Origin: an uncultured Chthonomonadaceae bacterium
GTDB lineage: Bacteria; Armatimonadota; Chthonomonadetes; Chthonomonadales; Chthonomonadaceae
Length of the DNA: 64,000 bases
Reading direction: 5' to 3'
Assembly: GCA_963817895.1 (NCBI GenBank)
Contig: CAWFQB010000001.1
Location: 1,056,001-1,120,000, forward strand
The first letter of the stretch is position 1. Every line of letters begins with the position of its first letter. Of this stretch, positions 1 through 64,000 are shown piece after piece. The notes below the pieces were generated by a model that saw only the letters and a list, made by a program, of their open reading frames with translations, made no database searches and had not been told where the DNA came from. The translations under genes were made by a program, and so were the position numbers.

Positions 1-45
1 ACACAATGAAGCACATACCAATTATTTTGTTTTGTTTATTTTTGA

Positions 46-77
46 GGGAGGGCGCAAATTGCGCTCTCCCCCTTTTT
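46..77 (+). terminator. Rho-independent terminator of a convergent gene ending left of the window
   Basis: GGGAGGGCGCAA-A-TTGCGCTCTCCC hairpin followed by a T-tract on the + strand. Confidence 0.6.
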
Positions 78-102
78 CGTTGTCTGTGTTCGGGTAATTG
101 CC

Positions 103-366
103 TTATCGCGCAAATAATTTACTGCCGGTTTCTTCCTCTCCTAACCAGAATGAGTCCGGCAGGGGCGCGTTGAAATCGTCGCTCATCCAGAGCGATCCGG
201 CGTTTAATCCAGCTACGCGCGGTTGGTTGGAAAGTACGGGCAAGGTCTTTGTCAGCGCGTCACGAAACACCTGTTGAGCAAATGCGCCTACATCCAACCC
301 GCGCCTTGTGGCCTCTTCGCGCACCTGTTTTTCTATTTCCGGCGCTATGTCCAGCGTGATGGTCAT
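103..366 (-). CDS. Antitoxin-like small protein (DUF2281-type C-terminus)
   Basis: C-terminal [25 protein letters not shown] resembles VapB-type/DUF2281 antitoxins; start overlaps the lon stop (ATGA). Confidence 0.6.
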
Positions 367-2963
367 TTGGTTTCCTCCAACTTACCCGTTTTCCGCTTGC
401 CTTTGCCGCCTGATGTGGTGGCGCGTTTCGGCTCTGTCGGCGGCGCGTTGGGTTCGGCTTCGGGTTTGAGGTCGGGCGCGTGGCCGTTGCCGTTGCTGCT
501 GATTGCCGCCTCCGAGGGGACGGACGCGGGTAGCAGGGCGAGTTCCAGAACCTCGTCCATGTGCGTAACCAGATGGAAGCGCATGGCGTCGCGTACGCTT
601 TCCGACAGGTCTTCCAAATCCTTGTCGTTTTCCGCAGGCAATATCACCTCGTTGATGCCCGCCCGCCGCGCCGCCAGCACCTTTTCCTTGATGCCGCCAA
701 CCGGAAGGACGCGCCCCCGCAACGTGATTTCGCCCGTCATGGCGATGTCCTTACGAATGGGGCGGCGAGTCAGAGCGGAGGCAATCGCGGCGGCTAAGGT
801 AATGCCCGCCGATGGCCCGTCTTTGGGGACTCCGCCAGCGGGAACGTGGACATGCACGTCCAGACGGCGGTAAAAATCCTCGTCCACGCCCAACTGCGCG
901 GCGCGTGACCGGACAAAGGAAAACGCGGTTTGCGCCGATTCTTTCATCACGTCGCCTAATTGCCCCGTCAATTGCACCCGGCCCTCGTGTCCTTTGAGCA
1001 GGCTCACTTCGATGGTAATGATGTCGCCGCCCACTTCGGTATAGGCCAGTCCGGTGGCAGTCGCGATCTCGTCCTTCTCCTCCATCACGCCATAATGGAA
1101 ACGCCGCTTGCCCAGATACTCTTTCAGGTCGTCCGCGCTGATTTTCACCTGCGCGGTTTGGTCGCCCGCCACGCGCCGCGCCACTTTGCGGCACAGCGTC
1201 GCGATTTCGCGTTCCAGATTGCGAACGCCCGCTTCCCGCGTGTATTCCCGTATCAGTTTTTGCAAGGCCCCGGACGTGACTTCCAACTGTTCTTCGTTCA
1301 AACCGTGATCCTTGCGCTGCTTGGGGAACAGGAATTTCAGGGCGATGTTGAGTTTCTCCTCCTCCGTGTAGCCCGCGAAGGTAATCACCTCCATGCGGTC
1401 TTTCAGGGCGGGCGGAATCGGGTCGAGCAGGTTGGCGGTCGTGACGAACATCACGTCCGACAGATCGAACGGCATTTCCAGATAGTGGTCGCTGAACTCG
1501 GTATTCTGTTCGGGGTCGAGCGCTTCCAGCAGGGCGGAAGAGGGGTCGCCCCGAAAGTCCATGCCCAGTTTGTCAATCTCGTCCAGCATGAAAACCGGAT
1601 TTTTCGCGCCCGCCTGCTTGATGCCCTGAATAACGCGCCCCGGCAGCGCGCCGATATACGTGCGCCGATGCCCCCGTATTTCCGCCTCGTCCCGAACGCC
1701 GCCCAGCGACACGCGAATAAACTTGCGCCCCAATGCCCGCGCGATGCTTTTGCCGATGGAGGTTTTGCCAACGCCCGGAGGCCCGACAAAGCATAAAATC
1801 GGTCCCCGAGATGTGCCGGTCAGCTTGCGCACGGCCAGAAACTCAATGATGCGCTCTTTGGCCTTTTCCAGCCCGAAATGGTCTTCATTCAGGACATTGG
1901 CAGCCTCGTCAATGTCTATGTCATCCGGCGTGGACGCGCTCCACGGCAGGGCCACAATCCAGTCCAGATACGTGCGAATCACAACGCCTTCCGGCGCGGC
2001 GAACGGCATTTTTTCCAGCCGCTCCACTTCGCGCAGGGCGCGTTCGCGGGACGCTTCGGGCATTTTCGCAGCCTCAATTTTCTCGCGGTAGTCGTCCAGT
2101 TCTCCGGTTTTATCGTCGCGTTCGCCCAACTCCTGCTGAATGGCTTTCATCTGTTCGCGCAGAATGAACTCGCGCTGCGTGTCGCCCATCTCTCTTTCCA
2201 CACGTTCACGAATACTCTTTTGTATGTCGAGAATTTGCGCCTCTTTTTTTAGAATGACCGACAATTTTTCAAGCCGTTCGCGCGGGTCGAGCGTTTCCAG
2301 CATATCCTGCTGCTGCTCTACGCGAATCTGGCGCAGAAACGAGGTAATCACATCGGCCAATCGCCCCGGCTCGTCCGTATTGACCACGTTGATGAGCGCT
2401 TCCGGCTGAATGGTTTTGCTGATACCTACCACCTGCTGAAACTGCTGCGACACGCTCCGCATCAGGGCTTCAGTGGCTAAATCTTTGGTTTCTGAGGCCG
2501 GAAGGGGTTCCAGTTGTACCGAAAAGAACGGCTCGGTTTGCAGGTACTTGACCACGCGCGCCCGACCCAACCCCTCCAGCATCACGCGCACGGTTCCATC
2601 CGGGACGCGCAAAACCTGCATGATTTCGGCTACAATCCCTATCTGGTAAATCTCGTCGGGTTCGGGGTCTTCGGCGTGGAGTTCCTTTTGGGCGACAACA
2701 AAAATCTGCCGCTGATTGGCGGCCGCTTCTTCCAGTCCGCGCACGGATTTTTCGCGCCCGACAAGGAGCGGGAACATCTCATGTGGAAAATGCACCTGAT
2801 CGCGAATGGGCAGCAGGGGCAGGATTTCGGGAAACCCCGCCATGTCGCTCTCATCGGCCTGGGCAGCAAGCAACGCGCTTAACTCCTCCTGCGCCAGACG
2901 CAGAGCCTCCTCTGTAATTGTCGGCGGGGGAATTTCCGATTTGGACTTGCGCGTGCGTGCCAT
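363..2963 (-). CDS. lon: ATP-dependent Lon protease (endopeptidase La)
   Basis: LON N-domain, Walker [18 protein letters not shown] catalytic Ser motif, GGIKEK; start reassigned to MARTRK with an AGGAG RBS at 2971-2975. Confidence 0.97.
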
Positions 2964-3176
2964 AATATCACTCCTGATGAAGACAAATTTGAAAATGGAG
3001 AAAGAAGGTAGGTCAAACTGATTATACGCGCCAATACTTGAAAAGGTTGTTGGTGGCTGGTGATTGGTGTGGTTGGTGACTGGTGGTTGGTGGTTAGTGA
3101 TTGGCAAGACCTGTCCGCTTATCCCTTATTTCTATATTCTTTATTCTATATTCTATATTCTATATTCGATACTCCT

Positions 3177-5045
3177 ATGAAACCATTCGCGTCCATTCGC
3201 GTTCATTCGCGGCTAAATTTATTCTGGAAGCGTCGCCGGGATTTGCTGCTGGCAGGCGTGGTTGTGGTTCTGGTCGGGCTGCTGACGCCCTGGCTGAATC
3301 AGCGCCCGATTGTCACTCAGGCGGCATGGGAGGTGTTCGAACATTATATCAAGTCGCTGGAAGTTGATTCTGTGAAGAATCGCGTGGCGGTTGTGGCTGT
3401 AGACGATACCGCGTACAGCAACTTTGAAATCAAAGAGCCGATGCCGCGCAAGTATCTGGCTGGCCTGATCGCCACCCTTTGCCAGAACAGCCACCCGCAG
3501 GCGATTGGCATTGACGTGCTGCTCGACGCGCTCTCTCCCCCCGGCCATGAGTTTGAAGACGATATGCTGGAAGAGGCTTTGCAGCTTGCGCAGGCGCGGC
3601 ATGTGCCGGTTGTTCTCGCGTGTAACCCGGAACCCTCAACCCATGAACCGCCCATATTCCCCCTGCCCCGATTCGCGCGCTGGTGCGATGTGGGCCATGC
3701 GCTGCTGAAGCAGGACGAACACAGCGCATCGGGTGAAATTCGCGCGGTTGACTGGCTCAAACCGTTTGAGAAACAGAGGATTCCCGCCTTTTCTGCGCTG
3801 ATTGCAGTTCGGGCGCAGGGTCTGCCCGCGTCCGTCACCGAAGACTGGATACGCAAAATCCTACGCCCCCGCCGCGAATTCAGTTCTTACATCTTTTTCA
3901 GGCCGCGTGTCAATATTGCCGAAGTTCCCGCCGATGAGGTTGTGCCGGAAAATCCCGCTGTGGCGCAGAGTTTTGAGGGCAAAATCGTGCTGATTGGCGC
4001 GACTGCCAAAACACGGGGCGACGTGCTGCGAACGTCCCTGCAGATGAAAGATCACCCGGAGGGTATGCCGGGCGTTTTCGGACATGCGTATGCCATTCTC
4101 ACGCTGATCGGGCCGGGGCTGACGGTTCCGCCCGTCTGGCTGGAATCAGTGCTGTCCATGCTGCTCGGTGGCCTATTTTTGGGGATGCTGTATCGCTTCG
4201 GAACCGCGCGAACGTTTGTTTGGGCTGCGCTGGCCCTGTGCCTGTTGACGGCGGGAACGCTGCTTGTGTGCGCGTTTACCGGTGTGCTGCTCAACTTTGC
4301 CCCCTCGCTTGGCGCGATTTTCCTGTGCGGGCTGGCGTGGTGGTACTGGCGGAAACGTTACTTGAACGCCTGTTACGAATCGTTCCTTACCCGTCCCGTT
4401 GTGCGCGGTATCGGGCAAGTAAACAACGTGGAGGACTTCGCTTCTACGACCGCGCCCGGCAGTATTCTGTTTTGCGATCTCATCGGATACAGCAAAGCGT
4501 GTCGCGAATTGTCCCCGACCGAAGCGATTCGGCTGGTGAATTATTACCTGTCGCCAGTTGCCGACATTATACAAAATTACGGCGGTCTTCTGGATAAGTA
4601 TCTGGGCGATGGCTGCTTCGCTTTTTTTGGCGTTGGCACGTATGGCGAAAAGTCCCTTTCGGAGAAAACCGCCGCGCTCAATGCCGCCCGCGCCGCGTGG
4701 CGTATTCATCAGGAGATGGAGAAATTGCGCGCGGAAGCCGAGGCCAATAACGTGCCACTGCTGACGCTCAGTATGGGCATCCATACCGGCCCATTGACGG
4801 CGGGGCTGGTCGGACCTATCGGGCGCAAGCAGTTCACGGTTATTGGCGATTCGGTCAATGACGCCTGCCGTGTGGAAAGCATCGGGCATCAGACGGGCGT
4901 GACTCCCCCCTTCACCACCCGAATTCAAGTCTCAGAAGCCGCCGCTGACTTGCTTGCCGGCGTCGCCACCCTGGAACTTAAAAACTACACGCCCACCGAA
5001 AAATATTCCGCGCCCATCTATGAACTGCAAAACCTTGTGGATTAG
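3177..5045 (+). CDS. CHASE2-domain membrane adenylate/guanylate cyclase (class III)
   Basis: CHASE2 motifs (IGIDVLL, GKIVLIG, GVFGHA), three TM helices, cyclase motifs FCDLIGYS, DKYLGD, TVIGDSVNDACRVES. Confidence 0.9.
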   Translation: MKPFASIRVHSRLNLFWKRRRDLLLAGVVVVLVGLLTPWLNQRPIVTQAAWEVFEHYIKSLEVDSVKNRVAVVAVDDTAYSNFEIKEPMPRKYLAGLIATLCQNSHPQAIGIDVLLDALSPPGHEFEDDMLEEALQLAQARHVPVVLACNPEPSTHEPPIFPLPRFARWCDVGHALLKQDEHSASGEIRAVDWLKPFEKQRIPAFSALIAVRAQGLPASVTEDWIRKILRPRREFSSYIFFRPRVNIAEVPADEVVPENPAVAQSFEGKIVLIGATAKTRGDVLRTSLQMKDHPEGMPGVFGHAYAILTLIGPGLTVPPVWLESVLSMLLGGLFLGMLYRFGTARTFVWAALALCLLTAGTLLVCAFTGVLLNFAPSLGAIFLCGLAWWYWRKRYLNACYESFLTRPVVRGIGQVNNVEDFASTTAPGSILFCDLIGYSKACRELSPTEAIRLVNYYLSPVADIIQNYGGLLDKYLGDGCFAFFGVGTYGEKSLSEKTAALNAARAAWRIHQEMEKLRAEAEANNVPLLTLSMGIHTGPLTAGLVGPIGRKQFTVIGDSVNDACRVESIGHQTGVTPPFTTRIQVSEAAADLLAGVATLELKNYTPTEKYSAPIYELQNLVD

Positions 5046-5053
5046 AGGATGTG

Positions 5054-5171
5054 CCGGGTGTTGAAAACACCCGGCAGGAAAGTGCAAGCGTCCTGCGGAC
5101 GCGACTCTTTATTCAAGATTCGCGCGTCCGCAGGACGCTTACTTTGTTCAGACAGGGATTTTCAATCCCTA
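5054..5171. repeat. REP-like palindrome cluster
   Basis: CCGGGTGTTGAAAACACCCGG, AAGCGTCCTGCGGACGCG...CGCGTCCGCAGGACGCTT and AGGGATTTTCAATCCCT hairpins; partial second copy at 51909-51963. Confidence 0.7.
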
Positions 5172-5243
5172 GCCTATTGGGATAGCCTCTTATCTGATGA
5201 AAGCGGGCTTGCGGAGCCTGACTCGCCCGTGTTATAATGGGGC

Positions 5244-6782
5244 ATGTTTATTCACCGATTCCACCCTGCCCAACTTCTGCCCATCCTGCCGCTTACCCTC
5301 CTGTGTGTACCTGTTTCGCAGGCGGCAGGAAGAGGCGTTTCCCCCGCGCCGCTTAACGGGCATGGAAACAGTATTTCCTTGCGCCTTCCGCAGGCGGGAG
5401 CGGGGCAGGCGAAGCGCAAAACCCGAACGCGCCCCGCGCCTCCCGTTCCCGCCGATGGCTGCGCCAATCAGCAATCTCCACTCGTTCGCGTGTGCCTGCT
5501 GCGCAATGAGGGCGCGGCGCAAATCTCCGTGGAAGCCCCGTCCGGGGCGAAACTGCTCAACGACATGGGACGGGAACGCGCATCGGGTGTTGGCCCCTGG
5601 ACGTTTAGCGCGAGTGGTAGCGGCATACAGGCGCGCGACGCGCAGGGCAGAAGACTGGGCGTAATCGTGGAGGGGCAGCCCTGGCGCGTCCAGACCGAAG
5701 ATGGGGGCGCGCAACTCGGCCTGCGCGGGGCGGGTCGCGCGGGTCGCCATTATCGCGGCAGTCTGGAAATCCGCAACGCGGGCGGGCAGATTCGGCTTAT
5801 CAACGAAGTGGACATGGAATCGTATCTGTGCGGCGTTGTCATCAGCGAAATCGGCGACGGGCCACTCGAAGCCCTCAAAGCGCAGGCGATTGCCGCGCGC
5901 ACCTACGCTATCAGCAGTCGGGGAAGGTGGCGCACAGACGGTTACGATCTGCGCGATACGGTTGACTCGCAGGCGTATAACGGTGTCGAGGCAGAAACGC
6001 CGGAGGGCAACCGGGCGGTACGGGAGACTTCAGGCTGGATACTGACACAGAACGGGCAGGCCATTGACGCGGACTTTTGCGACGACTGCGGCGGCGTCAC
6101 GGCTCCCGGCGATGATCCCAATATTTTGCCCCGCTCGGTTTCCGATGCCGAAGCGCACCGCAACATTCGCCATTCGCCGCATGGTGTCTGGACACTCGCT
6201 CTTTCCGGCGAGAAACTGAGCGCGATGGTGGGCCGAAACAGCAAAGCGCGCGGAACGGGAACCCTGCTCGGCGCGGAAATCAGCGCGCGGGACGTTTCCG
6301 GGCGGGCGCAGCGCGTCCGACTGGCATGGGGGCCAAAACCCACTCTGCTCACGGCTTCCAATTCCGGTTATTCCAATTCCTCCTCAAATTACCCTGCAAA
6401 CATTGCGCCGCCCTCCACTTCGGAAACTGCCGACAACAAAGCCACATCTTCCGCGCAGCCTGTTCCACCATCTGTGATGGCGCCTGCCTCAACTATGTTT
6501 ACGGAAGTGAGCGGCGAAAGCCTGCGCGGACTGATCGGTTACAACGTTCTGCGCAGCGCGCTGTTTACCATCAAGCGCCTGCCCAACGGCGATTTTCAGT
6601 TTGACGGCAAAGGCTGGGGACACGGACACGGATTGTGTCAACAGGGCGCCCTCGCCCTTGCCGCCGCCCCCCTGAACCGCTCCGCTTCCGCCATTTTGCA
6701 GCACTACTATCCCGGCGCATTGCTCACGCGCATGTCGCAGGCCGGAGAAGAGGGTTCGACAGAAAAGGAGACGGGGAGATAG
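5244..6782 (+). CDS. SpoIID/LytB-domain lytic transglycosylase-like protein
   Basis: YLCGVVISE, EALKAQAIAARTYA, DTVDSQAY, GWGHGHGLCQQGA, ILQHYYPG motifs; signal peptide. Confidence 0.9.
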   Translation: MFIHRFHPAQLLPILPLTLLCVPVSQAAGRGVSPAPLNGHGNSISLRLPQAGAGQAKRKTRTRPAPPVPADGCANQQSPLVRVCLLRNEGAAQISVEAPSGAKLLNDMGRERASGVGPWTFSASGSGIQARDAQGRRLGVIVEGQPWRVQTEDGGAQLGLRGAGRAGRHYRGSLEIRNAGGQIRLINEVDMESYLCGVVISEIGDGPLEALKAQAIAARTYAISSRGRWRTDGYDLRDTVDSQAYNGVEAETPEGNRAVRETSGWILTQNGQAIDADFCDDCGGVTAPGDDPNILPRSVSDAEAHRNIRHSPHGVWTLALSGEKLSAMVGRNSKARGTGTLLGAEISARDVSGRAQRVRLAWGPKPTLLTASNSGYSNSSSNYPANIAPPSTSETADNKATSSAQPVPPSVMAPASTMFTEVSGESLRGLIGYNVLRSALFTIKRLPNGDFQFDGKGWGHGHGLCQQGALALAAAPLNRSASAILQHYYPGALLTRMSQAGEEGSTEKETGR

Positions 6783-6898
6783 GGAGATAACGTAGGGACA
6801 CAACATGTTGTGTCCCTACGTTATCTCCGCCGGATTGGTGTGTCCAACCCCCGGCAGCAACGCCGGATACAATTTGTATCCGGCGTTGCTGCCGGGGG
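6783..6898. repeat. Two long palindromes (GTAG-type REP-like)
   Basis: GGAGATAACGTAGGGACACAACATGTTGTGTCCCTACGTTATCTCC and CCCCGGCAGCAACGCCGGATACAATTTGTATCCGGCGTTGCTGCCGGGG; half copy AGGGACACAACATG near 20415. Confidence 0.75.
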
Positions 6899-6947
6899 TT
6901 ATACTCGCTTCAATTTCTTATGCGCGTGAATTGGGCGCACAGGGATA

Positions 6948-7256
6948 TTATGAGCGGCGATGCGGTACGAAGGCGGCCTGTCGCCACATTACGCGCCATT
7001 CCTTCAAAGTTTTTTCCAGCGCTTCTTCGGGGGAGTTGCCCTCGATGCGTTGTTTGTGGTAGTCTTCAAAAGCCAGAGCGTAGCCCGGCAATTGAAGTTC
7101 TGCTTCCTCATCCGTAATGCTGGGCGGGGACATAAACGCCTCGTTGATTCCCGCGCAGGGGGTGCTATCCTGTGTACCGCTAAAGCGTGAGGCAGAAGCA
7201 GAATTACTTGACGTGTTGTATAAATCGTTCATCATGGTTACGATACCTACTTTCAC
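6948..7256 (-). CDS. Hypothetical protein
   Basis: 102-aa ORF, no recognisable motif. Confidence 0.35.
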   Translation of the reverse strand: MKVGIVTMMNDLYNTSSNSASASRFSGTQDSTPCAGINEAFMSPPSITDEEAELQLPGYALAFEDYHKQRIEGNSPEEALEKTLKEWRVMWRQAAFVPHRRS

Positions 7257-7517
7257 TCGTCAGGGAGTGTACGACATCCAGGTCGTCATCCAAAGGCGTG
7301 AAACACGCGCATCATGTCGCGTGGTATGAAGAGGACGTTAAACCGGCGCGAATGTTCCCATACATACATTGAACAGGTAATTTTTGCGTCAAAATAGAGG
7401 CAAACGCGGTTTAACAGGGTGATGGTACTAATTATGGCATATTTCGCGGCAAAATACTGTTTGGAGGCCGGAATTTTTTGTTGCAACAATTCCGGCCCTT
7501 TATTCGTATTCTGACGC

Positions 7518-9764
7518 TTACTGCGCGTTCAGGGCGAAATCATCCACGAGGAACGAGGTCGCTCTGGAACTGTTTTCTACGCCGATCAGATACACCTGAA
7601 TTGTCTGCCCTTTGTAGGCCGACAGGTCGAAAGTTTTCTGGCTGTACGCGCTGGACTTGTTCAGGTTGGAATAGGTGGCGAGGGTGGTGAGTACCGTTCC
7701 GCCGCTGTTGCGCACCTGAACTTTGAGCGTGTCATAGGCAGTCGTCGTCGTGGTTTCGCTGCTGCTGATGTACAGCCAGAAGGTAAGCGTGGCCGTCGTG
7801 ATGGTCGAGGGGATGCTCACCTGCTGATACAGCGTGTCCGTATGCGTCGTGCCGTAGCCGTCCAGCCAGGCTTTCCAACTGCCCGTATGGGCCGCCGGAC
7901 TCGCCGTGTTGTCAATCACGCCCGAAGACGCGACCCATGGCGCGGCATTGGACGAGCCGTTTTCAAAGCCGGGATTGCCCAGCAGTTGCGTCGGTTGCGT
8001 ACCGCCCCCGCCGCCCCCACCACCTGTGACCGTGCCGCCCGTCAGATCGGTAAGCAGGTTCACGCCGTTGTTGATGGTTCCCAAACCGGTCGCCAGATCG
8101 TACCCGGCAACAGCGGGATAGTACAGGTTGGTGCTGTTGTCCGCAATGTCATGGAACTCCGTCGTGTAGTTGGTTCCTTTGCCGATGGTGTAAAGCGCGG
8201 GATTGGCGAAGCCCAGTGTGGCTTTGCCCGCGCTGACGCGCTGCTGATTTACCAGAGCGGTAAAGGCCGACCACAGCGGGGCCGCGCAGCTTGTGCCGCC
8301 ATAAATGTTCCATGCTCCCCCGACATAGATGGCGTAGCCGTTGTTCGGATCAGCGTTCAGGGACACATCGGGAACGTTGCGATTTGTGGTGGATGTTTTC
8401 GCGGCTGTAGACCCAACGCCGGACTGATAGGAGGGAATCGTCCAGACCGTGCTGATTCCGCCGCCCCCGCCGCCGCCCCGGATGCTGCCGCCGTTCCAGG
8501 TGGTTTCCGAACTCCACGCGCCGCCCGCGCCCGCCGTCGTTACTTTCGTGCCGCCAACGCCGGTCATGTAGGGCTGCGAGGCCGGGTCATCCACGCTCAG
8601 GCTGCTGCCGTTGTCGTACGCGCCGCTGTCGCCGGATGCGGCAAAGATGCTCTGCCCCTGCGCGGCCATCTGTTGAAAAGCGGTGTTTTCGCTGGCGCGT
8701 GTGCTGGAACTGCTAGAATTTTCAGCCAATCCCCAACTGGTGCTGACGCTTTTGGCAAGGTTGTCGGCCGCAATGCGATTGTACGTGTCAACCACACCCG
8801 TACCGCTATTAGGACCCTCGTAAACCAGAATTTTGGAGATGCCCGGGGCCAGAGCGATTTGCAGTTCGATGTCGAGCGTCACTTCGCCCGCGCCACTGCC
8901 CGCCGCGCCGGAATAGCCGTCCACAAGCACGTTTTGCAGCGTCACATTCGGGAGGCCGAAGTTGCTCTCATAGGCGGTAATATCGCTGGCTTTGTAGCCA
9001 TCAAGTTCAAATAGCGCCAGGGTTTGCCCCGCGCCCGTCTGAGTCGCGCCCGTCAGTCCATACGCCTTTTTGATGTCTGCGGGCGCCAGTCCGCCGCCCG
9101 GCCCGGAGCCGGTGACAAAGGGCGTCAGGCTTCCATCCGGCGGCAGTTGTCCGGCGGGCGCGTTGAGAAACGCGAGGGGGTCGGCGGGCTTGACGCGGTT
9201 ATGCGTTTGCCACACTTCAGCGGTATCCAGGCCGACGATGCCTTGCAGTTTGTTCGCCACGCTCGCGGGAAGGGCGGGGTCGCTGTCGGGCGCGCGAAAC
9301 ACGCGGCCTGTTGGCAATCGATACTGCTTCAAGCGCACTCCGAAGGCGGCTTCCACCGTTTGCGCCGGGGCGGCCACATCCACAACCAGGCGGTTGGCAT
9401 GGGTGTTCGTCACGGTCAATCCCTGCGCCTGCGCAAAGGCGATCACAGCGTTGTAATCCGCCTGCGTGGGCGCGAACTGCGCTTTGAACTGTTCCGTCGT
9501 CAGGTATTTGCCGTACATCGGGTCGGCGGGATCGTACAGGCGGGCCAGCAAATCGTTGAGCGCGGGTTGGTTGCGCAGGGGCAGGGAAAGCGCGAGGCGG
9601 ACGGTTTCCGCAGGCTGTACGCGCCCGGCAAGATTGGCGCTTTGCACCAGAGCGGGAACATGGCCGCGCAGGGGCAGCCTGCCGGTCTGCGCCGAAGCGG
9701 AAAGGGAGAGTGAAGCCAGGCCACAAAGCGCGGCCAAATAGGTGAAAACGGATTGCGAACTCAT
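7518..9764 (-). CDS. S53 (sedolisin/kumamolisin) serine-carboxyl peptidase with pro-domain and C-terminal beta-sandwich domain
   Basis: Signal peptide, pro-kumamolisin domain, EVTLDIE, ASGDSG, GGTSCAAPLW, GYDLATGLG; start placed at MSSQS. Confidence 0.92.
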   Translation of the reverse strand: MSSQSVFTYLAALCGLASLSLSASAQTGRLPLRGHVPALVQSANLAGRVQPAETVRLALSLPLRNQPALNDLLARLYDPADPMYGKYLTTEQFKAQFAPTQADYNAVIAFAQAQGLTVTNTHANRLVVDVAAPAQTVEAAFGVRLKQYRLPTGRVFRAPDSDPALPASVANKLQGIVGLDTAEVWQTHNRVKPADPLAFLNAPAGQLPPDGSLTPFVTGSGPGGGLAPADIKKAYGLTGATQTGAGQTLALFELDGYKASDITAYESNFGLPNVTLQNVLVDGYSGAAGSGAGEVTLDIELQIALAPGISKILVYEGPNSGTGVVDTYNRIAADNLAKSVSTSWGLAENSSSSSTRASENTAFQQMAAQGQSIFAASGDSGAYDNGSSLSVDDPASQPYMTGVGGTKVTTAGAGGAWSSETTWNGGSIRGGGGGGGISTVWTIPSYQSGVGSTAAKTSTTNRNVPDVSLNADPNNGYAIYVGGAWNIYGGTSCAAPLWSAFTALVNQQRVSAGKATLGFANPALYTIGKGTNYTTEFHDIADNSTNLYYPAVAGYDLATGLGTINNGVNLLTDLTGGTVTGGGGGGGGTQPTQLLGNPGFENGSSNAAPWVASSGVIDNTASPAAHTGSWKAWLDGYGTTHTDTLYQQVSIPSTITTATLTFWLYISSSETTTTTAYDTLKVQVRNSGGTVLTTLATYSNLNKSSAYSQKTFDLSAYKGQTIQVYLIGVENSSRATSFLVDDFALNAQ

Positions 9765-10007
9765 ACGGCGAACATTACGCCCAAAGCAGCATCGTTTCAA
9801 ATTCCAAACTCCTGTAACCGGGACAGAGTGTAGTCCGGCGGGGTCATGCGAAAGAAAATTGGGGAGGCCTAATGGCGAAAGAAGCTCTTGCGCGAAAAGA
9901 ATAGGTCTATTGTACAAGAGATTTATAGAAATAGCCGGGTAATATTACTGGAAAGAGACCTTGTTACCAAAAATTTTACGGTATTTTATGTGACGCTTCG
10001 TAAATGC

Positions 10008-10045
10008 AAACAGCCTCCGCCGGTAAATACCGGCGGAGGCTGTTT
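10008..10045 (-). terminator. Intrinsic terminator downstream of rseP
   Basis: AAACAGCCTCCGCCGGTA-AA-TACCGGCGGAGGCTGTTT perfect inverted repeat. Confidence 0.75.
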
Positions 10046-10169
10046 ATAATAAATTCACCCAAATCGCCCTCAACCCCTAACCCCTTCTCCCGAAAAAGCC
10101 TGGGAGAAGGGGAATTTACTGGAATAGACTCTAAATGCCTGAACACCTAACGACCTAACAACTAACAAC

Positions 10170-11510
10170 CTACCTGTGCAGCAGTCCCGAAATGTCCTTG
10201 TACATTACCAGGACGAACAGGACGCCGATGATGGAGATGCCGACGAGTTGTGCGCCGTACACTTCGCGCCCGGTCAATTTGCGCCTGCGGATGCCTTCGA
10301 TGCTCAATAGCAGCAGATGTCCGCCGTCCAATACGGGGATCGGCAGCAGGTTCATAATGCCCAGGCTGATACTGAGCATAGCGGCGGTGAAGATAACGCG
10401 CCAGGGACCCTCTTTGCTGTCCTGATGAATCTGTCCGGCGATGCTCACGATGCCGCCGACATTGCCCGCAGCGAGTTTCGGATGTGTTAAAATGATCAGC
10501 GTGGTTCGGACGTAGTTGTAAATCATCACCGTCCCGGTCTTGATGGCCTCTACAGGGCCGTAACGCTGCCACACGACATGCGGGCGCGGCACAAATCCAA
10601 GTTGTCCCTGTTTCGACGCGGGCTTGCCGCTGCTCTTGTCTTCCTCCACGTCTACTGAATCCGGCGTGGCAATGATGGTTTGCAGCGGGGCGTAGCCGCG
10701 CGCGATCACAAGCCGCAGGGGAACTCCCGCATGGTCATGAATCACGCCAACCATCTGTTCGCCGTCCGTAATTTTGGTGTCGTTGATCTGTACAATACGG
10801 TCACCCGATTTCAGGCCCACTTTGTCCGCAGGCTTGCCCCGAACAACGGATTCAACGACATTCTCGTTGTAATCGGTATGGGGCAGGCCAAACGTCATGC
10901 CCATTACGCAGAACAGAAAGTAGCCGAGAAACAGGCTCATGACCGGGCCTGCAAAGATCACAGCGGCGCGCTGCCACAAAGGTTTTTGGTTGTACCAGGT
11001 GGGGTCGGGAACGAAATTCTTGCTGGCAAGCACGGCTTCGATGTAGCGCTGCTCCTGCGCGTTGATGGTCGCGCTGTGGGAAAGCGCGATCAGTTCCGCT
11101 TCGCCGTTCGGGGTTACTATATTGTCCTCAACGGCGTTGTCTACGGCCTGCTCCACGCGCTCGGAAATCTGCTCCGGGTCAATCGTGTCCAGCGCCTCCA
11201 TGTCCAGCCCCTGCAAGTTCTGGGCAAGATGGCGCTTCTTCGGATTGCGGGTCAGGAGGGGCGCGCCGTTGGAGATGTCTTCGGGTTCCATGCCCGCGAT
11301 TTTGACAAAGCCGCCGAGTGGGATCAGGCGAATGTTGTATTTCGTGCCGTTGCGTTCGCCAAGCGGGATAATCACCTTGCCGAAAAACAGCGAAAAATCG
11401 TCCACGCGCATCCCGCACAGTTTCGCCACGATGTAGTGGCCCCACTCATGCGCCAGCACAAGCGCGCTCAACACAGCCAGAAAATACAGGGCAGAGACTA
11501 TTTTATCCAT
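10170..11510 (-). CDS. rseP: RIP metalloprotease RseP (M50 family with PDZ domain)
   Basis: HEWGH, IPLGGFVKIAG, PDZ domain, NLLPIPVLDGGH; downstream of dxr as in the conserved operon. Confidence 0.93.
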   Translation of the reverse strand: MDKIVSALYFLAVLSALVLAHEWGHYIVAKLCGMRVDDFSLFFGKVIIPLGERNGTKYNIRLIPLGGFVKIAGMEPEDISNGAPLLTRNPKKRHLAQNLQGLDMEALDTIDPEQISERVEQAVDNAVEDNIVTPNGEAELIALSHSATINAQEQRYIEAVLASKNFVPDPTWYNQKPLWQRAAVIFAGPVMSLFLGYFLFCVMGMTFGLPHTDYNENVVESVVRGKPADKVGLKSGDRIVQINDTKITDGEQMVGVIHDHAGVPLRLVIARGYAPLQTIIATPDSVDVEEDKSSGKPASKQGQLGFVPRPHVVWQRYGPVEAIKTGTVMIYNYVRTTLIILTHPKLAAGNVGGIVSIAGQIHQDSKEGPWRVIFTAAMLSISLGIMNLLPIPVLDGGHLLLLSIEGIRRRKLTGREVYGAQLVGISIIGVLFVLVMYKDISGLLHR

Positions 11511-11605
11511 GAAGGCTCCGGGAGTAGATTGTAGGAAGTAGGAGGTAGGTTGTGGGGAGTAGGAGCAATGCAACTACGTATTTTCTACTCCCTATTCCCT
11601 ATAAC

Positions 11606-12754
11606 CTAACTCTCTGTATTTACGAATTGCCGCGCCCAACGGTCGGCTTCCAGCACGTTGGCGAAGGTGGGCGGCAGCGGGTCGTGCTGATCCATCGCGC
11701 GCTCGACGGCGCGGGTTAATTGCAGAAACGGGATTTGGTTGTTCAAAAACAGGTCTACGGCGGCTTCGTTGGCGGCGTTCATCACGGCGGGCATCGTGCC
11801 GCCCTGTGAAACCGCGCGCCGCGCCAGTTGCAGTGCCGGGAATTTGGTTTCGTCCGGCGCTTCAAACGTTAAATTCGCGTAATCTTTCAATTCCATGCGC
11901 GGCAGTTCCGTGTTCAGGCGTTCCGGGTAGACCAGCGCGTACTGGATGGGCAGGCGCATGTCGGGCAGTCCCAATTGCGCCAGCGTGGAGCCATCGTTGA
12001 AGCGCACCATAGAATGAATGATGGACTGCGGATGCACGACCACTTCCACGTTTTCAACCGGCACGTCGAACAGCCAGCGGGCTTCGATAATTTCCAGCGC
12101 CTTGTTCATCAGGGTGGCGGAATTTATTGTCACCAGCCCGCCCATCGTCCATGTCGGATGCTTCAATGCCTGCGCGGGCGTCACTTTCGCCAGTTCTTCT
12201 ATGGGCGTTTTGCGGAACGGCCCGCCCGAGGCGGTGAGCAGTATCCGCTCGACGCTCTTGTCCGGCGCGCCCTGCAAACACTGGAAAATGGCGGAGTGTT
12301 CGCTGTCAATGGGCAGAATAGCCGCATTTTTAGAACGCGCCAACTCCATCGTTGTTTCGCCTGCCGCGACTAAAACTTCCTTGCTGGCAAGCGCGATGTC
12401 TTTGCCCGCATTGAGCGCGGCATGGGTGGGGGCAATGCCAATCGCGCCTGCAACCGCAACCACCACTAAATCCACGTCGTCAAGCGTGGCGACTTCGCAC
12501 ATACCTTCGACGCCACCAACCACGCGCCGATTTCCGTTTGTCGCGCCAAGTTGCGCTTTCAGTTCCCCGATGCGCTCAACCTTACCAATGGATACGCAGG
12601 AACAGTGGAAAGCATTTGCCTGTTCCGCCAGCAGTTCGATATTATTGTTGGCGGCAAGCCCGACAATCTGGAACCGGTCGGGCAGGCGACGCGCAATATC
12701 CAGCACCTGCGTTCCAATAGACCCGGTAGACCCTAATATCGCCAGACGTTTCAT
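11606..12754 (-). CDS. dxr: 1-deoxy-D-xylulose-5-phosphate reductoisomerase
   Basis: LGSTGSIG, PIDSEHSAIFQ, LTASGGPF, HPQSIIHS, NAANEAAV; start at MKRLAIL. Confidence 0.97.
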   Translation of the reverse strand: MKRLAILGSTGSIGTQVLDIARRLPDRFQIVGLAANNNIELLAEQANAFHCSCVSIGKVERIGELKAQLGATNGNRRVVGGVEGMCEVATLDDVDLVVVAVAGAIGIAPTHAALNAGKDIALASKEVLVAAGETTMELARSKNAAILPIDSEHSAIFQCLQGAPDKSVERILLTASGGPFRKTPIEELAKVTPAQALKHPTWTMGGLVTINSATLMNKALEIIEARWLFDVPVENVEVVVHPQSIIHSMVRFNDGSTLAQLGLPDMRLPIQYALVYPERLNTELPRMELKDYANLTFEAPDETKFPALQLARRAVSQGGTMPAVMNAANEAAVDLFLNNQIPFLQLTRAVERAMDQHDPLPPTFANVLEADRWARQFVNTES

Positions 12755-12950
12755 AGTCTCACCTTTTATGATAGAAAATACACAGGACAGGATTAACAGA
12801 ATTTTCAGGATTAACAGAATAGAGGTTAACCGGGGCAATGAACTTGATAAATTCTGTTAATCAGTGAAATCTGTGAATGGCCTTGTGGGGCTGAATTCGT
12901 ACTTCAAATTGTAGCACACAAAATGTTCAACTACCAACGCGAGAAAGGAA

Positions 12951-14333
12951 TTGCGCCGGTTTATGGATACTATTATAGATACAATCCCACTCCGGCAAAT
13001 GTTCGCGCATTTGCCCACGCCCCTGCCCGCTTCGCGCCGCCGGTCTCAATTTTTGCAGGCGGGAAGTCCGCCCGAAACACAGGCGCGGGCGGCTGCCGCC
13101 AATCATACGGGTTGGTTTACGCGCAATGCGCGGTTGTCGCCGGAATTTGAGGTCGTTCGTTATAAAAACGCCCGCTGGCTGTATACGCCGGAAGAGACGA
13201 TTGTGCCGTTTCCGCGTTTGAGTCGGGCAAGCGCGAACGACACGCTGGATCATCTTGTCGCGTTTTGCCGGGAGAAACAGACCCGAACCGTCGCGTTTTG
13301 GGCCTTGCTGCCGACACATCCGCCGGACCTGGGCGCGCGGCTGTGCGCGCGGGGCTTTGAATGGGGCTGGCAGCCGCACTGGATGAGTTTGGAAGCGGCG
13401 ACTATGCGCTCCGACTTTATGGTTCCTGCCGGATTAAGCATTGACATTGTTGAGACCTGCGACTGGAAAGAGGATGACCTGCCCTACTATGAGTCGGCAA
13501 GCCCCGCGATGCTGGCCGATCCTGGTTCCGAACGAGCGCGGCGAACGTGGCATTTCGGCGCGTGGTTAGATGGCAAAATCGTGGGACACGCCATTCTGTT
13601 CGTGACAACGGGGAAAATGGGCATTGGCGGCATTTATAATGTGGGCGTCGTTCCGTCCGCGCGGCGTCAGGGGATTGGCGGGGCGGTCACGCTGGCGGCC
13701 TGTAGGTTCGCGTATGCAATGGGTTGCCATTACGTGATGCTGAATTCGGCGGCGGACTTTTTGTACGAGCGACTCGGCTTTCAATCGCTTGGAAAGGGGC
13801 AAACGTGGTGGCTGCAAAAAGCGGTCATAGCCGCTCCTCCGCCCACTGCCCCGCAAATCGCTTTTGCGGAAGCCATTGGTCGGGGGGATGTTCGCGCCCT
13901 GAAACGATTTATGCTCGCCGAACTGCCGCCCGAATTGAACGCGGTTTTGCCCAATGGCATGACGCCAATGGAATTGGCATTGAAAACAGGGCAGTTGCCT
14001 TCCTCCGAATGGCTGTTGGCGAACGGAGCGGAACTGAACCTGCTGCAAGCGTGGGATTTAGGCTGGAAAGAGCGCGTAGCGGCAATGCTGAACCGGCATC
14101 CCGAATGTGTGAACCGGCGTTCGGGAAGATTGCAGACCACGCCCCTGCATGAAGCGGTTATGCGCAATGACCCCGCGCTGGCGCAGACGCTTCTCGCCGC
14201 TAATCCCGACCTGACCATTCAGGATAATGAGTATCACAGTACGCCGCTTGGCTGGGCGCGGCACTTCGGATACGCCGAAATCGCCGCGCTCATCGAACAG
14301 CATCAAGCCTCCCAATCAGCAGGGGAGGGCTGA
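12951..14333 (+). CDS. GNAT acetyltransferase fused to ankyrin repeats
   Basis: VVPSARRQGIG acetyl-CoA motif, LYERLGF; C-terminal TPLHEAV / TPLGWA ankyrin repeats. Confidence 0.82.
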   Translation: MRRFMDTIIDTIPLRQMFAHLPTPLPASRRRSQFLQAGSPPETQARAAAANHTGWFTRNARLSPEFEVVRYKNARWLYTPEETIVPFPRLSRASANDTLDHLVAFCREKQTRTVAFWALLPTHPPDLGARLCARGFEWGWQPHWMSLEAATMRSDFMVPAGLSIDIVETCDWKEDDLPYYESASPAMLADPGSERARRTWHFGAWLDGKIVGHAILFVTTGKMGIGGIYNVGVVPSARRQGIGGAVTLAACRFAYAMGCHYVMLNSAADFLYERLGFQSLGKGQTWWLQKAVIAAPPPTAPQIAFAEAIGRGDVRALKRFMLAELPPELNAVLPNGMTPMELALKTGQLPSSEWLLANGAELNLLQAWDLGWKERVAAMLNRHPECVNRRSGRLQTTPLHEAVMRNDPALAQTLLAANPDLTIQDNEYHSTPLGWARHFGYAEIAALIEQHQASQSAGEG

Positions 14334-14542
14334 GATACCTAAAACGGCATAATTTTGTCTCAATGCTTCTGTAAAGCGTGAATTTGCGGAACACCCGCCC
14401 CGGTCTTCTCCTTCTCACCATCAATACATTTGCCGCTGCTAATATGTTCGGTCAGGCTTGAAGAAGCGGGATAAGAGCTACAAGGTATAAGCCTAATACC
14501 CAACACCGAACACCAAACATCCACATTGAAGGAAAGATCACG

Positions 14543-15868
14543 ATGTCTGACGATTTCAATCCGTTTTACAATCAGGCGCACAATGCTTCGCGCCGCCGGT
14601 TTCTGGCGACGGCGGGAACCGGAATCATGGCGGCGGGATTGACAGGCGAATGGACGCCTGCCGTCCTTGCGCAGAACGCGGGCGGGCAGGGCGCGAATCT
14701 GCCGCCGCCTATTCCTTTACAGCCGATTTCCGCCCCGACCGAACGCGAAAACGAAAAGGCCCCGACCGCCCTGCCGCCTGACAAACGCGCCGGAGTTGCC
14801 ATTGTCGGCCTGGGCCGATTGTCGCTGGAACAGATTTTGCCCGCATTCGGGCAATCAAAACGCTGTAAGCCTGTCGCGCTTGTCAGCGGCGAACGCGCCA
14901 AAGCCGAGCAAGTCGCGCAGCAGTACGGCATCAAAGCGCAGAACATTTACGACTACAAGACCTACGACAACCTGCGCGACAACCCGGACGTGGATTACAT
15001 TTACATCGTCCTGCCCAACAGTATGCACCTTGAGTATACGGTTCGGGGGGCGCAGGCGGGCAAGCACATCCTATGCGAAAAGCCGATGGCGACGAGCGTA
15101 AAAGAGGCGCAGCAGATGGTGGACGCCTGCAAAAAGGCCGACCGCAAACTGATGATCGCGTACCGCATCCAGTACGAGCCGTACAATCGGGCGATGCAGC
15201 AGATGTTTCGGGGCGGGGATTTGGGAGCCGTCAAAGTAATAGAGATGGCGAACGGCCAGAATCAGGGCGGCGACCTGAACCAGTGGCGGCTGAAAAAAGC
15301 GCTTGCGGGCGGCGGCAGCCTGCCGGACGTGGGCGTATACTGCTTCAACACGGCCCGCTTCCTGACGGGCGAGGAACCTTTTGAGATTAGCGCCCACCAG
15401 TTTACCACGCTCAATGATCCGCGTTTTCGGGAAGTGGAAGAGACGGTCAACTGGATGATGCGTTTTCCGAGCGGGATACAGGCGGTCTGTTCCACAAGTT
15501 ACGGCTGGCACGAGAACCGCTACTACCGCGTATTAGGTTCGGAAAAATGGGCGCAAATGAGTCCCGCATTCTCCTACAGCGGCCTGCAAATGCAGGTCGG
15601 CCACAAGTCCAAAGAGAACCCGCAGATGGAGATCATGGAAGAGCGGAAACTGGAACAGAAGAACCAGTTCGCGCTGGAAATGGATCACATGGCGGAGTGC
15701 GTCCAAACCAACAAGATGCCGTACACGCCGGGCGAAGAGGGCTTGCAGGATCACCGCGTCATGGCCGCCATTTATGAAGCCGCCCACACAGGCCGAACCG
15801 TGAAACTGCCCACCGTCAGCAGCATGGACACATTTCGCGGTACTCCCCCCGTGTCCAGCATGGGCTAA
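14543..15868 (+). CDS. Gfo/Idh/MocA oxidoreductase (glucose-fructose oxidoreductase-like), Tat-exported
   Basis: SRRRFL Tat motif, IVGLGRLS, GKHILCEKP, GGSLPDVGVY. Confidence 0.9.
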   Translation: MSDDFNPFYNQAHNASRRRFLATAGTGIMAAGLTGEWTPAVLAQNAGGQGANLPPPIPLQPISAPTERENEKAPTALPPDKRAGVAIVGLGRLSLEQILPAFGQSKRCKPVALVSGERAKAEQVAQQYGIKAQNIYDYKTYDNLRDNPDVDYIYIVLPNSMHLEYTVRGAQAGKHILCEKPMATSVKEAQQMVDACKKADRKLMIAYRIQYEPYNRAMQQMFRGGDLGAVKVIEMANGQNQGGDLNQWRLKKALAGGGSLPDVGVYCFNTARFLTGEEPFEISAHQFTTLNDPRFREVEETVNWMMRFPSGIQAVCSTSYGWHENRYYRVLGSEKWAQMSPAFSYSGLQMQVGHKSKENPQMEIMEERKLEQKNQFALEMDHMAECVQTNKMPYTPGEEGLQDHRVMAAIYEAAHTGRTVKLPTVSSMDTFRGTPPVSSMG

Positions 15869-16012
15869 ACAACAAGGGCTATAACCGTAGTAAGCGTCAG
15901 AAAGCAAACTAACCCAGCGCCTTACCAACCCTGACTGGGTCAGTAGAGGCGCGGGGTTAGTTTGATTGTTTCTGTTCGCGGAACAATCTGCTACAAAGAT
16001 TCACGTCCTCTA

Positions 16013-16041
16013 TTGACAGGATTGTTGCACATCGCTATAAT
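16013..16041 (+). promoter_or_regulatory. Consensus sigma70 promoter of the TA-like pair
   Basis: TTGACA-17 nt-TATAAT. Confidence 0.8.
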
Positions 16042-16138
16042 GGCAGTCATTACGGATGTAGGACATAGGAATGGGCGGAGGCTTACGATAAGTAATCAAA
16101 GCCTCTGGAGTAAGTTCGTAGGACAGGGTAGGAACATT

Positions 16139-16342
16139 ATGATAAACACCGTTTGGGCGGTTGTCCATGAGGGACGTATTGAACCGCTTCAGCAAATCAT
16201 TGCGCCGGAAGGAACGCGGGTTCTGGTGACGTTGCTTCTGGAAGACGAAGCCGACTTCTGGCTCGACGCGAGTTCTACTTCGCTGGACGGCGTATGGGAC
16301 AACGCGGAGGATGATCGGTATGCCGAACTACTCGACGCCTGA
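16139..16342 (+). CDS. Putative antitoxin
   Basis: 67-aa acidic protein (VWDNAEDDRYAELL) overlapping a PemK-like ORF. Confidence 0.6.
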   Translation: MINTVWAVVHEGRIEPLQQIIAPEGTRVLVTLLLEDEADFWLDASSTSLDGVWDNAEDDRYAELLDA

Positions 16343-16502
16343 AGTCGTGCTGGTGCGTTACCCCTTTTCGGACTTGACAGGCGCAAAGGTGAGACCTGCG
16401 GTTGTCGTCAGCGCAAGCCACGTTTCGCAGGATTTGCTGATCGTGCCGCTGACAAGCAAAACAGGCGGGGCATGGGCAGGCGAATTCGTGTTATGCGAAT
16501 AG
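16320..16502 (+). pseudogene. Truncated PemK/MazF-family toxin
   Basis: VVLVRYPFSDLTGAKVRPAVVVS...IVPLTS is PemK-like, but the ORF stops after 60 aa and no similarity is apparent beyond the stop. Confidence 0.7.
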
Positions 16503-16596
16503 AAATTGGAGGTGGTACTTAACACTGCCAAGTTAATTTGTATTTGGTCTATTGGAACGAGAACTTAATCGCCCTCAAAAGAGGCAAGTTAAAGTT

Positions 16597-17505
16597 TCAT
16601 GTTCGGGCGATATTCGCTGTTGATGTGGCTGTACGTATATGTTGCATCACTTGATTTAACAGGAAATCACTTGTAATGTTTTCACCATTGAGACGCAATG
16701 CCCGAACGCAGGAGGGTTCTAAGGCAATCGTAATTGCGGATGCCCGCTGAATGATGGCGTGGAACTGTGTAGGGTCATGTGGATTTACTGATTGTTCGGT
16801 TTGAAAATAGTCCAGATCAATATCCAAAATATACGGTTCGCGTAGTACATTAGATTTACTTACAGCAACGCCCATTTCTTCAACGTTTCTCAGTCTCTCA
16901 ATAAGATAATCTGCTTCAATTGCCAGATCACAACTTATTCTAAAGCAATCGTCATCGTGCGGGCGTTTGATGCATTCAGATGGGCATTTGGCTTCAACAA
17001 GAAAAATTCGATTTGCTGGAACACTGTATGTGTAGGGTCGAACGGGCATGGTTGGTTCTGATGCTACATATCCTAGTGCTTTCGTAAGCATACACTGTTG
17101 CTGTTGCGCTAGATAAAAAAGCTCTTGATGAGAAGGTGTTCCTGTGCATTCTCTAGAGATAACAAATGCAACATCAACAATTTCAGTGCGTATCGCGGCG
17201 TCGATATGCTCATCATGCTTCAAATGGCTTTTGACTTTAACCACAGTTTCATGGTTTCGGTAATTAAATTTGTTCAGAATTTCACCGGCATATTCAGCGT
17301 AGCTAATGTTTTCGCTTTCTGGTATCTGACTAAATTCCATGTGAAACGCTGAACGCGCATCGGTGTGGTAGTCGAAGGAGATTACTCTTAATGGCTGTTG
17401 AGTATTGCTGCGCTCCGTAGCCCATATTTCGAATGCGGTAGCATGATCGTCAAACGTGTACACCCGCTTACCATTGATATGATGATTTATTTGTTTCTCC
17501 TGCAT
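16597..17505 (-). CDS. UPF0489-family protein
   Basis: DDH, FDYHTD, HDEHI, LDIDLDYF, ITIALEP motifs; AT-rich relative to flanks. Confidence 0.75.
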   Translation of the reverse strand: MQEKQINHHINGKRVYTFDDHATAFEIWATERSNTQQPLRVISFDYHTDARSAFHMEFSQIPESENISYAEYAGEILNKFNYRNHETVVKVKSHLKHDEHIDAAIRTEIVDVAFVISRECTGTPSHQELFYLAQQQQCMLTKALGYVASEPTMPVRPYTYSVPANRIFLVEAKCPSECIKRPHDDDCFRISCDLAIEADYLIERLRNVEEMGVAVSKSNVLREPYILDIDLDYFQTEQSVNPHDPTQFHAIIQRASAITIALEPSCVRALRLNGENITSDFLLNQVMQHIRTATSTANIART

Positions 17506-17543
17506 ATGAAGCACGAAGTTCGTGCAATCCGTTCTACTTTACT

Positions 17544-17909
17544 TCATGACGTTGCTAAATGGATGTTCAGGTCAGCCCATAACTGCGCTTCTTTTTTACG
17601 GGCTTCCACGTAGCCGCAAAGCGTAGAATTCAGAGGGTCCGCGGGATGGTTATTTGTCCATTGCGTCACCGCTTCCTGCGCGGCGAGAAGGGTTTCCATG
17701 CTATGGTAGGGGCGGAGGCGTACCACTTTGTGGTACAGTTCTTTGCGTTCTGCTTGCTCATTGGGTTCTAAATCGAGTTGGCAGGCCGTCGTTTCCAGCC
17801 ACGCGAAGAAAACTTCTGATTTGGCTTGCTCTTCGGGCGTCATGCCTTCCCCACCGGAAGCGCCCTCGCGGTCTGTCTGCCTATCTTGATGCTTTAGTTG
17901 TGTTTCCAT
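17544..17909 (-). CDS. Hypothetical protein
   Basis: 121-aa ORF starting 4 nt after the stop of the upstream HExxH gene. Confidence 0.55.
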   Translation of the reverse strand: METQLKHQDRQTDREGASGGEGMTPEEQAKSEVFFAWLETTACQLDLEPNEQAERKELYHKVVRLRPYHSMETLLAAQEAVTQWTNNHPADPLNSTLCGYVEARKKEAQLWADLNIHLATS

Positions 17910-17913
17910 ACTG

Positions 17914-18561
17914 TTACCCTGTACCCCCGTAAAGTTCCTGACACGCGGCCGCTATCTTCGCCAGTCTTCTGTTTCTTTCCACAATCGGGAAGGACTGAAG
18001 AGCCGCATTCGCGCTCGTTATCGTTTGGTAACTTCTGTCCAGCAGAGGGGTAGACAAAAGTTCGATAAGAAACGTTCGCCATGCGCCTGTATCATAGCCT
18101 GCTTCTTGCGAGATAGCCTCAAGAGCGCGTACATAGCGGTTGTAGTTGTTCAGACTTTCGTATTGGCGTATCTCTTCCAAAACAGGCGCGCTGAACTGCA
18201 AACCCAGTTCTTGTACCAGTTCGGGACGAAGCAGGCGCTCAAGCGTTTCAACAAGACCCTCCTCCCAACCGCGAAGGCCGAAATACACGCCCGGTTCTTC
18301 CGCGCCTGTAGAGAAAGCATGAAGCATCTCGTGGAAGTAGACGATCCACCGCGCTTCTGTCGAAAGAACTCCTCTGTCAACGCATATTGCGCAAGAAGCC
18401 CGCGCTTCATCCCATTGAATTTGTCCCCATGTGAGCAGGTAATTAACGGGAACAAAGTTACCATTCCAGCGGCACTCGCGGCCCGAAAGCAGACGTTCCA
18501 GCAACACTTGAACTTGTCTCAGTTCTCTGACATAATGTTCACTATCTGGTTGAGCGGTCAA
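17914..18561 (-). CDS. Putative zinc metallopeptidase (HExxH...E)
   Basis: YFHEMLH followed by WEEGLVE; probable TTG start with AAGGTG RBS, downstream of a consensus promoter. Confidence 0.55.
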   Translation of the reverse strand: MTAQPDSEHYVRELRQVQVLLERLLSGRECRWNGNFVPVNYLLTWGQIQWDEARASCAICVDRGVLSTEARWIVYFHEMLHAFSTGAEEPGVYFGLRGWEEGLVETLERLLRPELVQELGLQFSAPVLEEIRQYESLNNYNRYVRALEAISQEAGYDTGAWRTFLIELLSTPLLDRSYQTITSANAALQSFPIVERNRRLAKIAAACQELYGGTG

Positions 18562-18625
18562 GAAGCCACACCTTTTACGGAAGCGCTGCCAACAGATATG
18601 CTTCCGATGGTTCCTGCAAGACTGG

Positions 18626-18654
18626 ATTATAACAGAATGTCGGCAGGGTGTCAA
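18626..18654 (-). promoter_or_regulatory. Consensus sigma70 promoter driving the 18561-16597 cassette
   Basis: TTGACA-17 nt-TATAAT on the minus strand. Confidence 0.8.
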
Positions 18655-18836
18655 GAAGCGACAAATAGGCCGAACCGCGCAACGGCCTACCGCAGCAGCA
18701 TGGGCTAAATATTGCATACAGATGAAGAAGGACACAATGGAAAACAGCGACAGAGCGAGAGCCGAAAACGCGAACGAGGGCGCGGCAAAGGACAAGGCCG
18801 TAGTCCGCAAACCGCGCCACTGGCTGGCGCTGCGCC

Positions 18837-20381
18837 ATGCTGTCAATCGTGTTCGTGATGCTGGCGCTGTGGGGCTCGGCTTTAAGCGTGTGTACGCTGG
18901 GGCGAACGGCGTACCGCTGGCACGGCTTTCAGGTGGAATTGCGCCTGCTTCCCGCGAAACGGGGACTGACCACGCTGGTTTTGCGTCCGCTTGGCGAAGT
19001 GCAGGCGTATACCCATGCCGCGCCCGTCGCTCTTATCGCTACGCTGGAAGAGATTCAGGTAGACGAAATTAAAAAACTGGTGGGCAGCAATCCCAACCGC
19101 GACGATCTGGCGCAGGATTTCGAGCGGACGGCGCGGGCGGACTTGCGGAACTTTGTGTTGCGGCAGTTCGTTGTTGCCGCTTTGGGCGGGCTGCTCGCGC
19201 CCCTGCTGTTTCGCGCCCGCCGAACGCGCTGGTACGTGTGCGCCATGCTGCTCGGCGCGTGTGGCGTGGGCGTGATGCTCGGCAACATCCTGACCACGTT
19301 CGACAACCACGCCTTTCGGTCGCCTACCTATACGGGTACGCTGAAACAGGCGCCCTGGGTGATTCAGTTCGGCAAGGACGCCTTCACCAAAATCGAAGCC
19401 CTGTCACAGAAATTGCAGGCCGTCGCCAAAAATCTTGATGTGCTGTATGGGCGCATCAACACGCCTATCGGTGGCGCCACGCTGGACGACGGCCCGGACA
19501 CGTTTCGCATCCTGCACATCTCCGACATCCACAACAACCCCGCCGCGATGAACTTTGTGCGGCAGGTAGCCGACCAGTTCAAAGTGAAGTTCATCGTGGA
19601 TACGGGCGATTTAACCGATTTCGGCAGTCCGGCGGAAACAGCCGTTGCCGGCAACATCGGCAAACTGCCCTATTCCTACGTGTCCGTACTCGGCAACCAC
19701 GACTCACAGGCGGTGGGCAATGCTCTTGCCGCGCAGCCCAACGTCACCCTCCTCAATGGGCAACCCGTAACCCTGAACGGCGTGACTCTGCTCGGCCTGC
19801 CCAATCCCGCCTCGCAGCGCGACGGCGTTGGCAGCGTGGACACGAGCGATGCGCAAATCCAAACACAGCGCGACAAACTGCTGCAAATCGTTCGCGCCCT
19901 GCCGTTCCTGCCTGACATTGTTGCCGTACACGACCCCGAAGAATCCCGCGCCTTATGGGGTCGGGTCCCCCTGATTTTGTGTGGACACGAACACCGCTAC
20001 TACATCGAAACGCATGACGCTTCGGATGCGCAGCCTGCGCCCGCCAATACGCCGCCCGCCCCCGCTATGAAATCCACCATGCAAACCATTGTATGCAATG
20101 CAGGCACAACCGGCGCGGCAGGCGGACGCTATCTCGACAAAGCGAAAGGCATCGCGTTCTCCTGCGCCGTGCTGACATTCAGGAGTACAGAAAAGGAGAA
20201 AAGGAGAAAAGGAGAAGAGGAGACACAGAACGCGCAACATCCGAATGTCAATCCTCAATCGCCAATCGTCAATCGTCAATCCCAGTTGCGCGGCATTGAT
20301 ATGATCGTTCTGAATGGCGAATTAAACCAGTATTCGATTACGCACTACACGTTCAATGCGGAAGGAAGCGTAAAGCCTTGA
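18837..20381 (+). CDS. Membrane-anchored metallophosphoesterase
   Basis: HISDIH, TGDLTD, GNHDS, GHEH motifs; N-terminal TM helices; true start may be ATG 18737 with a 1-nt frameshift near 18835. Confidence 0.85.
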   Translation: MLSIVFVMLALWGSALSVCTLGRTAYRWHGFQVELRLLPAKRGLTTLVLRPLGEVQAYTHAAPVALIATLEEIQVDEIKKLVGSNPNRDDLAQDFERTARADLRNFVLRQFVVAALGGLLAPLLFRARRTRWYVCAMLLGACGVGVMLGNILTTFDNHAFRSPTYTGTLKQAPWVIQFGKDAFTKIEALSQKLQAVAKNLDVLYGRINTPIGGATLDDGPDTFRILHISDIHNNPAAMNFVRQVADQFKVKFIVDTGDLTDFGSPAETAVAGNIGKLPYSYVSVLGNHDSQAVGNALAAQPNVTLLNGQPVTLNGVTLLGLPNPASQRDGVGSVDTSDAQIQTQRDKLLQIVRALPFLPDIVAVHDPEESRALWGRVPLILCGHEHRYYIETHDASDAQPAPANTPPAPAMKSTMQTIVCNAGTTGAAGGRYLDKAKGIAFSCAVLTFRSTEKEKRRKGEEETQNAQHPNVNPQSPIVNRQSQLRGIDMIVLNGELNQYSITHYTFNAEGSVKP

Positions 20382-20588
20382 GCCTTGAGAACAACACTCT
20401 CAACAAATGTTTGCAGGGACACAACATGTGATACTGTTGGCGAACTATTCAGACTGCCGCCCTTACCGCAGGCGTCCTGTGCCGGCAGACGGGCGCGAAA
20501 CTCACAACGGAGTCGTCACAGCCCTCATCGGTAAGTTCCAGACCCGGCGCGCTTCCAGTTGTGTCCGCCCCGGCTGCTTACTCTATCT

Positions 20589-22787
20589 TTATCGCGCTGC
20601 CGCTTGTGTGGACGGGGTTGGCGTCAATACCAGCGTATCCATGAAGAATTCCAGCATCCGGGTTGAGTTGATGCCGGAGTGTCCCCGATCCGGGCCGACC
20701 TGTAGATCGTAACTCTTGCCGGCCCGCTCCAGAGCGGAAACCAGTTGCAGCGTGTTGGACGGGTGGACGTTGTTGTCCGCTGTGCCGTAGTACAGCAGCA
20801 ACTTGCCCTTCAGGTTGTTCACATAGGTCATGGCGGAACCCGCGTCGTAATCCGCTTTGTTCTGCTGGGGCAGGCCCATAAACCGCTCCGTGTAGATGCT
20901 GTCGTAGTTACGCCAATCCGTCACGGCGGACGAGGCGCAGGCAGCCTGAAACACGTCCGGGTAGCGCAGCAGGCACATGATGGACGCATAGCCGCCATAC
21001 GACGTGCCGTAAATGCCTACTCGCGTTCCGTCCACATACGGGCGCTGCCGCAAAAACTTTACGCCAAGCGCCTGATCGTCAATGTCCGCCTGCCCCAGTT
21101 TGCGATAAATGGCCTCGATGTACGCTTTGCCCCGGTGCAGCGTGCCGCGTCCATCGAAAGAAGCGACTAAAAAGCCCAGCTCCGCCAACGCCTGCGGCGC
21201 GCGGAACGTCTCCGTGACCATTTCGGCTCCGGGCGTTTCCGGCCCGGCGTACACGTTTACAAGAAGCGGATACTTCTTTGTCGCGTCGAAGTTGGAGGGT
21301 TTGTACAGCAGGCCATGCACGTCGGTTGCGCTATCCGCCGCTTTGTAGGTAAAGGATTCCGGCGGGGAAAAGCCCGCCGCTTTCATCGTCGCCAGATCGC
21401 CCTGCGCCAGCGTGGAAACTACTGTGCCACCCGCGTCCAAAACCCGCGTCATAGCCGGCGTGTCATGGGATTGCGCTATGTCCACACAGAATTTGCCGTC
21501 CGGGGACACATCCACGCGGTGCGAATAGTGTGGGTCGGTCAGGCGCGTATCCCCGGTTCCATCCAGCCGAACGCGGTGCAACTGCGTTTTCAGCATGTTG
21601 TCGCCGTCCCGCGCCGTGTAATAAACGATACCGGCGGCCTCGTCCACGCGCTCGACGCGATCCGCCTCGAACTCGTTTTTGGTCAGGGTTTGCAGCAGTT
21701 TCCCGCTCAGGTCGTACAGGTAGAGATTGCGCCAGCCGTTGCGCTCGGACGCCAGAATAAACCGCTGTCCATCTTTCAGGAACGTCAGCGCGGGCAGATT
21801 GGTTGTCCAGCTCTGCGGGCGCGTTTCGCGGACGATGGTATGACACGCGCCTGTTTTGGGATCGGCAGCCGCCACTTCCATGATGTTTTGCAGGCGGTTC
21901 GTCCGGTAGAACAGCAATTGCGCGCCGTCGGGCGTCCAGCGCGGGTTGTACACGTAATGGCCGACAACCTCATTGTCAAAGGGCTTGCCGTCGCGCGTAT
22001 CCAGTCGCGTCGTCTGTTTGGTGGCGAGATCGTACACGTAAATATCTACGACCGGGTTGGGCGCGCCCGCTTTTGGGTACGGTTCCGCGTCCAACTGATC
22101 CTGTATTTGCAGATTGCGCATCGTCACATAATAATCCGGCACTTTGCTCTCGTCGAAGCGATAATAGGCCAGTTTTTTGCTGTCGGGCGACCACCACATC
22201 GCTGTATGCTGCTCCAGTTCCTCGCCATACACCCAACTGGCCGTGCCGTAAAACAGACGTTTTGGGCGGCTGCCGTCCTGCGTCACCTGAACAGGGTTTG
22301 TGTCGTCCGCGCCACTCAGCCACACATTGGCGTCTTTGTACGCGGCTTTCCACTTTCCATCCGGCGACAAATCATCGCTCAATTGTCGGCCTCGCGCCAC
22401 GCCGCCGCCACCGCGAAATCCGCCGAACGTGGGGCGCGGCGCGGCTTCGTTGGTTTCCGCGCTTTTTTGCTGCGCCACGTCGTATTTGTAAGTTTTGTCG
22501 CCCTGACGGTAAATGTAGCCGCTGCTGTCCGCTGTCCACCCACCCGTTGCCGTCCCCTTGAAAGCGTCGGCAGTGACCTCGCGCAGTTTGCGGGTCTGTT
22601 CCCGATAGCGGGCGTATCCCGGCATGTTGGGGAGCCGATCCTGCGCCTGCCCAAGTGGGGCCAAACACGCGCCCAACGCCAGCGTGAGCAGGACGTTTCG
22701 CAGGCGAGGGCGGGGCGAACAGACAGGCCGCGCGGATTGTTGCCGGGAAGCACAGGGGAGTATTCTCTGGTAAAAGGTTATAGACAT
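20589..22787 (-). CDS. S9B dipeptidyl-peptidase IV-like peptidase
   Basis: WVYGEEL, WWSPD, YPKAG, GTSYGG nucleophile elbow, DNNVH, H triad. Confidence 0.92.
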   Translation of the reverse strand: MSITFYQRILPCASRQQSARPVCSPRPRLRNVLLTLALGACLAPLGQAQDRLPNMPGYARYREQTRKLREVTADAFKGTATGGWTADSSGYIYRQGDKTYKYDVAQQKSAETNEAAPRPTFGGFRGGGGVARGRQLSDDLSPDGKWKAAYKDANVWLSGADDTNPVQVTQDGSRPKRLFYGTASWVYGEELEQHTAMWWSPDSKKLAYYRFDESKVPDYYVTMRNLQIQDQLDAEPYPKAGAPNPVVDIYVYDLATKQTTRLDTRDGKPFDNEVVGHYVYNPRWTPDGAQLLFYRTNRLQNIMEVAAADPKTGACHTIVRETRPQSWTTNLPALTFLKDGQRFILASERNGWRNLYLYDLSGKLLQTLTKNEFEADRVERVDEAAGIVYYTARDGDNMLKTQLHRVRLDGTGDTRLTDPHYSHRVDVSPDGKFCVDIAQSHDTPAMTRVLDAGGTVVSTLAQGDLATMKAAGFSPPESFTYKAADSATDVHGLLYKPSNFDATKKYPLLVNVYAGPETPGAEMVTETFRAPQALAELGFLVASFDGRGTLHRGKAYIEAIYRKLGQADIDDQALGVKFLRQRPYVDGTRVGIYGTSYGGYASIMCLLRYPDVFQAACASSAVTDWRNYDSIYTERFMGLPQQNKADYDAGSAMTYVNNLKGKLLLYYGTADNNVHPSNTLQLVSALERAGKSYDLQVGPDRGHSGINSTRMLEFFMDTLVLTPTPSTQAAAR

Positions 22788-23176
22788 GTGGGCGGACTCC
22801 TGATTCTGAAAACAGCCGCGAATACACGCGAATACACGCGAATGGGTTGAGGGCTGCCTGCAATAATTATATCAGTACAGGAAGCCGAGTTGAGTATACA
22901 TTCGACGAGGGTACGGTAGAAACCTGCCAACCTCCGAGGCGCTTTTCAGATGTAAGGCATGGCGTGTGCCGGGTATTTTCAATCCCTGACAACCCGCGTC
23001 TATGTGAGTGCCTTAAATTTGCAACCCCCATGTGTACTGGTTTGCCGTTTTTGGAAAGAAATAGATGCGCGGGAACAGGACTGCGCGGGGCGCGTATTCT
23101 GGTACAGCAGTATCGCAAACGTTTCAAGATGCGCAATGCAGAAACGCTCACCTTTCGACGACAAGAGGCAACTACC

Positions 23177-23692
23177 ATGACAAACGACAATTCTGCTTCC
23201 GGCAGAGCCACCCACACCGCGCCCACCTACACGGATTTGACTAACAACAGTTCCCCTATCAGCGACCCGACCGGGGGCGGGTTGGCAGGCGGCAGCGCGG
23301 ACAATCCGATGACGCCACAAAATTCAGGCGGCGCGAGTCCCCTTGATGGCGACAACCTCACTTCAGACCCGATGGCACAGCCGTTGCCGCCCGCGCAGGA
23401 TGCGGGACAGAACGTATCCGCTTCGCCCGACCTGCACACCGGCATCGCCACCGAACCTCTGCCCCTGACCAGCAGCACAGGCACAGGTTTCAATGCCCCG
23501 GATGCGGGAACGGGCATACCCGACAACAGCGGCAGCGCAGCGGGAGGAATGGCTACAGCCACAGCCCCGGCAGGCGGCGACGCGCCCCTTCCCGGCGTGG
23601 GCAGCATAGATCGAGACACGCTGGCCGGGGAAATGAAAGGGGCCGGTTCGCAGGCCAATGCCGAAGCCATCAGTTCCACCGGCCCAATCTAA
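23177..23692 (+). CDS. Low-complexity Gly/Pro/Ala/Thr-rich hypothetical protein
   Basis: ATG with GAGG RBS; disordered composition. Confidence 0.55.
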   Translation: MTNDNSASGRATHTAPTYTDLTNNSSPISDPTGGGLAGGSADNPMTPQNSGGASPLDGDNLTSDPMAQPLPPAQDAGQNVSASPDLHTGIATEPLPLTSSTGTGFNAPDAGTGIPDNSGSAAGGMATATAPAGGDAPLPGVGSIDRDTLAGEMKGAGSQANAEAISSTGPI

Positions 23693-23737
23693 ACCTCCGG
23701 GTTAATCATGGTAAAATAATACACGGAGGGTGAAAAC

Positions 23738-24736
23738 ATGCTGCGCTGGCTAAGTTTGTTAATTCTGAGTACGCTGTGTTTGGGAGGGGCGCAGCCACAG
23801 CATTTATTGCTGCCGGATTCCTTAAAGCAGAAAATGGCTGCAGGCGTACCGGTGCGCGTGGTAGATGTAGACCTGACGGATAAGCGGGTACAGGTAAGCG
23901 TTCAAACGGCGCGCGGAATGCCACGCGGCGCGGAGAGTTTCTCAACGTTGCTTGCGCGAACGCATCCCACGATTGCCATCAACGGCACGTATTTTTCCAC
24001 TATCGGCCTGGCTCCCATCGGGGATATTATGATTCGGGGCAAGCTGCTGTATCGGGGCGGCATGGGTACGGCGCTGGCGATCACGCCGGAAAAGCAGGCC
24101 ATCATTCAGCGCGTGGGGCAGAGTGGCAACCCCAAATGGAAAGGTTACGATACGGTACTGGCCTGTGGACCGGCGCTTGTGCTGAATGGCAAAGTGGACG
24201 TGACGCCGACCGAAGAGGGCTTCCAAGACCCGCATATTATGGGATCAACCCCGCGTATGGGCGTGGGGCTTACACCCGCCGGCCATTTGCTGCTGGCGCA
24301 AACGCTTGCGTCGGTTGACTTTCGTAAATGGGCGGAGGTCATGCTGGCGTTGGGATGCCGGGACGCCATGAATCTGGACGCGGGCGCGTCCGCAGCCCTG
24401 TACTATCGCGGCAAAACCCTGCGCTCACCGGGCCGTGACCTGACCAACATTCTGGCTGTATACGTTGACCGCCCGCTTCCTGATCTCGCGTTGCTGGCTC
24501 CCGGACCGGAAATAGCGGATGAATTTGCGGCGAACGGACGGCATAGCTCTCATGCAAGCGACAACGCGAAAGACCCCGGCAATTCCTCCAGTCCAAAGGC
24601 CGTTTCGGTGCGCCTGTGCGGAGATACCTTCCAAAAAGCGACGGATTTCTGCCCCACAACGGTGTTGCGCCGCGTTGTAAAGGGGAAACGGCTTCCCACC
24701 TGCCGACTGCACTCCTCTCCGCAAAGCGAAAGATGA
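23738..24736 (+). CDS. Phosphodiester glycosidase (NAGPA/DUF2233) family protein
   Basis: AINGTYF, GPALV, PRMGVG, AMNLDAGAS; signal peptide. Confidence 0.85.
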   Translation: MLRWLSLLILSTLCLGGAQPQHLLLPDSLKQKMAAGVPVRVVDVDLTDKRVQVSVQTARGMPRGAESFSTLLARTHPTIAINGTYFSTIGLAPIGDIMIRGKLLYRGGMGTALAITPEKQAIIQRVGQSGNPKWKGYDTVLACGPALVLNGKVDVTPTEEGFQDPHIMGSTPRMGVGLTPAGHLLLAQTLASVDFRKWAEVMLALGCRDAMNLDAGASAALYYRGKTLRSPGRDLTNILAVYVDRPLPDLALLAPGPEIADEFAANGRHSSHASDNAKDPGNSSSPKAVSVRLCGDTFQKATDFCPTTVLRRVVKGKRLPTCRLHSSPQSER

Positions 24737-24819
24737 GACATCATTTCCTGAGTTTGTCTGATAACGTCAGGCAGGACGTTATTCACGAAGATACGGAACA
24801 TTTAGCGACAGGAGATCAA

Positions 24820-25626
24820 ATGCCGCCTGAATTTACCGGCGCGTCGGTTGCTTCGGAAACCAACGCGCCTGCGCTAAACGACATGGAAGCGCAACTTGCG
24901 TTTTTTAACGCCAACAGCTACGTCGTATTGCCCGGTCTGTTGCCGCCTGATCTGGTACGAGCATTGAACGCGGCCATTGACCGCGACCGGCAGGACAACG
25001 AGTTTCTCTGGTGGTTCCGGGGCAGTCCGAACAACGCTTCCAATCTGCTGCTGACGCAGCCTGTTTTCGATTCGGTGACGCGCCTGCCGGTCGTAGTAAA
25101 TCTGCTGAATCGGCTGATGGGCGGACCCGTGTGTTTTGAGGAACTGTCCGTACAAATCTCGGAACCCGGCGCGGCCCAACCAACCGGCTGACATCGGGAT
25201 ACCCGCTACCGGCCCGAACATCCCCTGCATCTGGAATACCCGCAGGTGATCGCGTACCTGACCGATGTGGACGAGACAACGCATTGCTTCACCATCAGCC
25301 CGGAACCCGCGCATGGCCCCATTCTGGAACAGGACGCGCATTTGCAGCGCGGCGGCACAACTTATCTGCATGGCAAAGCAGGCACGGCCATTCAGTTCAA
25401 CAGCGCGACCGTGCATGGCCTGACCCGGCGCAAAACCGACAATCAGCGGCGTATCCTGCAAATGTACTATGGACACGAAGGCCACGCGGAACTCAGTCAG
25501 GTGACGATTATTCCGCCCCGCTTATGGCGCGACCATCCCGATGCGGAAACCCGCCGCTTTTTCAGCAAGCACAGCCGTTACAGCCGCCTGATGCACGAGG
25601 GCATGGGCATCGAAACTATGCAGTAG
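24820..25626 (+). pseudogene. Phytanoyl-CoA dioxygenase (PhyH) family gene with an in-frame TGA
   Basis: Two in-frame ORFs separated by TGA at 25189-25191 at the W of the G-W-H-R-D motif; distal His in TVHG. Confidence 0.75.
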
Positions 25627-25648
25627 CGTTGAACAGAAGGGAATACAC

Positions 25649-26953
25649 ATGTCATACTCACGTCACCTCAATTCTGCGCGACCAACTTTTTATGGGTACT
25701 GGCTGGCTGCGTTGCTGTTCCTGACGCTTACCGTGAATGCCTCGGCGCAGATTACGGTTATACGGGCGGGGCGGTTGATAGACCCGGCCACCGGCGCCAT
25801 CCGACAGAATCAGGTACTGGTGATCGAAAAGGACAAAATCAAGGCCGTTGGTCCCGACGCGGCGATTCCTCCCGGCGCGACGGTGATTGATCTTTCCCGC
25901 GAAACCGTACTGCCTGGTCTCTTCGACTGCCATACGCACCTGTGCCTGAATATGACGCTGCCACAAGGCCCCACTGACCGCGAGTTTTACGAAGCCCTGC
26001 TGCTGACTATCACCACCAACTCAACGGCTTATCGCGCCTTGCAGGGAGCCGCCAATGCCCGCGCGATGCTGAATGTGGGCTTTACAACCGTGCGGGACGT
26101 GGGCAACTCAGGCCGATATGGCGACACAGATTTGCGCCGCGCTATTGAGGAGGGACTGCTGGTTGGTCCCACTATCGTCAACGCGGGCCGGATCATCGCG
26201 CCCTTCGGCGGGCAGATTTCACTCGTGTTCACGCCGGAACATCACGACCGCAATAACCCCGAGTACTTTTATGCCGATACGCGCGATGAACTTAAAAAGG
26301 CGGTGCGGGAAAACATTCTTTACGGCGCGAAGGTAATCAAATTGGTCGTGGATGACCAGCCCTATATCTACAGTGTCGAAGACATCCGCTCGGTTGTGGA
26401 GGAAGCGTCAAAAGCCGGGCTGAAGGTGGCGGCGCACGGCTTCACGCGAGCGGGAGCGCTGAATGCGATTCAGGCCGGCGTTGCTTCATTGGAACACGGC
26501 TATGACCTGACCGATGACGACCTGCGCCTGGCAAAACAGAAGGGAGTGACACTCGTGGGAACGGACCGGTCTGAACTCGTCTACCATTATCTACAGGTTC
26601 CCCTGGACAGTCAGGCAAAGCGAATTGACCGTTTGAAACGCGCCTGGCGGCTTGGCGTTCCGATGGCCTTCGGCACCGATGTGTACTTCGAGGTTCCCGG
26701 CCATACGCGCGGAACTGCGGCACTAACCAGTCTGGAGTGTTTTGTCAAGGCAGGCATCCCCGCTCCCGGAATACTGCGCCTGATGACAACGGATGCGGCG
26801 CGGCTGTTAGGCGTCGAGGGTGAGCGGGGCGCAGTCAGTCCGGGCATGTATGCGGACCTGATTGCCGTGTCGGGCAACCCACTCGAAGACATTCAGACCC
26901 TGAAGCGCGTAGATTTCGTGATGAAAAACGGCGTGGTTGTTCGCCAGCCCTAA
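25649..26953 (+). CDS. Metal-dependent amidohydrolase (Xaa-Pro dipeptidase-like)
   Basis: PGLFDCHTH, GFTTVRDVG, VAAHG, SLEHG, FGTD, ADLIAV. Confidence 0.9.
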   Translation: MSYSRHLNSARPTFYGYWLAALLFLTLTVNASAQITVIRAGRLIDPATGAIRQNQVLVIEKDKIKAVGPDAAIPPGATVIDLSRETVLPGLFDCHTHLCLNMTLPQGPTDREFYEALLLTITTNSTAYRALQGAANARAMLNVGFTTVRDVGNSGRYGDTDLRRAIEEGLLVGPTIVNAGRIIAPFGGQISLVFTPEHHDRNNPEYFYADTRDELKKAVRENILYGAKVIKLVVDDQPYIYSVEDIRSVVEEASKAGLKVAAHGFTRAGALNAIQAGVASLEHGYDLTDDDLRLAKQKGVTLVGTDRSELVYHYLQVPLDSQAKRIDRLKRAWRLGVPMAFGTDVYFEVPGHTRGTAALTSLECFVKAGIPAPGILRLMTTDAARLLGVEGERGAVSPGMYADLIAVSGNPLEDIQTLKRVDFVMKNGVVVRQP

Positions 26954-27212
26954 CCTGCACGGCACGGACATAAGCGCCATTTCCAAACTCATTGAATACA
27001 AGCATGTCATGCATCCTCTCCCGAGTAACAGGACGGATAATGCGCACAAGCGCTTCGTCACGCGCCACCCACTCCACTTCCAGGCTTTCGGGAATGATGC
27101 GCGGTTCACCTTCGATCCACTCACACAAAAAATCGAACATGACGATATGCGACTTTGTATTGGAATATACGCCGCCCAATTTGCCTGCATCAGTAACTGC
27201 TTCACTTGACTC
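26950..27212 (-). pseudogene. C-terminal remnant of a NUDIX hydrolase
   Basis: GKLGGVYSN..HIVMFDFLCEWIEGE....ESLEVEWV resembles the NUDIX C-terminal half; Nudix box absent and upstream frame closed. Confidence 0.55.
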
Positions 27213-27248
27213 TCACAAAGCGTGAACTGATTCTTCCCAACTTAGCCG

Positions 27249-27277
27249 TTGACGAAATGGCGTACAAGGCGTATAAT
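27249..27277 (+). promoter_or_regulatory. sigma70 promoter of the leuS leader
   Basis: TTGACG-17 nt-TATAAT. Confidence 0.75.
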
Positions 27278-27353
27278 GAACACATCTTTAACCAATCGCG
27301 ACTTTTGCCGCTCTCACCCAGTCTTGCAGGGTATGTGCGCCATCGCAAATGCA

Positions 27354-27518
27354 ATGTCTGATTTGACACACAATCGTCTTTTTTTCGCCCCTGCGCGGCT
27401 TGCCACCCTCCGCCTTCAGAGCCTTGCCTTTTTGCATGTCTCTTTCTGAGCGGTTGGCCGACACTTTTCCGATGGATGCGCCCCGGCGACCGCAACGCGG
27501 TTGACCGGGTTTTATTTT
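27354..27518 (+). promoter_or_regulatory. Leu-rich leader peptide plus terminator/antiterminator (attenuator) of leuS
   Basis: 31-aa uORF with 7 Leu (27354-27449); GCGGTTGGCCG (27450-27460) competes with the 3' arm of terminator CCCGGCGACCGC-AAC-GCGGTTGACCGGG-TTTTATTTT. Confidence 0.65.
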
Positions 27519-27553
27519 GGTGGATGCCAGCCACCAACCACCAGAGGCTCATT

Positions 27554-30403
27554 ATGACTACCACTGCCAGTATCAACGAGGTTCCGGGTTCCATTGACGG
27601 CGCGAACAACGAGCCGAATGAAAACCGCTATGACTTTCGCGCCATTGAAAGCAAATGGCAGGCGCGTTGGGAAGATTCGGGATTATTCCGGGTCGAGAAT
27701 TCCAGCGACAGGCCCAAGTTCTACGGATTGGACTTTTTCCCCTATCCCTCCGGCGCGGGCATCAGCGTGGGACACTGCCGCAACTACGTGCCACTCGACG
27801 CCGTGAGCCGCCTGAAGAACATGCAGGGCTTCAACGTCCTGCACCCGATGGGATGGGATGCCTTCGGGCAGCCAGCGGAAAACGAGGCCATCAAGCAGGG
27901 CCGAAATCCCAAAGATATGGTTCCCGAATACGCCGCCAACTACAAGCGGCAACTGAAACTGGTCGGCATCTCCTATGATTGGTCCCGCGAAATCAACAGC
28001 AGCGCCCCCGACTACTATAAATGGACGCAATGGATTTTCCTGCTGCTGTACAAGCGTGGGCTGGCGTACCGCTCCAGCGCGGGCGTCAACTGGTGTCCCA
28101 AAGACAAGACCGTTCTGGCGAATGAGGAAGTCGTCAACGGACGCTGCTGGCGCTGTCAAACGCTGGTGGAAAAACGCTATATTCCCCAATGGTTCTTCAA
28201 AATTACCGACTACGCCGAGCGCCTGCTGTCCGGTCTGGAAGTAGTAGACTGGCCCGACGGCATCCGCAACATGCAGCGCGAATGGATTGGCAGAAGCGAA
28301 GGCGCGGAAGTTACGTTCGACGTGATAGTGATAGAAGAAAGGAAAAAGAAGAAAGGAGAGAGCCAGAGCAATGAGGCTTTTCCCTATTCCTTTCCTCCTT
28401 TTTCCTCTATCAAAGTGTTTACTACCCGTCCCGACACCCTCTGGGGCGCGACGTTTATGGTGCTGGCCCCGGAACACTCCCTGGTAGAGCAAATTACCAC
28501 GCCGGAGCAGGCTGAGGCTGTGCGCGAATACAAAGAAAAGGCGCAGCGGTCAAGCGAGATCGAGCGGCAAAGTCTGGAACGTACCAAAACCGGCGTGTTC
28601 ACGGGCGCGTATGCCGAAAACCCGGTTACAGGCGAACCCATTCCGATCTGGATCGCCGATTATGTCTTGATGGGCTACGGCACGGGCGCGATTATGGCGG
28701 TTCCCGCGCACGATCAGCGCGACTTCGAGTTCGCCCGCAAGTACGACATTCCGGTTGTGCTGGTCTATAAAACGGACGCGGCGCAAACGGCGGACGCGAT
28801 GACGGAAGCCGCGCCTGCGGGCGGCGTAATGGCGAATTTTACGCCCTCTCCCAACGCCCGCGCCGGAACCGAGTTCCCCTTTGCCGGCCTGCCGAATAAC
28901 AAAGAGACTGTCGGCGCAATCATTCCCTGGCTGGAAGAGCGCAATGTCGGCAAGGGCGTTATCAACTACCGCCTGCGCGACTGGCTGATTTCCCGGCAAC
29001 GATACTGGGGCGCGCCCATTCCGATTATTCATTGTCCAACGTGTGGCACGGTTCCCGTGCCGGAAGATCAGTTGCCCGTCGTATTGCCGGACGTGGAAAA
29101 GTATCAGCCGACGGGAACGGGCGAGTCTCCCTTAGCGGGCATACCGGAATTCGTGAATACTGCCTGCCCCACATGCGGCGGACCTGCCAAACGCGAAACC
29201 GACACAATGGGCGGCACGGCAGACTCTTCATGGTACTTTTTGCGCTTCGCCGACCCGAACAACGCGATGGAAGCGTTCGACCCGGAAATCGTGAAATACT
29301 GGCTGCCCGTTGACCTGTACGTGGGCGGCGCGGAACATGCCGTCTCGCACCTGCTGTACTCGCGCTTCTGGACAAAAGTTATCCACGACGCGGGGTACAT
29401 CAACTTCGATGAGCCGTTTTTGCGCCTGAAAAATCAGGGCATGGTGCTGGCGTACACGCCCGGACGCGAAATCAAGAAAGACGCGGATGTGAACGCAGAC
29501 GGCGAGGAGAACGAGGGCAACGAACCCATTGAAAACTGGAAGGTGCTGCTGCCGGAAGAGCGATCCGGCGTACCCGAAAATGAGTGGGTATGGCGCTGGG
29601 TCAAGATGAGCAAAAGTATGCGCAACGTGGTCACGCCCGACGACATGGCGCAGCAGTACGGCGCGGACAGCCTGCGCTTGTTCGGTCTGTTCGTTGCGCC
29701 CTTTGAAGAGACCGTGCAATGGACGGACAAGGGCATTGAAGCGGCATCTAGGTTCGTCAATCGCGTGTGGCGGTTGTGGACGGAACTGCGCCCGCACTAT
29801 CAGGCCGATTGGCGGCAGGATTTGCCCGAATTGCTGACGGACCGTTCTAACAGCACGGACGAAGGCGACCAGAACCCAAACTGGATGGGCGAGGACGAGC
29901 GCAAACTGCGCCGCAAACTGCACCAGACTATTCGCAAAGTAGGCGACGATCTGGAAAACTTCCGTTTCAATACGGCTGTCGCCATGCTGATGGAACTGAC
30001 CAATGAATTGTCCGCGTTCCGCAACGCGCTGGCAGGCAATCAGCCATCCCCCGCGCAGACCACGCTGCTGTCGGAAATTCTGGAAACCCTGCCCCTGTTG
30101 ATGTCGCCCATCACGCCCCATTTAGCGGATGAGTGGTGGGAACGATTGGGCAAAACCGGCAGCACCTTCCGGCAATCGTGGCCGAGCGTGGATGAGGACG
30201 CCGCCAAAGAGGACGAGATTACCATTGTGGTGCAGGTCAATGGCAAATTGCGAGATCGCGTGATGGTCGCGCCCGGAACCGCAAACGAGGAGATCGAACG
30301 ACTGGCGCTGGCAAGCGAAAAAGTGCAGGCCGAGCAAACCGGCAAGCAAATCCGCAAAATCATCGTCGTGCCGGGTAAACTGGTCAACATCGTCATGGGG
30401 TAG
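27554..30403 (+). CDS. leuS: Leucine--tRNA ligase
   Basis: FPYPSG, HIGH-like SVGH, MGWDAFG, FTTRPDT, DWLISRQRYWG, KMSKS, VQVNGKLR. Confidence 0.97.
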   Translation: MTTTASINEVPGSIDGANNEPNENRYDFRAIESKWQARWEDSGLFRVENSSDRPKFYGLDFFPYPSGAGISVGHCRNYVPLDAVSRLKNMQGFNVLHPMGWDAFGQPAENEAIKQGRNPKDMVPEYAANYKRQLKLVGISYDWSREINSSAPDYYKWTQWIFLLLYKRGLAYRSSAGVNWCPKDKTVLANEEVVNGRCWRCQTLVEKRYIPQWFFKITDYAERLLSGLEVVDWPDGIRNMQREWIGRSEGAEVTFDVIVIEERKKKKGESQSNEAFPYSFPPFSSIKVFTTRPDTLWGATFMVLAPEHSLVEQITTPEQAEAVREYKEKAQRSSEIERQSLERTKTGVFTGAYAENPVTGEPIPIWIADYVLMGYGTGAIMAVPAHDQRDFEFARKYDIPVVLVYKTDAAQTADAMTEAAPAGGVMANFTPSPNARAGTEFPFAGLPNNKETVGAIIPWLEERNVGKGVINYRLRDWLISRQRYWGAPIPIIHCPTCGTVPVPEDQLPVVLPDVEKYQPTGTGESPLAGIPEFVNTACPTCGGPAKRETDTMGGTADSSWYFLRFADPNNAMEAFDPEIVKYWLPVDLYVGGAEHAVSHLLYSRFWTKVIHDAGYINFDEPFLRLKNQGMVLAYTPGREIKKDADVNADGEENEGNEPIENWKVLLPEERSGVPENEWVWRWVKMSKSMRNVVTPDDMAQQYGADSLRLFGLFVAPFEETVQWTDKGIEAASRFVNRVWRLWTELRPHYQADWRQDLPELLTDRSNSTDEGDQNPNWMGEDERKLRRKLHQTIRKVGDDLENFRFNTAVAMLMELTNELSAFRNALAGNQPSPAQTTLLSEILETLPLLMSPITPHLADEWWERLGKTGSTFRQSWPSVDEDAAKEDEITIVVQVNGKLRDRVMVAPGTANEEIERLALASEKVQAEQTGKQIRKIIVVPGKLVNIVMG

Positions 30404-30465
30404 GGCAGGCAGCAAACATCCGCCTGTTCCTGCCGCCCTCTTGCATCTGTTTCGATCCGACATTT

Positions 30466-30552
30466 CTATTCCGGCACGTTGGAACTATTCTGTTCGCGCA
30501 GGCGGTCCGCCAGTCGGGTGTAGCGCCGGGTGGTTTTGTCGTTTTTGACGGC
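30466..30552 (-). pseudogene. Displaced duplicate 3' end of recD2
   Basis: Encodes AVKNDKTTRRYTRLADRL-REQNSSNVPE*; 30500-30552 matches 34578-34630 at 47/53 nt with only synonymous differences. Confidence 0.85.
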
Positions 30553-30589
30553 TACTCCAAGCCATTTTTCAAAATGGGTGAGATTTGCG

Positions 30590-30618
30590 TTGACAAGAGT
30601 CGGGTTCTGTGCTAAACT
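30590..30618 (+). promoter_or_regulatory. sigma70 promoter of the methyltransferase cassette
   Basis: TTGACA-17 nt-TAAACT. Confidence 0.65.
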
Positions 30619-30705
30619 CTACCCAACTTAAATACTTGCACCTTGAGGAAAAGGCGAAAAGAGAGGCGGAAGCAACTTCTGCGTCTCTTTCGTTGCGATT
30701 CAATC

Positions 30706-33700
30706 ATGTCTCTAGAAAAAGCGCATGAATATCTAGGCTGGCCTGATCCCGAAGACATTCGCAATCCTTCCGGTCCCGGCCCCAAAGTCACTGCTCAACT
30801 TGCCAAAGAAAAAATTGGCTATGCGCTTTCACGGTTGCCTGGCGGCAATGGCGTAAATGTTGGCATTCTGGCGGCGGATGCTGAATCTACCGAGGCCCCA
30901 CTTGCCATTGTTTGCGAGTTTCCCCGGCCTGTACCTCTTGAAACCCTTCAAGCCGCCCATCGTCTCGCCTGGAACTTCTGCCGCTCTCCTCTTTTAATCA
31001 CTGTCGAACCGAATATAATTCGTAAATGGACATGCTGCGAACCTCCTGCTGAACAAGAGCGACGGTTTTGCAGAAACTCTCTTTGTGAACAACCAGCCGG
31101 AAATTGGTGGCCGCAATTTCGTTCGAACAGCCACTGCAAGGTTTAGCCCAACAAGCGGCACAATCCCTTTCCTGGATTAATCTTGTGTCCGGGCAGTTCT
31201 TCAAAGAAGAGGAACACCGTTTCAGTCCCGAAAAGCGTGCGGACCGTTTACTGTTGGAAAACCTGAAATATGTCCGCCAACGCCTTCTCGCGCTTGACCT
31301 GAATAAAGATACGACGCATGACCTTTTAGCTCGCATTATCTTCATTCAGTTTCTGTTCGACCGTGAAGATACTTCCGGTGTATCTGCTTTGAATAAAAAT
31401 GAACTTAGCCGCTTACATACAGATGGGAAACTGGTGGGACAATATAGCAATCTCGAAGAAATTTTGAACAACTACGACGATTCTTACCGGCTTTTCAGAT
31501 TTCTGAATACAACGTTCAATGGTGACCTGTTTCCCGGCAAAGGCGCAACGCTGGAAGAGCAAGAGGAGGAGTGGAAAGCAGAACAGGAACACGTTAAGCC
31601 GAAACATTTGCGTTTGCTCGCCAGTTTCATCGGTGGCAATGAGAAAATGAATGGTGGTCAACGCATTCTGTGGCGGCAATACTCATTTAATGCTATCCCT
31701 ATTGAATTTATCAGCAGTATCTATGAGGAATTCGTTAAAGGGTCGGAAAAACTTGGTATACATTACACGCCGCCGTTCCTTGTTGACTTCATGCTGGACG
31801 GCGTACTGCCATGGGATAGTGCCGAATGGAATTTGAAAATTCTTGATCCTGCCTGTGGTTCGGGAGTTTTCCTGGTAAAAGCTTATCAGCGCTTGATTCA
31901 TCGCTGGAAGAACGCGCATCAGCAACGTCAGCCGAAACCAGAGGTATTACGCGGCCTGCTTAAACGTAACTTGTTCGGAGTGGATAAAGATAAGGAAGCT
32001 GTTCGTGTCGCGTCGTTCAGTCTGTACCTTGCCATGTGCGACCAGATTAATCCGCGAGATTACTGGACACAAGTACACTTTCCTCCGCTCCGCGGACACC
32101 GCCTCGTAGAAAGTGATTTTTTTGATGAGGAGCAGGAAGGCATCCGAACAGACAAAGATGCACATTATGACCTAATTGTTGGCAATGCGCCCTGGGGCAA
32201 CAAACTGCTGACTGAGAAAGCGCATCAATGGGCGCATACTAAAGAATGGCCTATTGCTAATAAACAAATCGGGACGCTGTTCCTTGCAAAGTCTCTGGCA
32301 CTTTTAAAGACAAAAACCGGGCAGGTTTGCATGGTGCAGCCTGCCGGGGCCGTACTGTTTAATCGCAATACGACGGCAAAGGCGTTTCAAGATAAGTTGT
32401 TTGGTAACTTCAAAGTGCATGAAGTAGTCAACCTGTCCGCGTTGCGTTTCCAATTGTTCCCCAACGCCATTGGACCGGCATGTATTATCACTACGTCAAC
32501 TGCTTCAAGAGATTACGAACCGATTCTTTACATTTGCCCAAAGCCCTTAGAGACAAATGAAGATGAATATCGCGTCGTGATAGAACCCAATAACATACAT
32601 TGGGTGTACTTCAATGAAAAGCCAATAGACATGCGTGTTTGGACTACCTTGATGTGGGGTGGAAATCGTGATCTTAGACTTATCAACAATTTTAAGGACA
32701 CGTCAACCCTTCAAAAATTGAAGACACGCAAATGTGTACAATCACGTCGTGGTTTTGTAAAATCCGAACCCACGCAAGAGCGTCCTGAGTTGAAAGGTAA
32801 ACCTCTTCTTGAAGCTGAGCAGTTCCCCAATAATACTTTTCTGTATTTAGACGTTAATTTGCTTGATAGAATGTACCTTCCTTTTGTTTACGAGAAGGAT
32901 TCTACTGACTTTTCAGCGTTTGATTTACCTCAAGCTATTATAAAAACCAGTTGGAAAGTAGGAGAAGGCCGGTTCCGTGCTGCGCTGACCAAGCCTGATA
33001 AGACAAAACAAGGAGTTATTTGCTCACGTCTATATGTAAGCGTCCATACGAAGGAACAAAACTCCAGTTTACTCGATATGCTCTGTCTAACGTTCAACAG
33101 CATCTTTGCTGTGTACTTCCTTCTGCTCACGAGCGGCAGGTTCGCGTCTTACATTCCAGAAGCATTAGTGGCTGAGTTGCTTGATGTTCCTATCGCTGAA
33201 CACTATACTCCGAATATTGCTGCAATTAAAGAATTCGATGATATTGACAATGAAGTACGCAAATCCCTTGACCTTCGAGACGCTGATTGGACTTTAATAG
33301 AAGATTTGTTTAACTACACCTTGCCTGATTTCAAAGGCAACGTAACTTCACCGGGCCGACAGCCAACACGTTCACAGACTGCTCAAAGTAATCACACAGA
33401 ACCTATACTCTCGCAGTATTGTGATTACTTCCTGCGAGTGCTGAAAGCCAGTTTTGGTCAAGACAAAAACGTTTGCGCGACGATATACCAGGAAGATGAC
33501 ACACTCGGATTGCCATTGCGCCTGGTAGCGATTCATCTTGATTGGCCTGAACGTGAGCTTATCTCAACAGAGACGATGAGCAACTCCGATTTGCGCAGCC
33601 GTTTGCAAGAACTCTATCACAAGTTGATTCAAAGACCCGAGGAGGCTAAACTGTATTATCAACGGGTTGTCAGAATGTATGACACCGTTGACACGCCACA

Positions 33701-33860
33701 TGGAAAAGTCCCAACAATATACATCATCAAGCCGGACCAAATTCGATATTGGACTCGCTCAATGGGTTTGCATGACGCTGATGAGGTAGGAGGGGACATA
33801 CTGACGTGGAAAGGCACTGCTGAGTTCGATGCATCAAAGCGAGTAATTGAAGTTGACTAA
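30706..33860 (+). CDS. N6-adenine DNA methyltransferase (type IIG/Eco57I-like), frameshifted near 31060-31105
   Basis: ISSIYEEF, HYTPPFLV, LDPACGSGVFL, IVGNAPW; N-terminal part in ORF 30643-31146, rest in ORF 31104-33860. Confidence 0.82.
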
Positions 33861-34518
33861 TCGCCGTACTCCTGTTGAAGCTCGCTGGCCTTTGACGCCG
33901 GAATTTTCTGCTATTGCTGATAGCTGGTCGCCTGATTTCAGCGCAAATCTTTTGCGGCTTGTTTGGGAAGCATACGATTTGCTCGCAGTGGAACTACTAT
34001 CCATGGTAGATTGTTCACAGAATGATGATTCTCTTGAAACGTCAATAACCCAGGAACTGGAGAAGCGCATAAGACGCCTCATGTCAGGGGACGAACTATT
34101 CGATGTACAGCATAAACCGTGCGAGTACGAAACTCGTTTACCTGCGCCTGCACAAGCCCCTGAATACGATATAGCTTTTGCTTTACGTGCCTTTCCACGA
34201 ACAATGTGGCCGTTAGAGGCAAAAGTGTTGCGTACCGATAAGGCGCTGGCAGAGTACGTCAAGGAAATAAGAGCCAATTTTCAAAAGTGTCGCTATGCTC
34301 CGTTCTCCAATCAAGGAGCAATGTTAGGCTACCTTGTTTCAGGTTCAGAATTGAAGGCACTCGACAACATACAAAAGAAACTGCGCCGTACATTATCACA
34401 GCACTCTGATTTTCCCAATCGCCCTCATAAAACCTCAGAACATCGGCGTATAGTTCCAAGTGGTAAGCCATACCCGAAGCATTTCCGATGTCATCATCTC
34501 ATACTACGTTTGGCTTGA
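33847..34518 (+). CDS. Putative PD-(D/E)xK nuclease partner of the methyltransferase
   Basis: Overlaps the MTase stop; E...YDIAF...LEAKVL catalytic-like motif. Confidence 0.55.
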   Translation: MKLTNRRTPVEARWPLTPEFSAIADSWSPDFSANLLRLVWEAYDLLAVELLSMVDCSQNDDSLETSITQELEKRIRRLMSGDELFDVQHKPCEYETRLPAPAQAPEYDIAFALRAFPRTMWPLEAKVLRTDKALAEYVKEIRANFQKCRYAPFSNQGAMLGYLVSGSELKALDNIQKKLRRTLSQHSDFPNRPHKTSEHRRIVPSGKPYPKHFRCHHLILRLA

Positions 34519-34534
34519 TGTTGACAGGCAAATT

Positions 34535-36939
34535 TCAAGGCACAATGTTGGTAGCTCGCGGCTCTCCTGTGTCCTTGAGGCGGTCGGCGAGGCGGGTGTA
34601 GCGGCGGGTAGTTTTGTCGTTCTTGACGGCGCGGGCAATGGCTTTCTTGTCGCCGACCAGAACGCACAAATCCCGCGCCCGCGTCAGTCCCGTATACAGC
34701 AGATTACGTTGCAGCATCATGTACTGGCTGGAGTGCATCACTAAAATCACGGCCTTGTACTCTGAGCCTTGGCTTTTGTGGACACTCAAGGCAAATGCGA
34801 GTTGTAGTTCATCGTAATCGGCAAAATCATACTCAATGCGTCTCTTCGCCAAATCGGACAAGCAAAATCTGATCTTCCGGCTTGATGTCGGCAATGGCTC
34901 CGATGTCGCCGTTGAACACGTTCTTGTCGTAGTTGTTGACCAGTTGGATCACGCGGTCTCCGATGCGGAAGCGGCGCGAACCCCGCAGCAGTTCCGGCAC
35001 GCGCCCGGTCGGGTCGGCGGGGTTGAGCGCGTCCTGAAGGCGCATATTCAGATTGTCCACGCCGAGCGACCCCTTTTTCAGCGCGGACAAGACCTGCACA
35101 TCATCGCCCCGATAGCCCAAACCGGGCAGGGATTTGCGGGCCAGCGCGACAACTTTGTCCGCGCCCTCTTCGCCCTCCTCCACTTCGATGAACAGCATGT
35201 TCTTGCCGTCGCGCTCTTTCGGCGGAACCAGAAGGGAAACTCGCCCTTGCGGATTTTGTGCGCGTTGGTCACAATCAAACTCTGCTGCGCCTGCCGGAAC
35301 ACCTGCGTCAGCCGAATGGAGGGAACCACGCCCGAATTCAATAAATCGCCCAGCACATTGCCCGCGCCCACTGAAGGCAACTGGTCGCTGTCGCCCACAA
35401 ACACCACCTGCGCGGTTTCGGGAACGGCTTTGAGCAGGTTATTGGCGAGAACCGCGTCCAGCATGGAAACCTCGTCGGCAATCAGCACATCACAATCCAG
35501 CGGGTTCTGCTCGTTGTACTGAAAACTGTGCGTGGCCGGGTCAAATTTCAGAGCCGGTGAATGGTCGTCGCTTCCCGCCCCGTCACTTCGCTCAATCGCT
35601 TGGCCGCGCGCCCGTTGGGGACACAAGCAGGATGTTTTTACGCTGCGCGTCAAAGGCGCGGGCAATGACGTTTGTAGTCGCGGTTTTGCCGACGCCCGGG
35701 CCGCCTGTCAGCACAAGAAAATTTTTTTCCAATGCCAGCATCACGGCCTCGGTTTGTTCCTCGGAAAGCGTGATGCCCGCCTGCTGCTCCTGCTGTTTTA
35801 TCCACGCGCCGATTTTGTCGCGCTTGACGGGCCTATCCGCGCCTGTCTGTAATCGCCGCCGGATTTGCGCGGCCAAGCCCCACTTCCGTATAATATAACG
35901 CGGGATGGTAAAAGGCGCGCATGGCCCGCCCCGCCATTTCCACGCCCTCCACATCTTCGGCAATTACGGCTTCGGACGCGGCCATGTTTTCCATGATGGG
36001 CGCGATCAGTTCCGGTTCCACGCTCAGAATTTCGGCGGCGGACGTGAGCAGTTTGGGTTCGGGCAGGAACAAATGTCCGAAATCCGTCGCTTCCGAAAGC
36101 GTGTACAGCAGTCCGGCTTCCAGTCGCTTTTCGCTTTCCAGCGCGATGCCCATCTGCTGCGCGATCTTGTCCGCCGTCTTGAAGCCGATGCCCCAAATGT
36201 CTTGCGCCAGCCGGTAGGGGTTCTCTTCGACGGTTTGTATGGCCTTGTCGCCGTAAGTTTTATAAATCTTGACCGCATAGGTGGCGGATACGCCGTGTCC
36301 CTGCAAGAACAGCATCACGTTGCGGATTTCGCGCTGCTCGTGCCACGCCTTCTGGATTTTTTCGATCCGCTTTTCGCCGATGCCGCCCACGCGCAGCAGT
36401 TTGCGCGGGTCGGTTTCGATCACGTCCAGCGTTTCCAGCCCGAACAAATCCACCATGCGCTTCGCCATCACCGGCCCGATGCCTTTAATCAGGCCGCTGC
36501 CCAGATACTTTTCAATGGCAAAGGCTGTAGCGGGCTTGGTCATCTGATAACGCTCGACCGCGAACTGCCGCCCAAACTCTTTATGCGCAGTCCACGCGCC
36601 CTCGCACACCAGTTGCTCGCCAACAACCGGGTTGGTAAAATTCCCCACAACCGTAATCAAATCCCGTGCGCCCTCGACCGCCAGCCGCCCCACCGTGTAC
36701 CCGTTATCCTCATTGTGGTACGTAACCCGCTCCAAAACGCCGGTCAGCGTATCCGTAAACGGATTGGTGGACGGTGATTGGTGGTTAGCAGTTGGGGGTT
36801 GAGGGTTGGCAGAGTAGGCGTGGGGATAGGAAGCCTGCTCGTCATCGGGAACGGGAGGCGCATCTGCTTCAGAAGGGAAGGGTGGACGGGTTGTATACGG
36901 ATTGTTGCGCATAGGTACCGGTGTTTGCAAGGTTGGCAT
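34535..36939 (-). pseudogene. recD2: ATP-dependent RecD2-like helicase, interrupted by about 5 frameshifts
   Basis: YLGSGLIKGIGP, NPYRLA..IWGIGFKTAD, TGGPGVGKT, DEVSM, GDSDQLPSVGAG, FNGDIG, HKSQGSEY, RNLLYTGLTR spread over several frames. Confidence 0.88.
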
Positions 36940-37006
36940 ACACAGTATACTACACGCGACAAGTGAGATGTGGAAAACACAGGGGAGGCAGGCAAGAGCA
37001 GCGAGG

Positions 37007-38912
37007 CTACAAGGCCATATCCGCGTAAGCAGAGCCACAAAAGGCATAAATGTCGCCCCACAGCATTTTATCCGGGGACTGTTCCAGCGTGGACAGCAGA
37101 TGTTCGGGAGTAACCGCCCTGCCGAACAGCAGTCTTTCGCCGTCGCCGATTTTCACGTTGAAGCCATCAAAGCCCAGTTCGGCCAGATACTCCACGCAGC
37201 AGCGCGTTTGCGCCAGAAACTCCTTTGCAAACTCGAAGGAGAGGCAGGGTATCGGCTGCGTAAGTCCGCGCAATACGTTATACTCGAAGCCCTCCACATC
37301 AATCTTGCAGTACGCGGGACGCCCAAACTGCGCGATCATCAAATCCAGCGTGGTGACGGGGGCGATAATCTGCTGATTCCAGTTCATGCCCGCAAAGCGC
37401 CCCTGTTTCCATTCCGTTGAGAAGGTGGAAAGCCCTTCGCCCGCGCTGCAAATCGAAAAACGAATGTTTCCGGGCTTGTCGGCAAGGCCGGCAGGCATGA
37501 CAACCACATTGGGCGCGTCCCCGAACTTTGCCTGTAGCGCGGCGACGCAGTTGGGCTGGCAGTCGAAGCAGACGACCCTTCCCGCGCTTTGCTCCAGCAT
37601 TGCCTGCGCTTTCACGCCATAGTGCGCCCCCACATCGAAGACCGTGTCTCCCGGCTGGAAAAAGCGATGCCCCGATTCCGCATTCTCGCTGTCCGCTTTC
37701 TGCGCGGCGAACCACTGCGCCATTGCCTGAACTTCCGCATCATCACCATATTGCTTTGCCAGTTCCTCCGAGGCCACACTGCCACAGGCGAGGTCGTAGA
37801 TGTCGCGCCAGAGCGCCAGAGCATCGAGAGCCTGTTCCCGGTTGCCGCGATCCAGAATGTAACTGCGCCGCAGTTTTTCCGCCGCCTCGTAGCGGCGTCC
37901 CTGCGCGTATAAAGCGGTTCCCAACAAATGGTAAGCGTCAGCGTTGCGGTTGTTCAGGCGCGTCAAAAATTCCGCGCCGTCCGCCGCTTCCGTTAAATTT
38001 AATGCTTGCAACTGTTCCCGCGCGTGTTGCAGCAGCATGTCGCCGATGTTTCCGCCTGCCTTCGCGTCCGCAACGGGACGTTCAGGGCGAGGAAACGTGC
38101 TGTAACACGATTCGGGATGGCGGGGACGCAGCGGGGGCAGAGTATCATTCAGGAGGGCATGGGCGTCTTCGGGCGCGGCAAGCGCGGCCAGAAGTTCTTG
38201 TTCGGCCTGCCGCATCTCCTGCGGGGTGGGACGGACTTCGATTTTACGATTAATGTTCTGCCGGAACGCGATCATCTCGAACGGGCAAGCGGCGGCGCAG
38301 GCGGTATCCCTCGCAACACGCTGCACCCATTCCACGACAGCCGCCCGCTCACCGGACAGACGGGCATCGAAGCCGCCGGTACGCCGCCACAGATCGGCGC
38401 GAATGGCGAAATGCGGAAACGAGCGCGTTTCATAGACGGGAGCCACAACGGAGTGGCTGCGCAATTCGTCTGCGTTCGCGCGCAGAATCGCCTCCCAATT
38501 GGCCTGACACCAGGCGGCCTGACAGTAGTGTAGACCGTGATAGGTTTCATAGGGTACGATTAAATTCGCGGTGGGAAGCGCGTTTTGCAGGGCGGCGTGA
38601 TAGGCGCGCGGATACAGATACTCGCTGCGCCAGACACACAGCCATTCCCCTTTCCATTCTGCTTTCGATTCTTCTTCCGCGAGTTCCGCCCCGCGCTGAA
38701 TGGCCTGCGCGAACCCGGTGAAGGGCATTCCGTCCGCGTTGCCTGTTACCTGTATGACCCGGCAGCGCGCCGGAAGAACGGGCAAAGCCGCCCCGGAATC
38801 CAGCACAAGCGCGGTATCTTCAGGCTGCAAGGCGGGCCAGAGCGAAAGCCAGCTTTGCAGGGCGAACGGCTCCGCAACCGCCGGGGGTATGATAAAACAG
38901 ATGCGTGGTCAT
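37007..38912 (-). CDS. FkbM-family methyltransferase with N-terminal GT2-like and TPR regions
   Basis: VFDVGAHYG and KIDVEGFE FkbM motifs; TPR-like AYHLLGTALY; GGFDARL; likely ATG at 38912 is joined by a homopolymer frameshift near 38885. Confidence 0.75.
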
Positions 38913-39014
38913 AGGGTTTCCTTTGCGAGAGTACAGCCCAATTATGGGTACTTCGGGGAAACTTCTGAATGTCTTTTGCGAAAAACTTACTGAAATTTAT
39001 GAGGAGGAGAAACG

Positions 39015-40097
39015 ATGGCACCCCTGTTTACGCGCTGTCCGGAAAACCCGATTGTGGTTCCGGGCGGGTACGACTGGCGCATGGCGGCGACGTTTAATCC
39101 CGGCGTGATACTGGATGACGACGGGCGTTTTTATCTGTATGAGCGGGCGGCGGGGCAGTTGCGCCCGTTTCACTGCTATATCGGCCTGCTCGACAGCGAC
39201 GACGGGGTTCACTTTACGCAGGTCGGCACACAGCCCGTATTCACGCCCGAAATGGCAGGCAGTCCGTATGGCAGCGTACAGGACCCCCGCGTCGTGAAGA
39301 TTGACGGCGCGTACTACATGACGTATGCGTTTCGCCCGTTCGCGTGGTCTTCCAACCCAACCGGCGTGGGCGTTCCGGAATCGCATGAATCCGACTTTCC
39401 GGGTGTGGAACGCGCCCCGATTGTCGTCAATAGCGGCTCGAAAAACGTTGCCAATGCCCGCCCCGATAATATGACGCGCTCCGGTATCGCCATATCGCGG
39501 GACAGGGTGACCTGGCAGCATCATGTCTGGGCCACGCCGCCCGATATGGATGATCGCGACGTGATTCTGTTTCCCGAAAAAATCGGCGGGCGTTTCGCTC
39601 TGCTGCGCCGCCCGCTGCAATGGGTCGGCCCGGAGTATGGAACCGACTATCCCGGCATCTGGATTTGCTTTTCCGATGACCTGCAAAACTGGACGCCGCC
39701 GGCTCTGATCGCCAAACCGGAATTTGATTGGGAAGACAACCGTATCGGCGGTTCCACGCCCCCGCTGCGAACCCCAAAGGGCTGGCTGGTTTTGTATCAC
39801 GGCGTGGAAACGCAGGATGCCCGCCTCCGCCGCGTGTGCTACCGCGTGGGCGCATTGCTGCTCGATCTCGACGACCCGACGCGCGTACTTGCCCGAACCT
39901 CCCGCGCGCTGATGGAACCCGAAACCTATTATGAGCGCTTCGGCCTGTACATCCCCAACGTGATTTTCCCGACCGCGAATGTGGTCAAAGACGGACTGCT
40001 GTACCTGTACTACGGCGTCTGCGACACGGCCATCGCTCTCGCAACAACGCCGCTTGACGCCCTGGTAGATTATATTTTGGAGGAGGGGGAAATTTAG
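39015..40097 (+). CDS. Glycoside hydrolase family 130 (mannoside phosphorylase/glycosidase)
   Basis: TFNPGV, VQDPRV, DRDVILFPEKIGG, GWLVLYHGV, NVIFP, YYGVCD. Confidence 0.9.
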   Translation: MAPLFTRCPENPIVVPGGYDWRMAATFNPGVILDDDGRFYLYERAAGQLRPFHCYIGLLDSDDGVHFTQVGTQPVFTPEMAGSPYGSVQDPRVVKIDGAYYMTYAFRPFAWSSNPTGVGVPESHESDFPGVERAPIVVNSGSKNVANARPDNMTRSGIAISRDRVTWQHHVWATPPDMDDRDVILFPEKIGGRFALLRRPLQWVGPEYGTDYPGIWICFSDDLQNWTPPALIAKPEFDWEDNRIGGSTPPLRTPKGWLVLYHGVETQDARLRRVCYRVGALLLDLDDPTRVLARTSRALMEPETYYERFGLYIPNVIFPTANVVKDGLLYLYYGVCDTAIALATTPLDALVDYILEEGEI

Positions 40098-40149
40098 GAA
40101 TATGGGAATATGGAAGAAAGAAGCTGACTACCGGGCTTAACACCGACAC

Positions 40150-41184
40150 ATGGAGAATTTCAACATGAGTGACCTGATACCTGCCGACTATACAGCATTG
40201 TTGGACTCTGTAAAAACGCGCATTCGCGCCGCGCAGGTTGCGGCGTTGCGGCAAGCCAATCTTGAGATGATTGCTTGCTATTGGGACATAGGACAGTTGC
40301 TGTCACGCAAAGAGCAAGATAGCCCACATGGGCAGGGCGTCGTAGAGCAGTTGGCGCGCGATGTTCAGTCTGATTTTCCGGGCATTCGTGGTTTCTCTGC
40401 TTCTAACCTGTGGCGCATGAAGACGTTTTACGAAACATATAATGTGAATTTAAAACTCGCACCACTGGTGCGAGAAATCGGATGGTCGCACAATTTGGCT
40501 ATTCTGGAAAAGTGCAAGGACGATTTGGAACGCGAGTTCTACCTGCGGATGACGCGCAAATTCGGATGGACAAAGAACGTTCTGATACATCAGATCGAGA
40601 ACCAGTCTTACGAAAAGACGCTGCTCGGGCAAACCAATTTTGAGCAGGCGCTAACGCCCGAAATGGCGCGACAGGCGAAACTGGCGGTCAAAGACGAATA
40701 CACGTTCGATTTTCTGGAACTGGGAGATGAATACAGCGAGCGGCAAATGGAAGCGGCGATACTGGCGAAAGTGGAACCGTTTCTGCGCGAAATGGGCGGG
40801 ATGTTCTCCTTCATCGGCAGCCAGTATCGCCTGACGGTGGGCGGGCAGGAGTATGCCGTTGACCTGTTGCTTTACCATCGCCGCCTGCGCTGTCTGGTGG
40901 CTATAGAACTGAAAATCGGCGCGTTCGAGCCGGAACACGTCGGCAAAATGCAGTTCTATCTTGCCGTTCTGGATGATACGGTCAAACAAGCCGATGAGGA
41001 TCCCTCCATCGGCATCATCCTGTGCAAATCGAAAGAGCGCACTGTTGTAGAGTATGCCCTGCGGGATTCCGCCCGTCCCATCGGCGTAACAACGTACCGA
41101 ATGGTGAGCGACCTGCCGCAAAACCTGCGCGACCTGCTGCCCGCCCCGGAACAGATAGCCCGCTTGCTGGAAGGGCTGCAATAA
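40150..41184 (+). CDS. YhcG/DUF1016 PDDEXK nuclease-family protein
   Basis: YWDIG, FSASNLWRM, KDEYTFDFL, DLLLYHRRLRCLVAIELK, GKMQFYL. Confidence 0.9.
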   Translation: MENFNMSDLIPADYTALLDSVKTRIRAAQVAALRQANLEMIACYWDIGQLLSRKEQDSPHGQGVVEQLARDVQSDFPGIRGFSASNLWRMKTFYETYNVNLKLAPLVREIGWSHNLAILEKCKDDLEREFYLRMTRKFGWTKNVLIHQIENQSYEKTLLGQTNFEQALTPEMARQAKLAVKDEYTFDFLELGDEYSERQMEAAILAKVEPFLREMGGMFSFIGSQYRLTVGGQEYAVDLLLYHRRLRCLVAIELKIGAFEPEHVGKMQFYLAVLDDTVKQADEDPSIGIILCKSKERTVVEYALRDSARPIGVTTYRMVSDLPQNLRDLLPAPEQIARLLEGLQ

Positions 41185-41253
41185 ACGGGGAATTGGAGAA
41201 CTCGGAAGTTCTCAATGAGGCGCACACCTTGACCCGTCAGGTATACTATAAAC

Positions 41254-42141
41254 ATGACGACATTTGCTGAGACAATAGGGACTGCGCCACTCGTTCCGGC
41301 TCACGCGCCCATCCGCGCCGTGTTTATTGATATTGACGGCACGCTTGTCGGCGCGAACGAGACGGTTTCTCCCGGCAACCGACAGGCCATTGACAAAGCG
41401 CGGGCGAAAGGTGTAGAGGTCATTTTGTGTACAGGACGAACGCGCCACACCGCCCAGCCCGTTGCCGAACAGCTTGGCCCGCCACTGGGTTACGTGGTCA
41501 CGTCCAACGGGGGCGTCGCCATGCGCTTAGATACGAACGAAGTCTTGCATAAGCATCTGCTGTCGATTCCCGTTGCGCTGCAAATCATCAAGGCCATTAT
41601 CGCGGTCGGCGCAGAACCCTATGTGTACGAAGACGCCACGAGCGGCGAGTTGGACGGCGCGCGAGTCTTTTACCATCCCGAACTGCCCGTGAGCGCGTTT
41701 GCCGTCGCCGCCCGTTATCGTCCCTACGCGGACATAACCAAAACCCTGCCGTTTGAACCCGTATCCATCGGCGCGTTCGGTTCGCCATCCAAAATGCGCC
41801 CGCTCGTGGACAAGCTGCTCCACCAACTGCCGCCCGATCTGGCGATTATTCAGTCTGGTTCGGCCACGCATTGGGGCATCGAAATCTTTGTCGGCGGCGT
41901 CAGCAAAAAACTCGGTCTGGAAGCCCTCGCCGCGCATCTCGACATCCACCGTGAAGAGATCATGGCAATCGGCGACCACATCAACGACATCGAAATGCTG
42001 CAATGGGCGGGCGTGGGCGTGGCAATGGCAAACGCCCTGCCCGAAACCAAAGCCGTCGCGGACTGGATCACCACGTCACAGGCTGAGGACGGCGTTGCCC
42101 ATGCGATTGAACAGATAATTTTTGAGGAAGTAGATGGGTAG
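41254..42141 (+). CDS. Cof-type HAD hydrolase
   Basis: DIDGTL, CTGR, SKKLG, IGDHINDIEML. Confidence 0.92.
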   Translation: MTTFAETIGTAPLVPAHAPIRAVFIDIDGTLVGANETVSPGNRQAIDKARAKGVEVILCTGRTRHTAQPVAEQLGPPLGYVVTSNGGVAMRLDTNEVLHKHLLSIPVALQIIKAIIAVGAEPYVYEDATSGELDGARVFYHPELPVSAFAVAARYRPYADITKTLPFEPVSIGAFGSPSKMRPLVDKLLHQLPPDLAIIQSGSATHWGIEIFVGGVSKKLGLEALAAHLDIHREEIMAIGDHINDIEMLQWAGVGVAMANALPETKAVADWITTSQAEDGVAHAIEQIIFEEVDG

Positions 42142-42266
42142 ATGGGTAGGTGGGTAGATAGGTAGAACAAACTTCTCCGGTTTTTTTGTTCGCGTAAATC
42201 TATAAGGCGTCAGGCATTTCTACCCATCTACCCACCTACCTATCTACCCATCTACCCGGAGATACC

Positions 42267-43601
42267 ATGCTTCTCGGAACCCAACAAATCAACGAACAGG
42301 GCCATCTTGAAATCGGCGGCTGCGATACTGTAGAACTGGCGGCGCAATTTGGAACGCCCCTCTATCTGATGGACGAGGCCGCCATTCGCGCGAATTGCCG
42401 CAATTATAAAGCCGCGTTCGATGCGCGTTACCCGTCCAACGAAATCTGCTACGCCAGCAAAGCCTTTCTGACAATGGCAATGGCGCGACTGATTGCGCAG
42501 GAGGGCCTGAGCATGGACGTGGCCTCGCTTGGCGAATTGTATACCGCGTTACAGGCAGGCTTTCCCGCCAATCGCCTGTCCCTGCACGGCAACAACAAGT
42601 CCCGCGAGGAACTGGAACTGGCCGTCGAGCATGGCATCGGACACGTCATTGTGGACAATTTCCACGAGATCGCACTGCTTGGCGAAATCGTGAAGGAGAA
42701 GCGGGCGGAAATCAGTGTTCTGGTTCGCGCCGCGCCCGGCGTGGACCCGCACACCCACCGTTTGATTCGCACGGGGCAGGCCGACACCAAATTCGGCTTC
42801 AACATCACGGACGGACGCGCCCTGCAAGCCGTGAAGCAGGTACTCGCCACGCCTAACCTGCGCTTCAAGGGAATTCACTGCCATATCGGGTCACAACTGC
42901 TGGACGCCGATACCCACGCCGAAGCAGCAGAAATCATGGTTCGTCTGATGGAAACCATAGTACGCGAAACCGGGGCAACGGTCGAAGAACTCAACATCGG
43001 CGGCGGGTTGGGAGTCCGGTACTTGTCCCACCACGAGCCGCCTTCGTATGAAGCGTTCGCGGACAAGATCGTCGCGCCCCTGAAAGCCGCGCTGGACGCG
43101 CATGGCCTGCCCTATCCGAAACTGCTACAGGAGCCGGGGCGCGCGCTTGTGGGCGAAGCGGGAACCACGCTGTACACCATCGGCGCTATCAAAACCGTGC
43201 CGATTGTGGAAGAACCCGGAACCCGTTCGTATGTCAGCATTGACGGCGGATTGTCCGACAACCCGCGCCCGCAGTTGTACGAGGCGGTTTACGAGTGTAT
43301 GCTCGCCAACAAAGCCGACCGTCCCGCAGATGATGTTGTCACCATTGCCGGCAAGCACTGCGAAACCGACATTATGATCTGGAATACCAGAGTGGCGACT
43401 CCCACAACCGGCGACCTGCTGGCCGTGCAGACAACCGGCGCGTACAACTTCGTCATGGCAAGCAACTACAACCGTTTCCGACGTCCGGCTGTGGTGCTTG
43501 TTGCGGACGGACAGGCAGACATCATCGTAGAACGCCAAACGCTTGAAGACCTGATACGCGGCGAACGCATCCCCGACCGCCTGTGCCAGCCACAAGCGTA
43601 G
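42267..43601 (+). CDS. lysA: Diaminopimelate decarboxylase
   Basis: YASKAF PLP lysine, HGNNKS, HCHIGSQ, EPGR, GKHCE, GAYNFVMASNYN. Confidence 0.96.
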   Translation: MLLGTQQINEQGHLEIGGCDTVELAAQFGTPLYLMDEAAIRANCRNYKAAFDARYPSNEICYASKAFLTMAMARLIAQEGLSMDVASLGELYTALQAGFPANRLSLHGNNKSREELELAVEHGIGHVIVDNFHEIALLGEIVKEKRAEISVLVRAAPGVDPHTHRLIRTGQADTKFGFNITDGRALQAVKQVLATPNLRFKGIHCHIGSQLLDADTHAEAAEIMVRLMETIVRETGATVEELNIGGGLGVRYLSHHEPPSYEAFADKIVAPLKAALDAHGLPYPKLLQEPGRALVGEAGTTLYTIGAIKTVPIVEEPGTRSYVSIDGGLSDNPRPQLYEAVYECMLANKADRPADDVVTIAGKHCETDIMIWNTRVATPTTGDLLAVQTTGAYNFVMASNYNRFRRPAVVLVADGQADIIVERQTLEDLIRGERIPDRLCQPQA

Positions 43602-43719
43602 GAAAGAATACGGTAGACGGTAGACAGTAGCAATTCCTGTCTGTTCAAAATTTTGCGCGACAGTAACAGTTGACAAACAGAAAGCTACTGTCTACCGTCT
43701 ACCGTCTACTGAATTTAAC

Positions 43720-44454
43720 ATGAACTTAGAAATATTCACCAATCCCCGGTTTTTCATTGTGCAGATGCTCATCATTTTCGGGAGCATCACGCTGCATGAG
43801 TTCGGACACGCCTTTGCCGCCGATTGGCAGGGCGATGACACGCCGCGCCGACAGGGACGGCTGACATTATGGCCGGACAAGCATCTGGAACCGCTCGGTT
43901 CGCTGATGATTGTGATTACGTCCATTTTGGGCCGGGGCATCGGCTGGGGGCGGGCGGTAGAGTTCAATCCGTTCGGCTTGAAGCATCCGCGTCGCGGCCT
44001 GTTCATCGTGGCCGCGTTCGGCCCGCTGATGAACCTGTTGCTGGCGGTTGTGGCCGCGATTATCTGGCGCGTTTCCCTGACCACGCACAATCTCGACTGG
44101 CTGCTCACGGATCGCAGCTACGTTTCCGACTACAAAAGCCTGATGTACGGCCTGGACGCAGCCGCTTATGACGGGCATCTGACCACAACCGGCCTGTTTC
44201 TGTGGGAGTGTCTATATCTCAATTTGATGCTGATGTTCTTCAACCTGATTCCGCTGCACCCGCTGGACGGCTCAAAAATTACCAGCAGTCTGCTGCCCCT
44301 CGACGCGGCAATCGCTTACGACCGATTTGTCGGGCAATACGGGCCGATGCTGTTGATTGCGCTGGCTGTCATGGTTCCCAAAGCCCTGTGGACGGTTCTC
44401 AGCCCTCTCATCAACGCGGCCTGTACCCTGTTGCTCGGCCATCCGATAGTTTAG
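43720..44454 (+). CDS. Site-2 protease (M50 family)
   Basis: HEFGH, GDDTP, AFGPLMN, FNLIPLHPLDGSK. Confidence 0.9.
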   Translation: MNLEIFTNPRFFIVQMLIIFGSITLHEFGHAFAADWQGDDTPRRQGRLTLWPDKHLEPLGSLMIVITSILGRGIGWGRAVEFNPFGLKHPRRGLFIVAAFGPLMNLLLAVVAAIIWRVSLTTHNLDWLLTDRSYVSDYKSLMYGLDAAAYDGHLTTTGLFLWECLYLNLMLMFFNLIPLHPLDGSKITSSLLPLDAAIAYDRFVGQYGPMLLIALAVMVPKALWTVLSPLINAACTLLLGHPIV

Positions 44455-44546
44455 GATTTGGCCGCGAATGTACGCGAATACACGCGAATGGGATGCAACT
44501 TAATTCAGGGAAGGTTTGTCTTCAACTTATTAAATGCTCTTTGTCT

Positions 44547-44645
44547 TGAACCATGATTTTACATGATTAGGATGATTAACATGATGAACTGTCCTCCTCA
44601 ATCATGGTAATCACCAAAGTCATGCCTGATCATGGTTTGAGACAG
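44547..44645. repeat. Intergenic inverted-repeat element (CATGAT-rich family)
   Basis: TTGAACCATGATTTT...ATCATGGTTTGAGACA; similar copy at 61762-61858. Confidence 0.6.
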
Positions 44646-44668
44646 TTTTTGAAAAGGATTTTCACGGA

Positions 44669-45727
44669 ATGATCGCCACGCCACCAACCCACAGCGCGAC
44701 AAATGAAACGCTTGCAACTGTTCGCAAGCGCCTGCTCAGTGGGATGCAGCCGACGGGAACCGGCGCATTGCACCTGGGCAACCTGGAAGGCGCGTTACGC
44801 GCCTGGGTGCGCTTGCAGGACGAGTACGAGATGTTCTGCTGCATCGTGGACTGGCACGCGCTGACGACGATGTACGACAAGACCGAACTGATCGGCCCCG
44901 CCTGCCGCGAAGTGGCGGCGGACTACATCGCGGCGGGACTGGACCCGCAGAAATGCGCCATTTTCCTACAGAGCCACGTCAAGGAACATGCGGAACTGCA
45001 TCTGCTGCTTTCGATGATTACGCCGCTCGGCTGGCTGGAGCGCGTCCCCACCTTCAAGGAGAAGCGCGACCTGATGGCGGAACGGACGGGCGGGGCCGGG
45101 GATGAGAGCATCTCGTATGGACTGCTCGGTTATCCGTGTTTGCAGGCGGCGGATATTCTCGTATATCGCGCCAACGCGGTTCCGGTTGGCAAAGATCAGG
45201 CCGCGCATCTGGAAATCAGCCGCGAAATCGCTCGCCGTTTCAACCACCTGTACGCGCCCGTTTTCCCCGAACCCCAATCCCTGATTAACGAGACAACGGG
45301 TGTGGTTCCGGGCATGGACGGGCGCAAAATGAGCAAGTCGTATGGCAACGCCATTTACATCGCGGACTCGCCTGAAACGGTTGCCGACAAGATCAAGAAC
45401 AGCTTCACCACCCCCACCAAAATCCGCAAGGCCGATCCCGGCGTTCCCGAAAACTGCGTGGTCTGCCAACTGCGCCGCATCTACGACCCGGAAAACTACT
45501 CGCCCTCGTGGGAAGAAGACCGGGCCGGAACGCGCGGCTGTATGCAGAACAAAAAGGAACTCACGGAAATTCTCAACGCCGCACTCGAACCCATGCGCCA
45601 ACGCCGAACAGAACTGCTTGCCGACCCCGCCGAACTCGACCGCCTTTTGGAAGACGGAGCCAACCGCGCCCGCCACGCCGCCGCCGAAACCCTGTCATTA
45701 GTAAGGCAGGCCATGCATCTGAGTTAA
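44669..45727 (+). CDS. trpS: Tryptophan--tRNA ligase
   Basis: SGMQPTG, HLGN, YPCLQAADIL, VPVGKDQ, KMSKS. Confidence 0.96.
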   Translation: MIATPPTHSATNETLATVRKRLLSGMQPTGTGALHLGNLEGALRAWVRLQDEYEMFCCIVDWHALTTMYDKTELIGPACREVAADYIAAGLDPQKCAIFLQSHVKEHAELHLLLSMITPLGWLERVPTFKEKRDLMAERTGGAGDESISYGLLGYPCLQAADILVYRANAVPVGKDQAAHLEISREIARRFNHLYAPVFPEPQSLINETTGVVPGMDGRKMSKSYGNAIYIADSPETVADKIKNSFTTPTKIRKADPGVPENCVVCQLRRIYDPENYSPSWEEDRAGTRGCMQNKKELTEILNAALEPMRQRRTELLADPAELDRLLEDGANRARHAAAETLSLVRQAMHLS

Positions 45728-45751
45728 TAACGAGCCGGCAAAGGAGCAGAG

Positions 45752-46486
45752 TTGACAACTAATCCAACACTACTTGAGGTTCGCGGCAGCCGTCTTCGCT
45801 GTCTCTTATTGACCGGGCTGACTCGCAACGTCACCGCGAGAACGCTGACGGACCTGACGGATGGTAACGCGCTCGTGACGCAGGACGACGAATGGATGCC
45901 GGATGGCATCTTGAAGATGGACGAGGCGAAAGTTCACGAAAACTTTCCGTTGCTGGATGATGCGCAAAAACAGCATTTGTTGGATTGGTGGCTTCATACG
46001 CAACCCCATGCAAACACGCCGAATTGGGACATTGTGAGTACCTGTACCATCGAACAAAAACGGGGACTGCTGCTTGTGGAAGCGAAAGCGCACAAGAATG
46101 AATTATCCAGCAGTGGCAAACCAACAGGGAATCAGGCGAACCATGATTGGATTGAACGCGCTATTGAGGAAGCCAACACAAATCTGAACGCGGTACTTGA
46201 CGGATGGAAACTACAGCGAGACAAGAGCTATCAACTTGCAAACCGATTCGCGTGGGCATGGAAACTGGCGAGTATGGGGATACCGGTCGTTCTTGTTTAT
46301 CTTGGGTTCCGCAATGCCGAAGAGATGGGCAAGGGCATGTTTGTTACGCATGGCGACTGGAAGACCTGTGTTCTCGATCATGCCAGACCGTTTGTTCCAC
46401 AGAGCGCGTGGGGACAACGACTGGATATTGAAGGCGTACCGCTGTTTCCGCTGATCCGTTCGCTGGAACTTGACTTTCATCTTTAA
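45752..46486 (+). CDS. Hypothetical protein, PD-(D/E)xK nuclease-like
   Basis: PNWDIV...LVEAKAH motif and YQLANR helix. Confidence 0.55.
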   Translation: MTTNPTLLEVRGSRLRCLLLTGLTRNVTARTLTDLTDGNALVTQDDEWMPDGILKMDEAKVHENFPLLDDAQKQHLLDWWLHTQPHANTPNWDIVSTCTIEQKRGLLLVEAKAHKNELSSSGKPTGNQANHDWIERAIEEANTNLNAVLDGWKLQRDKSYQLANRFAWAWKLASMGIPVVLVYLGFRNAEEMGKGMFVTHGDWKTCVLDHARPFVPQSAWGQRLDIEGVPLFPLIRSLELDFHL

Positions 46487-46666
46487 TAACTTGTTCGCTC
46501 ATCATAGCGCGTGACCGCAGGTAAGTTCCATCGGCGTGAACCAGGGTGTGATATATAATGGTGTTCAGAAAATCGTTCCAGAACGAGGTAAAGTGAAAAG
46601 TCCTGCGGCGTAGCCGGTGTGCAGAACACACCGGCAACACCGCAGAACAGGAACACAGGTCGAGAG

Positions 46667-47062
46667 TTACTTGTTGTCCTTACCCGGCTCAAAGGTACCG
46701 GCGGCATCGGGATCGGGCGTACACGACACCAGGAAGGAGCCGGCAACGCTTCCGGCAGCAATCACGTAGGTTTCGCCGCTGGGGCCGATGGGCGGGGTTT
46801 GCAGGTCCGGCTCATTGGCCGTGCTGACCGCCCCGTAGTACTTCGAGTAGTCCGCTGGCCGGTCTTTGACATAGGCGGCCTGCACCGCGTTGGCAACGGT
46901 TTGCATGTTGGCGCGGTTGGTCTTGATGCGGCTGTCTTTGACCGCGCTGAGGTACAGCGGGAGGGCAACCGCCATCAGGATGGACAGGATCAGGGTGACA
47001 ACGAGCAGTTCGACGAGCGTGAAGCCGCTGACCTGGCGGCGAACGGAGGATGTGTGAACCAT
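46667..47062 (-). CDS. Type IV pilin-like protein (prepilin N-terminal methylation motif)
   Basis: G|FTLVELLVVTLILSILMAVALP cleavage motif; AAGGAG RBS. Confidence 0.88.
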   Translation of the reverse strand: MVHTSSVRRQVSGFTLVELLVVTLILSILMAVALPLYLSAVKDSRIKTNRANMQTVANAVQAAYVKDRPADYSKYYGAVSTANEPDLQTPPIGPSGETYVIAAGSVAGSFLVSCTPDPDAAGTFEPGKDNK

Positions 47063-47551
47063 GGTGCTGAACTCCTTAAGTCCGTGTGTGCCGGCTGCAA
47101 GGCCGGGTTGATTAGCGTGTGTGTGCTTGGGTAGGGCGTTCAGAACAGGGCTTTCAGATAAGCCTGCGCAAAACGCCGGTGTGAGACAATCGCGCAAAGG
47201 CGGAAGAGATACTGCCGCTGTGCGCCTTACGATTCGATTGCGCAAATGCAGCGCAACGAGGCCGCATTCTTTTCAGCTTCGGGGCCGAGGCTGCGCGGTC
47301 AGGCTGCCGGATGGAGGAACCTGAACGCGGCGGGGTTTCTCCCACAACACCGGGGTACGCGCTTAATGACGCGACACCGGCAGGGGAGAAGATTAGTATA
47401 AGCTTCGTTTGTCATTATACATCTAGATCGGCAGTGCGTCAATAGAAAAATAGCTGACAAAACACACTGGAAATATTTCTATCCGCCGTTTTGATGTGAA
47501 CATACCCTGAGTACTTCAGTTGAGAGTGCAAAGTTTTGGCGGGAACAGCAA

Positions 47552-47611
47552 AACGCCTGAGTCGCCATACTCTCCTGCGTTCAGGCACGGGAGTATAGCG
47601 ACTCAGGCGTT
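47552..47611 (-). terminator. Terminator hairpin behind the displaced tRNA-Val 3' end
   Basis: AACGCCTGAGTCGC.ATACTC...GAGTAT.GCGACTCAGGCGTT hairpin followed by TTTT on the minus strand. Confidence 0.7.
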
Positions 47612-47620
47612 GTAAACGGA

Positions 47621-47715
47621 TGGGCAGTACTGGATTCGAACCAGTGACCTCTTCGGTGTGAACGAAGCGTTGCTCCGCAGCGTCTAACGACGCGCTTCGC
47701 AGGAGCCAACCGCCC
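47621..47715 (-). other. att site: tRNA-Val-like copy with an expanded D-arm
   Basis: 47644-47669 is identical to 58796-58821; acceptor stem intact; 10 nt of the D-arm replaced by 33 nt. Confidence 0.85.
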
Positions 47716-47799
47716 GACAGAATTTCCTTCCTCTCCTCACAAATACAGCGCTTCGTGTGTCTGTTTATCCTCCTCAATCCAACGATGAGGATGGACACA

Positions 47800-48798
47800 A
47801 TGGCAAAGACAACGCTTCGTTCTTCGACTTCGCACAGCGCTTCGTGCGACCTTAGCCTCAGCGACCTGAAACGCTACGGGGACGCCTGGTTACAGGACAG
47901 CAAGTATCGGCAACTGTCCGAACAAACCCGCTACAATCGCGGCCTGCTTATCGAGAAACTGCAATGGTGGCTGCAACAGCAGAAATGCGCCGTCTGTGGT
48001 ACGCTGGAAATCAAGCAATTCTTGGCCTATGTGGGCAATGGACACAACGAGCAAGGCGGCAGGTGGGGAAATGCCCAACTCACTCGCGCCGTGAGGCCTC
48101 GCACGGTCAAGGACTATCACGGCAACCTACGCACCTTCTTCAAGTATCTGGTGGAGGAAGGCTATCTGGACGTTTCGCCAATGGAGAACGTCAAGCCGCC
48201 TGTCTCTCGCGCTGACCAGATTGTACCCTTCACACAAGAGCAGGTCAACGCCCTGCTACAAGCGGCAAAGACCGGCAATGCTCCCCTGCGCGATGAGGCG
48301 CTGATTCTGTTCCTGATGGATGGCGGCGTCCGTGCCAGCGAGCTATGCAGCCTCACCATGCAGGATATAGACGTGGTAGGCAAGCGGGCTACGGTGCTAG
48401 GCAAGGGGAACAAACATCGAACCGTGTACTTCGGGCGCGACACTTCCCGCGCTGTGATGCGCTATCTCAAAACAGAGGAACGCAAGCCCTCCGATCCGGT
48501 TTTTAAGTCCGAACGGGGAGAGGCGCTTACCCGGTCTGGTTTGCTCCAACTGATCCACAGGCTCGGACGTGCCGCCAAGATCGAAGCAACGCGCTGCTCA
48601 CCCCACACCTTCCGCCATACCTTTGCCGTCGAGTTCCTACGGGGAGGGGGACAGGTCTTCGCGCTCCAGCAAATCCTCGGACATACTCAACTTGGCATGA
48701 CACAGAAGTACGTCGCCATTGCTCAGGCTGACGTCCAGAACCAACACCTGCAATTCTCTCCCGTCGAGCGCCTACGGAACAAGGGAGGGCGCAAATGA
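47800..48798 (+). CDS. Tyrosine recombinase / integrase
   Basis: R (GVRASE), K (GKGNK), HxxR (HTFRH), H (LGH), Y (QKYV); adjacent to att site. Confidence 0.95.
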   Translation: MAKTTLRSSTSHSASCDLSLSDLKRYGDAWLQDSKYRQLSEQTRYNRGLLIEKLQWWLQQQKCAVCGTLEIKQFLAYVGNGHNEQGGRWGNAQLTRAVRPRTVKDYHGNLRTFFKYLVEEGYLDVSPMENVKPPVSRADQIVPFTQEQVNALLQAAKTGNAPLRDEALILFLMDGGVRASELCSLTMQDIDVVGKRATVLGKGNKHRTVYFGRDTSRAVMRYLKTEERKPSDPVFKSERGEALTRSGLLQLIHRLGRAAKIEATRCSPHTFRHTFAVEFLRGGGQVFALQQILGHTQLGMTQKYVAIAQADVQNQHLQFSPVERLRNKGGRK

Positions 48799-48923
48799 GC
48801 ATCCAGCGCTACAAGTCCGGGCGCTACTGGGCTGTCTACGATGAACACGGAGAGATGATCTGCCTGTGCGTATACAAGAAGGGCGCATTAGAGGTCGTAA
48901 GAAGGTTATTAGGCTGTGATTAG
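48795..48923 (+). CDS. Small 42-aa protein coupled to the integrase
   Basis: MSIQRYKSGRYWAVYDEHGEMICLCVYKKGALEVVRRLLGCD*; ATGA overlap with the int stop, GGAGG RBS; below the ORF-track cutoff. Confidence 0.65.
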   Translation: MSIQRYKSGRYWAVYDEHGEMICLCVYKKGALEVVRRLLGCD

Positions 48924-48998
48924 AGGAGATTTATATCAAGCTTACTGTTGGTAGACAAACTAAGGCGTGTGATATCTATACGCCTCATGACAATTGTA

Positions 48999-49028
48999 TT
49001 GACATGAGTATGAGGAGTGTGCTAATCT
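48999..49028 (+). promoter_or_regulatory. sigma70 promoter upstream of the structured RNA / cargo operon
   Basis: TTGACA-18 nt-TAATCT with an extended TGn element. Confidence 0.65.
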
Positions 49029-49046
49029 TTCTTTACTCTATCTATT

Positions 49047-49344
49047 AGAGGATTTAGAATAAGTGCCGACGCGGTCAGTGTTTGTCCTGTGCGGAGTAGT
49101 TTCGGTTACTATCAGAGGCTGATTCCATTCTCTGAAAAGCCTTGAAGACACTAGGATGGACTTATTCTAAAGCCTCTTAGGACTTACGCGGTTGTTGCTC
49201 ACTGTTTAGCTTTTTCGAGATAGAAGCGTTTTGGCAAAGCTGTGAACATCTGTTATTTTGTGCCTCTCACAGGTGTGCAAACAGTTCCAAAGCAAGGCTG
49301 ATGAGATTGCGCCCCTATGGTGAGCAGCAATTGCGTAAGTCCTA
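49047..49344 (+). ncRNA. Putative structured non-coding RNA with two multibranch domains
   Basis: Stem 49047-49064/49160-49177 (17 of 18 pairs) and stem 49178-49205/49317-49344 (28 pairs including G-U), each enclosing internal hairpins; no ORF of 60 aa or more. Confidence 0.72.
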
Positions 49345-49397
49345 TCTATATCAGCGTATATACTACCAGCTTGATACCAGCGTAAGGAGCCGTTAAC

Positions 49398-50222
49398 TTG
49401 AGTGATCTTCCTACCATAACAACTTACGACGCATGGGTGTTAAAAGAATTAGATATAGATCTAACCTTAGATACCCAAATAAGGCAATACGACAACGATA
49501 TTGTAACAGCTAAATCAACTGTGACGAGTCACCCGTTTTTTCAAAATTTAGCTGGTTTTGTTGAAGATTGTTGTATGGATTACAAAGATCAAGTAGGGGC
49601 AGACTTGCTCATGAACAAATTTGAACTATCAATTGTTTCTAAAACATATAAATCATCTATCAACAAAAGTTACCGAATGAACATTGTCCTCAATAAAAAT
49701 CTTCCTGGCCCTCCATCTTCTGGATGGATATCGCCCGAAAACTGGTACGAGGAACTCAACGATCTATTACGAACTCGAATAACCTGTAAGTTTATTGATG
49801 GTCCTCAATATTTATCAAATCGGCTAACCGAATATGCAGCAACGCATGGATTGGACTTAAATTTTAGGTCTCAGCAGAAAGACGGTGGCTACTATGCTTA
49901 CCACTGCTATGTCCATATTGATGTACCACTGCTAAAACATTCTGCGACTGGCCGTGTTGTATATGACGTAAAAATGTCTGTTGAAATCCAGTTAACAACG
50001 CAACTTCAAGAAGTTCTTTATGATCTTACCCATCCGATATACGAAGCGTTGAGAGTCAAACCCGAGCAGGATCCATCTGCATGGAAATGGGATTACAAGT
50101 CAGATAGATTCAAATCTGGTTATATGGGACATACTCTTCATATGCTAGAAGCAATTATTCTGGAAATCAGAGATAACAACATTACTTCGGCTAAGGTTCA
50201 GGAGAACGAAGATGTCAAATAA
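49398..50222 (+). CDS. RelA/SpoT-like (small alarmone synthetase-like) nucleotidyltransferase
   Basis: SKTYKSSINK, NDLLRTRI, GYYAYH, VEIQLTTQLQ correspond to SYN motifs 1-4; TTG start with TAAGGAG RBS. Confidence 0.72.
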   Translation: MSDLPTITTYDAWVLKELDIDLTLDTQIRQYDNDIVTAKSTVTSHPFFQNLAGFVEDCCMDYKDQVGADLLMNKFELSIVSKTYKSSINKSYRMNIVLNKNLPGPPSSGWISPENWYEELNDLLRTRITCKFIDGPQYLSNRLTEYAATHGLDLNFRSQQKDGGYYAYHCYVHIDVPLLKHSATGRVVYDVKMSVEIQLTTQLQEVLYDLTHPIYEALRVKPEQDPSAWKWDYKSDRFKSGYMGHTLHMLEAIILEIRDNNITSAKVQENEDVK

Positions 50223-51870
50223 ACATAGTATGATCCCTTCTCCAGAGGTTGTACATTTAACAACAGTATTCCGGCGAATACAGAATGGTGAAATTCGTAT
50301 ACCAGCGTTTCAACGAGGATTTGTCTGGGAAGAAGACCAGATTATCAAACTTTTGGAAAGCATTTTTAAAGGCTATCCAATAGGAAGTCTTCTGTTTTGG
50401 AAGGTGGATAAAGCAGGCGATACTGTGTTGAATGTTTTAGATGAGAGTTCTGACTCTGACAACACCCTTGTGCCTTTCCCTCATATTACACTCACATTTC
50501 CAGTAAATTATGTGTTAGATGGTATGCAGCGTCTTTCGTCGTTGTATGGGGTATTCCTTGCTGCTACAACTAACGATAGTTTTAACGTCGTTTTTGATCT
50601 GGAAAAGCGGGAGTTTATTTATGACGATCAGAGAAAGCTTGTAGCACCTCGTTTCTTGAACCTATCAGATTTATTCGCACCACGCCGCTTACTTGATGCG
50701 CAACGTTCTATGACTGAACAAGACAATGGCGAAATTTTGATTGACAGTTCCATCGAACTTCTTTCTTCGTTCCAAGAATATATGCTACCAATTGTAACGA
50801 TCTCGACAGATAATGTAACTGAGGTAGTTGAGATATTTGAAAGAGTGAATAGTACAGGCACAAAGTTGAGCAGAGTGGACTTCATGCGGGCTTTAACGTG
50901 GTCTGACGGCTTTGACCTAAATGTAGCCTTACGAAGTATTAAGGAGGATATCCTTCTTCAAGGATTTGTGTTCCCATATGAAACATTGACCAAAGTAGTC
51001 GCAATTCTGCTCGGCAAGAGTCCAACACCAACTTCAATGCTTGAACTTCGAAGTTTTTCATCCGATGATCTTCACGAAGGTGTTATGAAAGCGAAGATGT
51101 ACCTATCCGATGTAACTGGATTTTTGAGAAACGAGTTTAGTATTTACTCTTCAGATTTCGTACCGTATGAGGGGCAACTTCTCGTTTTGGTTAAATTGTT
51201 TGAACAACTTAGTTACTCATGGATAGATGACGGAACTGCCAAGCAAGTGATTTCTACTGCAAGGGAATGGTTTTGGAACACTAGTTTCAGTGAAACATTG
51301 CGGGGTAAGCCCGACGGATACGTCATTCGAGAAATACAGAGCGCAGTAAATCTTACGAAGGGTGATCTTCGTGCTTTACCTTCAAAGCTGCTGCTTGACG
51401 ATGACACACTGCGTGAACGGCGCTTTACCAAAGGCAAAGCATTGTCGTCAGCTATAGCTGCGCTATTCGCTAGTAACAAAGCACGAAGCTTAGTAACTGG
51501 TGAAGTAATACCACCAGAAAAATATATGACTGATTTCAAAGTGGAAAATTTTGAGGCGATATGTTCCCAAAAGGCAGTCCAAGCATCAACTATTCGCAAA
51601 GTTTCATCTCCAAAAGTATTGGCGAACCTTTGTGTGGTGTTGGATACGGATAGAAAGTCATATAATCCGTTTAATCCACATGCGTTACTCCTATCAGTTT
51701 ATGAACGGTTTGAGCCTGAAACAGCCGACGAAATTCTTCGATCCTTGTTTGTGGACGATCAAACGTTCTATATCCTTAAAGGTGGTGACGAAATAGATTT
51801 TCTGAGACACCGCTCTGCTAATATGCTTATGGCTGCTGGAAGAGTCAATCGAGACACACGCACGTCCTAA
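50212..51870 (+). CDS. DUF262 (ParB-like / GmrS-type) domain protein
   Basis: IPAFQRGFVW, LLESIFKGYPIGSLLFW, VLDGMQRL, IFERVNSTG; overlaps the upstream stop. Confidence 0.88.
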   Translation: MSNKHSMIPSPEVVHLTTVFRRIQNGEIRIPAFQRGFVWEEDQIIKLLESIFKGYPIGSLLFWKVDKAGDTVLNVLDESSDSDNTLVPFPHITLTFPVNYVLDGMQRLSSLYGVFLAATTNDSFNVVFDLEKREFIYDDQRKLVAPRFLNLSDLFAPRRLLDAQRSMTEQDNGEILIDSSIELLSSFQEYMLPIVTISTDNVTEVVEIFERVNSTGTKLSRVDFMRALTWSDGFDLNVALRSIKEDILLQGFVFPYETLTKVVAILLGKSPTPTSMLELRSFSSDDLHEGVMKAKMYLSDVTGFLRNEFSIYSSDFVPYEGQLLVLVKLFEQLSYSWIDDGTAKQVISTAREWFWNTSFSETLRGKPDGYVIREIQSAVNLTKGDLRALPSKLLLDDDTLRERRFTKGKALSSAIAALFASNKARSLVTGEVIPPEKYMTDFKVENFEAICSQKAVQASTIRKVSSPKVLANLCVVLDTDRKSYNPFNPHALLLSVYERFEPETADEILRSLFVDDQTFYILKGGDEIDFLRHRSANMLMAAGRVNRDTRTS

Positions 51871-52023
51871 TGGACAAACCAGATAAAGATTGTACTATGG
51901 CGGGGTTCCGAGTGTTGAAAACACCCGTCTGAGTGGCGTTCCGCCAAGCGTCCTACGGACGCGGGATTGTACAATGTTCAAGTGGTTTGTCCATAAGTTT
52001 ACTATTCTGCGTTTGAATACTGA

Positions 52024-52278
52024 TCAGTTATCCATTTCTTTCAGCAAGTTTTCATACCTTTGTACGAACTCCACTAACCCAACCCCTAGTGCCTGACAGA
52101 CCTCCCGCAATTCAGGGAGGTCTAGTATTCTTTCTCCCGACTCGAACCTGCTGACGAACGACTGCGGTTTGCCGAGACGTTTGGCAAGGTCAACCTGCGT
52201 CAGACCAGCATCACGCCGAACCTGACGAAGTAAAGATTGTAGTAATTCCTGCTGAGGCGTGTAGAGAGACTTTTGCAC
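52024..52278 (-). CDS. XRE-family helix-turn-helix regulator
   Basis: RRDAGLTQVDLAKRLGKPQSFVSRFESGER. Confidence 0.9.
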   Translation of the reverse strand: MQKSLYTPQQELLQSLLRQVRRDAGLTQVDLAKRLGKPQSFVSRFESGERILDLPELREVCQALGVGLVEFVQRYENLLKEMDN

Positions 52279-52374
52279 CCCTCATTGTAGAAACTACGGT
52301 CGCAATATGCAGGAATTAGATATTTTCAGGAGAATACTAGGCATGAGCAGATTGCAACACACAGGAGGGGAATA

Positions 52375-53502
52375 ATGCCGACACTTGGAGAGGTCAAAGA
52401 GCAGATCAAGCGTGCTGATGGAAAAGATACTTTCCTCACTTGGAGAGAAGTACAGGACTTGCCGAATGTCCTAGCTGATGGCGAGACTATCCAGAGGGTA
52501 GCACAAGCAGGGTATAATGGCGTGACAGGTATGCTGTTGGCGACAGATCAGCGCCTTATCTTCATCAAAACGAACCTTCTGAACAAAGCAATGGTCCACT
52601 CTTACCCCTTCTCCAACATTGCTTCTCTCAACAGCAAGCCGGGTTTGCTATTCACTACTTTCAACATCGGCTTGTCTGACGGCGATTCTGTCATAATCCA
52701 GACGATTGCAAATGTCGTGGCACAGCGCATCTGTGACTATGTTCAGCCTCGTATCGGCGTCACAAGTCCGCCACAGACAGTCCAGAGCAGCAATATGACT
52801 TCCGAACTGGAACGATTAGCGAATTTACGGCAGCAGGGACTTTTGGATGAGCAGGAGTTTGCAGATGCCAAACAGCAGATCATAGCGAAACAGCCTAGGT
52901 TTCCACCCGCCGACATACGCTTGCCTAGTCTCCAGACGCCACATCAGCCCGTCTCTCCACAAAACCATACAACACAACCTGCTACGCCTTCACCTACGCC
53001 GCAAAGGACTCTAAAAAAGAGTACGATAAACAATATCTTTACTGCATTAGTGCTTTCTCCCATCTTCTGTTTCGCAGCGTATGTCATGATTTCTGACATG
53101 CGCGGTTCCTCGCAGACCAATATGACAATGAGTAGATCGTCTACGACCGCTACAACAGAAACGCCTGCTCCGGCTCCTGCTGAACCCGTAAAGCCATCGA
53201 AACCTGATCCAAAAGACAGTCCGGCCTTCAAGAAGAAGTTTGCGGCGTTGCTCGATAACCTGCGAGGTATCAGCGGTGTGACCGATGCAAAACAATTTGA
53301 CTGGGATCATTCTATGGGAACAATCAACGTATACGTCCCGGTCGGTACGAGCAAAGATCAGGCACGGGAAATAGCATCCGAGGCGTATCGCGAGTTTGTA
53401 CTGGTGCGGACGCCGTTCTATGGGGAAGATGCTGATAATTGTCAGATCGGAATACGGGATACAGATGAGCGTCTAATTCTTACGCGTAATAACCTGTGGT
53501 AG
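52375..53502 (+). CDS. Bacterial PH-domain + SHOCT + TM membrane protein
   Basis: LLATDQRLIF (bacterial PH-like), ELERLANLRQQGLLDEQEFADAKQQII (SHOCT), one TM helix; GGAGG RBS. Confidence 0.78.
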   Translation: MPTLGEVKEQIKRADGKDTFLTWREVQDLPNVLADGETIQRVAQAGYNGVTGMLLATDQRLIFIKTNLLNKAMVHSYPFSNIASLNSKPGLLFTTFNIGLSDGDSVIIQTIANVVAQRICDYVQPRIGVTSPPQTVQSSNMTSELERLANLRQQGLLDEQEFADAKQQIIAKQPRFPPADIRLPSLQTPHQPVSPQNHTTQPATPSPTPQRTLKKSTINNIFTALVLSPIFCFAAYVMISDMRGSSQTNMTMSRSSTTATTETPAPAPAEPVKPSKPDPKDSPAFKKKFAALLDNLRGISGVTDAKQFDWDHSMGTINVYVPVGTSKDQAREIASEAYREFVLVRTPFYGEDADNCQIGIRDTDERLILTRNNLW

Positions 53503-53523
53503 AGGTAGACTTCTACAATTCAA

Positions 53524-53560
53524 AGGGAGGTTCTAATCCAGCAGGTTAGAACCTCCTTTT
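53524..53560 (+). terminator. Intrinsic terminator
   Basis: GGAGGTTCTAA...TTAGAACCTCC followed by TTTTT. Confidence 0.7.
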
Positions 53561-53575
53561 TCCCGTACACCGCCA

Positions 53576-53899
53576 TTACATAAGGCTCTGGTATCTGCCT
53601 GTTCCGGCGACGGCTTGCAGAACGTCGTTCGCCTGTGCCTGTGAGCGCAAGGCAAGTGTCTGCTTACGGAGTGCCTGCGCTTTCTGCCAGAGTTCTTTCG
53701 TGTTACGGTCTACCCGTAGAATCGCCTCATGTGGGTCTGTAAGTTCGCGTACACGTTGGTACGTAGCTTCGGCTATACGATGCGTTTCCTGTCGAACCTT
53801 CGGAAGTTCCCTCTGTGTCGCGCTATTCAGGCGTTGTGTCTGCGCTTGGAGCGTCGGTAGCAGCGCGTCCAGTTCGGCTTCGATTTCTTCGTAGTTCAT
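53576..53899 (-). CDS. Hypothetical coiled-coil protein
   Basis: ATG with AGGAG RBS; helical composition. Confidence 0.55.
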   Translation of the reverse strand: MNYEEIEAELDALLPTLQAQTQRLNSATQRELPKVRQETHRIAEATYQRVRELTDPHEAILRVDRNTKELWQKAQALRKQTLALRSQAQANDVLQAVAGTGRYQSLM

Positions 53900-54219
53900 C
53901 GTTCGTTCTCCTGTGTCTAGCAATGCGGGTAAATAGGGCAGCAGTGTGTTTAAATTGGTTCTGCCCTGAGTCTGTCACAGAACACGTACAAACGCACATC
54001 TGATGTCATATCAATCACCCCTGTCATATCGCTCTATTTCATGATATACCCCTCCCTCATGATATACCCTTCCACTTTCGCATGATGCCTGAGTGCTTCT
54101 ATTAGACGGCTAATTTTATAAAAGTCGCGGATGATGGAAACTGCCATACAGGAGGGAGACCCTTCCCCCTTATAGCCCCCTCTCTTGGAAATGAGGAGGG
54201 GGAGGTTACGTTTTCGTTC

Positions 54220-54852
54220 TTACTTGCTTACGGATACGCGGAGTACCTTCTGGTCGAGGAGTATCTGCATACCTCTGGCAAACCCATACAGATACGCCTC
54301 TGAAGACGGTTCCGCTTTGCAGTTGTACAGGTCGCCGTTCGTTCCGTACTGTTGATCTGCTGCGAGACGCAGATGATCGCGCATCTTCTGGACAGCCCTA
54401 CAAGCGCGACTCAGAGTAGCGACTGAGCGCTGACTACACGGCACCTTCTGCAATAGCCTGTGTAGTGCCAGAAGACCTTTCAGCAGGCAGAGTGTCTCGG
54501 CGCTTAGGCGCTTGTGGAGGTCACGCGGAATGCCTATCTTGCGTCCAGTAGGAGGTTGCACAAGGATGTCCTCAACGGCATAGGCCCATAAGACGAACTC
54601 TGTTGTCCCGATAGCCTGATCTTGGTAGGGCATTTCCGTGTCCCAGTGTGCCGCTTCGAGGTCACAGTACAGGTTGCTCAGTTGCAGGCTTGTGAGCCGA
54701 CTCTGGCGGATAGGAACCGATACGCCCGACAGGACATTCGTGAGCGATTCTGCAAGGCTGCCCATGCTCTGAGACAGCGCGAGAATCTCTTGTCGCAGGT
54801 GTTTCTTCGGTTTGGTTGTCGTCAGAGATATTTTCTTGAGAGTTGGTGTCAT
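54220..54852 (-). CDS. Hypothetical protein
   Basis: ATG with AGGAG RBS, 210 aa, co-oriented with the primase gene. Confidence 0.55.
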   Translation of the reverse strand: MTPTLKKISLTTTKPKKHLRQEILALSQSMGSLAESLTNVLSGVSVPIRQSRLTSLQLSNLYCDLEAAHWDTEMPYQDQAIGTTEFVLWAYAVEDILVQPPTGRKIGIPRDLHKRLSAETLCLLKGLLALHRLLQKVPCSQRSVATLSRACRAVQKMRDHLRLAADQQYGTNGDLYNCKAEPSSEAYLYGFARGMQILLDQKVLRVSVSK

Positions 54853-54901
54853 GCTCTGCTTGCTCCTATATCGCAATTATTGCGATACATTCCATATGCG
54901 C

Positions 54902-55258
54902 TCACGAGGAAAGGCAGGCCTCATAAGCCTCTGGCGCGTTTGTCTGTCTCGGCATGTCCAAGAGCCTTACCAGACAAATCGCCGCTTGCAGATCAGGTTG
55001 GCGGGTGTATACGCGGACAGTCTCGCCTGTGGTGTCGTCCTGTTGGTCGAGGTACTCTCCTCGCGCCAGATAGATAATCCCATCGAGAATATCAGGCAGA
55101 TGATCGGTGACACGCTTGCGAACACGGAGAGCGACATTCGCGAACCGCTCACGTTTTGGAACTGGGCCAGAATTGAGTGCTGCCCCTGCCCGAATGTGAA
55201 TAGGCCTCGTTTCTCGTGATTCTAGAGTTTGCATAATCGTACCTTTCCTGTGTGTCAT
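54902..55258 (-). CDS. Hypothetical protein, possibly terminase-small-subunit-like
   Basis: LARGEY...VRVYTRQPDLQAAICL recalls the PDxxAA motif of some TerS-like proteins; weak. Confidence 0.4.
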   Translation of the reverse strand: MTHRKGTIMQTLESRETRPIHIRAGAALNSGPVPKRERFANVALRVRKRVTDHLPDILDGIIYLARGEYLDQQDDTTGETVRVYTRQPDLQAAICLVRLLDMPRQTNAPEAYEACLSS

Positions 55259-55430
55259 GGGGTATGTTAGGGTATGTTAGGGCATGTTTCGGCCTCCCCT
55301 TACCCCGGTTTTATAAAATTATAGTTTGTGTTTTCACCTTATGACGGAAGTTGAAACATACCCCCTCTAACGGAGTGTCTCAGTTAATCGCAGGTTTCAA
55401 AGAGTATCGTGCGCCATTTTTCGTTGGATG

Positions 55431-55506
55431 GCGTCTTTAGCGTTTTAAGCGTCCAAAGGTTAGAAGATATAAAACGCTTAAAACGCTAAAGACGCTAGAG
55501 CGCAAT
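55431..55506. repeat. Iteron-like 9-bp repeat cluster (putative origin)
   Basis: 22-bp perfect inverted repeat 55431-55452/55474-55495 built of TAAAACGCT / TAAAGACGC units. Confidence 0.75.
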
Positions 55507-55513
55507 CGGTTTA

Positions 55514-57859
55514 TCATTTTTCCTCTTCCTCTGTATCATCCTCATGGATGATCGTCCAGAACTCGCGAGGCCGTCCGTCCGTCTCCTCCTTTGTGCATGT
55601 TGCTAATCCATTTCGCTGGAGAAGCTCTAATGCTGTTGTCAGACGCGCCGTTGTGATATGCTTTTGGAATACGTCGTCGCGTATGTCCTTTCGACTCATG
55701 CCCTCTGTTGAACGCAGAGCAGATAGGACTTTCTCTGAATCCTTGTTGCCAAGAGAAGTGCCAAAAATGAAGGCAGCCGAGGCGTCGCAGTATTGCCAAA
55801 CGGCGAGAGCCGCCTTGAGATGTGCGGTGCATATCGTTTCCGACTTGTCCAACAGTGCGTAGAGCATAGATAGGCGAAGAACCTGAGCTTCTGCGCGGGA
55901 GGTAACATGACCGAGAACTCCCTCCCGATCTTCTGTGAGTGTCGGGTAAATTTCGCACCATAAAGCTCGTGCGCCCTCATCACGCTTAATCTCACCTGCG
56001 GATGAGGCAAAAGCAATTACTTCATGTAGTACCTGCCGCAGCGAAACAATATCCGACTCTGGAAGGTTTCCACCTTCTGGAAGTAGCTTTGACCGTTCAG
56101 AGCAAATCCAGAGGAAACGGTTGGCGAATCCGTTGAATAGATTGCTGCCTTTATTCAAGCATTGAAGCAACTCCTCTCTCGTGATATGGCCTACGATAGA
56201 GATATGAGCGTCTGTTGCGCAGTCGGGATTTGTCTTGGTAAGGTTTTTCAGGTTGCCACTGTCCCAAGCTTCTCTCAACACGGAAGATAGTTTGTTTGTG
56301 TCGCGTTCCATAACTTGCAACACGCCTGCGAATTCCGTTTCCTTATCGAGTAGGCGCTTATCGCTCACGCCGGGAACCATCACGGCTTCGTATTCCTTCT
56401 TTCGCTTATCGTAAATATGTTCTGTTCGATCATCCCTCACATGGTAAACAAGACCTTCGCCAGATGCCAGACCTCCCTTGATACAGGTCTTTACCCATCC
56501 GGTGCTGCCATCGTCTTCACTGAAAAGAGCGAGTATGAGGTCTAGACCTGTGCCTTTTCTTCCTCGTGAGGACTGCCCGACTGTCGCGCAAAATAGGTTA
56601 GTGTGATGTTTGGTAGCGCCTACCTTGAAGAAGGCCTTTCGGCCTATTCGGTTGCCGAAAGCCACTAGAAACTGCACAAGGAGAGCCGTCGAGTCGGCTT
56701 CTGTATGCGGCGCAAGTGTCTTGAGAACTTTTCCTACCAGACCATAATGCGCTTCTTCTGGTAGTGCCTCAGGCCATATCGAAATCATTTTTCTATTGCG
56801 CTCTAGCGTTTTAAGCGTCTTTAGCGTTTTATCTCCTTCGCCTATTTGCTCCTTTGTTTGACTTTGGACGCTTAAAACGCGGTGAGGAGAGTAGAAATCT
56901 GCTTCTCTTTTCCCCTCGTAAGCTTTGTATATCGTGCCACGCAAATACGTCGTATCTCCTCGTGCTGAATCGTACTTTTCACGGAATAGAGCGGATGCGT
57001 ACATGAGGCGCTCAACCTGCTCGTGTCCATCCTTTCCACAGTAGAAGGCGAGCTTACTGCATAGAGCAAGATCGGCGCGGCTGTCGTCGTCGTCATAGTC
57101 GCTAATGTCGCCGTCGTCGAATAGCCTCTTGAACTTGTCCCCGTTCTTCTCGTTCCTTGCCAATTTAAGCACAGCCATATCGGGGATTAGATCGCGCTCA
57201 CGAGCAGGGAAACTTTCTGAGCTACCGGCAATCAAATCCTCGACGACGCTCTCTCCTGAGAGTTCCTTGTACAGCGTCTGGAATTCATCGGTTCGCTCTT
57301 CAACGGTTGCCGGAGTGCCAGGCCAACGAACGCCCGTTACAGTAAAGTATCGCGCCTGTGTGTACATCTCGACTATGATGCCACCACAACTCCCCTTGCG
57401 CCCTTTGTGGTTTCCTTTAACTTTCACGAAGATGTGCAGGCCTGTACCAGACGGGCTGACTTCGGTGTAAGAGTCAAGCCGATTGACGATTTCCTGTGCT
57501 TTAGGACATATCTTCTGTCCTGTTGCGTCAATGACTTTATCGAGATCGATGCCCACGATATCATTCTCTTCGCTGAAGACGTAACCTATCCCCTCGTAGG
57601 TATGCCGGGACAAAGCTTGCTGCGCCTTCTCGAATGTCGCCCAATCTGACGGTTCCATAGTGGAAACTGCCCCTCCGTGTAGGGCTGAGTAGGGAACCTT
57701 CGTAGTTTTTTCTCCTCGTGTTTCTCGTTGCCACCCTACCCAAGCCTTGTGGTTTTTTAGTTCGTCAGGGACACATTCGTATCCATCTGTTTTAGGCATC
57801 AAAGTTCGCACTTGTCTTTTTACGGTCGAAATTTTAACCATTATCTGCGCCTCTTTCAT
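55514..57859 (-). CDS. Phage/plasmid primase-polymerase fused to a DUF3987-like helicase domain
   Basis: TKVPY, IVGIDLD, YTEVSPSGTGLHIF, EMYTQARYFTVTG (prim-pol); DDSRAD; GQSSRGRKGT Walker A-like; LREAWDSG, GFANRFLW. Confidence 0.85.
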   Translation of the reverse strand: MKEAQIMVKISTVKRQVRTLMPKTDGYECVPDELKNHKAWVGWQRETRGEKTTKVPYSALHGGAVSTMEPSDWATFEKAQQALSRHTYEGIGYVFSEENDIVGIDLDKVIDATGQKICPKAQEIVNRLDSYTEVSPSGTGLHIFVKVKGNHKGRKGSCGGIIVEMYTQARYFTVTGVRWPGTPATVEERTDEFQTLYKELSGESVVEDLIAGSSESFPARERDLIPDMAVLKLARNEKNGDKFKRLFDDGDISDYDDDDSRADLALCSKLAFYCGKDGHEQVERLMYASALFREKYDSARGDTTYLRGTIYKAYEGKREADFYSPHRVLSVQSQTKEQIGEGDKTLKTLKTLERNRKMISIWPEALPEEAHYGLVGKVLKTLAPHTEADSTALLVQFLVAFGNRIGRKAFFKVGATKHHTNLFCATVGQSSRGRKGTGLDLILALFSEDDGSTGWVKTCIKGGLASGEGLVYHVRDDRTEHIYDKRKKEYEAVMVPGVSDKRLLDKETEFAGVLQVMERDTNKLSSVLREAWDSGNLKNLTKTNPDCATDAHISIVGHITREELLQCLNKGSNLFNGFANRFLWICSERSKLLPEGGNLPESDIVSLRQVLHEVIAFASSAGEIKRDEGARALWCEIYPTLTEDREGVLGHVTSRAEAQVLRLSMLYALLDKSETICTAHLKAALAVWQYCDASAAFIFGTSLGNKDSEKVLSALRSTEGMSRKDIRDDVFQKHITTARLTTALELLQRNGLATCTKEETDGRPREFWTIIHEDDTEEEEK
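56795..56880. repeat. Second iteron-like cluster inside the primase gene
   Basis: Inverted near-copy of 55440-55506; encodes KTLKTLKTLER in the interdomain linker. Confidence 0.75.
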
Positions 57860-58046
57860 AAAAGTGAGCGGGACGGGCGCATTCGTCCCGCTCTGTTCTG
57901 GGGATCAACCAGAACACTGTTGTTGCTTTTTCAGAGGAAACCTCTACTGCGCCAGCAACTTGCCCAACGTGTATTTATATCTACTATTAGTATCCCTCCT
58001 TTTCATGGTTTACTCTGATAATCTAACAATAATATATTATTAGATT

Positions 58047-58388
58047 TTAGTTCAGATCAGATTTAGCACCTCTTGGGATGACTATGCTCGGATTGAGTTG
58101 TTGGTACTTGGCAATGTCCATCATGACTTCAGCCAAGACAAATTTCCCCAAAAACTCCATTTGATCCGTCACCGTCAGGAATTGTTCTTGCAGGCGAGTT
58201 CCGTAGGTGGTAATTACGTCGTCGCCGTAGGAACAACTCCGGTTTTCTAACAAGCGATGCAACTCACGCATTGCTTCTGCGTTTTCTCGAAAAATGCTAA
58301 TGGCGCTTCGCATGTGCTTACTGATGTTCTCCAGCATTTCCACCTTGTTGCTATTCACCAGCACTTCCATCTTGTTCTCTTGAGACAT
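58047..58388 (-). CDS. Hypothetical protein
   Basis: 113-aa ORF with GGAG RBS, upstream of the primase gene. Confidence 0.6.
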   Translation of the reverse strand: MSQENKMEVLVNSNKVEMLENISKHMRSAISIFRENAEAMRELHRLLENRSCSYGDDVITTYGTRLQEQFLTVTDQMEFLGKFVLAEVMMDIAKYQQLNPSIVIPRGAKSDLN

Positions 58389-58578
58389 GGTTTTCTCCGA
58401 TCTCTTCTGAGTCGAATCGAGCCAGTTATGGCTCAGAAATCATAACAACCTTTTTATATTAAAATTGGGGCCATAAACGCAAAAAGGCCGAGACGATTCA
58501 CAATTAATGAATCGTCCCGACCATGATTTTCAGTTGTTCTGTAAAGGCTAAATTTTAATATAAAAAGGTTGCAAGATT

Positions 58579-58607
58579 ATTGTACAGTAGCCATAGGAGT
58601 TTGTCAA
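58579..58607 (-). promoter_or_regulatory. sigma70 promoter of the element's replication operon
   Basis: TTGACA-17 nt-TACAAT on the minus strand. Confidence 0.7.
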
Positions 58608-58772
58608 GCAAAGTTTTGAAAATCGGAAGAAACAGATGGAACAGCGGTTGAGAGGACGCCCAAGACAGCGCTTCGTATGGCATAATAAAGGACGTAGGCA
58701 GCGCTTCGTTCGCGCAGTTCTACGCCCTTTAGGAAGATAGACAGACACAGATTTGTGAGGAAGAATCGGAGA

Positions 58773-58844
58773 TGGGCAGTACAAGATTCGAACTTGTGAC
58801 CTCTTCGGTGTGAACGAAGCGCTCTACCACTGAGCCAACCGCCC
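58773..58844 (-). tRNA. tRNA-Val (anticodon CAC), CCA not encoded
   Basis: Full cloverleaf GGGCGGT-TG-GCTC-AGTGGTA-GAGC-G-CTTCG-TTCACAC-CGAAG-AGGTC-ACAAG-TTCGAAT-CTTGT-ACTGCCC-A. Confidence 0.97.
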
Positions 58845-59015
58845 CAGACTAACACTGTCTCATATTCACGAAACTTTTGGCTGAACGGGCGCGGACGCCT
58901 GAACAGCAGAAAAGATTGAATATAGGATACTCTTTTTGAGCGCGATTGTCAAGAGTTTTTGAGGACGAAAATCAAGGATGATACCCCCTGTCCTTTTGTT
59001 CGAGGAGCCTTTCCT

Positions 59016-61772
59016 ATGAAGTTCGCCGCATGCCTGTGCTTGCTGTTCACCCTGGCCGCGCCCATTGTTGCCGCGCGGAACTCCGTTTCCGGGGAGGTTT
59101 CTCTGATGAAGTCGGCTTCCATAACATCGGCTACAGGGAAAGTGTCTGCCCTGAAACCTGTTTCTCTACGATGCGAATATGGAGAGGACGGTGTGGATAC
59201 GCCTGCCCCGCGCCTGAACTGGCTGCTTGCTGCCGACAAACGGGCGCAGAAACAAACCGCTTACCAGATTCTGGTGGCTTCCAGTGACACACCCCTGGCA
59301 CAGGGGCAGGGCGATTTGTGGGACACGGGCAAAATTGGATCAAGTTCGAGCGGGCATATTCTGTACGCGGGCAAACCGTTGCAATCCGGCCAGTATTGCG
59401 CGTGGCGGGTGCGGGTATGGGACCAGAATGATGCCATGTCGGAGTACAGCCCTGCCGCGCATTGGACAATGGGACTACTGCATCCCGGCGACTGGCGCGG
59501 CAAGTGGATCGGGCGTACAACGGATACCGCCTATCAGCCCGCGCCCTATCTGCGCCATGCGTTCGCGCTAAAAGGAAAGATTGCGCGGGCAACCGCTTAT
59601 GTGTGCGGTTTGGGATATTACGAACTGCATTTGAACGGGCAGAAAGTGGGCGACCACGTTCTTGATCCGGGCTATACGCGCTACGACCGCCGCGCTCTGT
59701 ACGTCACTTACGACGTTACGAAAGCATTGAAAGCCGGTCAGAACGCGGTTGGTATCGTATTAGGAACGGGTTGGGAGAACGTTCATACCCGCGCCGTGTG
59801 GTACTTCGACCGCGCCCCGTGGAGAGCCGCGCCCAAAGCCCTGCTGGAAATGCGCGTCGAGTACGCGGACGGCACAACGGAAAACATCGTCACGAACGAA
59901 AACTGGAAAACTTCAACCGGCCCGATTGTGTACGACAGCATTTATGGCGGGCAGACGTATGACGCGCGATTGGAACTGGCCGGATGGGATAAACCCGATT
60001 ACGACGACAGCCGTTGGCAAAACGCGCTTGCGGTGGCTCCTCCCGGCGGCAAATTGACATCACAATTTTGCCCGCCGATTCGCGTCAAGACGGTTATCAA
60101 GCCCGTCAGTGTGACCGAGCCGAAACCGGGCGTGTGGCTGTTCGACATGGGGCAGAACTTTGCCGGTTGGGCGGAACTGCGCGCGTCCGCGCCGAAGGGA
60201 ACCAAAATTACCCTGCGCTATGGCGAACGTCTGGGTTCGGATGGCACTCTGGATCAATCCCACCTTGCGCAGCATCTTGTGAAAACCGAACCGCCGCAGC
60301 GATTCCAGACGGACGAGTACATCTGCAAGGGCGGGGGAACGGAAACGTGGCATGCGCAGTTCTGCTATCACGGCTTTCAATATGTGGAATTGACCGGCTT
60401 TCCGGGCAGGCCCACTCTGAATACTCTGCGTGGCCTGTTTCTTCATTCGGATGTCGCGCCGACCGCCGAGTTCGCGTGTTCCAATCCCCTGCTCAACCGC
60501 ATCTGGCAGGCAACTCGCATGTCGTACCTGAGCAACCTGCAAAGCATCCCGACCGATTGCCCGCACCGCGAAAAGAACGGCTGGACGGGGGACGCGCACC
60601 TTGCCGCCGAGTTCGGCCTGCTGGCTTTCGACAGCGTAGGCGTGTACGCCAAATGGGTCAACGATCTGGACGACGAGCAAAAAACGACGGGAGAACTGCC
60701 CGGAATCGTGCCGAGCAGCGGGTGGGGTTACGAGTGGGGCAATGGGCCGGCATGGGACAGCGCGTTCGTGCTTATTCCGCGCTACTGCTACACATACTCG
60801 GGCGATGGGCGCATTTTGGAACAGCACTACGCGGGCATGAAGCGGTACGTGGATTACCTGACCACGCGCGCAAAGGAGGGCATTGTATCCATCGGGCTTG
60901 GCGATTGGGTTCCGTTTGAAACCGAAACCCCGGTCGAAGTCACGTCCACCGCGTACTATTACCGCGACGCGCTGCTCGTCGGACTGCTGGCCGCGCAGTT
61001 GGGAAACAGTGAGGACGCGCAAAAGTACAATGCTCTCGCCGCGCAAATCAAAACCGCGTTCAACCGGCGCTTTTATCACCCCGAAACGGCAACCTACGCC
61101 AACGGCAGCCAGACCGCGTTAAGCTGCGCTTTGTATCAGGGATTGGTGGAACCGGAGAACCAAGCCGCTGTAGTGAACTCGCTCGTGGCCGCAGTGGAAA
61201 AGCGCAACGGGCATATTGACACGGGCATTTTGGGCGCGAAGTACATTTTCCACGCCCTGACGGAGGGCGGGCGGGCGGATGTGGCGTACCGGATCGCGAA
61301 CCAGAAGGACAAGCCGGGTTGGGGCTGGTGGCTGGAACAGGGCGGCACAACGCTGTGGGAAAGCTGGGGCGGCACGGATTCGCGCAACCACATCATGTTC
61401 GGCGACATCAGCGCGTGGTTCGTGGAAACCCTCGTGGGCATCACGCCGGACGCGCCCGGTTTCACCGCTATTCGTATCCAGCCCCACATCGTCGGCGACC
61501 TGACCGGCGCAAGAGCGCAACTGCAAACCGCGTCCGGCCAGGTCACAAGCGACTGGCAACGGGAAAACGGCAGCCTGCGTCTGTCCGTGGAAATCCCCGC
61601 CAACACGACCGCGACCGTTTATGTACCCGCTTCCGACACTGCCCTATGTCAGGAGGGCGGCAAACCCGCAGCGCAATCCGAAGGCGTCCACTTCCTGCGC
61701 CGCGAACCCGGCTACATCGTCTACGCCGTCGCGGGCGGCAAATACGAGTTCACCAATCGTCTTGAACCATAA
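59016..61772 (+). CDS. Alpha-L-rhamnosidase (GH78)
   Basis: FDMGQNFAG, YHGFQYV, PTDCPHREKNGWTGD, GLGDW, TTLWESW, SRNHIMFG; signal peptide. Confidence 0.93.
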   Translation: MKFAACLCLLFTLAAPIVAARNSVSGEVSLMKSASITSATGKVSALKPVSLRCEYGEDGVDTPAPRLNWLLAADKRAQKQTAYQILVASSDTPLAQGQGDLWDTGKIGSSSSGHILYAGKPLQSGQYCAWRVRVWDQNDAMSEYSPAAHWTMGLLHPGDWRGKWIGRTTDTAYQPAPYLRHAFALKGKIARATAYVCGLGYYELHLNGQKVGDHVLDPGYTRYDRRALYVTYDVTKALKAGQNAVGIVLGTGWENVHTRAVWYFDRAPWRAAPKALLEMRVEYADGTTENIVTNENWKTSTGPIVYDSIYGGQTYDARLELAGWDKPDYDDSRWQNALAVAPPGGKLTSQFCPPIRVKTVIKPVSVTEPKPGVWLFDMGQNFAGWAELRASAPKGTKITLRYGERLGSDGTLDQSHLAQHLVKTEPPQRFQTDEYICKGGGTETWHAQFCYHGFQYVELTGFPGRPTLNTLRGLFLHSDVAPTAEFACSNPLLNRIWQATRMSYLSNLQSIPTDCPHREKNGWTGDAHLAAEFGLLAFDSVGVYAKWVNDLDDEQKTTGELPGIVPSSGWGYEWGNGPAWDSAFVLIPRYCYTYSGDGRILEQHYAGMKRYVDYLTTRAKEGIVSIGLGDWVPFETETPVEVTSTAYYYRDALLVGLLAAQLGNSEDAQKYNALAAQIKTAFNRRFYHPETATYANGSQTALSCALYQGLVEPENQAAVVNSLVAAVEKRNGHIDTGILGAKYIFHALTEGGRADVAYRIANQKDKPGWGWWLEQGGTTLWESWGGTDSRNHIMFGDISAWFVETLVGITPDAPGFTAIRIQPHIVGDLTGARAQLQTASGQVTSDWQRENGSLRLSVEIPANTTATVYVPASDTALCQEGGKPAAQSEGVHFLRREPGYIVYAVAGGKYEFTNRLEP

Positions 61773-61875
61773 TTTTTCATGGTTAGAATGATTACCATGA
61801 TGAAGACCAGCCCACTCATGGTAATCCTCAAAATCACATAAATCGTGGTTCAAGACAGTGGAAGCAAGGTTGCTG

Positions 61876-61904
61876 TTGACAATTGGTAGTCCGTTTATTA
61901 TAAT
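61876..61904 (+). promoter_or_regulatory. Consensus sigma70 promoter
   Basis: TTGACA-17 nt-TATAAT. Confidence 0.8.
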
Positions 61905-61956
61905 GTGCGCAGGACGAAAAGAGTATTTCTCTTAATGGAGGTTTGCAGGACACTAT

Positions 61957-62415
61957 ATGCCTAAAAACGAACGTCTTACTACTGTTCTATCTGGCGTGTC
62001 TGGCGAATACTTTGTTGCTGCCGAACTCTCTCGCCGGGGCTACATTGCCTCTCTGACGCTGAAAAATACGCGTGGCATTGATATTCTGGTCGCCAACAGC
62101 GATGCTACCAAGTCCGTTGGTATTCAGGTCAAGACAAGCCAAGATCGAGGCAAGCAGTGGATACTCAACAAAAAAGTAGAGAAGGGCATGGCGAGCAACC
62201 TTTTCTTCGTTTTTGTCAGCCTTAACAACGGCACTACACCCCCTGCTTATCATATCGTTTCCGGTCAGGTTGTTGCCGACTACGCCAGAACATATCATGC
62301 TGACTGGTTATCAGGAACGAAGCAGAATGGAGGAGCGCGCAAGGATACGTCTATGAGGTCGTTTCGTGATGCTGAAGACGAATACCTAGATCGTTGGGAC
62401 TTGCTGGGGTTGTAA
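61957..62415 (+). CDS. Small PD-(D/E)xK endonuclease-like protein
   Basis: GEYFVAAELSRRG...GIDIL...IQVKT pattern. Confidence 0.65.
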   Translation: MPKNERLTTVLSGVSGEYFVAAELSRRGYIASLTLKNTRGIDILVANSDATKSVGIQVKTSQDRGKQWILNKKVEKGMASNLFFVFVSLNNGTTPPAYHIVSGQVVADYARTYHADWLSGTKQNGGARKDTSMRSFRDAEDEYLDRWDLLGL

Positions 62416-62628
62416 GCTGATCAGAGAATCTTGCATACGGATGTGTACAACTAACCAGTTCAACGAATAAGAGGTTTGCTATGCTCTGTGTTCAGGCAGG
62501 TAAATTGGACGCCTTGCGGAAGAAGCCTTAGCGGAGTATCACATGGGCAAGGCGATAGAGATTTAAAACAGTTTTCCTCAATTCGCTTCTTGCAACGCAT
62601 ATAGTAAGTGCTAAAATAGGAGGCTTCT

Positions 62629-62835
62629 ATGCCCCTGCGTGTTTCTGAAGGCAGACCGATTCACCCTGTGGGATTGCGCCCCGGCGCAGTTCCAATCGCA
62701 AATTCCCTGCCCGTTCCCCGATTTGCGCAGGAACAAACGCTCTGGTGTTGGGCGGCCTGTTGCGCTATGGTTTTCGCCTTTCGTAATACGCCTCAATCAC
62801 AATGCGCCATTATACGTTTATGCTGGACTCGATAG
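62629..62835 (+). pseudogene. N-terminal fragment of a papain-like (C39/C70-type) cysteine peptidase
   Basis: VPRFAQEQTLWCWAACCAMV (Q...WCWAA catalytic Cys); GGAGG RBS; no catalytic His half. Confidence 0.6.
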
Positions 62836-63443
62836 CGCAGCAAGTCGGTGAATTGCTTGGCGATGTTGCCGAACCCGCGTTGCTGAACGCGCAGCCGATT
62901 GAGCTACGCGAAACGCTGGAAGTGGGGGCGCTTGGACTGGACGCGCTGGCGCATGGCAACGCGTCCGGCAAAAGCCTGTCGCAGCTTGCCTGCCCCACCG
63001 GACGCTGCCATCATCAGATTACGTTTGACGGCAATCCGGCGGCGTTTGCCCGCTCGTCTGTGTCCGAAGAGGACTGTAATCCTGTTGTGGAGGAACTGTT
63101 TATGTCGCTCCTTGCGGCGAAACTGGATGCGGCAATGGAGTGGATTGACCAAAACGTTTCCGGCGAACCGTTGGCGCGTTTGCTGGTTGTTCCCGCGCGC
63201 TACCTTCACGCGCTCTGGCTGACAGACAGCGCGAACCAGACGGGGCAGGTTCTGATTGTCGAGATTGCCGGGATGCCGGAAACGAAAGCAGGCGACGTCG
63301 TGAACGCGCTTCAAAACCCGCAAGCGTATCAACTACTGGAAGAACATGTGTTCTTGAAAACGTTGGCAAATATTCCCGCGCCGATGGGCGTTCTGTTGAG
63401 AGGCAACGGCAAAAACGCGCCTACGTTGGCAGCCGTTCCCTGA
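62820..63443 (+). CDS. Hypothetical protein
   Basis: ORF overlapping the peptidase fragment; RLLVVPARYLHALWL. Confidence 0.55.
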   Translation: MLDSIAQQVGELLGDVAEPALLNAQPIELRETLEVGALGLDALAHGNASGKSLSQLACPTGRCHHQITFDGNPAAFARSSVSEEDCNPVVEELFMSLLAAKLDAAMEWIDQNVSGEPLARLLVVPARYLHALWLTDSANQTGQVLIVEIAGMPETKAGDVVNALQNPQAYQLLEEHVFLKTLANIPAPMGVLLRGNGKNAPTLAAVP

Positions 63444-63554
63444 TTCGTAATGTCAGTTAAGCGGCAACTAACCGGACGAGAACAACCCCGCTAAATAGTT
63501 GACGGGGTTGTTCTTGTTGAACGGCATATTGTGGTTTTGCCGGCTTCGCGGTTG

Positions 63555-63998
63555 TCACTCTTCCGCAGCGCGTTCCGCAATCATCCAATCTTCACAGGGC
63601 GCAATGGCTATTTTCTCGAAATCCCGCGTATTCCGCGTGACAACCGTGTACCCTCGCGTTGCCGCAATCGCCGCCACGCGGCAGTCGCGCCGATGCGCCT
63701 GCCGGATTTTGTCAGGGATTTGCAGGAAACGCGCATAAGCCGCTTCATCGAAGGGTAGGACATTGAAGCGGCTTATATCTTGCAGAAATGAATCCAAAAT
63801 GCTATACGCCTGAACAACCTTGTTTGAAGTGTGATGCCTGTTGATAGCAGGCAGTATCTTGCTCAGGTGTTCTTCAACAAGGATCACGCTGATATAGAGG
63901 TTTTCGGCGGCTTCACGCGCAATGCGGCTATCCAACACAGGCGTATTGCGTTGTTTGCTAATCAGGTTGCTGAATATGTCCGTATCGAGTAAATACAC
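63555..63998 (-). CDS. vapC: PIN-domain VapC-like toxin (start at the window edge)
   Basis: YLLDTD, EE, DCRVAAIA, VVTRNTRDF. Confidence 0.88.
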   Translation of the reverse strand: MYLLDTDIFSNLISKQRNTPVLDSRIAREAAENLYISVILVEEHLSKILPAINRHHTSNKVVQAYSILDSFLQDISRFNVLPFDEAAYARFLQIPDKIRQAHRRDCRVAAIAATRGYTVVTRNTRDFEKIAIAPCEDWMIAERAAEE

Positions 63999-64000
63999 GT

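Follow-up and report, generated by a model that had tools for sequence, protein, structure and literature searches.

The locus at positions 48999 to 51870 of the window (the whole 64,000-nt stretch of DNA analyzed, from an uncultured Chthonomonadaceae bacterium) probably encodes a toxSAS-like two-protein toxin or defense module, rather than the three-part RNA-protein system that a sequence-only reading had proposed. Its two genes, ORF1 and ORF2, code for a divergent protein with the small alarmone synthetase (SAS) fold, the putative effector or toxin, and for a GmrSD/BrxU-like DUF262 protein, the putative partner, regulator, or antitoxin. Together they form a conserved module that is apparently undescribed; no description of a SAS-like gene paired with a DUF262 gene was found in the literature searched. 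Every feature listed in the sequence-only reading was confirmed at its position. Of the interpretation placed on these features, the SAS fold of ORF1, the DUF262 identity of ORF2, the conserved pairing, and the status of the pair as island cargo all held up, and the noncoding RNA (ncRNA) component fell away, its helices being the ends of MITEs.

The tRNA-Val island

The ORF1-ORF2 module is cargo of an AT-rich island of ∼11 kb flanked by half-repeats of tRNA-Val. Its boundaries are the two copies of a 51-nt direct repeat (47619 to 47669 and 58771 to 58821, 92% identical) that represents the 3′ half of this tRNA. The second copy belongs to a tRNA-Val(CAC) gene (58773 to 58844, reverse strand, within the boundary feature 58771 to 58844) that was detected by ARAGORN and scores 70.8 bits against the Rfam tRNA model. 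At the first copy, also on the reverse strand, ARAGORN reports a weak whole tRNA (47621 to 47693), with an Rfam score of 32.7. The island encodes a tyrosine integrase (47755 to 48798, forward strand; Pfam Phage_integrase, E = 3.2e-38) whose matches to XerC/XerD-like NCBIfam models all fall under their cutoffs, an HTH_3 (Cro/C1-type) regulator (52024 to 52278, reverse strand; Pfam HTH_3, E = 1.5e-14), and a replication protein with an NrS-1 polymerase HBD and a DUF3987 helicase-like region (55514 to 57859, reverse strand; Pfam E values of 2.7e-18 and 2.6e-06). The earlier placement of the cargo between the integrase and the regulator of a tRNA-integrated element was therefore correct, as was the description of the locus as AT rich, its GC fraction being 0.385 to 0.445 over positions 48800 to 51999 versus 0.55 to 0.62 in the flanks.

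A divergent SAS-fold protein

ORF1 (49398 to 50222, forward strand; 274 amino acids) has a TTG start preceded at 8 nt by a ribosome-binding site, AAGGAG, read from the sequence (49384 to 49389, same strand), and overlaps ORF2 (50212 to 51870, forward strand; 552 amino acids) by 11 nt; the two overlapping genes lie where they had been placed before. Its AF2 model (pLDDT of 92.2) finds its best Foldseek matches in RelP and RelQ (E = 5.2e-10, TMt of 0.65 to 0.70); the toxic SAS folds CapRel, Tas1, and FaRel2 are matched with E values of 2.9e-4, 1e-3, and 1.8e-3, respectively. When compared with the PDB, the ORF1 family profile retrieved YwaC, RelP, and RelQ (E values of 6e-6 to 1e-4) in an alignment that places D122, GYYAYH, and E196 of ORF1 on the synthetase motifs. 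D122 (in NDLxR) and E196 (in EIQLTT) are invariant in 30 sequences of the family, and the Arg of the canonical ExQxRT-type motif is replaced by Thr in EIQLTT. The modeled fold, the Foldseek matches, and the family profile bear out the RelA/SpoT-like identity assigned previously and show ORF1 to be a divergent SAS-fold enzyme that has kept the catalytic Asp and Glu residues.

The Pfam RelA_SpoT model recognizes ORF1 at E = 0.0082 and 16.9 bits, under its cutoff of 27, the NCBIfam YjbM model does so at 15.7 against a cutoff of 320, and no PADLOC model matches it even at an E value of 10. Members of this family carry a specific N-terminal helical extension (residues 10 to 66 in ORF1) and are rare: 719 representatives or clusters were found at E ≤ 0.001 among 1.84 billion proteins. 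None of 1,273 candidates scored as a longer, fused form, which is weak evidence.

The DUF262 partner

ORF2 matches the Pfam GmrSD_N model over residues 17 to 228 (E = 4.1e-31), and D103, G104, Q106, and R107 of its DGxQR motif are invariant among its homologs. With its BrxU-like fold (Foldseek E = 1.4e-10), this agrees with the earlier view of ORF2 as an NTP-dependent DUF262 partner, NTP use being predicted from the intact motif. Structural comparison with BrxU (PDB 7p9k) gave a Z score of 16.9 and an rmsd of 18.9 over 472 aligned residues (9 to 547 of the model versus 1 to 579 of BrxU), and the C-terminal fold aligned with the C-terminal domain of SspE over 278 residues (Z score of 9.2, rmsd of 5.2). 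The N-terminal domain also matches the PADLOC models for HEC-05, HEC-06, and SspE. ORF2 thus shares the DUF262 domain with DGxQR and a full-length BrxU-like fold with the GmrSD type IV enzymes (BrxU, SspE, DndI, HEC-05, and HEC-06). Unlike these, it has neither a Pfam match to DUF1524 nor a conserved [DE]H nuclease motif, proteins of its type are always encoded after a SAS-like gene, and related partners consist of the DUF262 domain alone. Published nuclease motifs include DHIYP in BrxU and EHICP in HEC-06 (10.1101/2024.01.29.577857); no invariant or near-invariant His was seen after residue 300 in 12 ORF2 homologs. The missing conserved His argues against a nuclease activity of ORF2, without proving its loss.

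The PADLOC search suggested along with the sequence-only reading paid off for ORF2, which matches PDC-M55C with an E value of 9e-57 over nearly its whole length (residues 4 to 538 versus 5 to 526 of the 554-position model), and not for ORF1. PDC-M55 has been introduced as a multigene “guilt-by-embedding” candidate (Payne et al., 10.1101/2024.01.29.577857). Its components A and B, in contrast, are absent among the five proteins of the island that were compared with PADLOC, since neither ORF1 nor any of three further proteins from the island has a match among its models.

Conservation of the gene pair

Homologous loci (80 in total) were collected from many bacterial and archaeal phyla. The gene directly downstream of the ORF1 homolog codes for a DUF262 protein in 23 of the 80 and for an unrelated 145-amino acid protein in 47 (70 of 80 together), mostly with a 4-bp overlap between the two genes, and no third gene is conserved across these loci. 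What is conserved is thus shown to be ORF1 with a translationally coupled partner gene behind it; the gene pair that the sequence-only reading had singled out is thus kept as a unit across phyla, with one of two alternative partners. In the clade of the window, the DUF262 partner is either of full GmrSD-like length or, in 8 to 10 related loci, a DUF262 domain of ∼220 amino acids without the C-terminal domain. The type of partner tracks a deep bipartition of the ORF1 tree (22 versus 44 rows; SH-aLRT support of 98), in a quick search with SH-aLRT as the sole support measure and with 15 of the 81 rows dropped.

The 145-amino acid partner has no match in Pfam or PADLOC, and an Atlas feature search returned unnamed clusters and a lead to DUF3908 at 0.94. 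A relationship between this family and the DUF262 family was considered and rejected, the profile comparison giving it a probability of 0.3%.

Modeling of a complex of ORF1 with residues 1 to 235 of ORF2 yielded a score of 0.65, compared with 0.00 for the best control, with 100% contact agreement between runs and a partner pLDDT of at least 79. Of 157 solved complexes, 116 attain this score, as do 2 of 215 mismatched pairs, counts that hold only roughly here because custom alignments were used. The score, a model confidence rather than a measurement, supports direct binding of ORF1 and ORF2.

Origin of the leader hairpins

The genes are preceded by a 369-nt leader that begins after a putative promoter read from the sequence (48999 to 49028, forward strand; TTGACA at 48999 to 49004, 18 nt, TAATCT) and overlapped by an imperfect palindrome (48985 to 49002). 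This promoter, the weakest of the features listed in the sequence-only reading, is legible at the stated position, but the consensus promoter scan did not list it at its threshold. The strong base pairing claimed for ∼300 nt upstream of the genes is real: positions 49029 to 49400 fold with −129.9 kcal/mol (z = −5.02), whereas 100 dinucleotide-shuffled versions reach −100.8 ± 5.8 and none of them folds as well. Two long inverted repeats account for this pairing, 49047 to 49064 with 49160 to 49177 (18 nt, 94%) and 49178 to 49202 with 49320 to 49344 (25 nt, 88%), and the opposite strand also folds strongly (z = −3.1), as expected for inverted repeats in DNA. The leader contains no open reading frame of at least 40 amino acids and no tandem repeat. 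An Rfam scan of positions 47000 to 60000 at E ≤ 1 returned two tRNAs and subthreshold matches of microRNA models on hairpins, with no assignment of the leader, and no public sequencing run, RNA runs included, is listed as containing positions 48700 to 52100.

The leader hairpins are two abutting MITEs inserted side by side, not a dedicated RNA. In a comparison of positions 48924 to 49397 with 42 genomes of the same family, every nonself match falls on the stem arms only, which there form the termini of transposase-encoding elements. MITE-A (49048 to 49176; 129 bp) has IS5-family terminal inverted repeats and TTA duplications at 49045 to 49047 and 49177 to 49179; in genome L093, an 877-bp element coding for DUF4096 and DDE_Tnp_1 proteins has the same ends and likewise lies between TTA duplications. 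MITE-B (49180 to 49342; 163 bp) is flanked by TA at 49178 to 49179 and 49343 to 49344, and its end is identical at 21 of 21 positions to both ends of an element of ∼1.06 kb in genomes L095 and L094 that encodes a 333-amino acid DDE_Tnp_1/DDE_5 transposase. The transposase-bearing elements of L093, L094, and L095 are in other genera of the family. A same-sized noncoding element with both MITE-B ends is present in genome L090, and the matches in genome G037 fall at contig ends. The host genome (81% complete) has four more inverted pairs of the MITE-A end motif, 131 to 143 bp apart (versus 1 + 2 control hits); three identical copies of this type are flanked by TAA or TTA. No IS5-type transposase and no second full copy of MITE-B were found in this genome, with a single 22-nt end-like match for the latter.

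A third element, MITE-C (51871 to 51993; 123 bp), directly follows ORF2, with TAA at 51868 to 51870, the ORF2 stop codon, and at 51994 to 51996. It has an inverted repeat of 32 nt (81%), folds with a z score of −2.9, and aligns over positions 51867 to 51997 with seven other copies in the host genome (98 to 100% identity); its core of ∼58 nt occurs in many copies in 20 of the 42 family genomes, and no parent element was identified for it. None of the three elements contains an open reading frame of at least 40 amino acids. The host genome also harbors 12 copies of a 1,150-bp insertion sequence with a 359-amino acid transposase that is 30% identical to the L095 transposase; derivation of MITE-B or MITE-C from it was considered and rejected, as the ends differ and there is no convincing link.

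Terminal inverted repeats, target-site duplications, small noncoding size, and ends shared with a transposase-encoding element all identify MITE-A and MITE-B as such, and copies elsewhere exist for all three. In their (near-)identical inverted repeats, TTA/TAA/TA duplications, lengths of 123 to 163 bp, lack of coding capacity, and multiple copies, they resemble MITEs of IS5-family and other DDE insertion sequences, and nothing about them is unusual except that two of them stand directly side by side in a 5′ leader, where they mimic a structured ncRNA. Both of these inserted into an AT-rich 5′ leader of ∼70 nt, MITE-B at TA and MITE-A at the TTA next to it, and MITE-C landed on the ORF2 stop codon; the shared TTA/TA junction fits two successive insertions.

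That the ∼300 nt of leader should nevertheless be a dedicated ncRNA, serving as antitoxin, scaffold, decoy, or sensor in a tripartite system, is extremely unlikely. RNA components do occur in retrons and type III toxin-antitoxin (TA) systems, which share with this locus, as do DRTs, a structured or repeated noncoding region upstream of effector genes; the sense-strand fold is very strong, and the leader, with a plausible promoter before it and the genes behind it, is probably cotranscribed with them. Both helices, however, are transposon ends with target-site duplications that elsewhere are attached to transposase genes, the antisense strand folds as well, and the locus lacks tandem RNA repeats, Rfam matches, and, among the 11 island ORFs scanned, a reverse transcriptase. 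Nor is the structure conserved with the genes: blastn of the leader against the 80 homologous loci gave chance matches of 14 to 25 nt only, a fold at z ≤ −3 is seen in just 5 of the 74 regions of 300 nt taken from upstream of the genes (2 of 21 of the DUF262 type), and the four regions inspected have short local hairpins only. The comparison of upstream regions by which the three-part idea was to stand or fall thus went against it; with MITE ends as helices and dissimilar leaders in homologous loci, an RNA component is not supported. MITE hairpins in the 5′ untranslated region could still affect expression. Since the fold z scores of abutting MITEs in a 5′ leader are as strong as those of real ncRNAs, long near-perfect helices beside cargo genes should be checked against genome repeat families before an RNA is proposed.

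Possible function of the module

The most likely role of this island-borne module is that of a TA system or abortive-infection defense. The toxSAS TA systems include FaRel, FaRel2, PhRel, PhRel2, and CapRel (Jimmy et al. 2020, PMC7229694). ORF1 resembles their toxins in being a small, single-domain protein with the RelA/SpoT synthetase fold and both catalytic residues, and the pair resembles them in being a two-gene operon on a mobile element with an overlapping partner that is interchangeable with an unrelated protein and is predicted, from the complex model, to bind directly. It differs in the Pfam RelA_SpoT score under the cutoff, in the N-terminal helical extension, and in a structure nearer to RelP/RelQ than to CapRel, FaRel2, and Tas1; the available parts of PMC7229694 and 10.1101/2023.03.22.533649 mention no DUF262 partner. 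ORF1, as effector or toxin, may pyrophosphorylate a nucleotide or the 3′ end of tRNA, by analogy with known toxic SAS enzymes. The DUF262 protein, predicted to bind ORF1 through its N-terminal domain, could hold or release it as an antitoxin or sensor by means of its intact ParB-type NTP-binding motif, and with the catalytic His apparently lost from the former nuclease domain of the partner, the output of the module would have passed from the nuclease to ORF1.

A more specific proposal, advanced tentatively, is a two-component antiphage system in which a nuclease-less GmrSD-type sensor with a ParB-like NTP switch controls a SAS-fold effector in trans, with an unrelated 145-amino acid protein taking the place of the sensor in bacterial and archaeal sister lineages; upon detection of infection by the DUF262 protein, the effector would stop growth through pyrophosphorylation of nucleotides or tRNA. 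What recommends the locus as a lead is a rare and distinct SAS-fold family, spread over many bacterial and archaeal phyla, whose members are coupled either to a DUF262 protein or to a partner unrelated to it. Should ORF1 prove to be a toxic pyrophosphokinase under the control of a nuclease-less GmrSD-like protein, the module would link two well-studied classes of defense proteins in a way undescribed in the literature searched and would provide a tractable case of a sensor domain reused with a new effector.

The same pair could be read with the roles reversed, ORF2 being the effector, as a type IV restriction enzyme of the GmrSD type that attacks modified phage DNA, with ORF1 as an accessory protein. 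The full-length likeness to the BrxU, SspE, and DndI structures and the N-terminal PADLOC matches would fit this assignment, which is nonetheless highly doubtful given the missing DUF1524 match, the C-terminal half without a (near-)invariant His, the partners reduced to the DUF262 domain, and the unrelated partner of the sister clade. Somewhat less improbable, although still having little in its favor, is a selfish addiction (TA) cassette that stabilizes the island and has no antiphage role: the TA-like operon on a mobile element and the lack of a PADLOC match for ORF1 are what such a cassette would show, but the present evidence does not separate addiction from defense, and phage protection by toxic SAS systems is on record (10.1101/2023.03.22.533649; PMC11559606).

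The greater proximity of the ORF1 fold to the nontoxic housekeeping RelP and RelQ than to CapRel, Tas1, and FaRel2 counts against a toxin. Together with the fact that housekeeping SAS enzymes are the sole sequence-profile matches, with the suggestion that SAS enzymes may form a continuum of toxicity (Jimmy et al. 2020, PMC7229694), and with the housekeeping character of about half of the neighborhoods, it lends some weight to an unlikely reading of ORF1 as a nontoxic, RelP/RelQ-like regulatory alarmone synthetase that the DUF262 protein controls allosterically in a stress-signaling unit. Speaking against it are the patchy bacterial and archaeal distribution of just 719 clusters, the tightly coupled partner that is replaceable by an unrelated protein, the location on an integrative island of foreign composition, and the neighbors, all of them typical of conflict systems. 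TA, defense, or mobile-element genes, as assigned by Pfam, lie within about 5 kb in 11 of 22 DUF262-type loci and include those for PIN, HipA, SIR2_2, AbiEi/AbiEii, HerA, Eco57I-type methylase, AAA_15/21, integrases, and TnpB; PIN neighbors at three loci of the Nostoc type do not count as independent cases, these loci being kin, and about half of the neighborhoods consist of ordinary housekeeping genes.

A conserved two-gene module with alternative partners

ORF1 (positions 49398-50222, 274 aa), which encodes a protein of the small-alarmone-synthetase (SAS) fold, has a TTG start codon with AAGGAG 8 nt upstream and overlaps by 11 nt ORF2 (50212-51870, 552 aa), the product of which is a GmrSD/BrxU-like DUF262 protein. 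A word-indexed search yielded 53 relatives of ORF1 (best non-self identity, 50%), and a genome scan confirmed 87 homologous loci, 80 of which were kept. When the ORFs found in a range of about 5 kb were clustered across these 80 loci, only three groups were conserved: the ORF1 family itself, a family of 145-aa proteins, and the DUF262 family. Directly downstream of the ORF1-family gene lies the 145-aa family in 47 of the 80 loci and the DUF262 family in 23, the next most common neighbor being found in only 3. The start of the partner gene usually overlaps the stop of the ORF1-family gene by 4 bp. The DUF262 partners come in two forms, a full-length protein of ~520 to 555 aa, which is the type found in the window, and a lone DUF262 domain of ~220 aa. 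The 145-aa family had no match in Pfam or PADLOC and shows no profile relation to DUF262; in Atlas, it gave a DUF3908 lead only. This family (loci L020-L079, e.g., L041:6768-7205) carries a KASxENC motif and is found in both bacteria and archaea.

The type of partner follows the phylogeny of ORF1. A quick maximum-likelihood tree of 66 of the 81 sequences (the 15 left out were shorter than 240 aa or had a stop within the crude ORF call) was split, with an SH-aLRT support of 98, into a side of 22 sequences (13 with the long and 8 with the short DUF262 partner, 1 unassigned) and a side of 44 (38 with the 145-aa partner, 6 unassigned). Among the hosts are bacteria of many phyla and archaea of several lineages. 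A full HMM search of 1.84 billion proteins recovered 719 family representatives at an E value of ≤0.001, 547 at 1e-10, and 367 at 1e-30; judged by its profile, the ORF1 family is a small one, distinct from the canonical RelA/SpoT proteins, which are very numerous. In one locus (L073:6707-8332), the partner position after the SAS-like gene is occupied by a gene for a 541-aa pentapeptide-repeat protein, and in another (L004:2754-3302), the SAS-like gene is preceded, at a distance of 133 nt, by a NUDIX hydrolase gene.

Origin of the structured leader

The 369-nt leader that precedes ORF1 contains no ORF reaching 40 aa, no tandem repeats, and no Rfam family. It folds at −129.9 kcal/mol, compared to −100.8 ± 5.8 in shuffled sequences (z, −5.0), and the fold is built on two long-range inverted repeats, 49047-49064/49160-49177 (stem 1) and 49178-49202/49320-49344 (stem 2). 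The antisense strand folds well too (z, −3.1), as DNA inverted repeats would. The sequence-only reading had proposed this leader as the third component of a candidate tripartite system, next to a RelA/SpoT-like nucleotidyltransferase and a DUF262 protein, but the homologous gene pairs lack a similar or conserved structured leader, a result which that reading had itself named as refuting its proposal. In blastn comparisons with the 80 homologous loci, the leader gave only chance matches of 14 to 25 nt. Where 300 nt or more of upstream sequence was available (74 loci; 20 shuffles each), a fold z of ≤−3 was seen in 5, including 2 of the 21 DUF262-type loci (L012 and L013); inspection of the upstream regions of L012, L013, L015, and L019 revealed short local hairpins or palindromes only and no long-range helices.

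The helices of the leader come from transposon ends. When positions 48924-49397 were searched against 42 genomes of the same family (E ≤ 0.01), matches were found in 8, including the window's own genome, and all the non-self matches lay in the stem arms, whereas the loops and flanks had none. In the matching genomes, these arms form the two termini of elements that carry a transposase. The stem-1 sequence is found at both ends of an 877-bp IS5-type element (L093), which encodes DUF4096 and DDE_Tnp_1 proteins and is flanked by TTA on both sides; the stem-2 sequence (21 of 21 positions identical) is found at the ends of a ~1.06-kb element flanked by TA (L095 and L094), the product of which is a 333-aa DDE_Tnp_1/DDE_5 transposase. 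In a further genome (G037), the stem-2 sequence lies 121 to 141 nt from two contig ends, as expected of repeats that break assemblies, and a ~165-bp noncoding element (L090) has both stem-2 ends with partial internal similarity. Elsewhere in the window's own genome, the stem-1 end motif is found in four further inverted pairs, spaced by 131 to 143 bp (a reversed control pattern gave 1 + 2 hits); three of these are identical copies, with TAA or TTA at their flanks. The "structured RNA" is thus an artifact of transposon ends and consists of two MITEs, MITE-A (49048-49176, flanks TTA/TTA) and MITE-B (49180-49342, flanks TA/TA), whose removal would leave a leader of about 70 nt. Their shared junction fits an order in which MITE-B was inserted into a TA and MITE-A then into the adjoining TTA.

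Structure and predicted interaction of the two proteins

ORF1 matches Pfam RelA_SpoT below threshold and has no match in PADLOC. Its RelA/SpoT-like identity, suggested from the sequence alone, is borne out by the AlphaFold model (pLDDT, 92.2), which has RelP and RelQ as its best structural matches (E = 5.2e-10; TMt, 0.65 to 0.70) and matches CapRel, Tas1, and FaRel2 far more weakly, and by the family profile, which finds YwaC, RelP, and RelQ in the PDB at E values of 6e-6 to 1e-4 and places the invariant D122, GYYAYH, and E196 (EIQLTT) opposite the synthetase motifs. At its N terminus, ORF1 bears a helical extension (residues 10 to 66), a feature specific to its family.

The DUF262 assignment of ORF2 likewise holds, with a Pfam match to GmrSD_N at residues 17 to 228 (4.1e-31). 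Almost the full length of ORF2 matches the PADLOC candidate model PDC-M55C (9e-57), and the single-gene GmrSD-like models HEC-05, HEC-06, and SspE match its N terminus only. The PDC models are described as "guilt-by-embedding" candidates (10.1101/2024.01.29.577857); no A or B component of PDC-M55 was found among the five island proteins tested. The ORF2 model (pLDDT, 81) resembles BrxU along its entire length (Foldseek, 1.4e-10; VIA Z, 16.9; rmsd, 18.9; 472 residues) and the C-terminal domain of SspE (Z, 9.2; rmsd, 5.2; 278 residues). DGxQR is invariant in the homologs of ORF2. Beyond residue 300, there is no invariant or near-invariant His among 12 homologs; since defense by BrxU and HEC-06 requires DHIYP and EHICP, respectively, according to the same source (10.1101/2024.01.29.577857), the nuclease domain of ORF2 is probably inactive.

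A model of the complex of ORF1 with residues 1 to 235 of ORF2 had a median-run score of 0.65, compared to 0.00 for the best of three controls. Among solved complexes, 116 of 157 score at least this high, as do 2 of 215 mismatched pairs; this calibration is only rough here because own alignments were used. Contact agreement between runs was 100%, and partner pLDDT was at least 79. The predicted interface involves the N-terminal helices (residues 29 to 49), residues 76 to 78, and the hairpin 177 to 188 of ORF1 and residues 12 to 21 and 155 to 188 of ORF2. There was no SAS-DUF262 complex among the structural matches of either protein, so the score is unlikely to reflect memory of a solved complex. 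Binding of ORF1 to ORF2 is a prediction that the model supports.

Possible function

We infer that ORF1 would be the effector, a pyrophosphate-transferring enzyme with a nucleotide or a tRNA end as the acceptor. As the complex model suggests, the DUF262 domain may bind and control it; more speculatively, the NTP motif of the partner could serve as a switch, and its probably dead nuclease domain might still sense DNA. A plain regulatory role of the pair is a live alternative, in line with the nontoxic nature of RelP and RelQ, the closest relatives of ORF1 in fold. On the other side, the pair resembles toxic-SAS toxin-antitoxin (TA) and defense modules in its neighborhood pattern and its carriage on an island of foreign composition. 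Among the 22 DUF262-type loci with scorable neighbors (140 proteins), a TA, defense, or mobile-element Pfam family was found nearby in 11, 3 of which are related Nostoc-type loci; the remainder have housekeeping neighbors. In toxic-SAS modules, antitoxins are freely swapped, according to two reports (PMC7229694; 10.1101/2023.03.22.533649). The SAS-like/DUF262 pairing is not a system in PADLOC v2, and a targeted full-text literature search found no description of it.

The island and its repeats

The pair is carried on an 11.1-kb element whose two boundaries are marked by 51-nt direct repeats matching the 3' half of tRNA-Val(CAC); GC content at the gene pair is 0.385 to 0.445 versus 0.55 to 0.62 in the flanks. 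The overlapping ORFs, the folded leader, and the AT-rich, tRNA-bounded element were all found as the sequence-only reading had described them. The promoter proposed there can be read in the sequence, but its −10 box is weak and it is absent from the consensus-scan list. An imperfect palindrome (48985-49002) overlaps the −35 box of this putative cargo promoter and is a possible operator for the island HTH regulator. By Pfam, the other island genes encode an integrase, an HTH_3 regulator, an NrS-1-type primase-polymerase/DUF3987 protein, and, beside the regulator, a bPH_3 (bacterial PH) and SHOCT protein (52375-53502, 375 aa) that has no PADLOC match.

Together with the sequence that precedes it (47621-47693), the island-distal tRNA-Val repeat is folded by ARAGORN into a whole tRNA-Val; its T-stem has compensatory changes relative to the copy at 58.8 kb, and Rfam scores it at only 32.7. 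The adjoining hairpin (47550-47613) matches a microRNA model below gathering (E = 3.4e-5) and may be a terminator or a further inverted-repeat element. Another hairpin, of ~70 nt (55428-55499), lies just 3' of the primase-polymerase gene and matches several microRNA models on both strands, all far below gathering (best E, 0.016); a 19-nt piece of it is found again at 56801-56819, and the hairpin may represent an origin of replication or a further repeat element.

Behind ORF2, the inverted repeat 51867-51997 (fold z, −2.9) has seven other copies in the same genome at 98 to 100% identity (e.g., G000 C1:460888-461018), a ~131-bp MITE family of at least eight near-identical members. The member in the island, MITE-C (51871-51993), is flanked by TAA/TAA, the left TAA being the stop codon of ORF2. 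Its ~58-nt core, present in many copies in 20 of the 42 same-family genomes, is a separate and far more abundant repeat. This copy number and the recurrence of the core indicate a MITE-rich host, in which three such elements have accumulated in the AT-rich intergenic parts of the island. A 1150-bp insertion sequence encoding a 359-aa DDE transposase is present in the same genome 12 times or more, in copies that are intact and nearly identical (e.g., G000 C4:766151-767122; L124 1450-2599).
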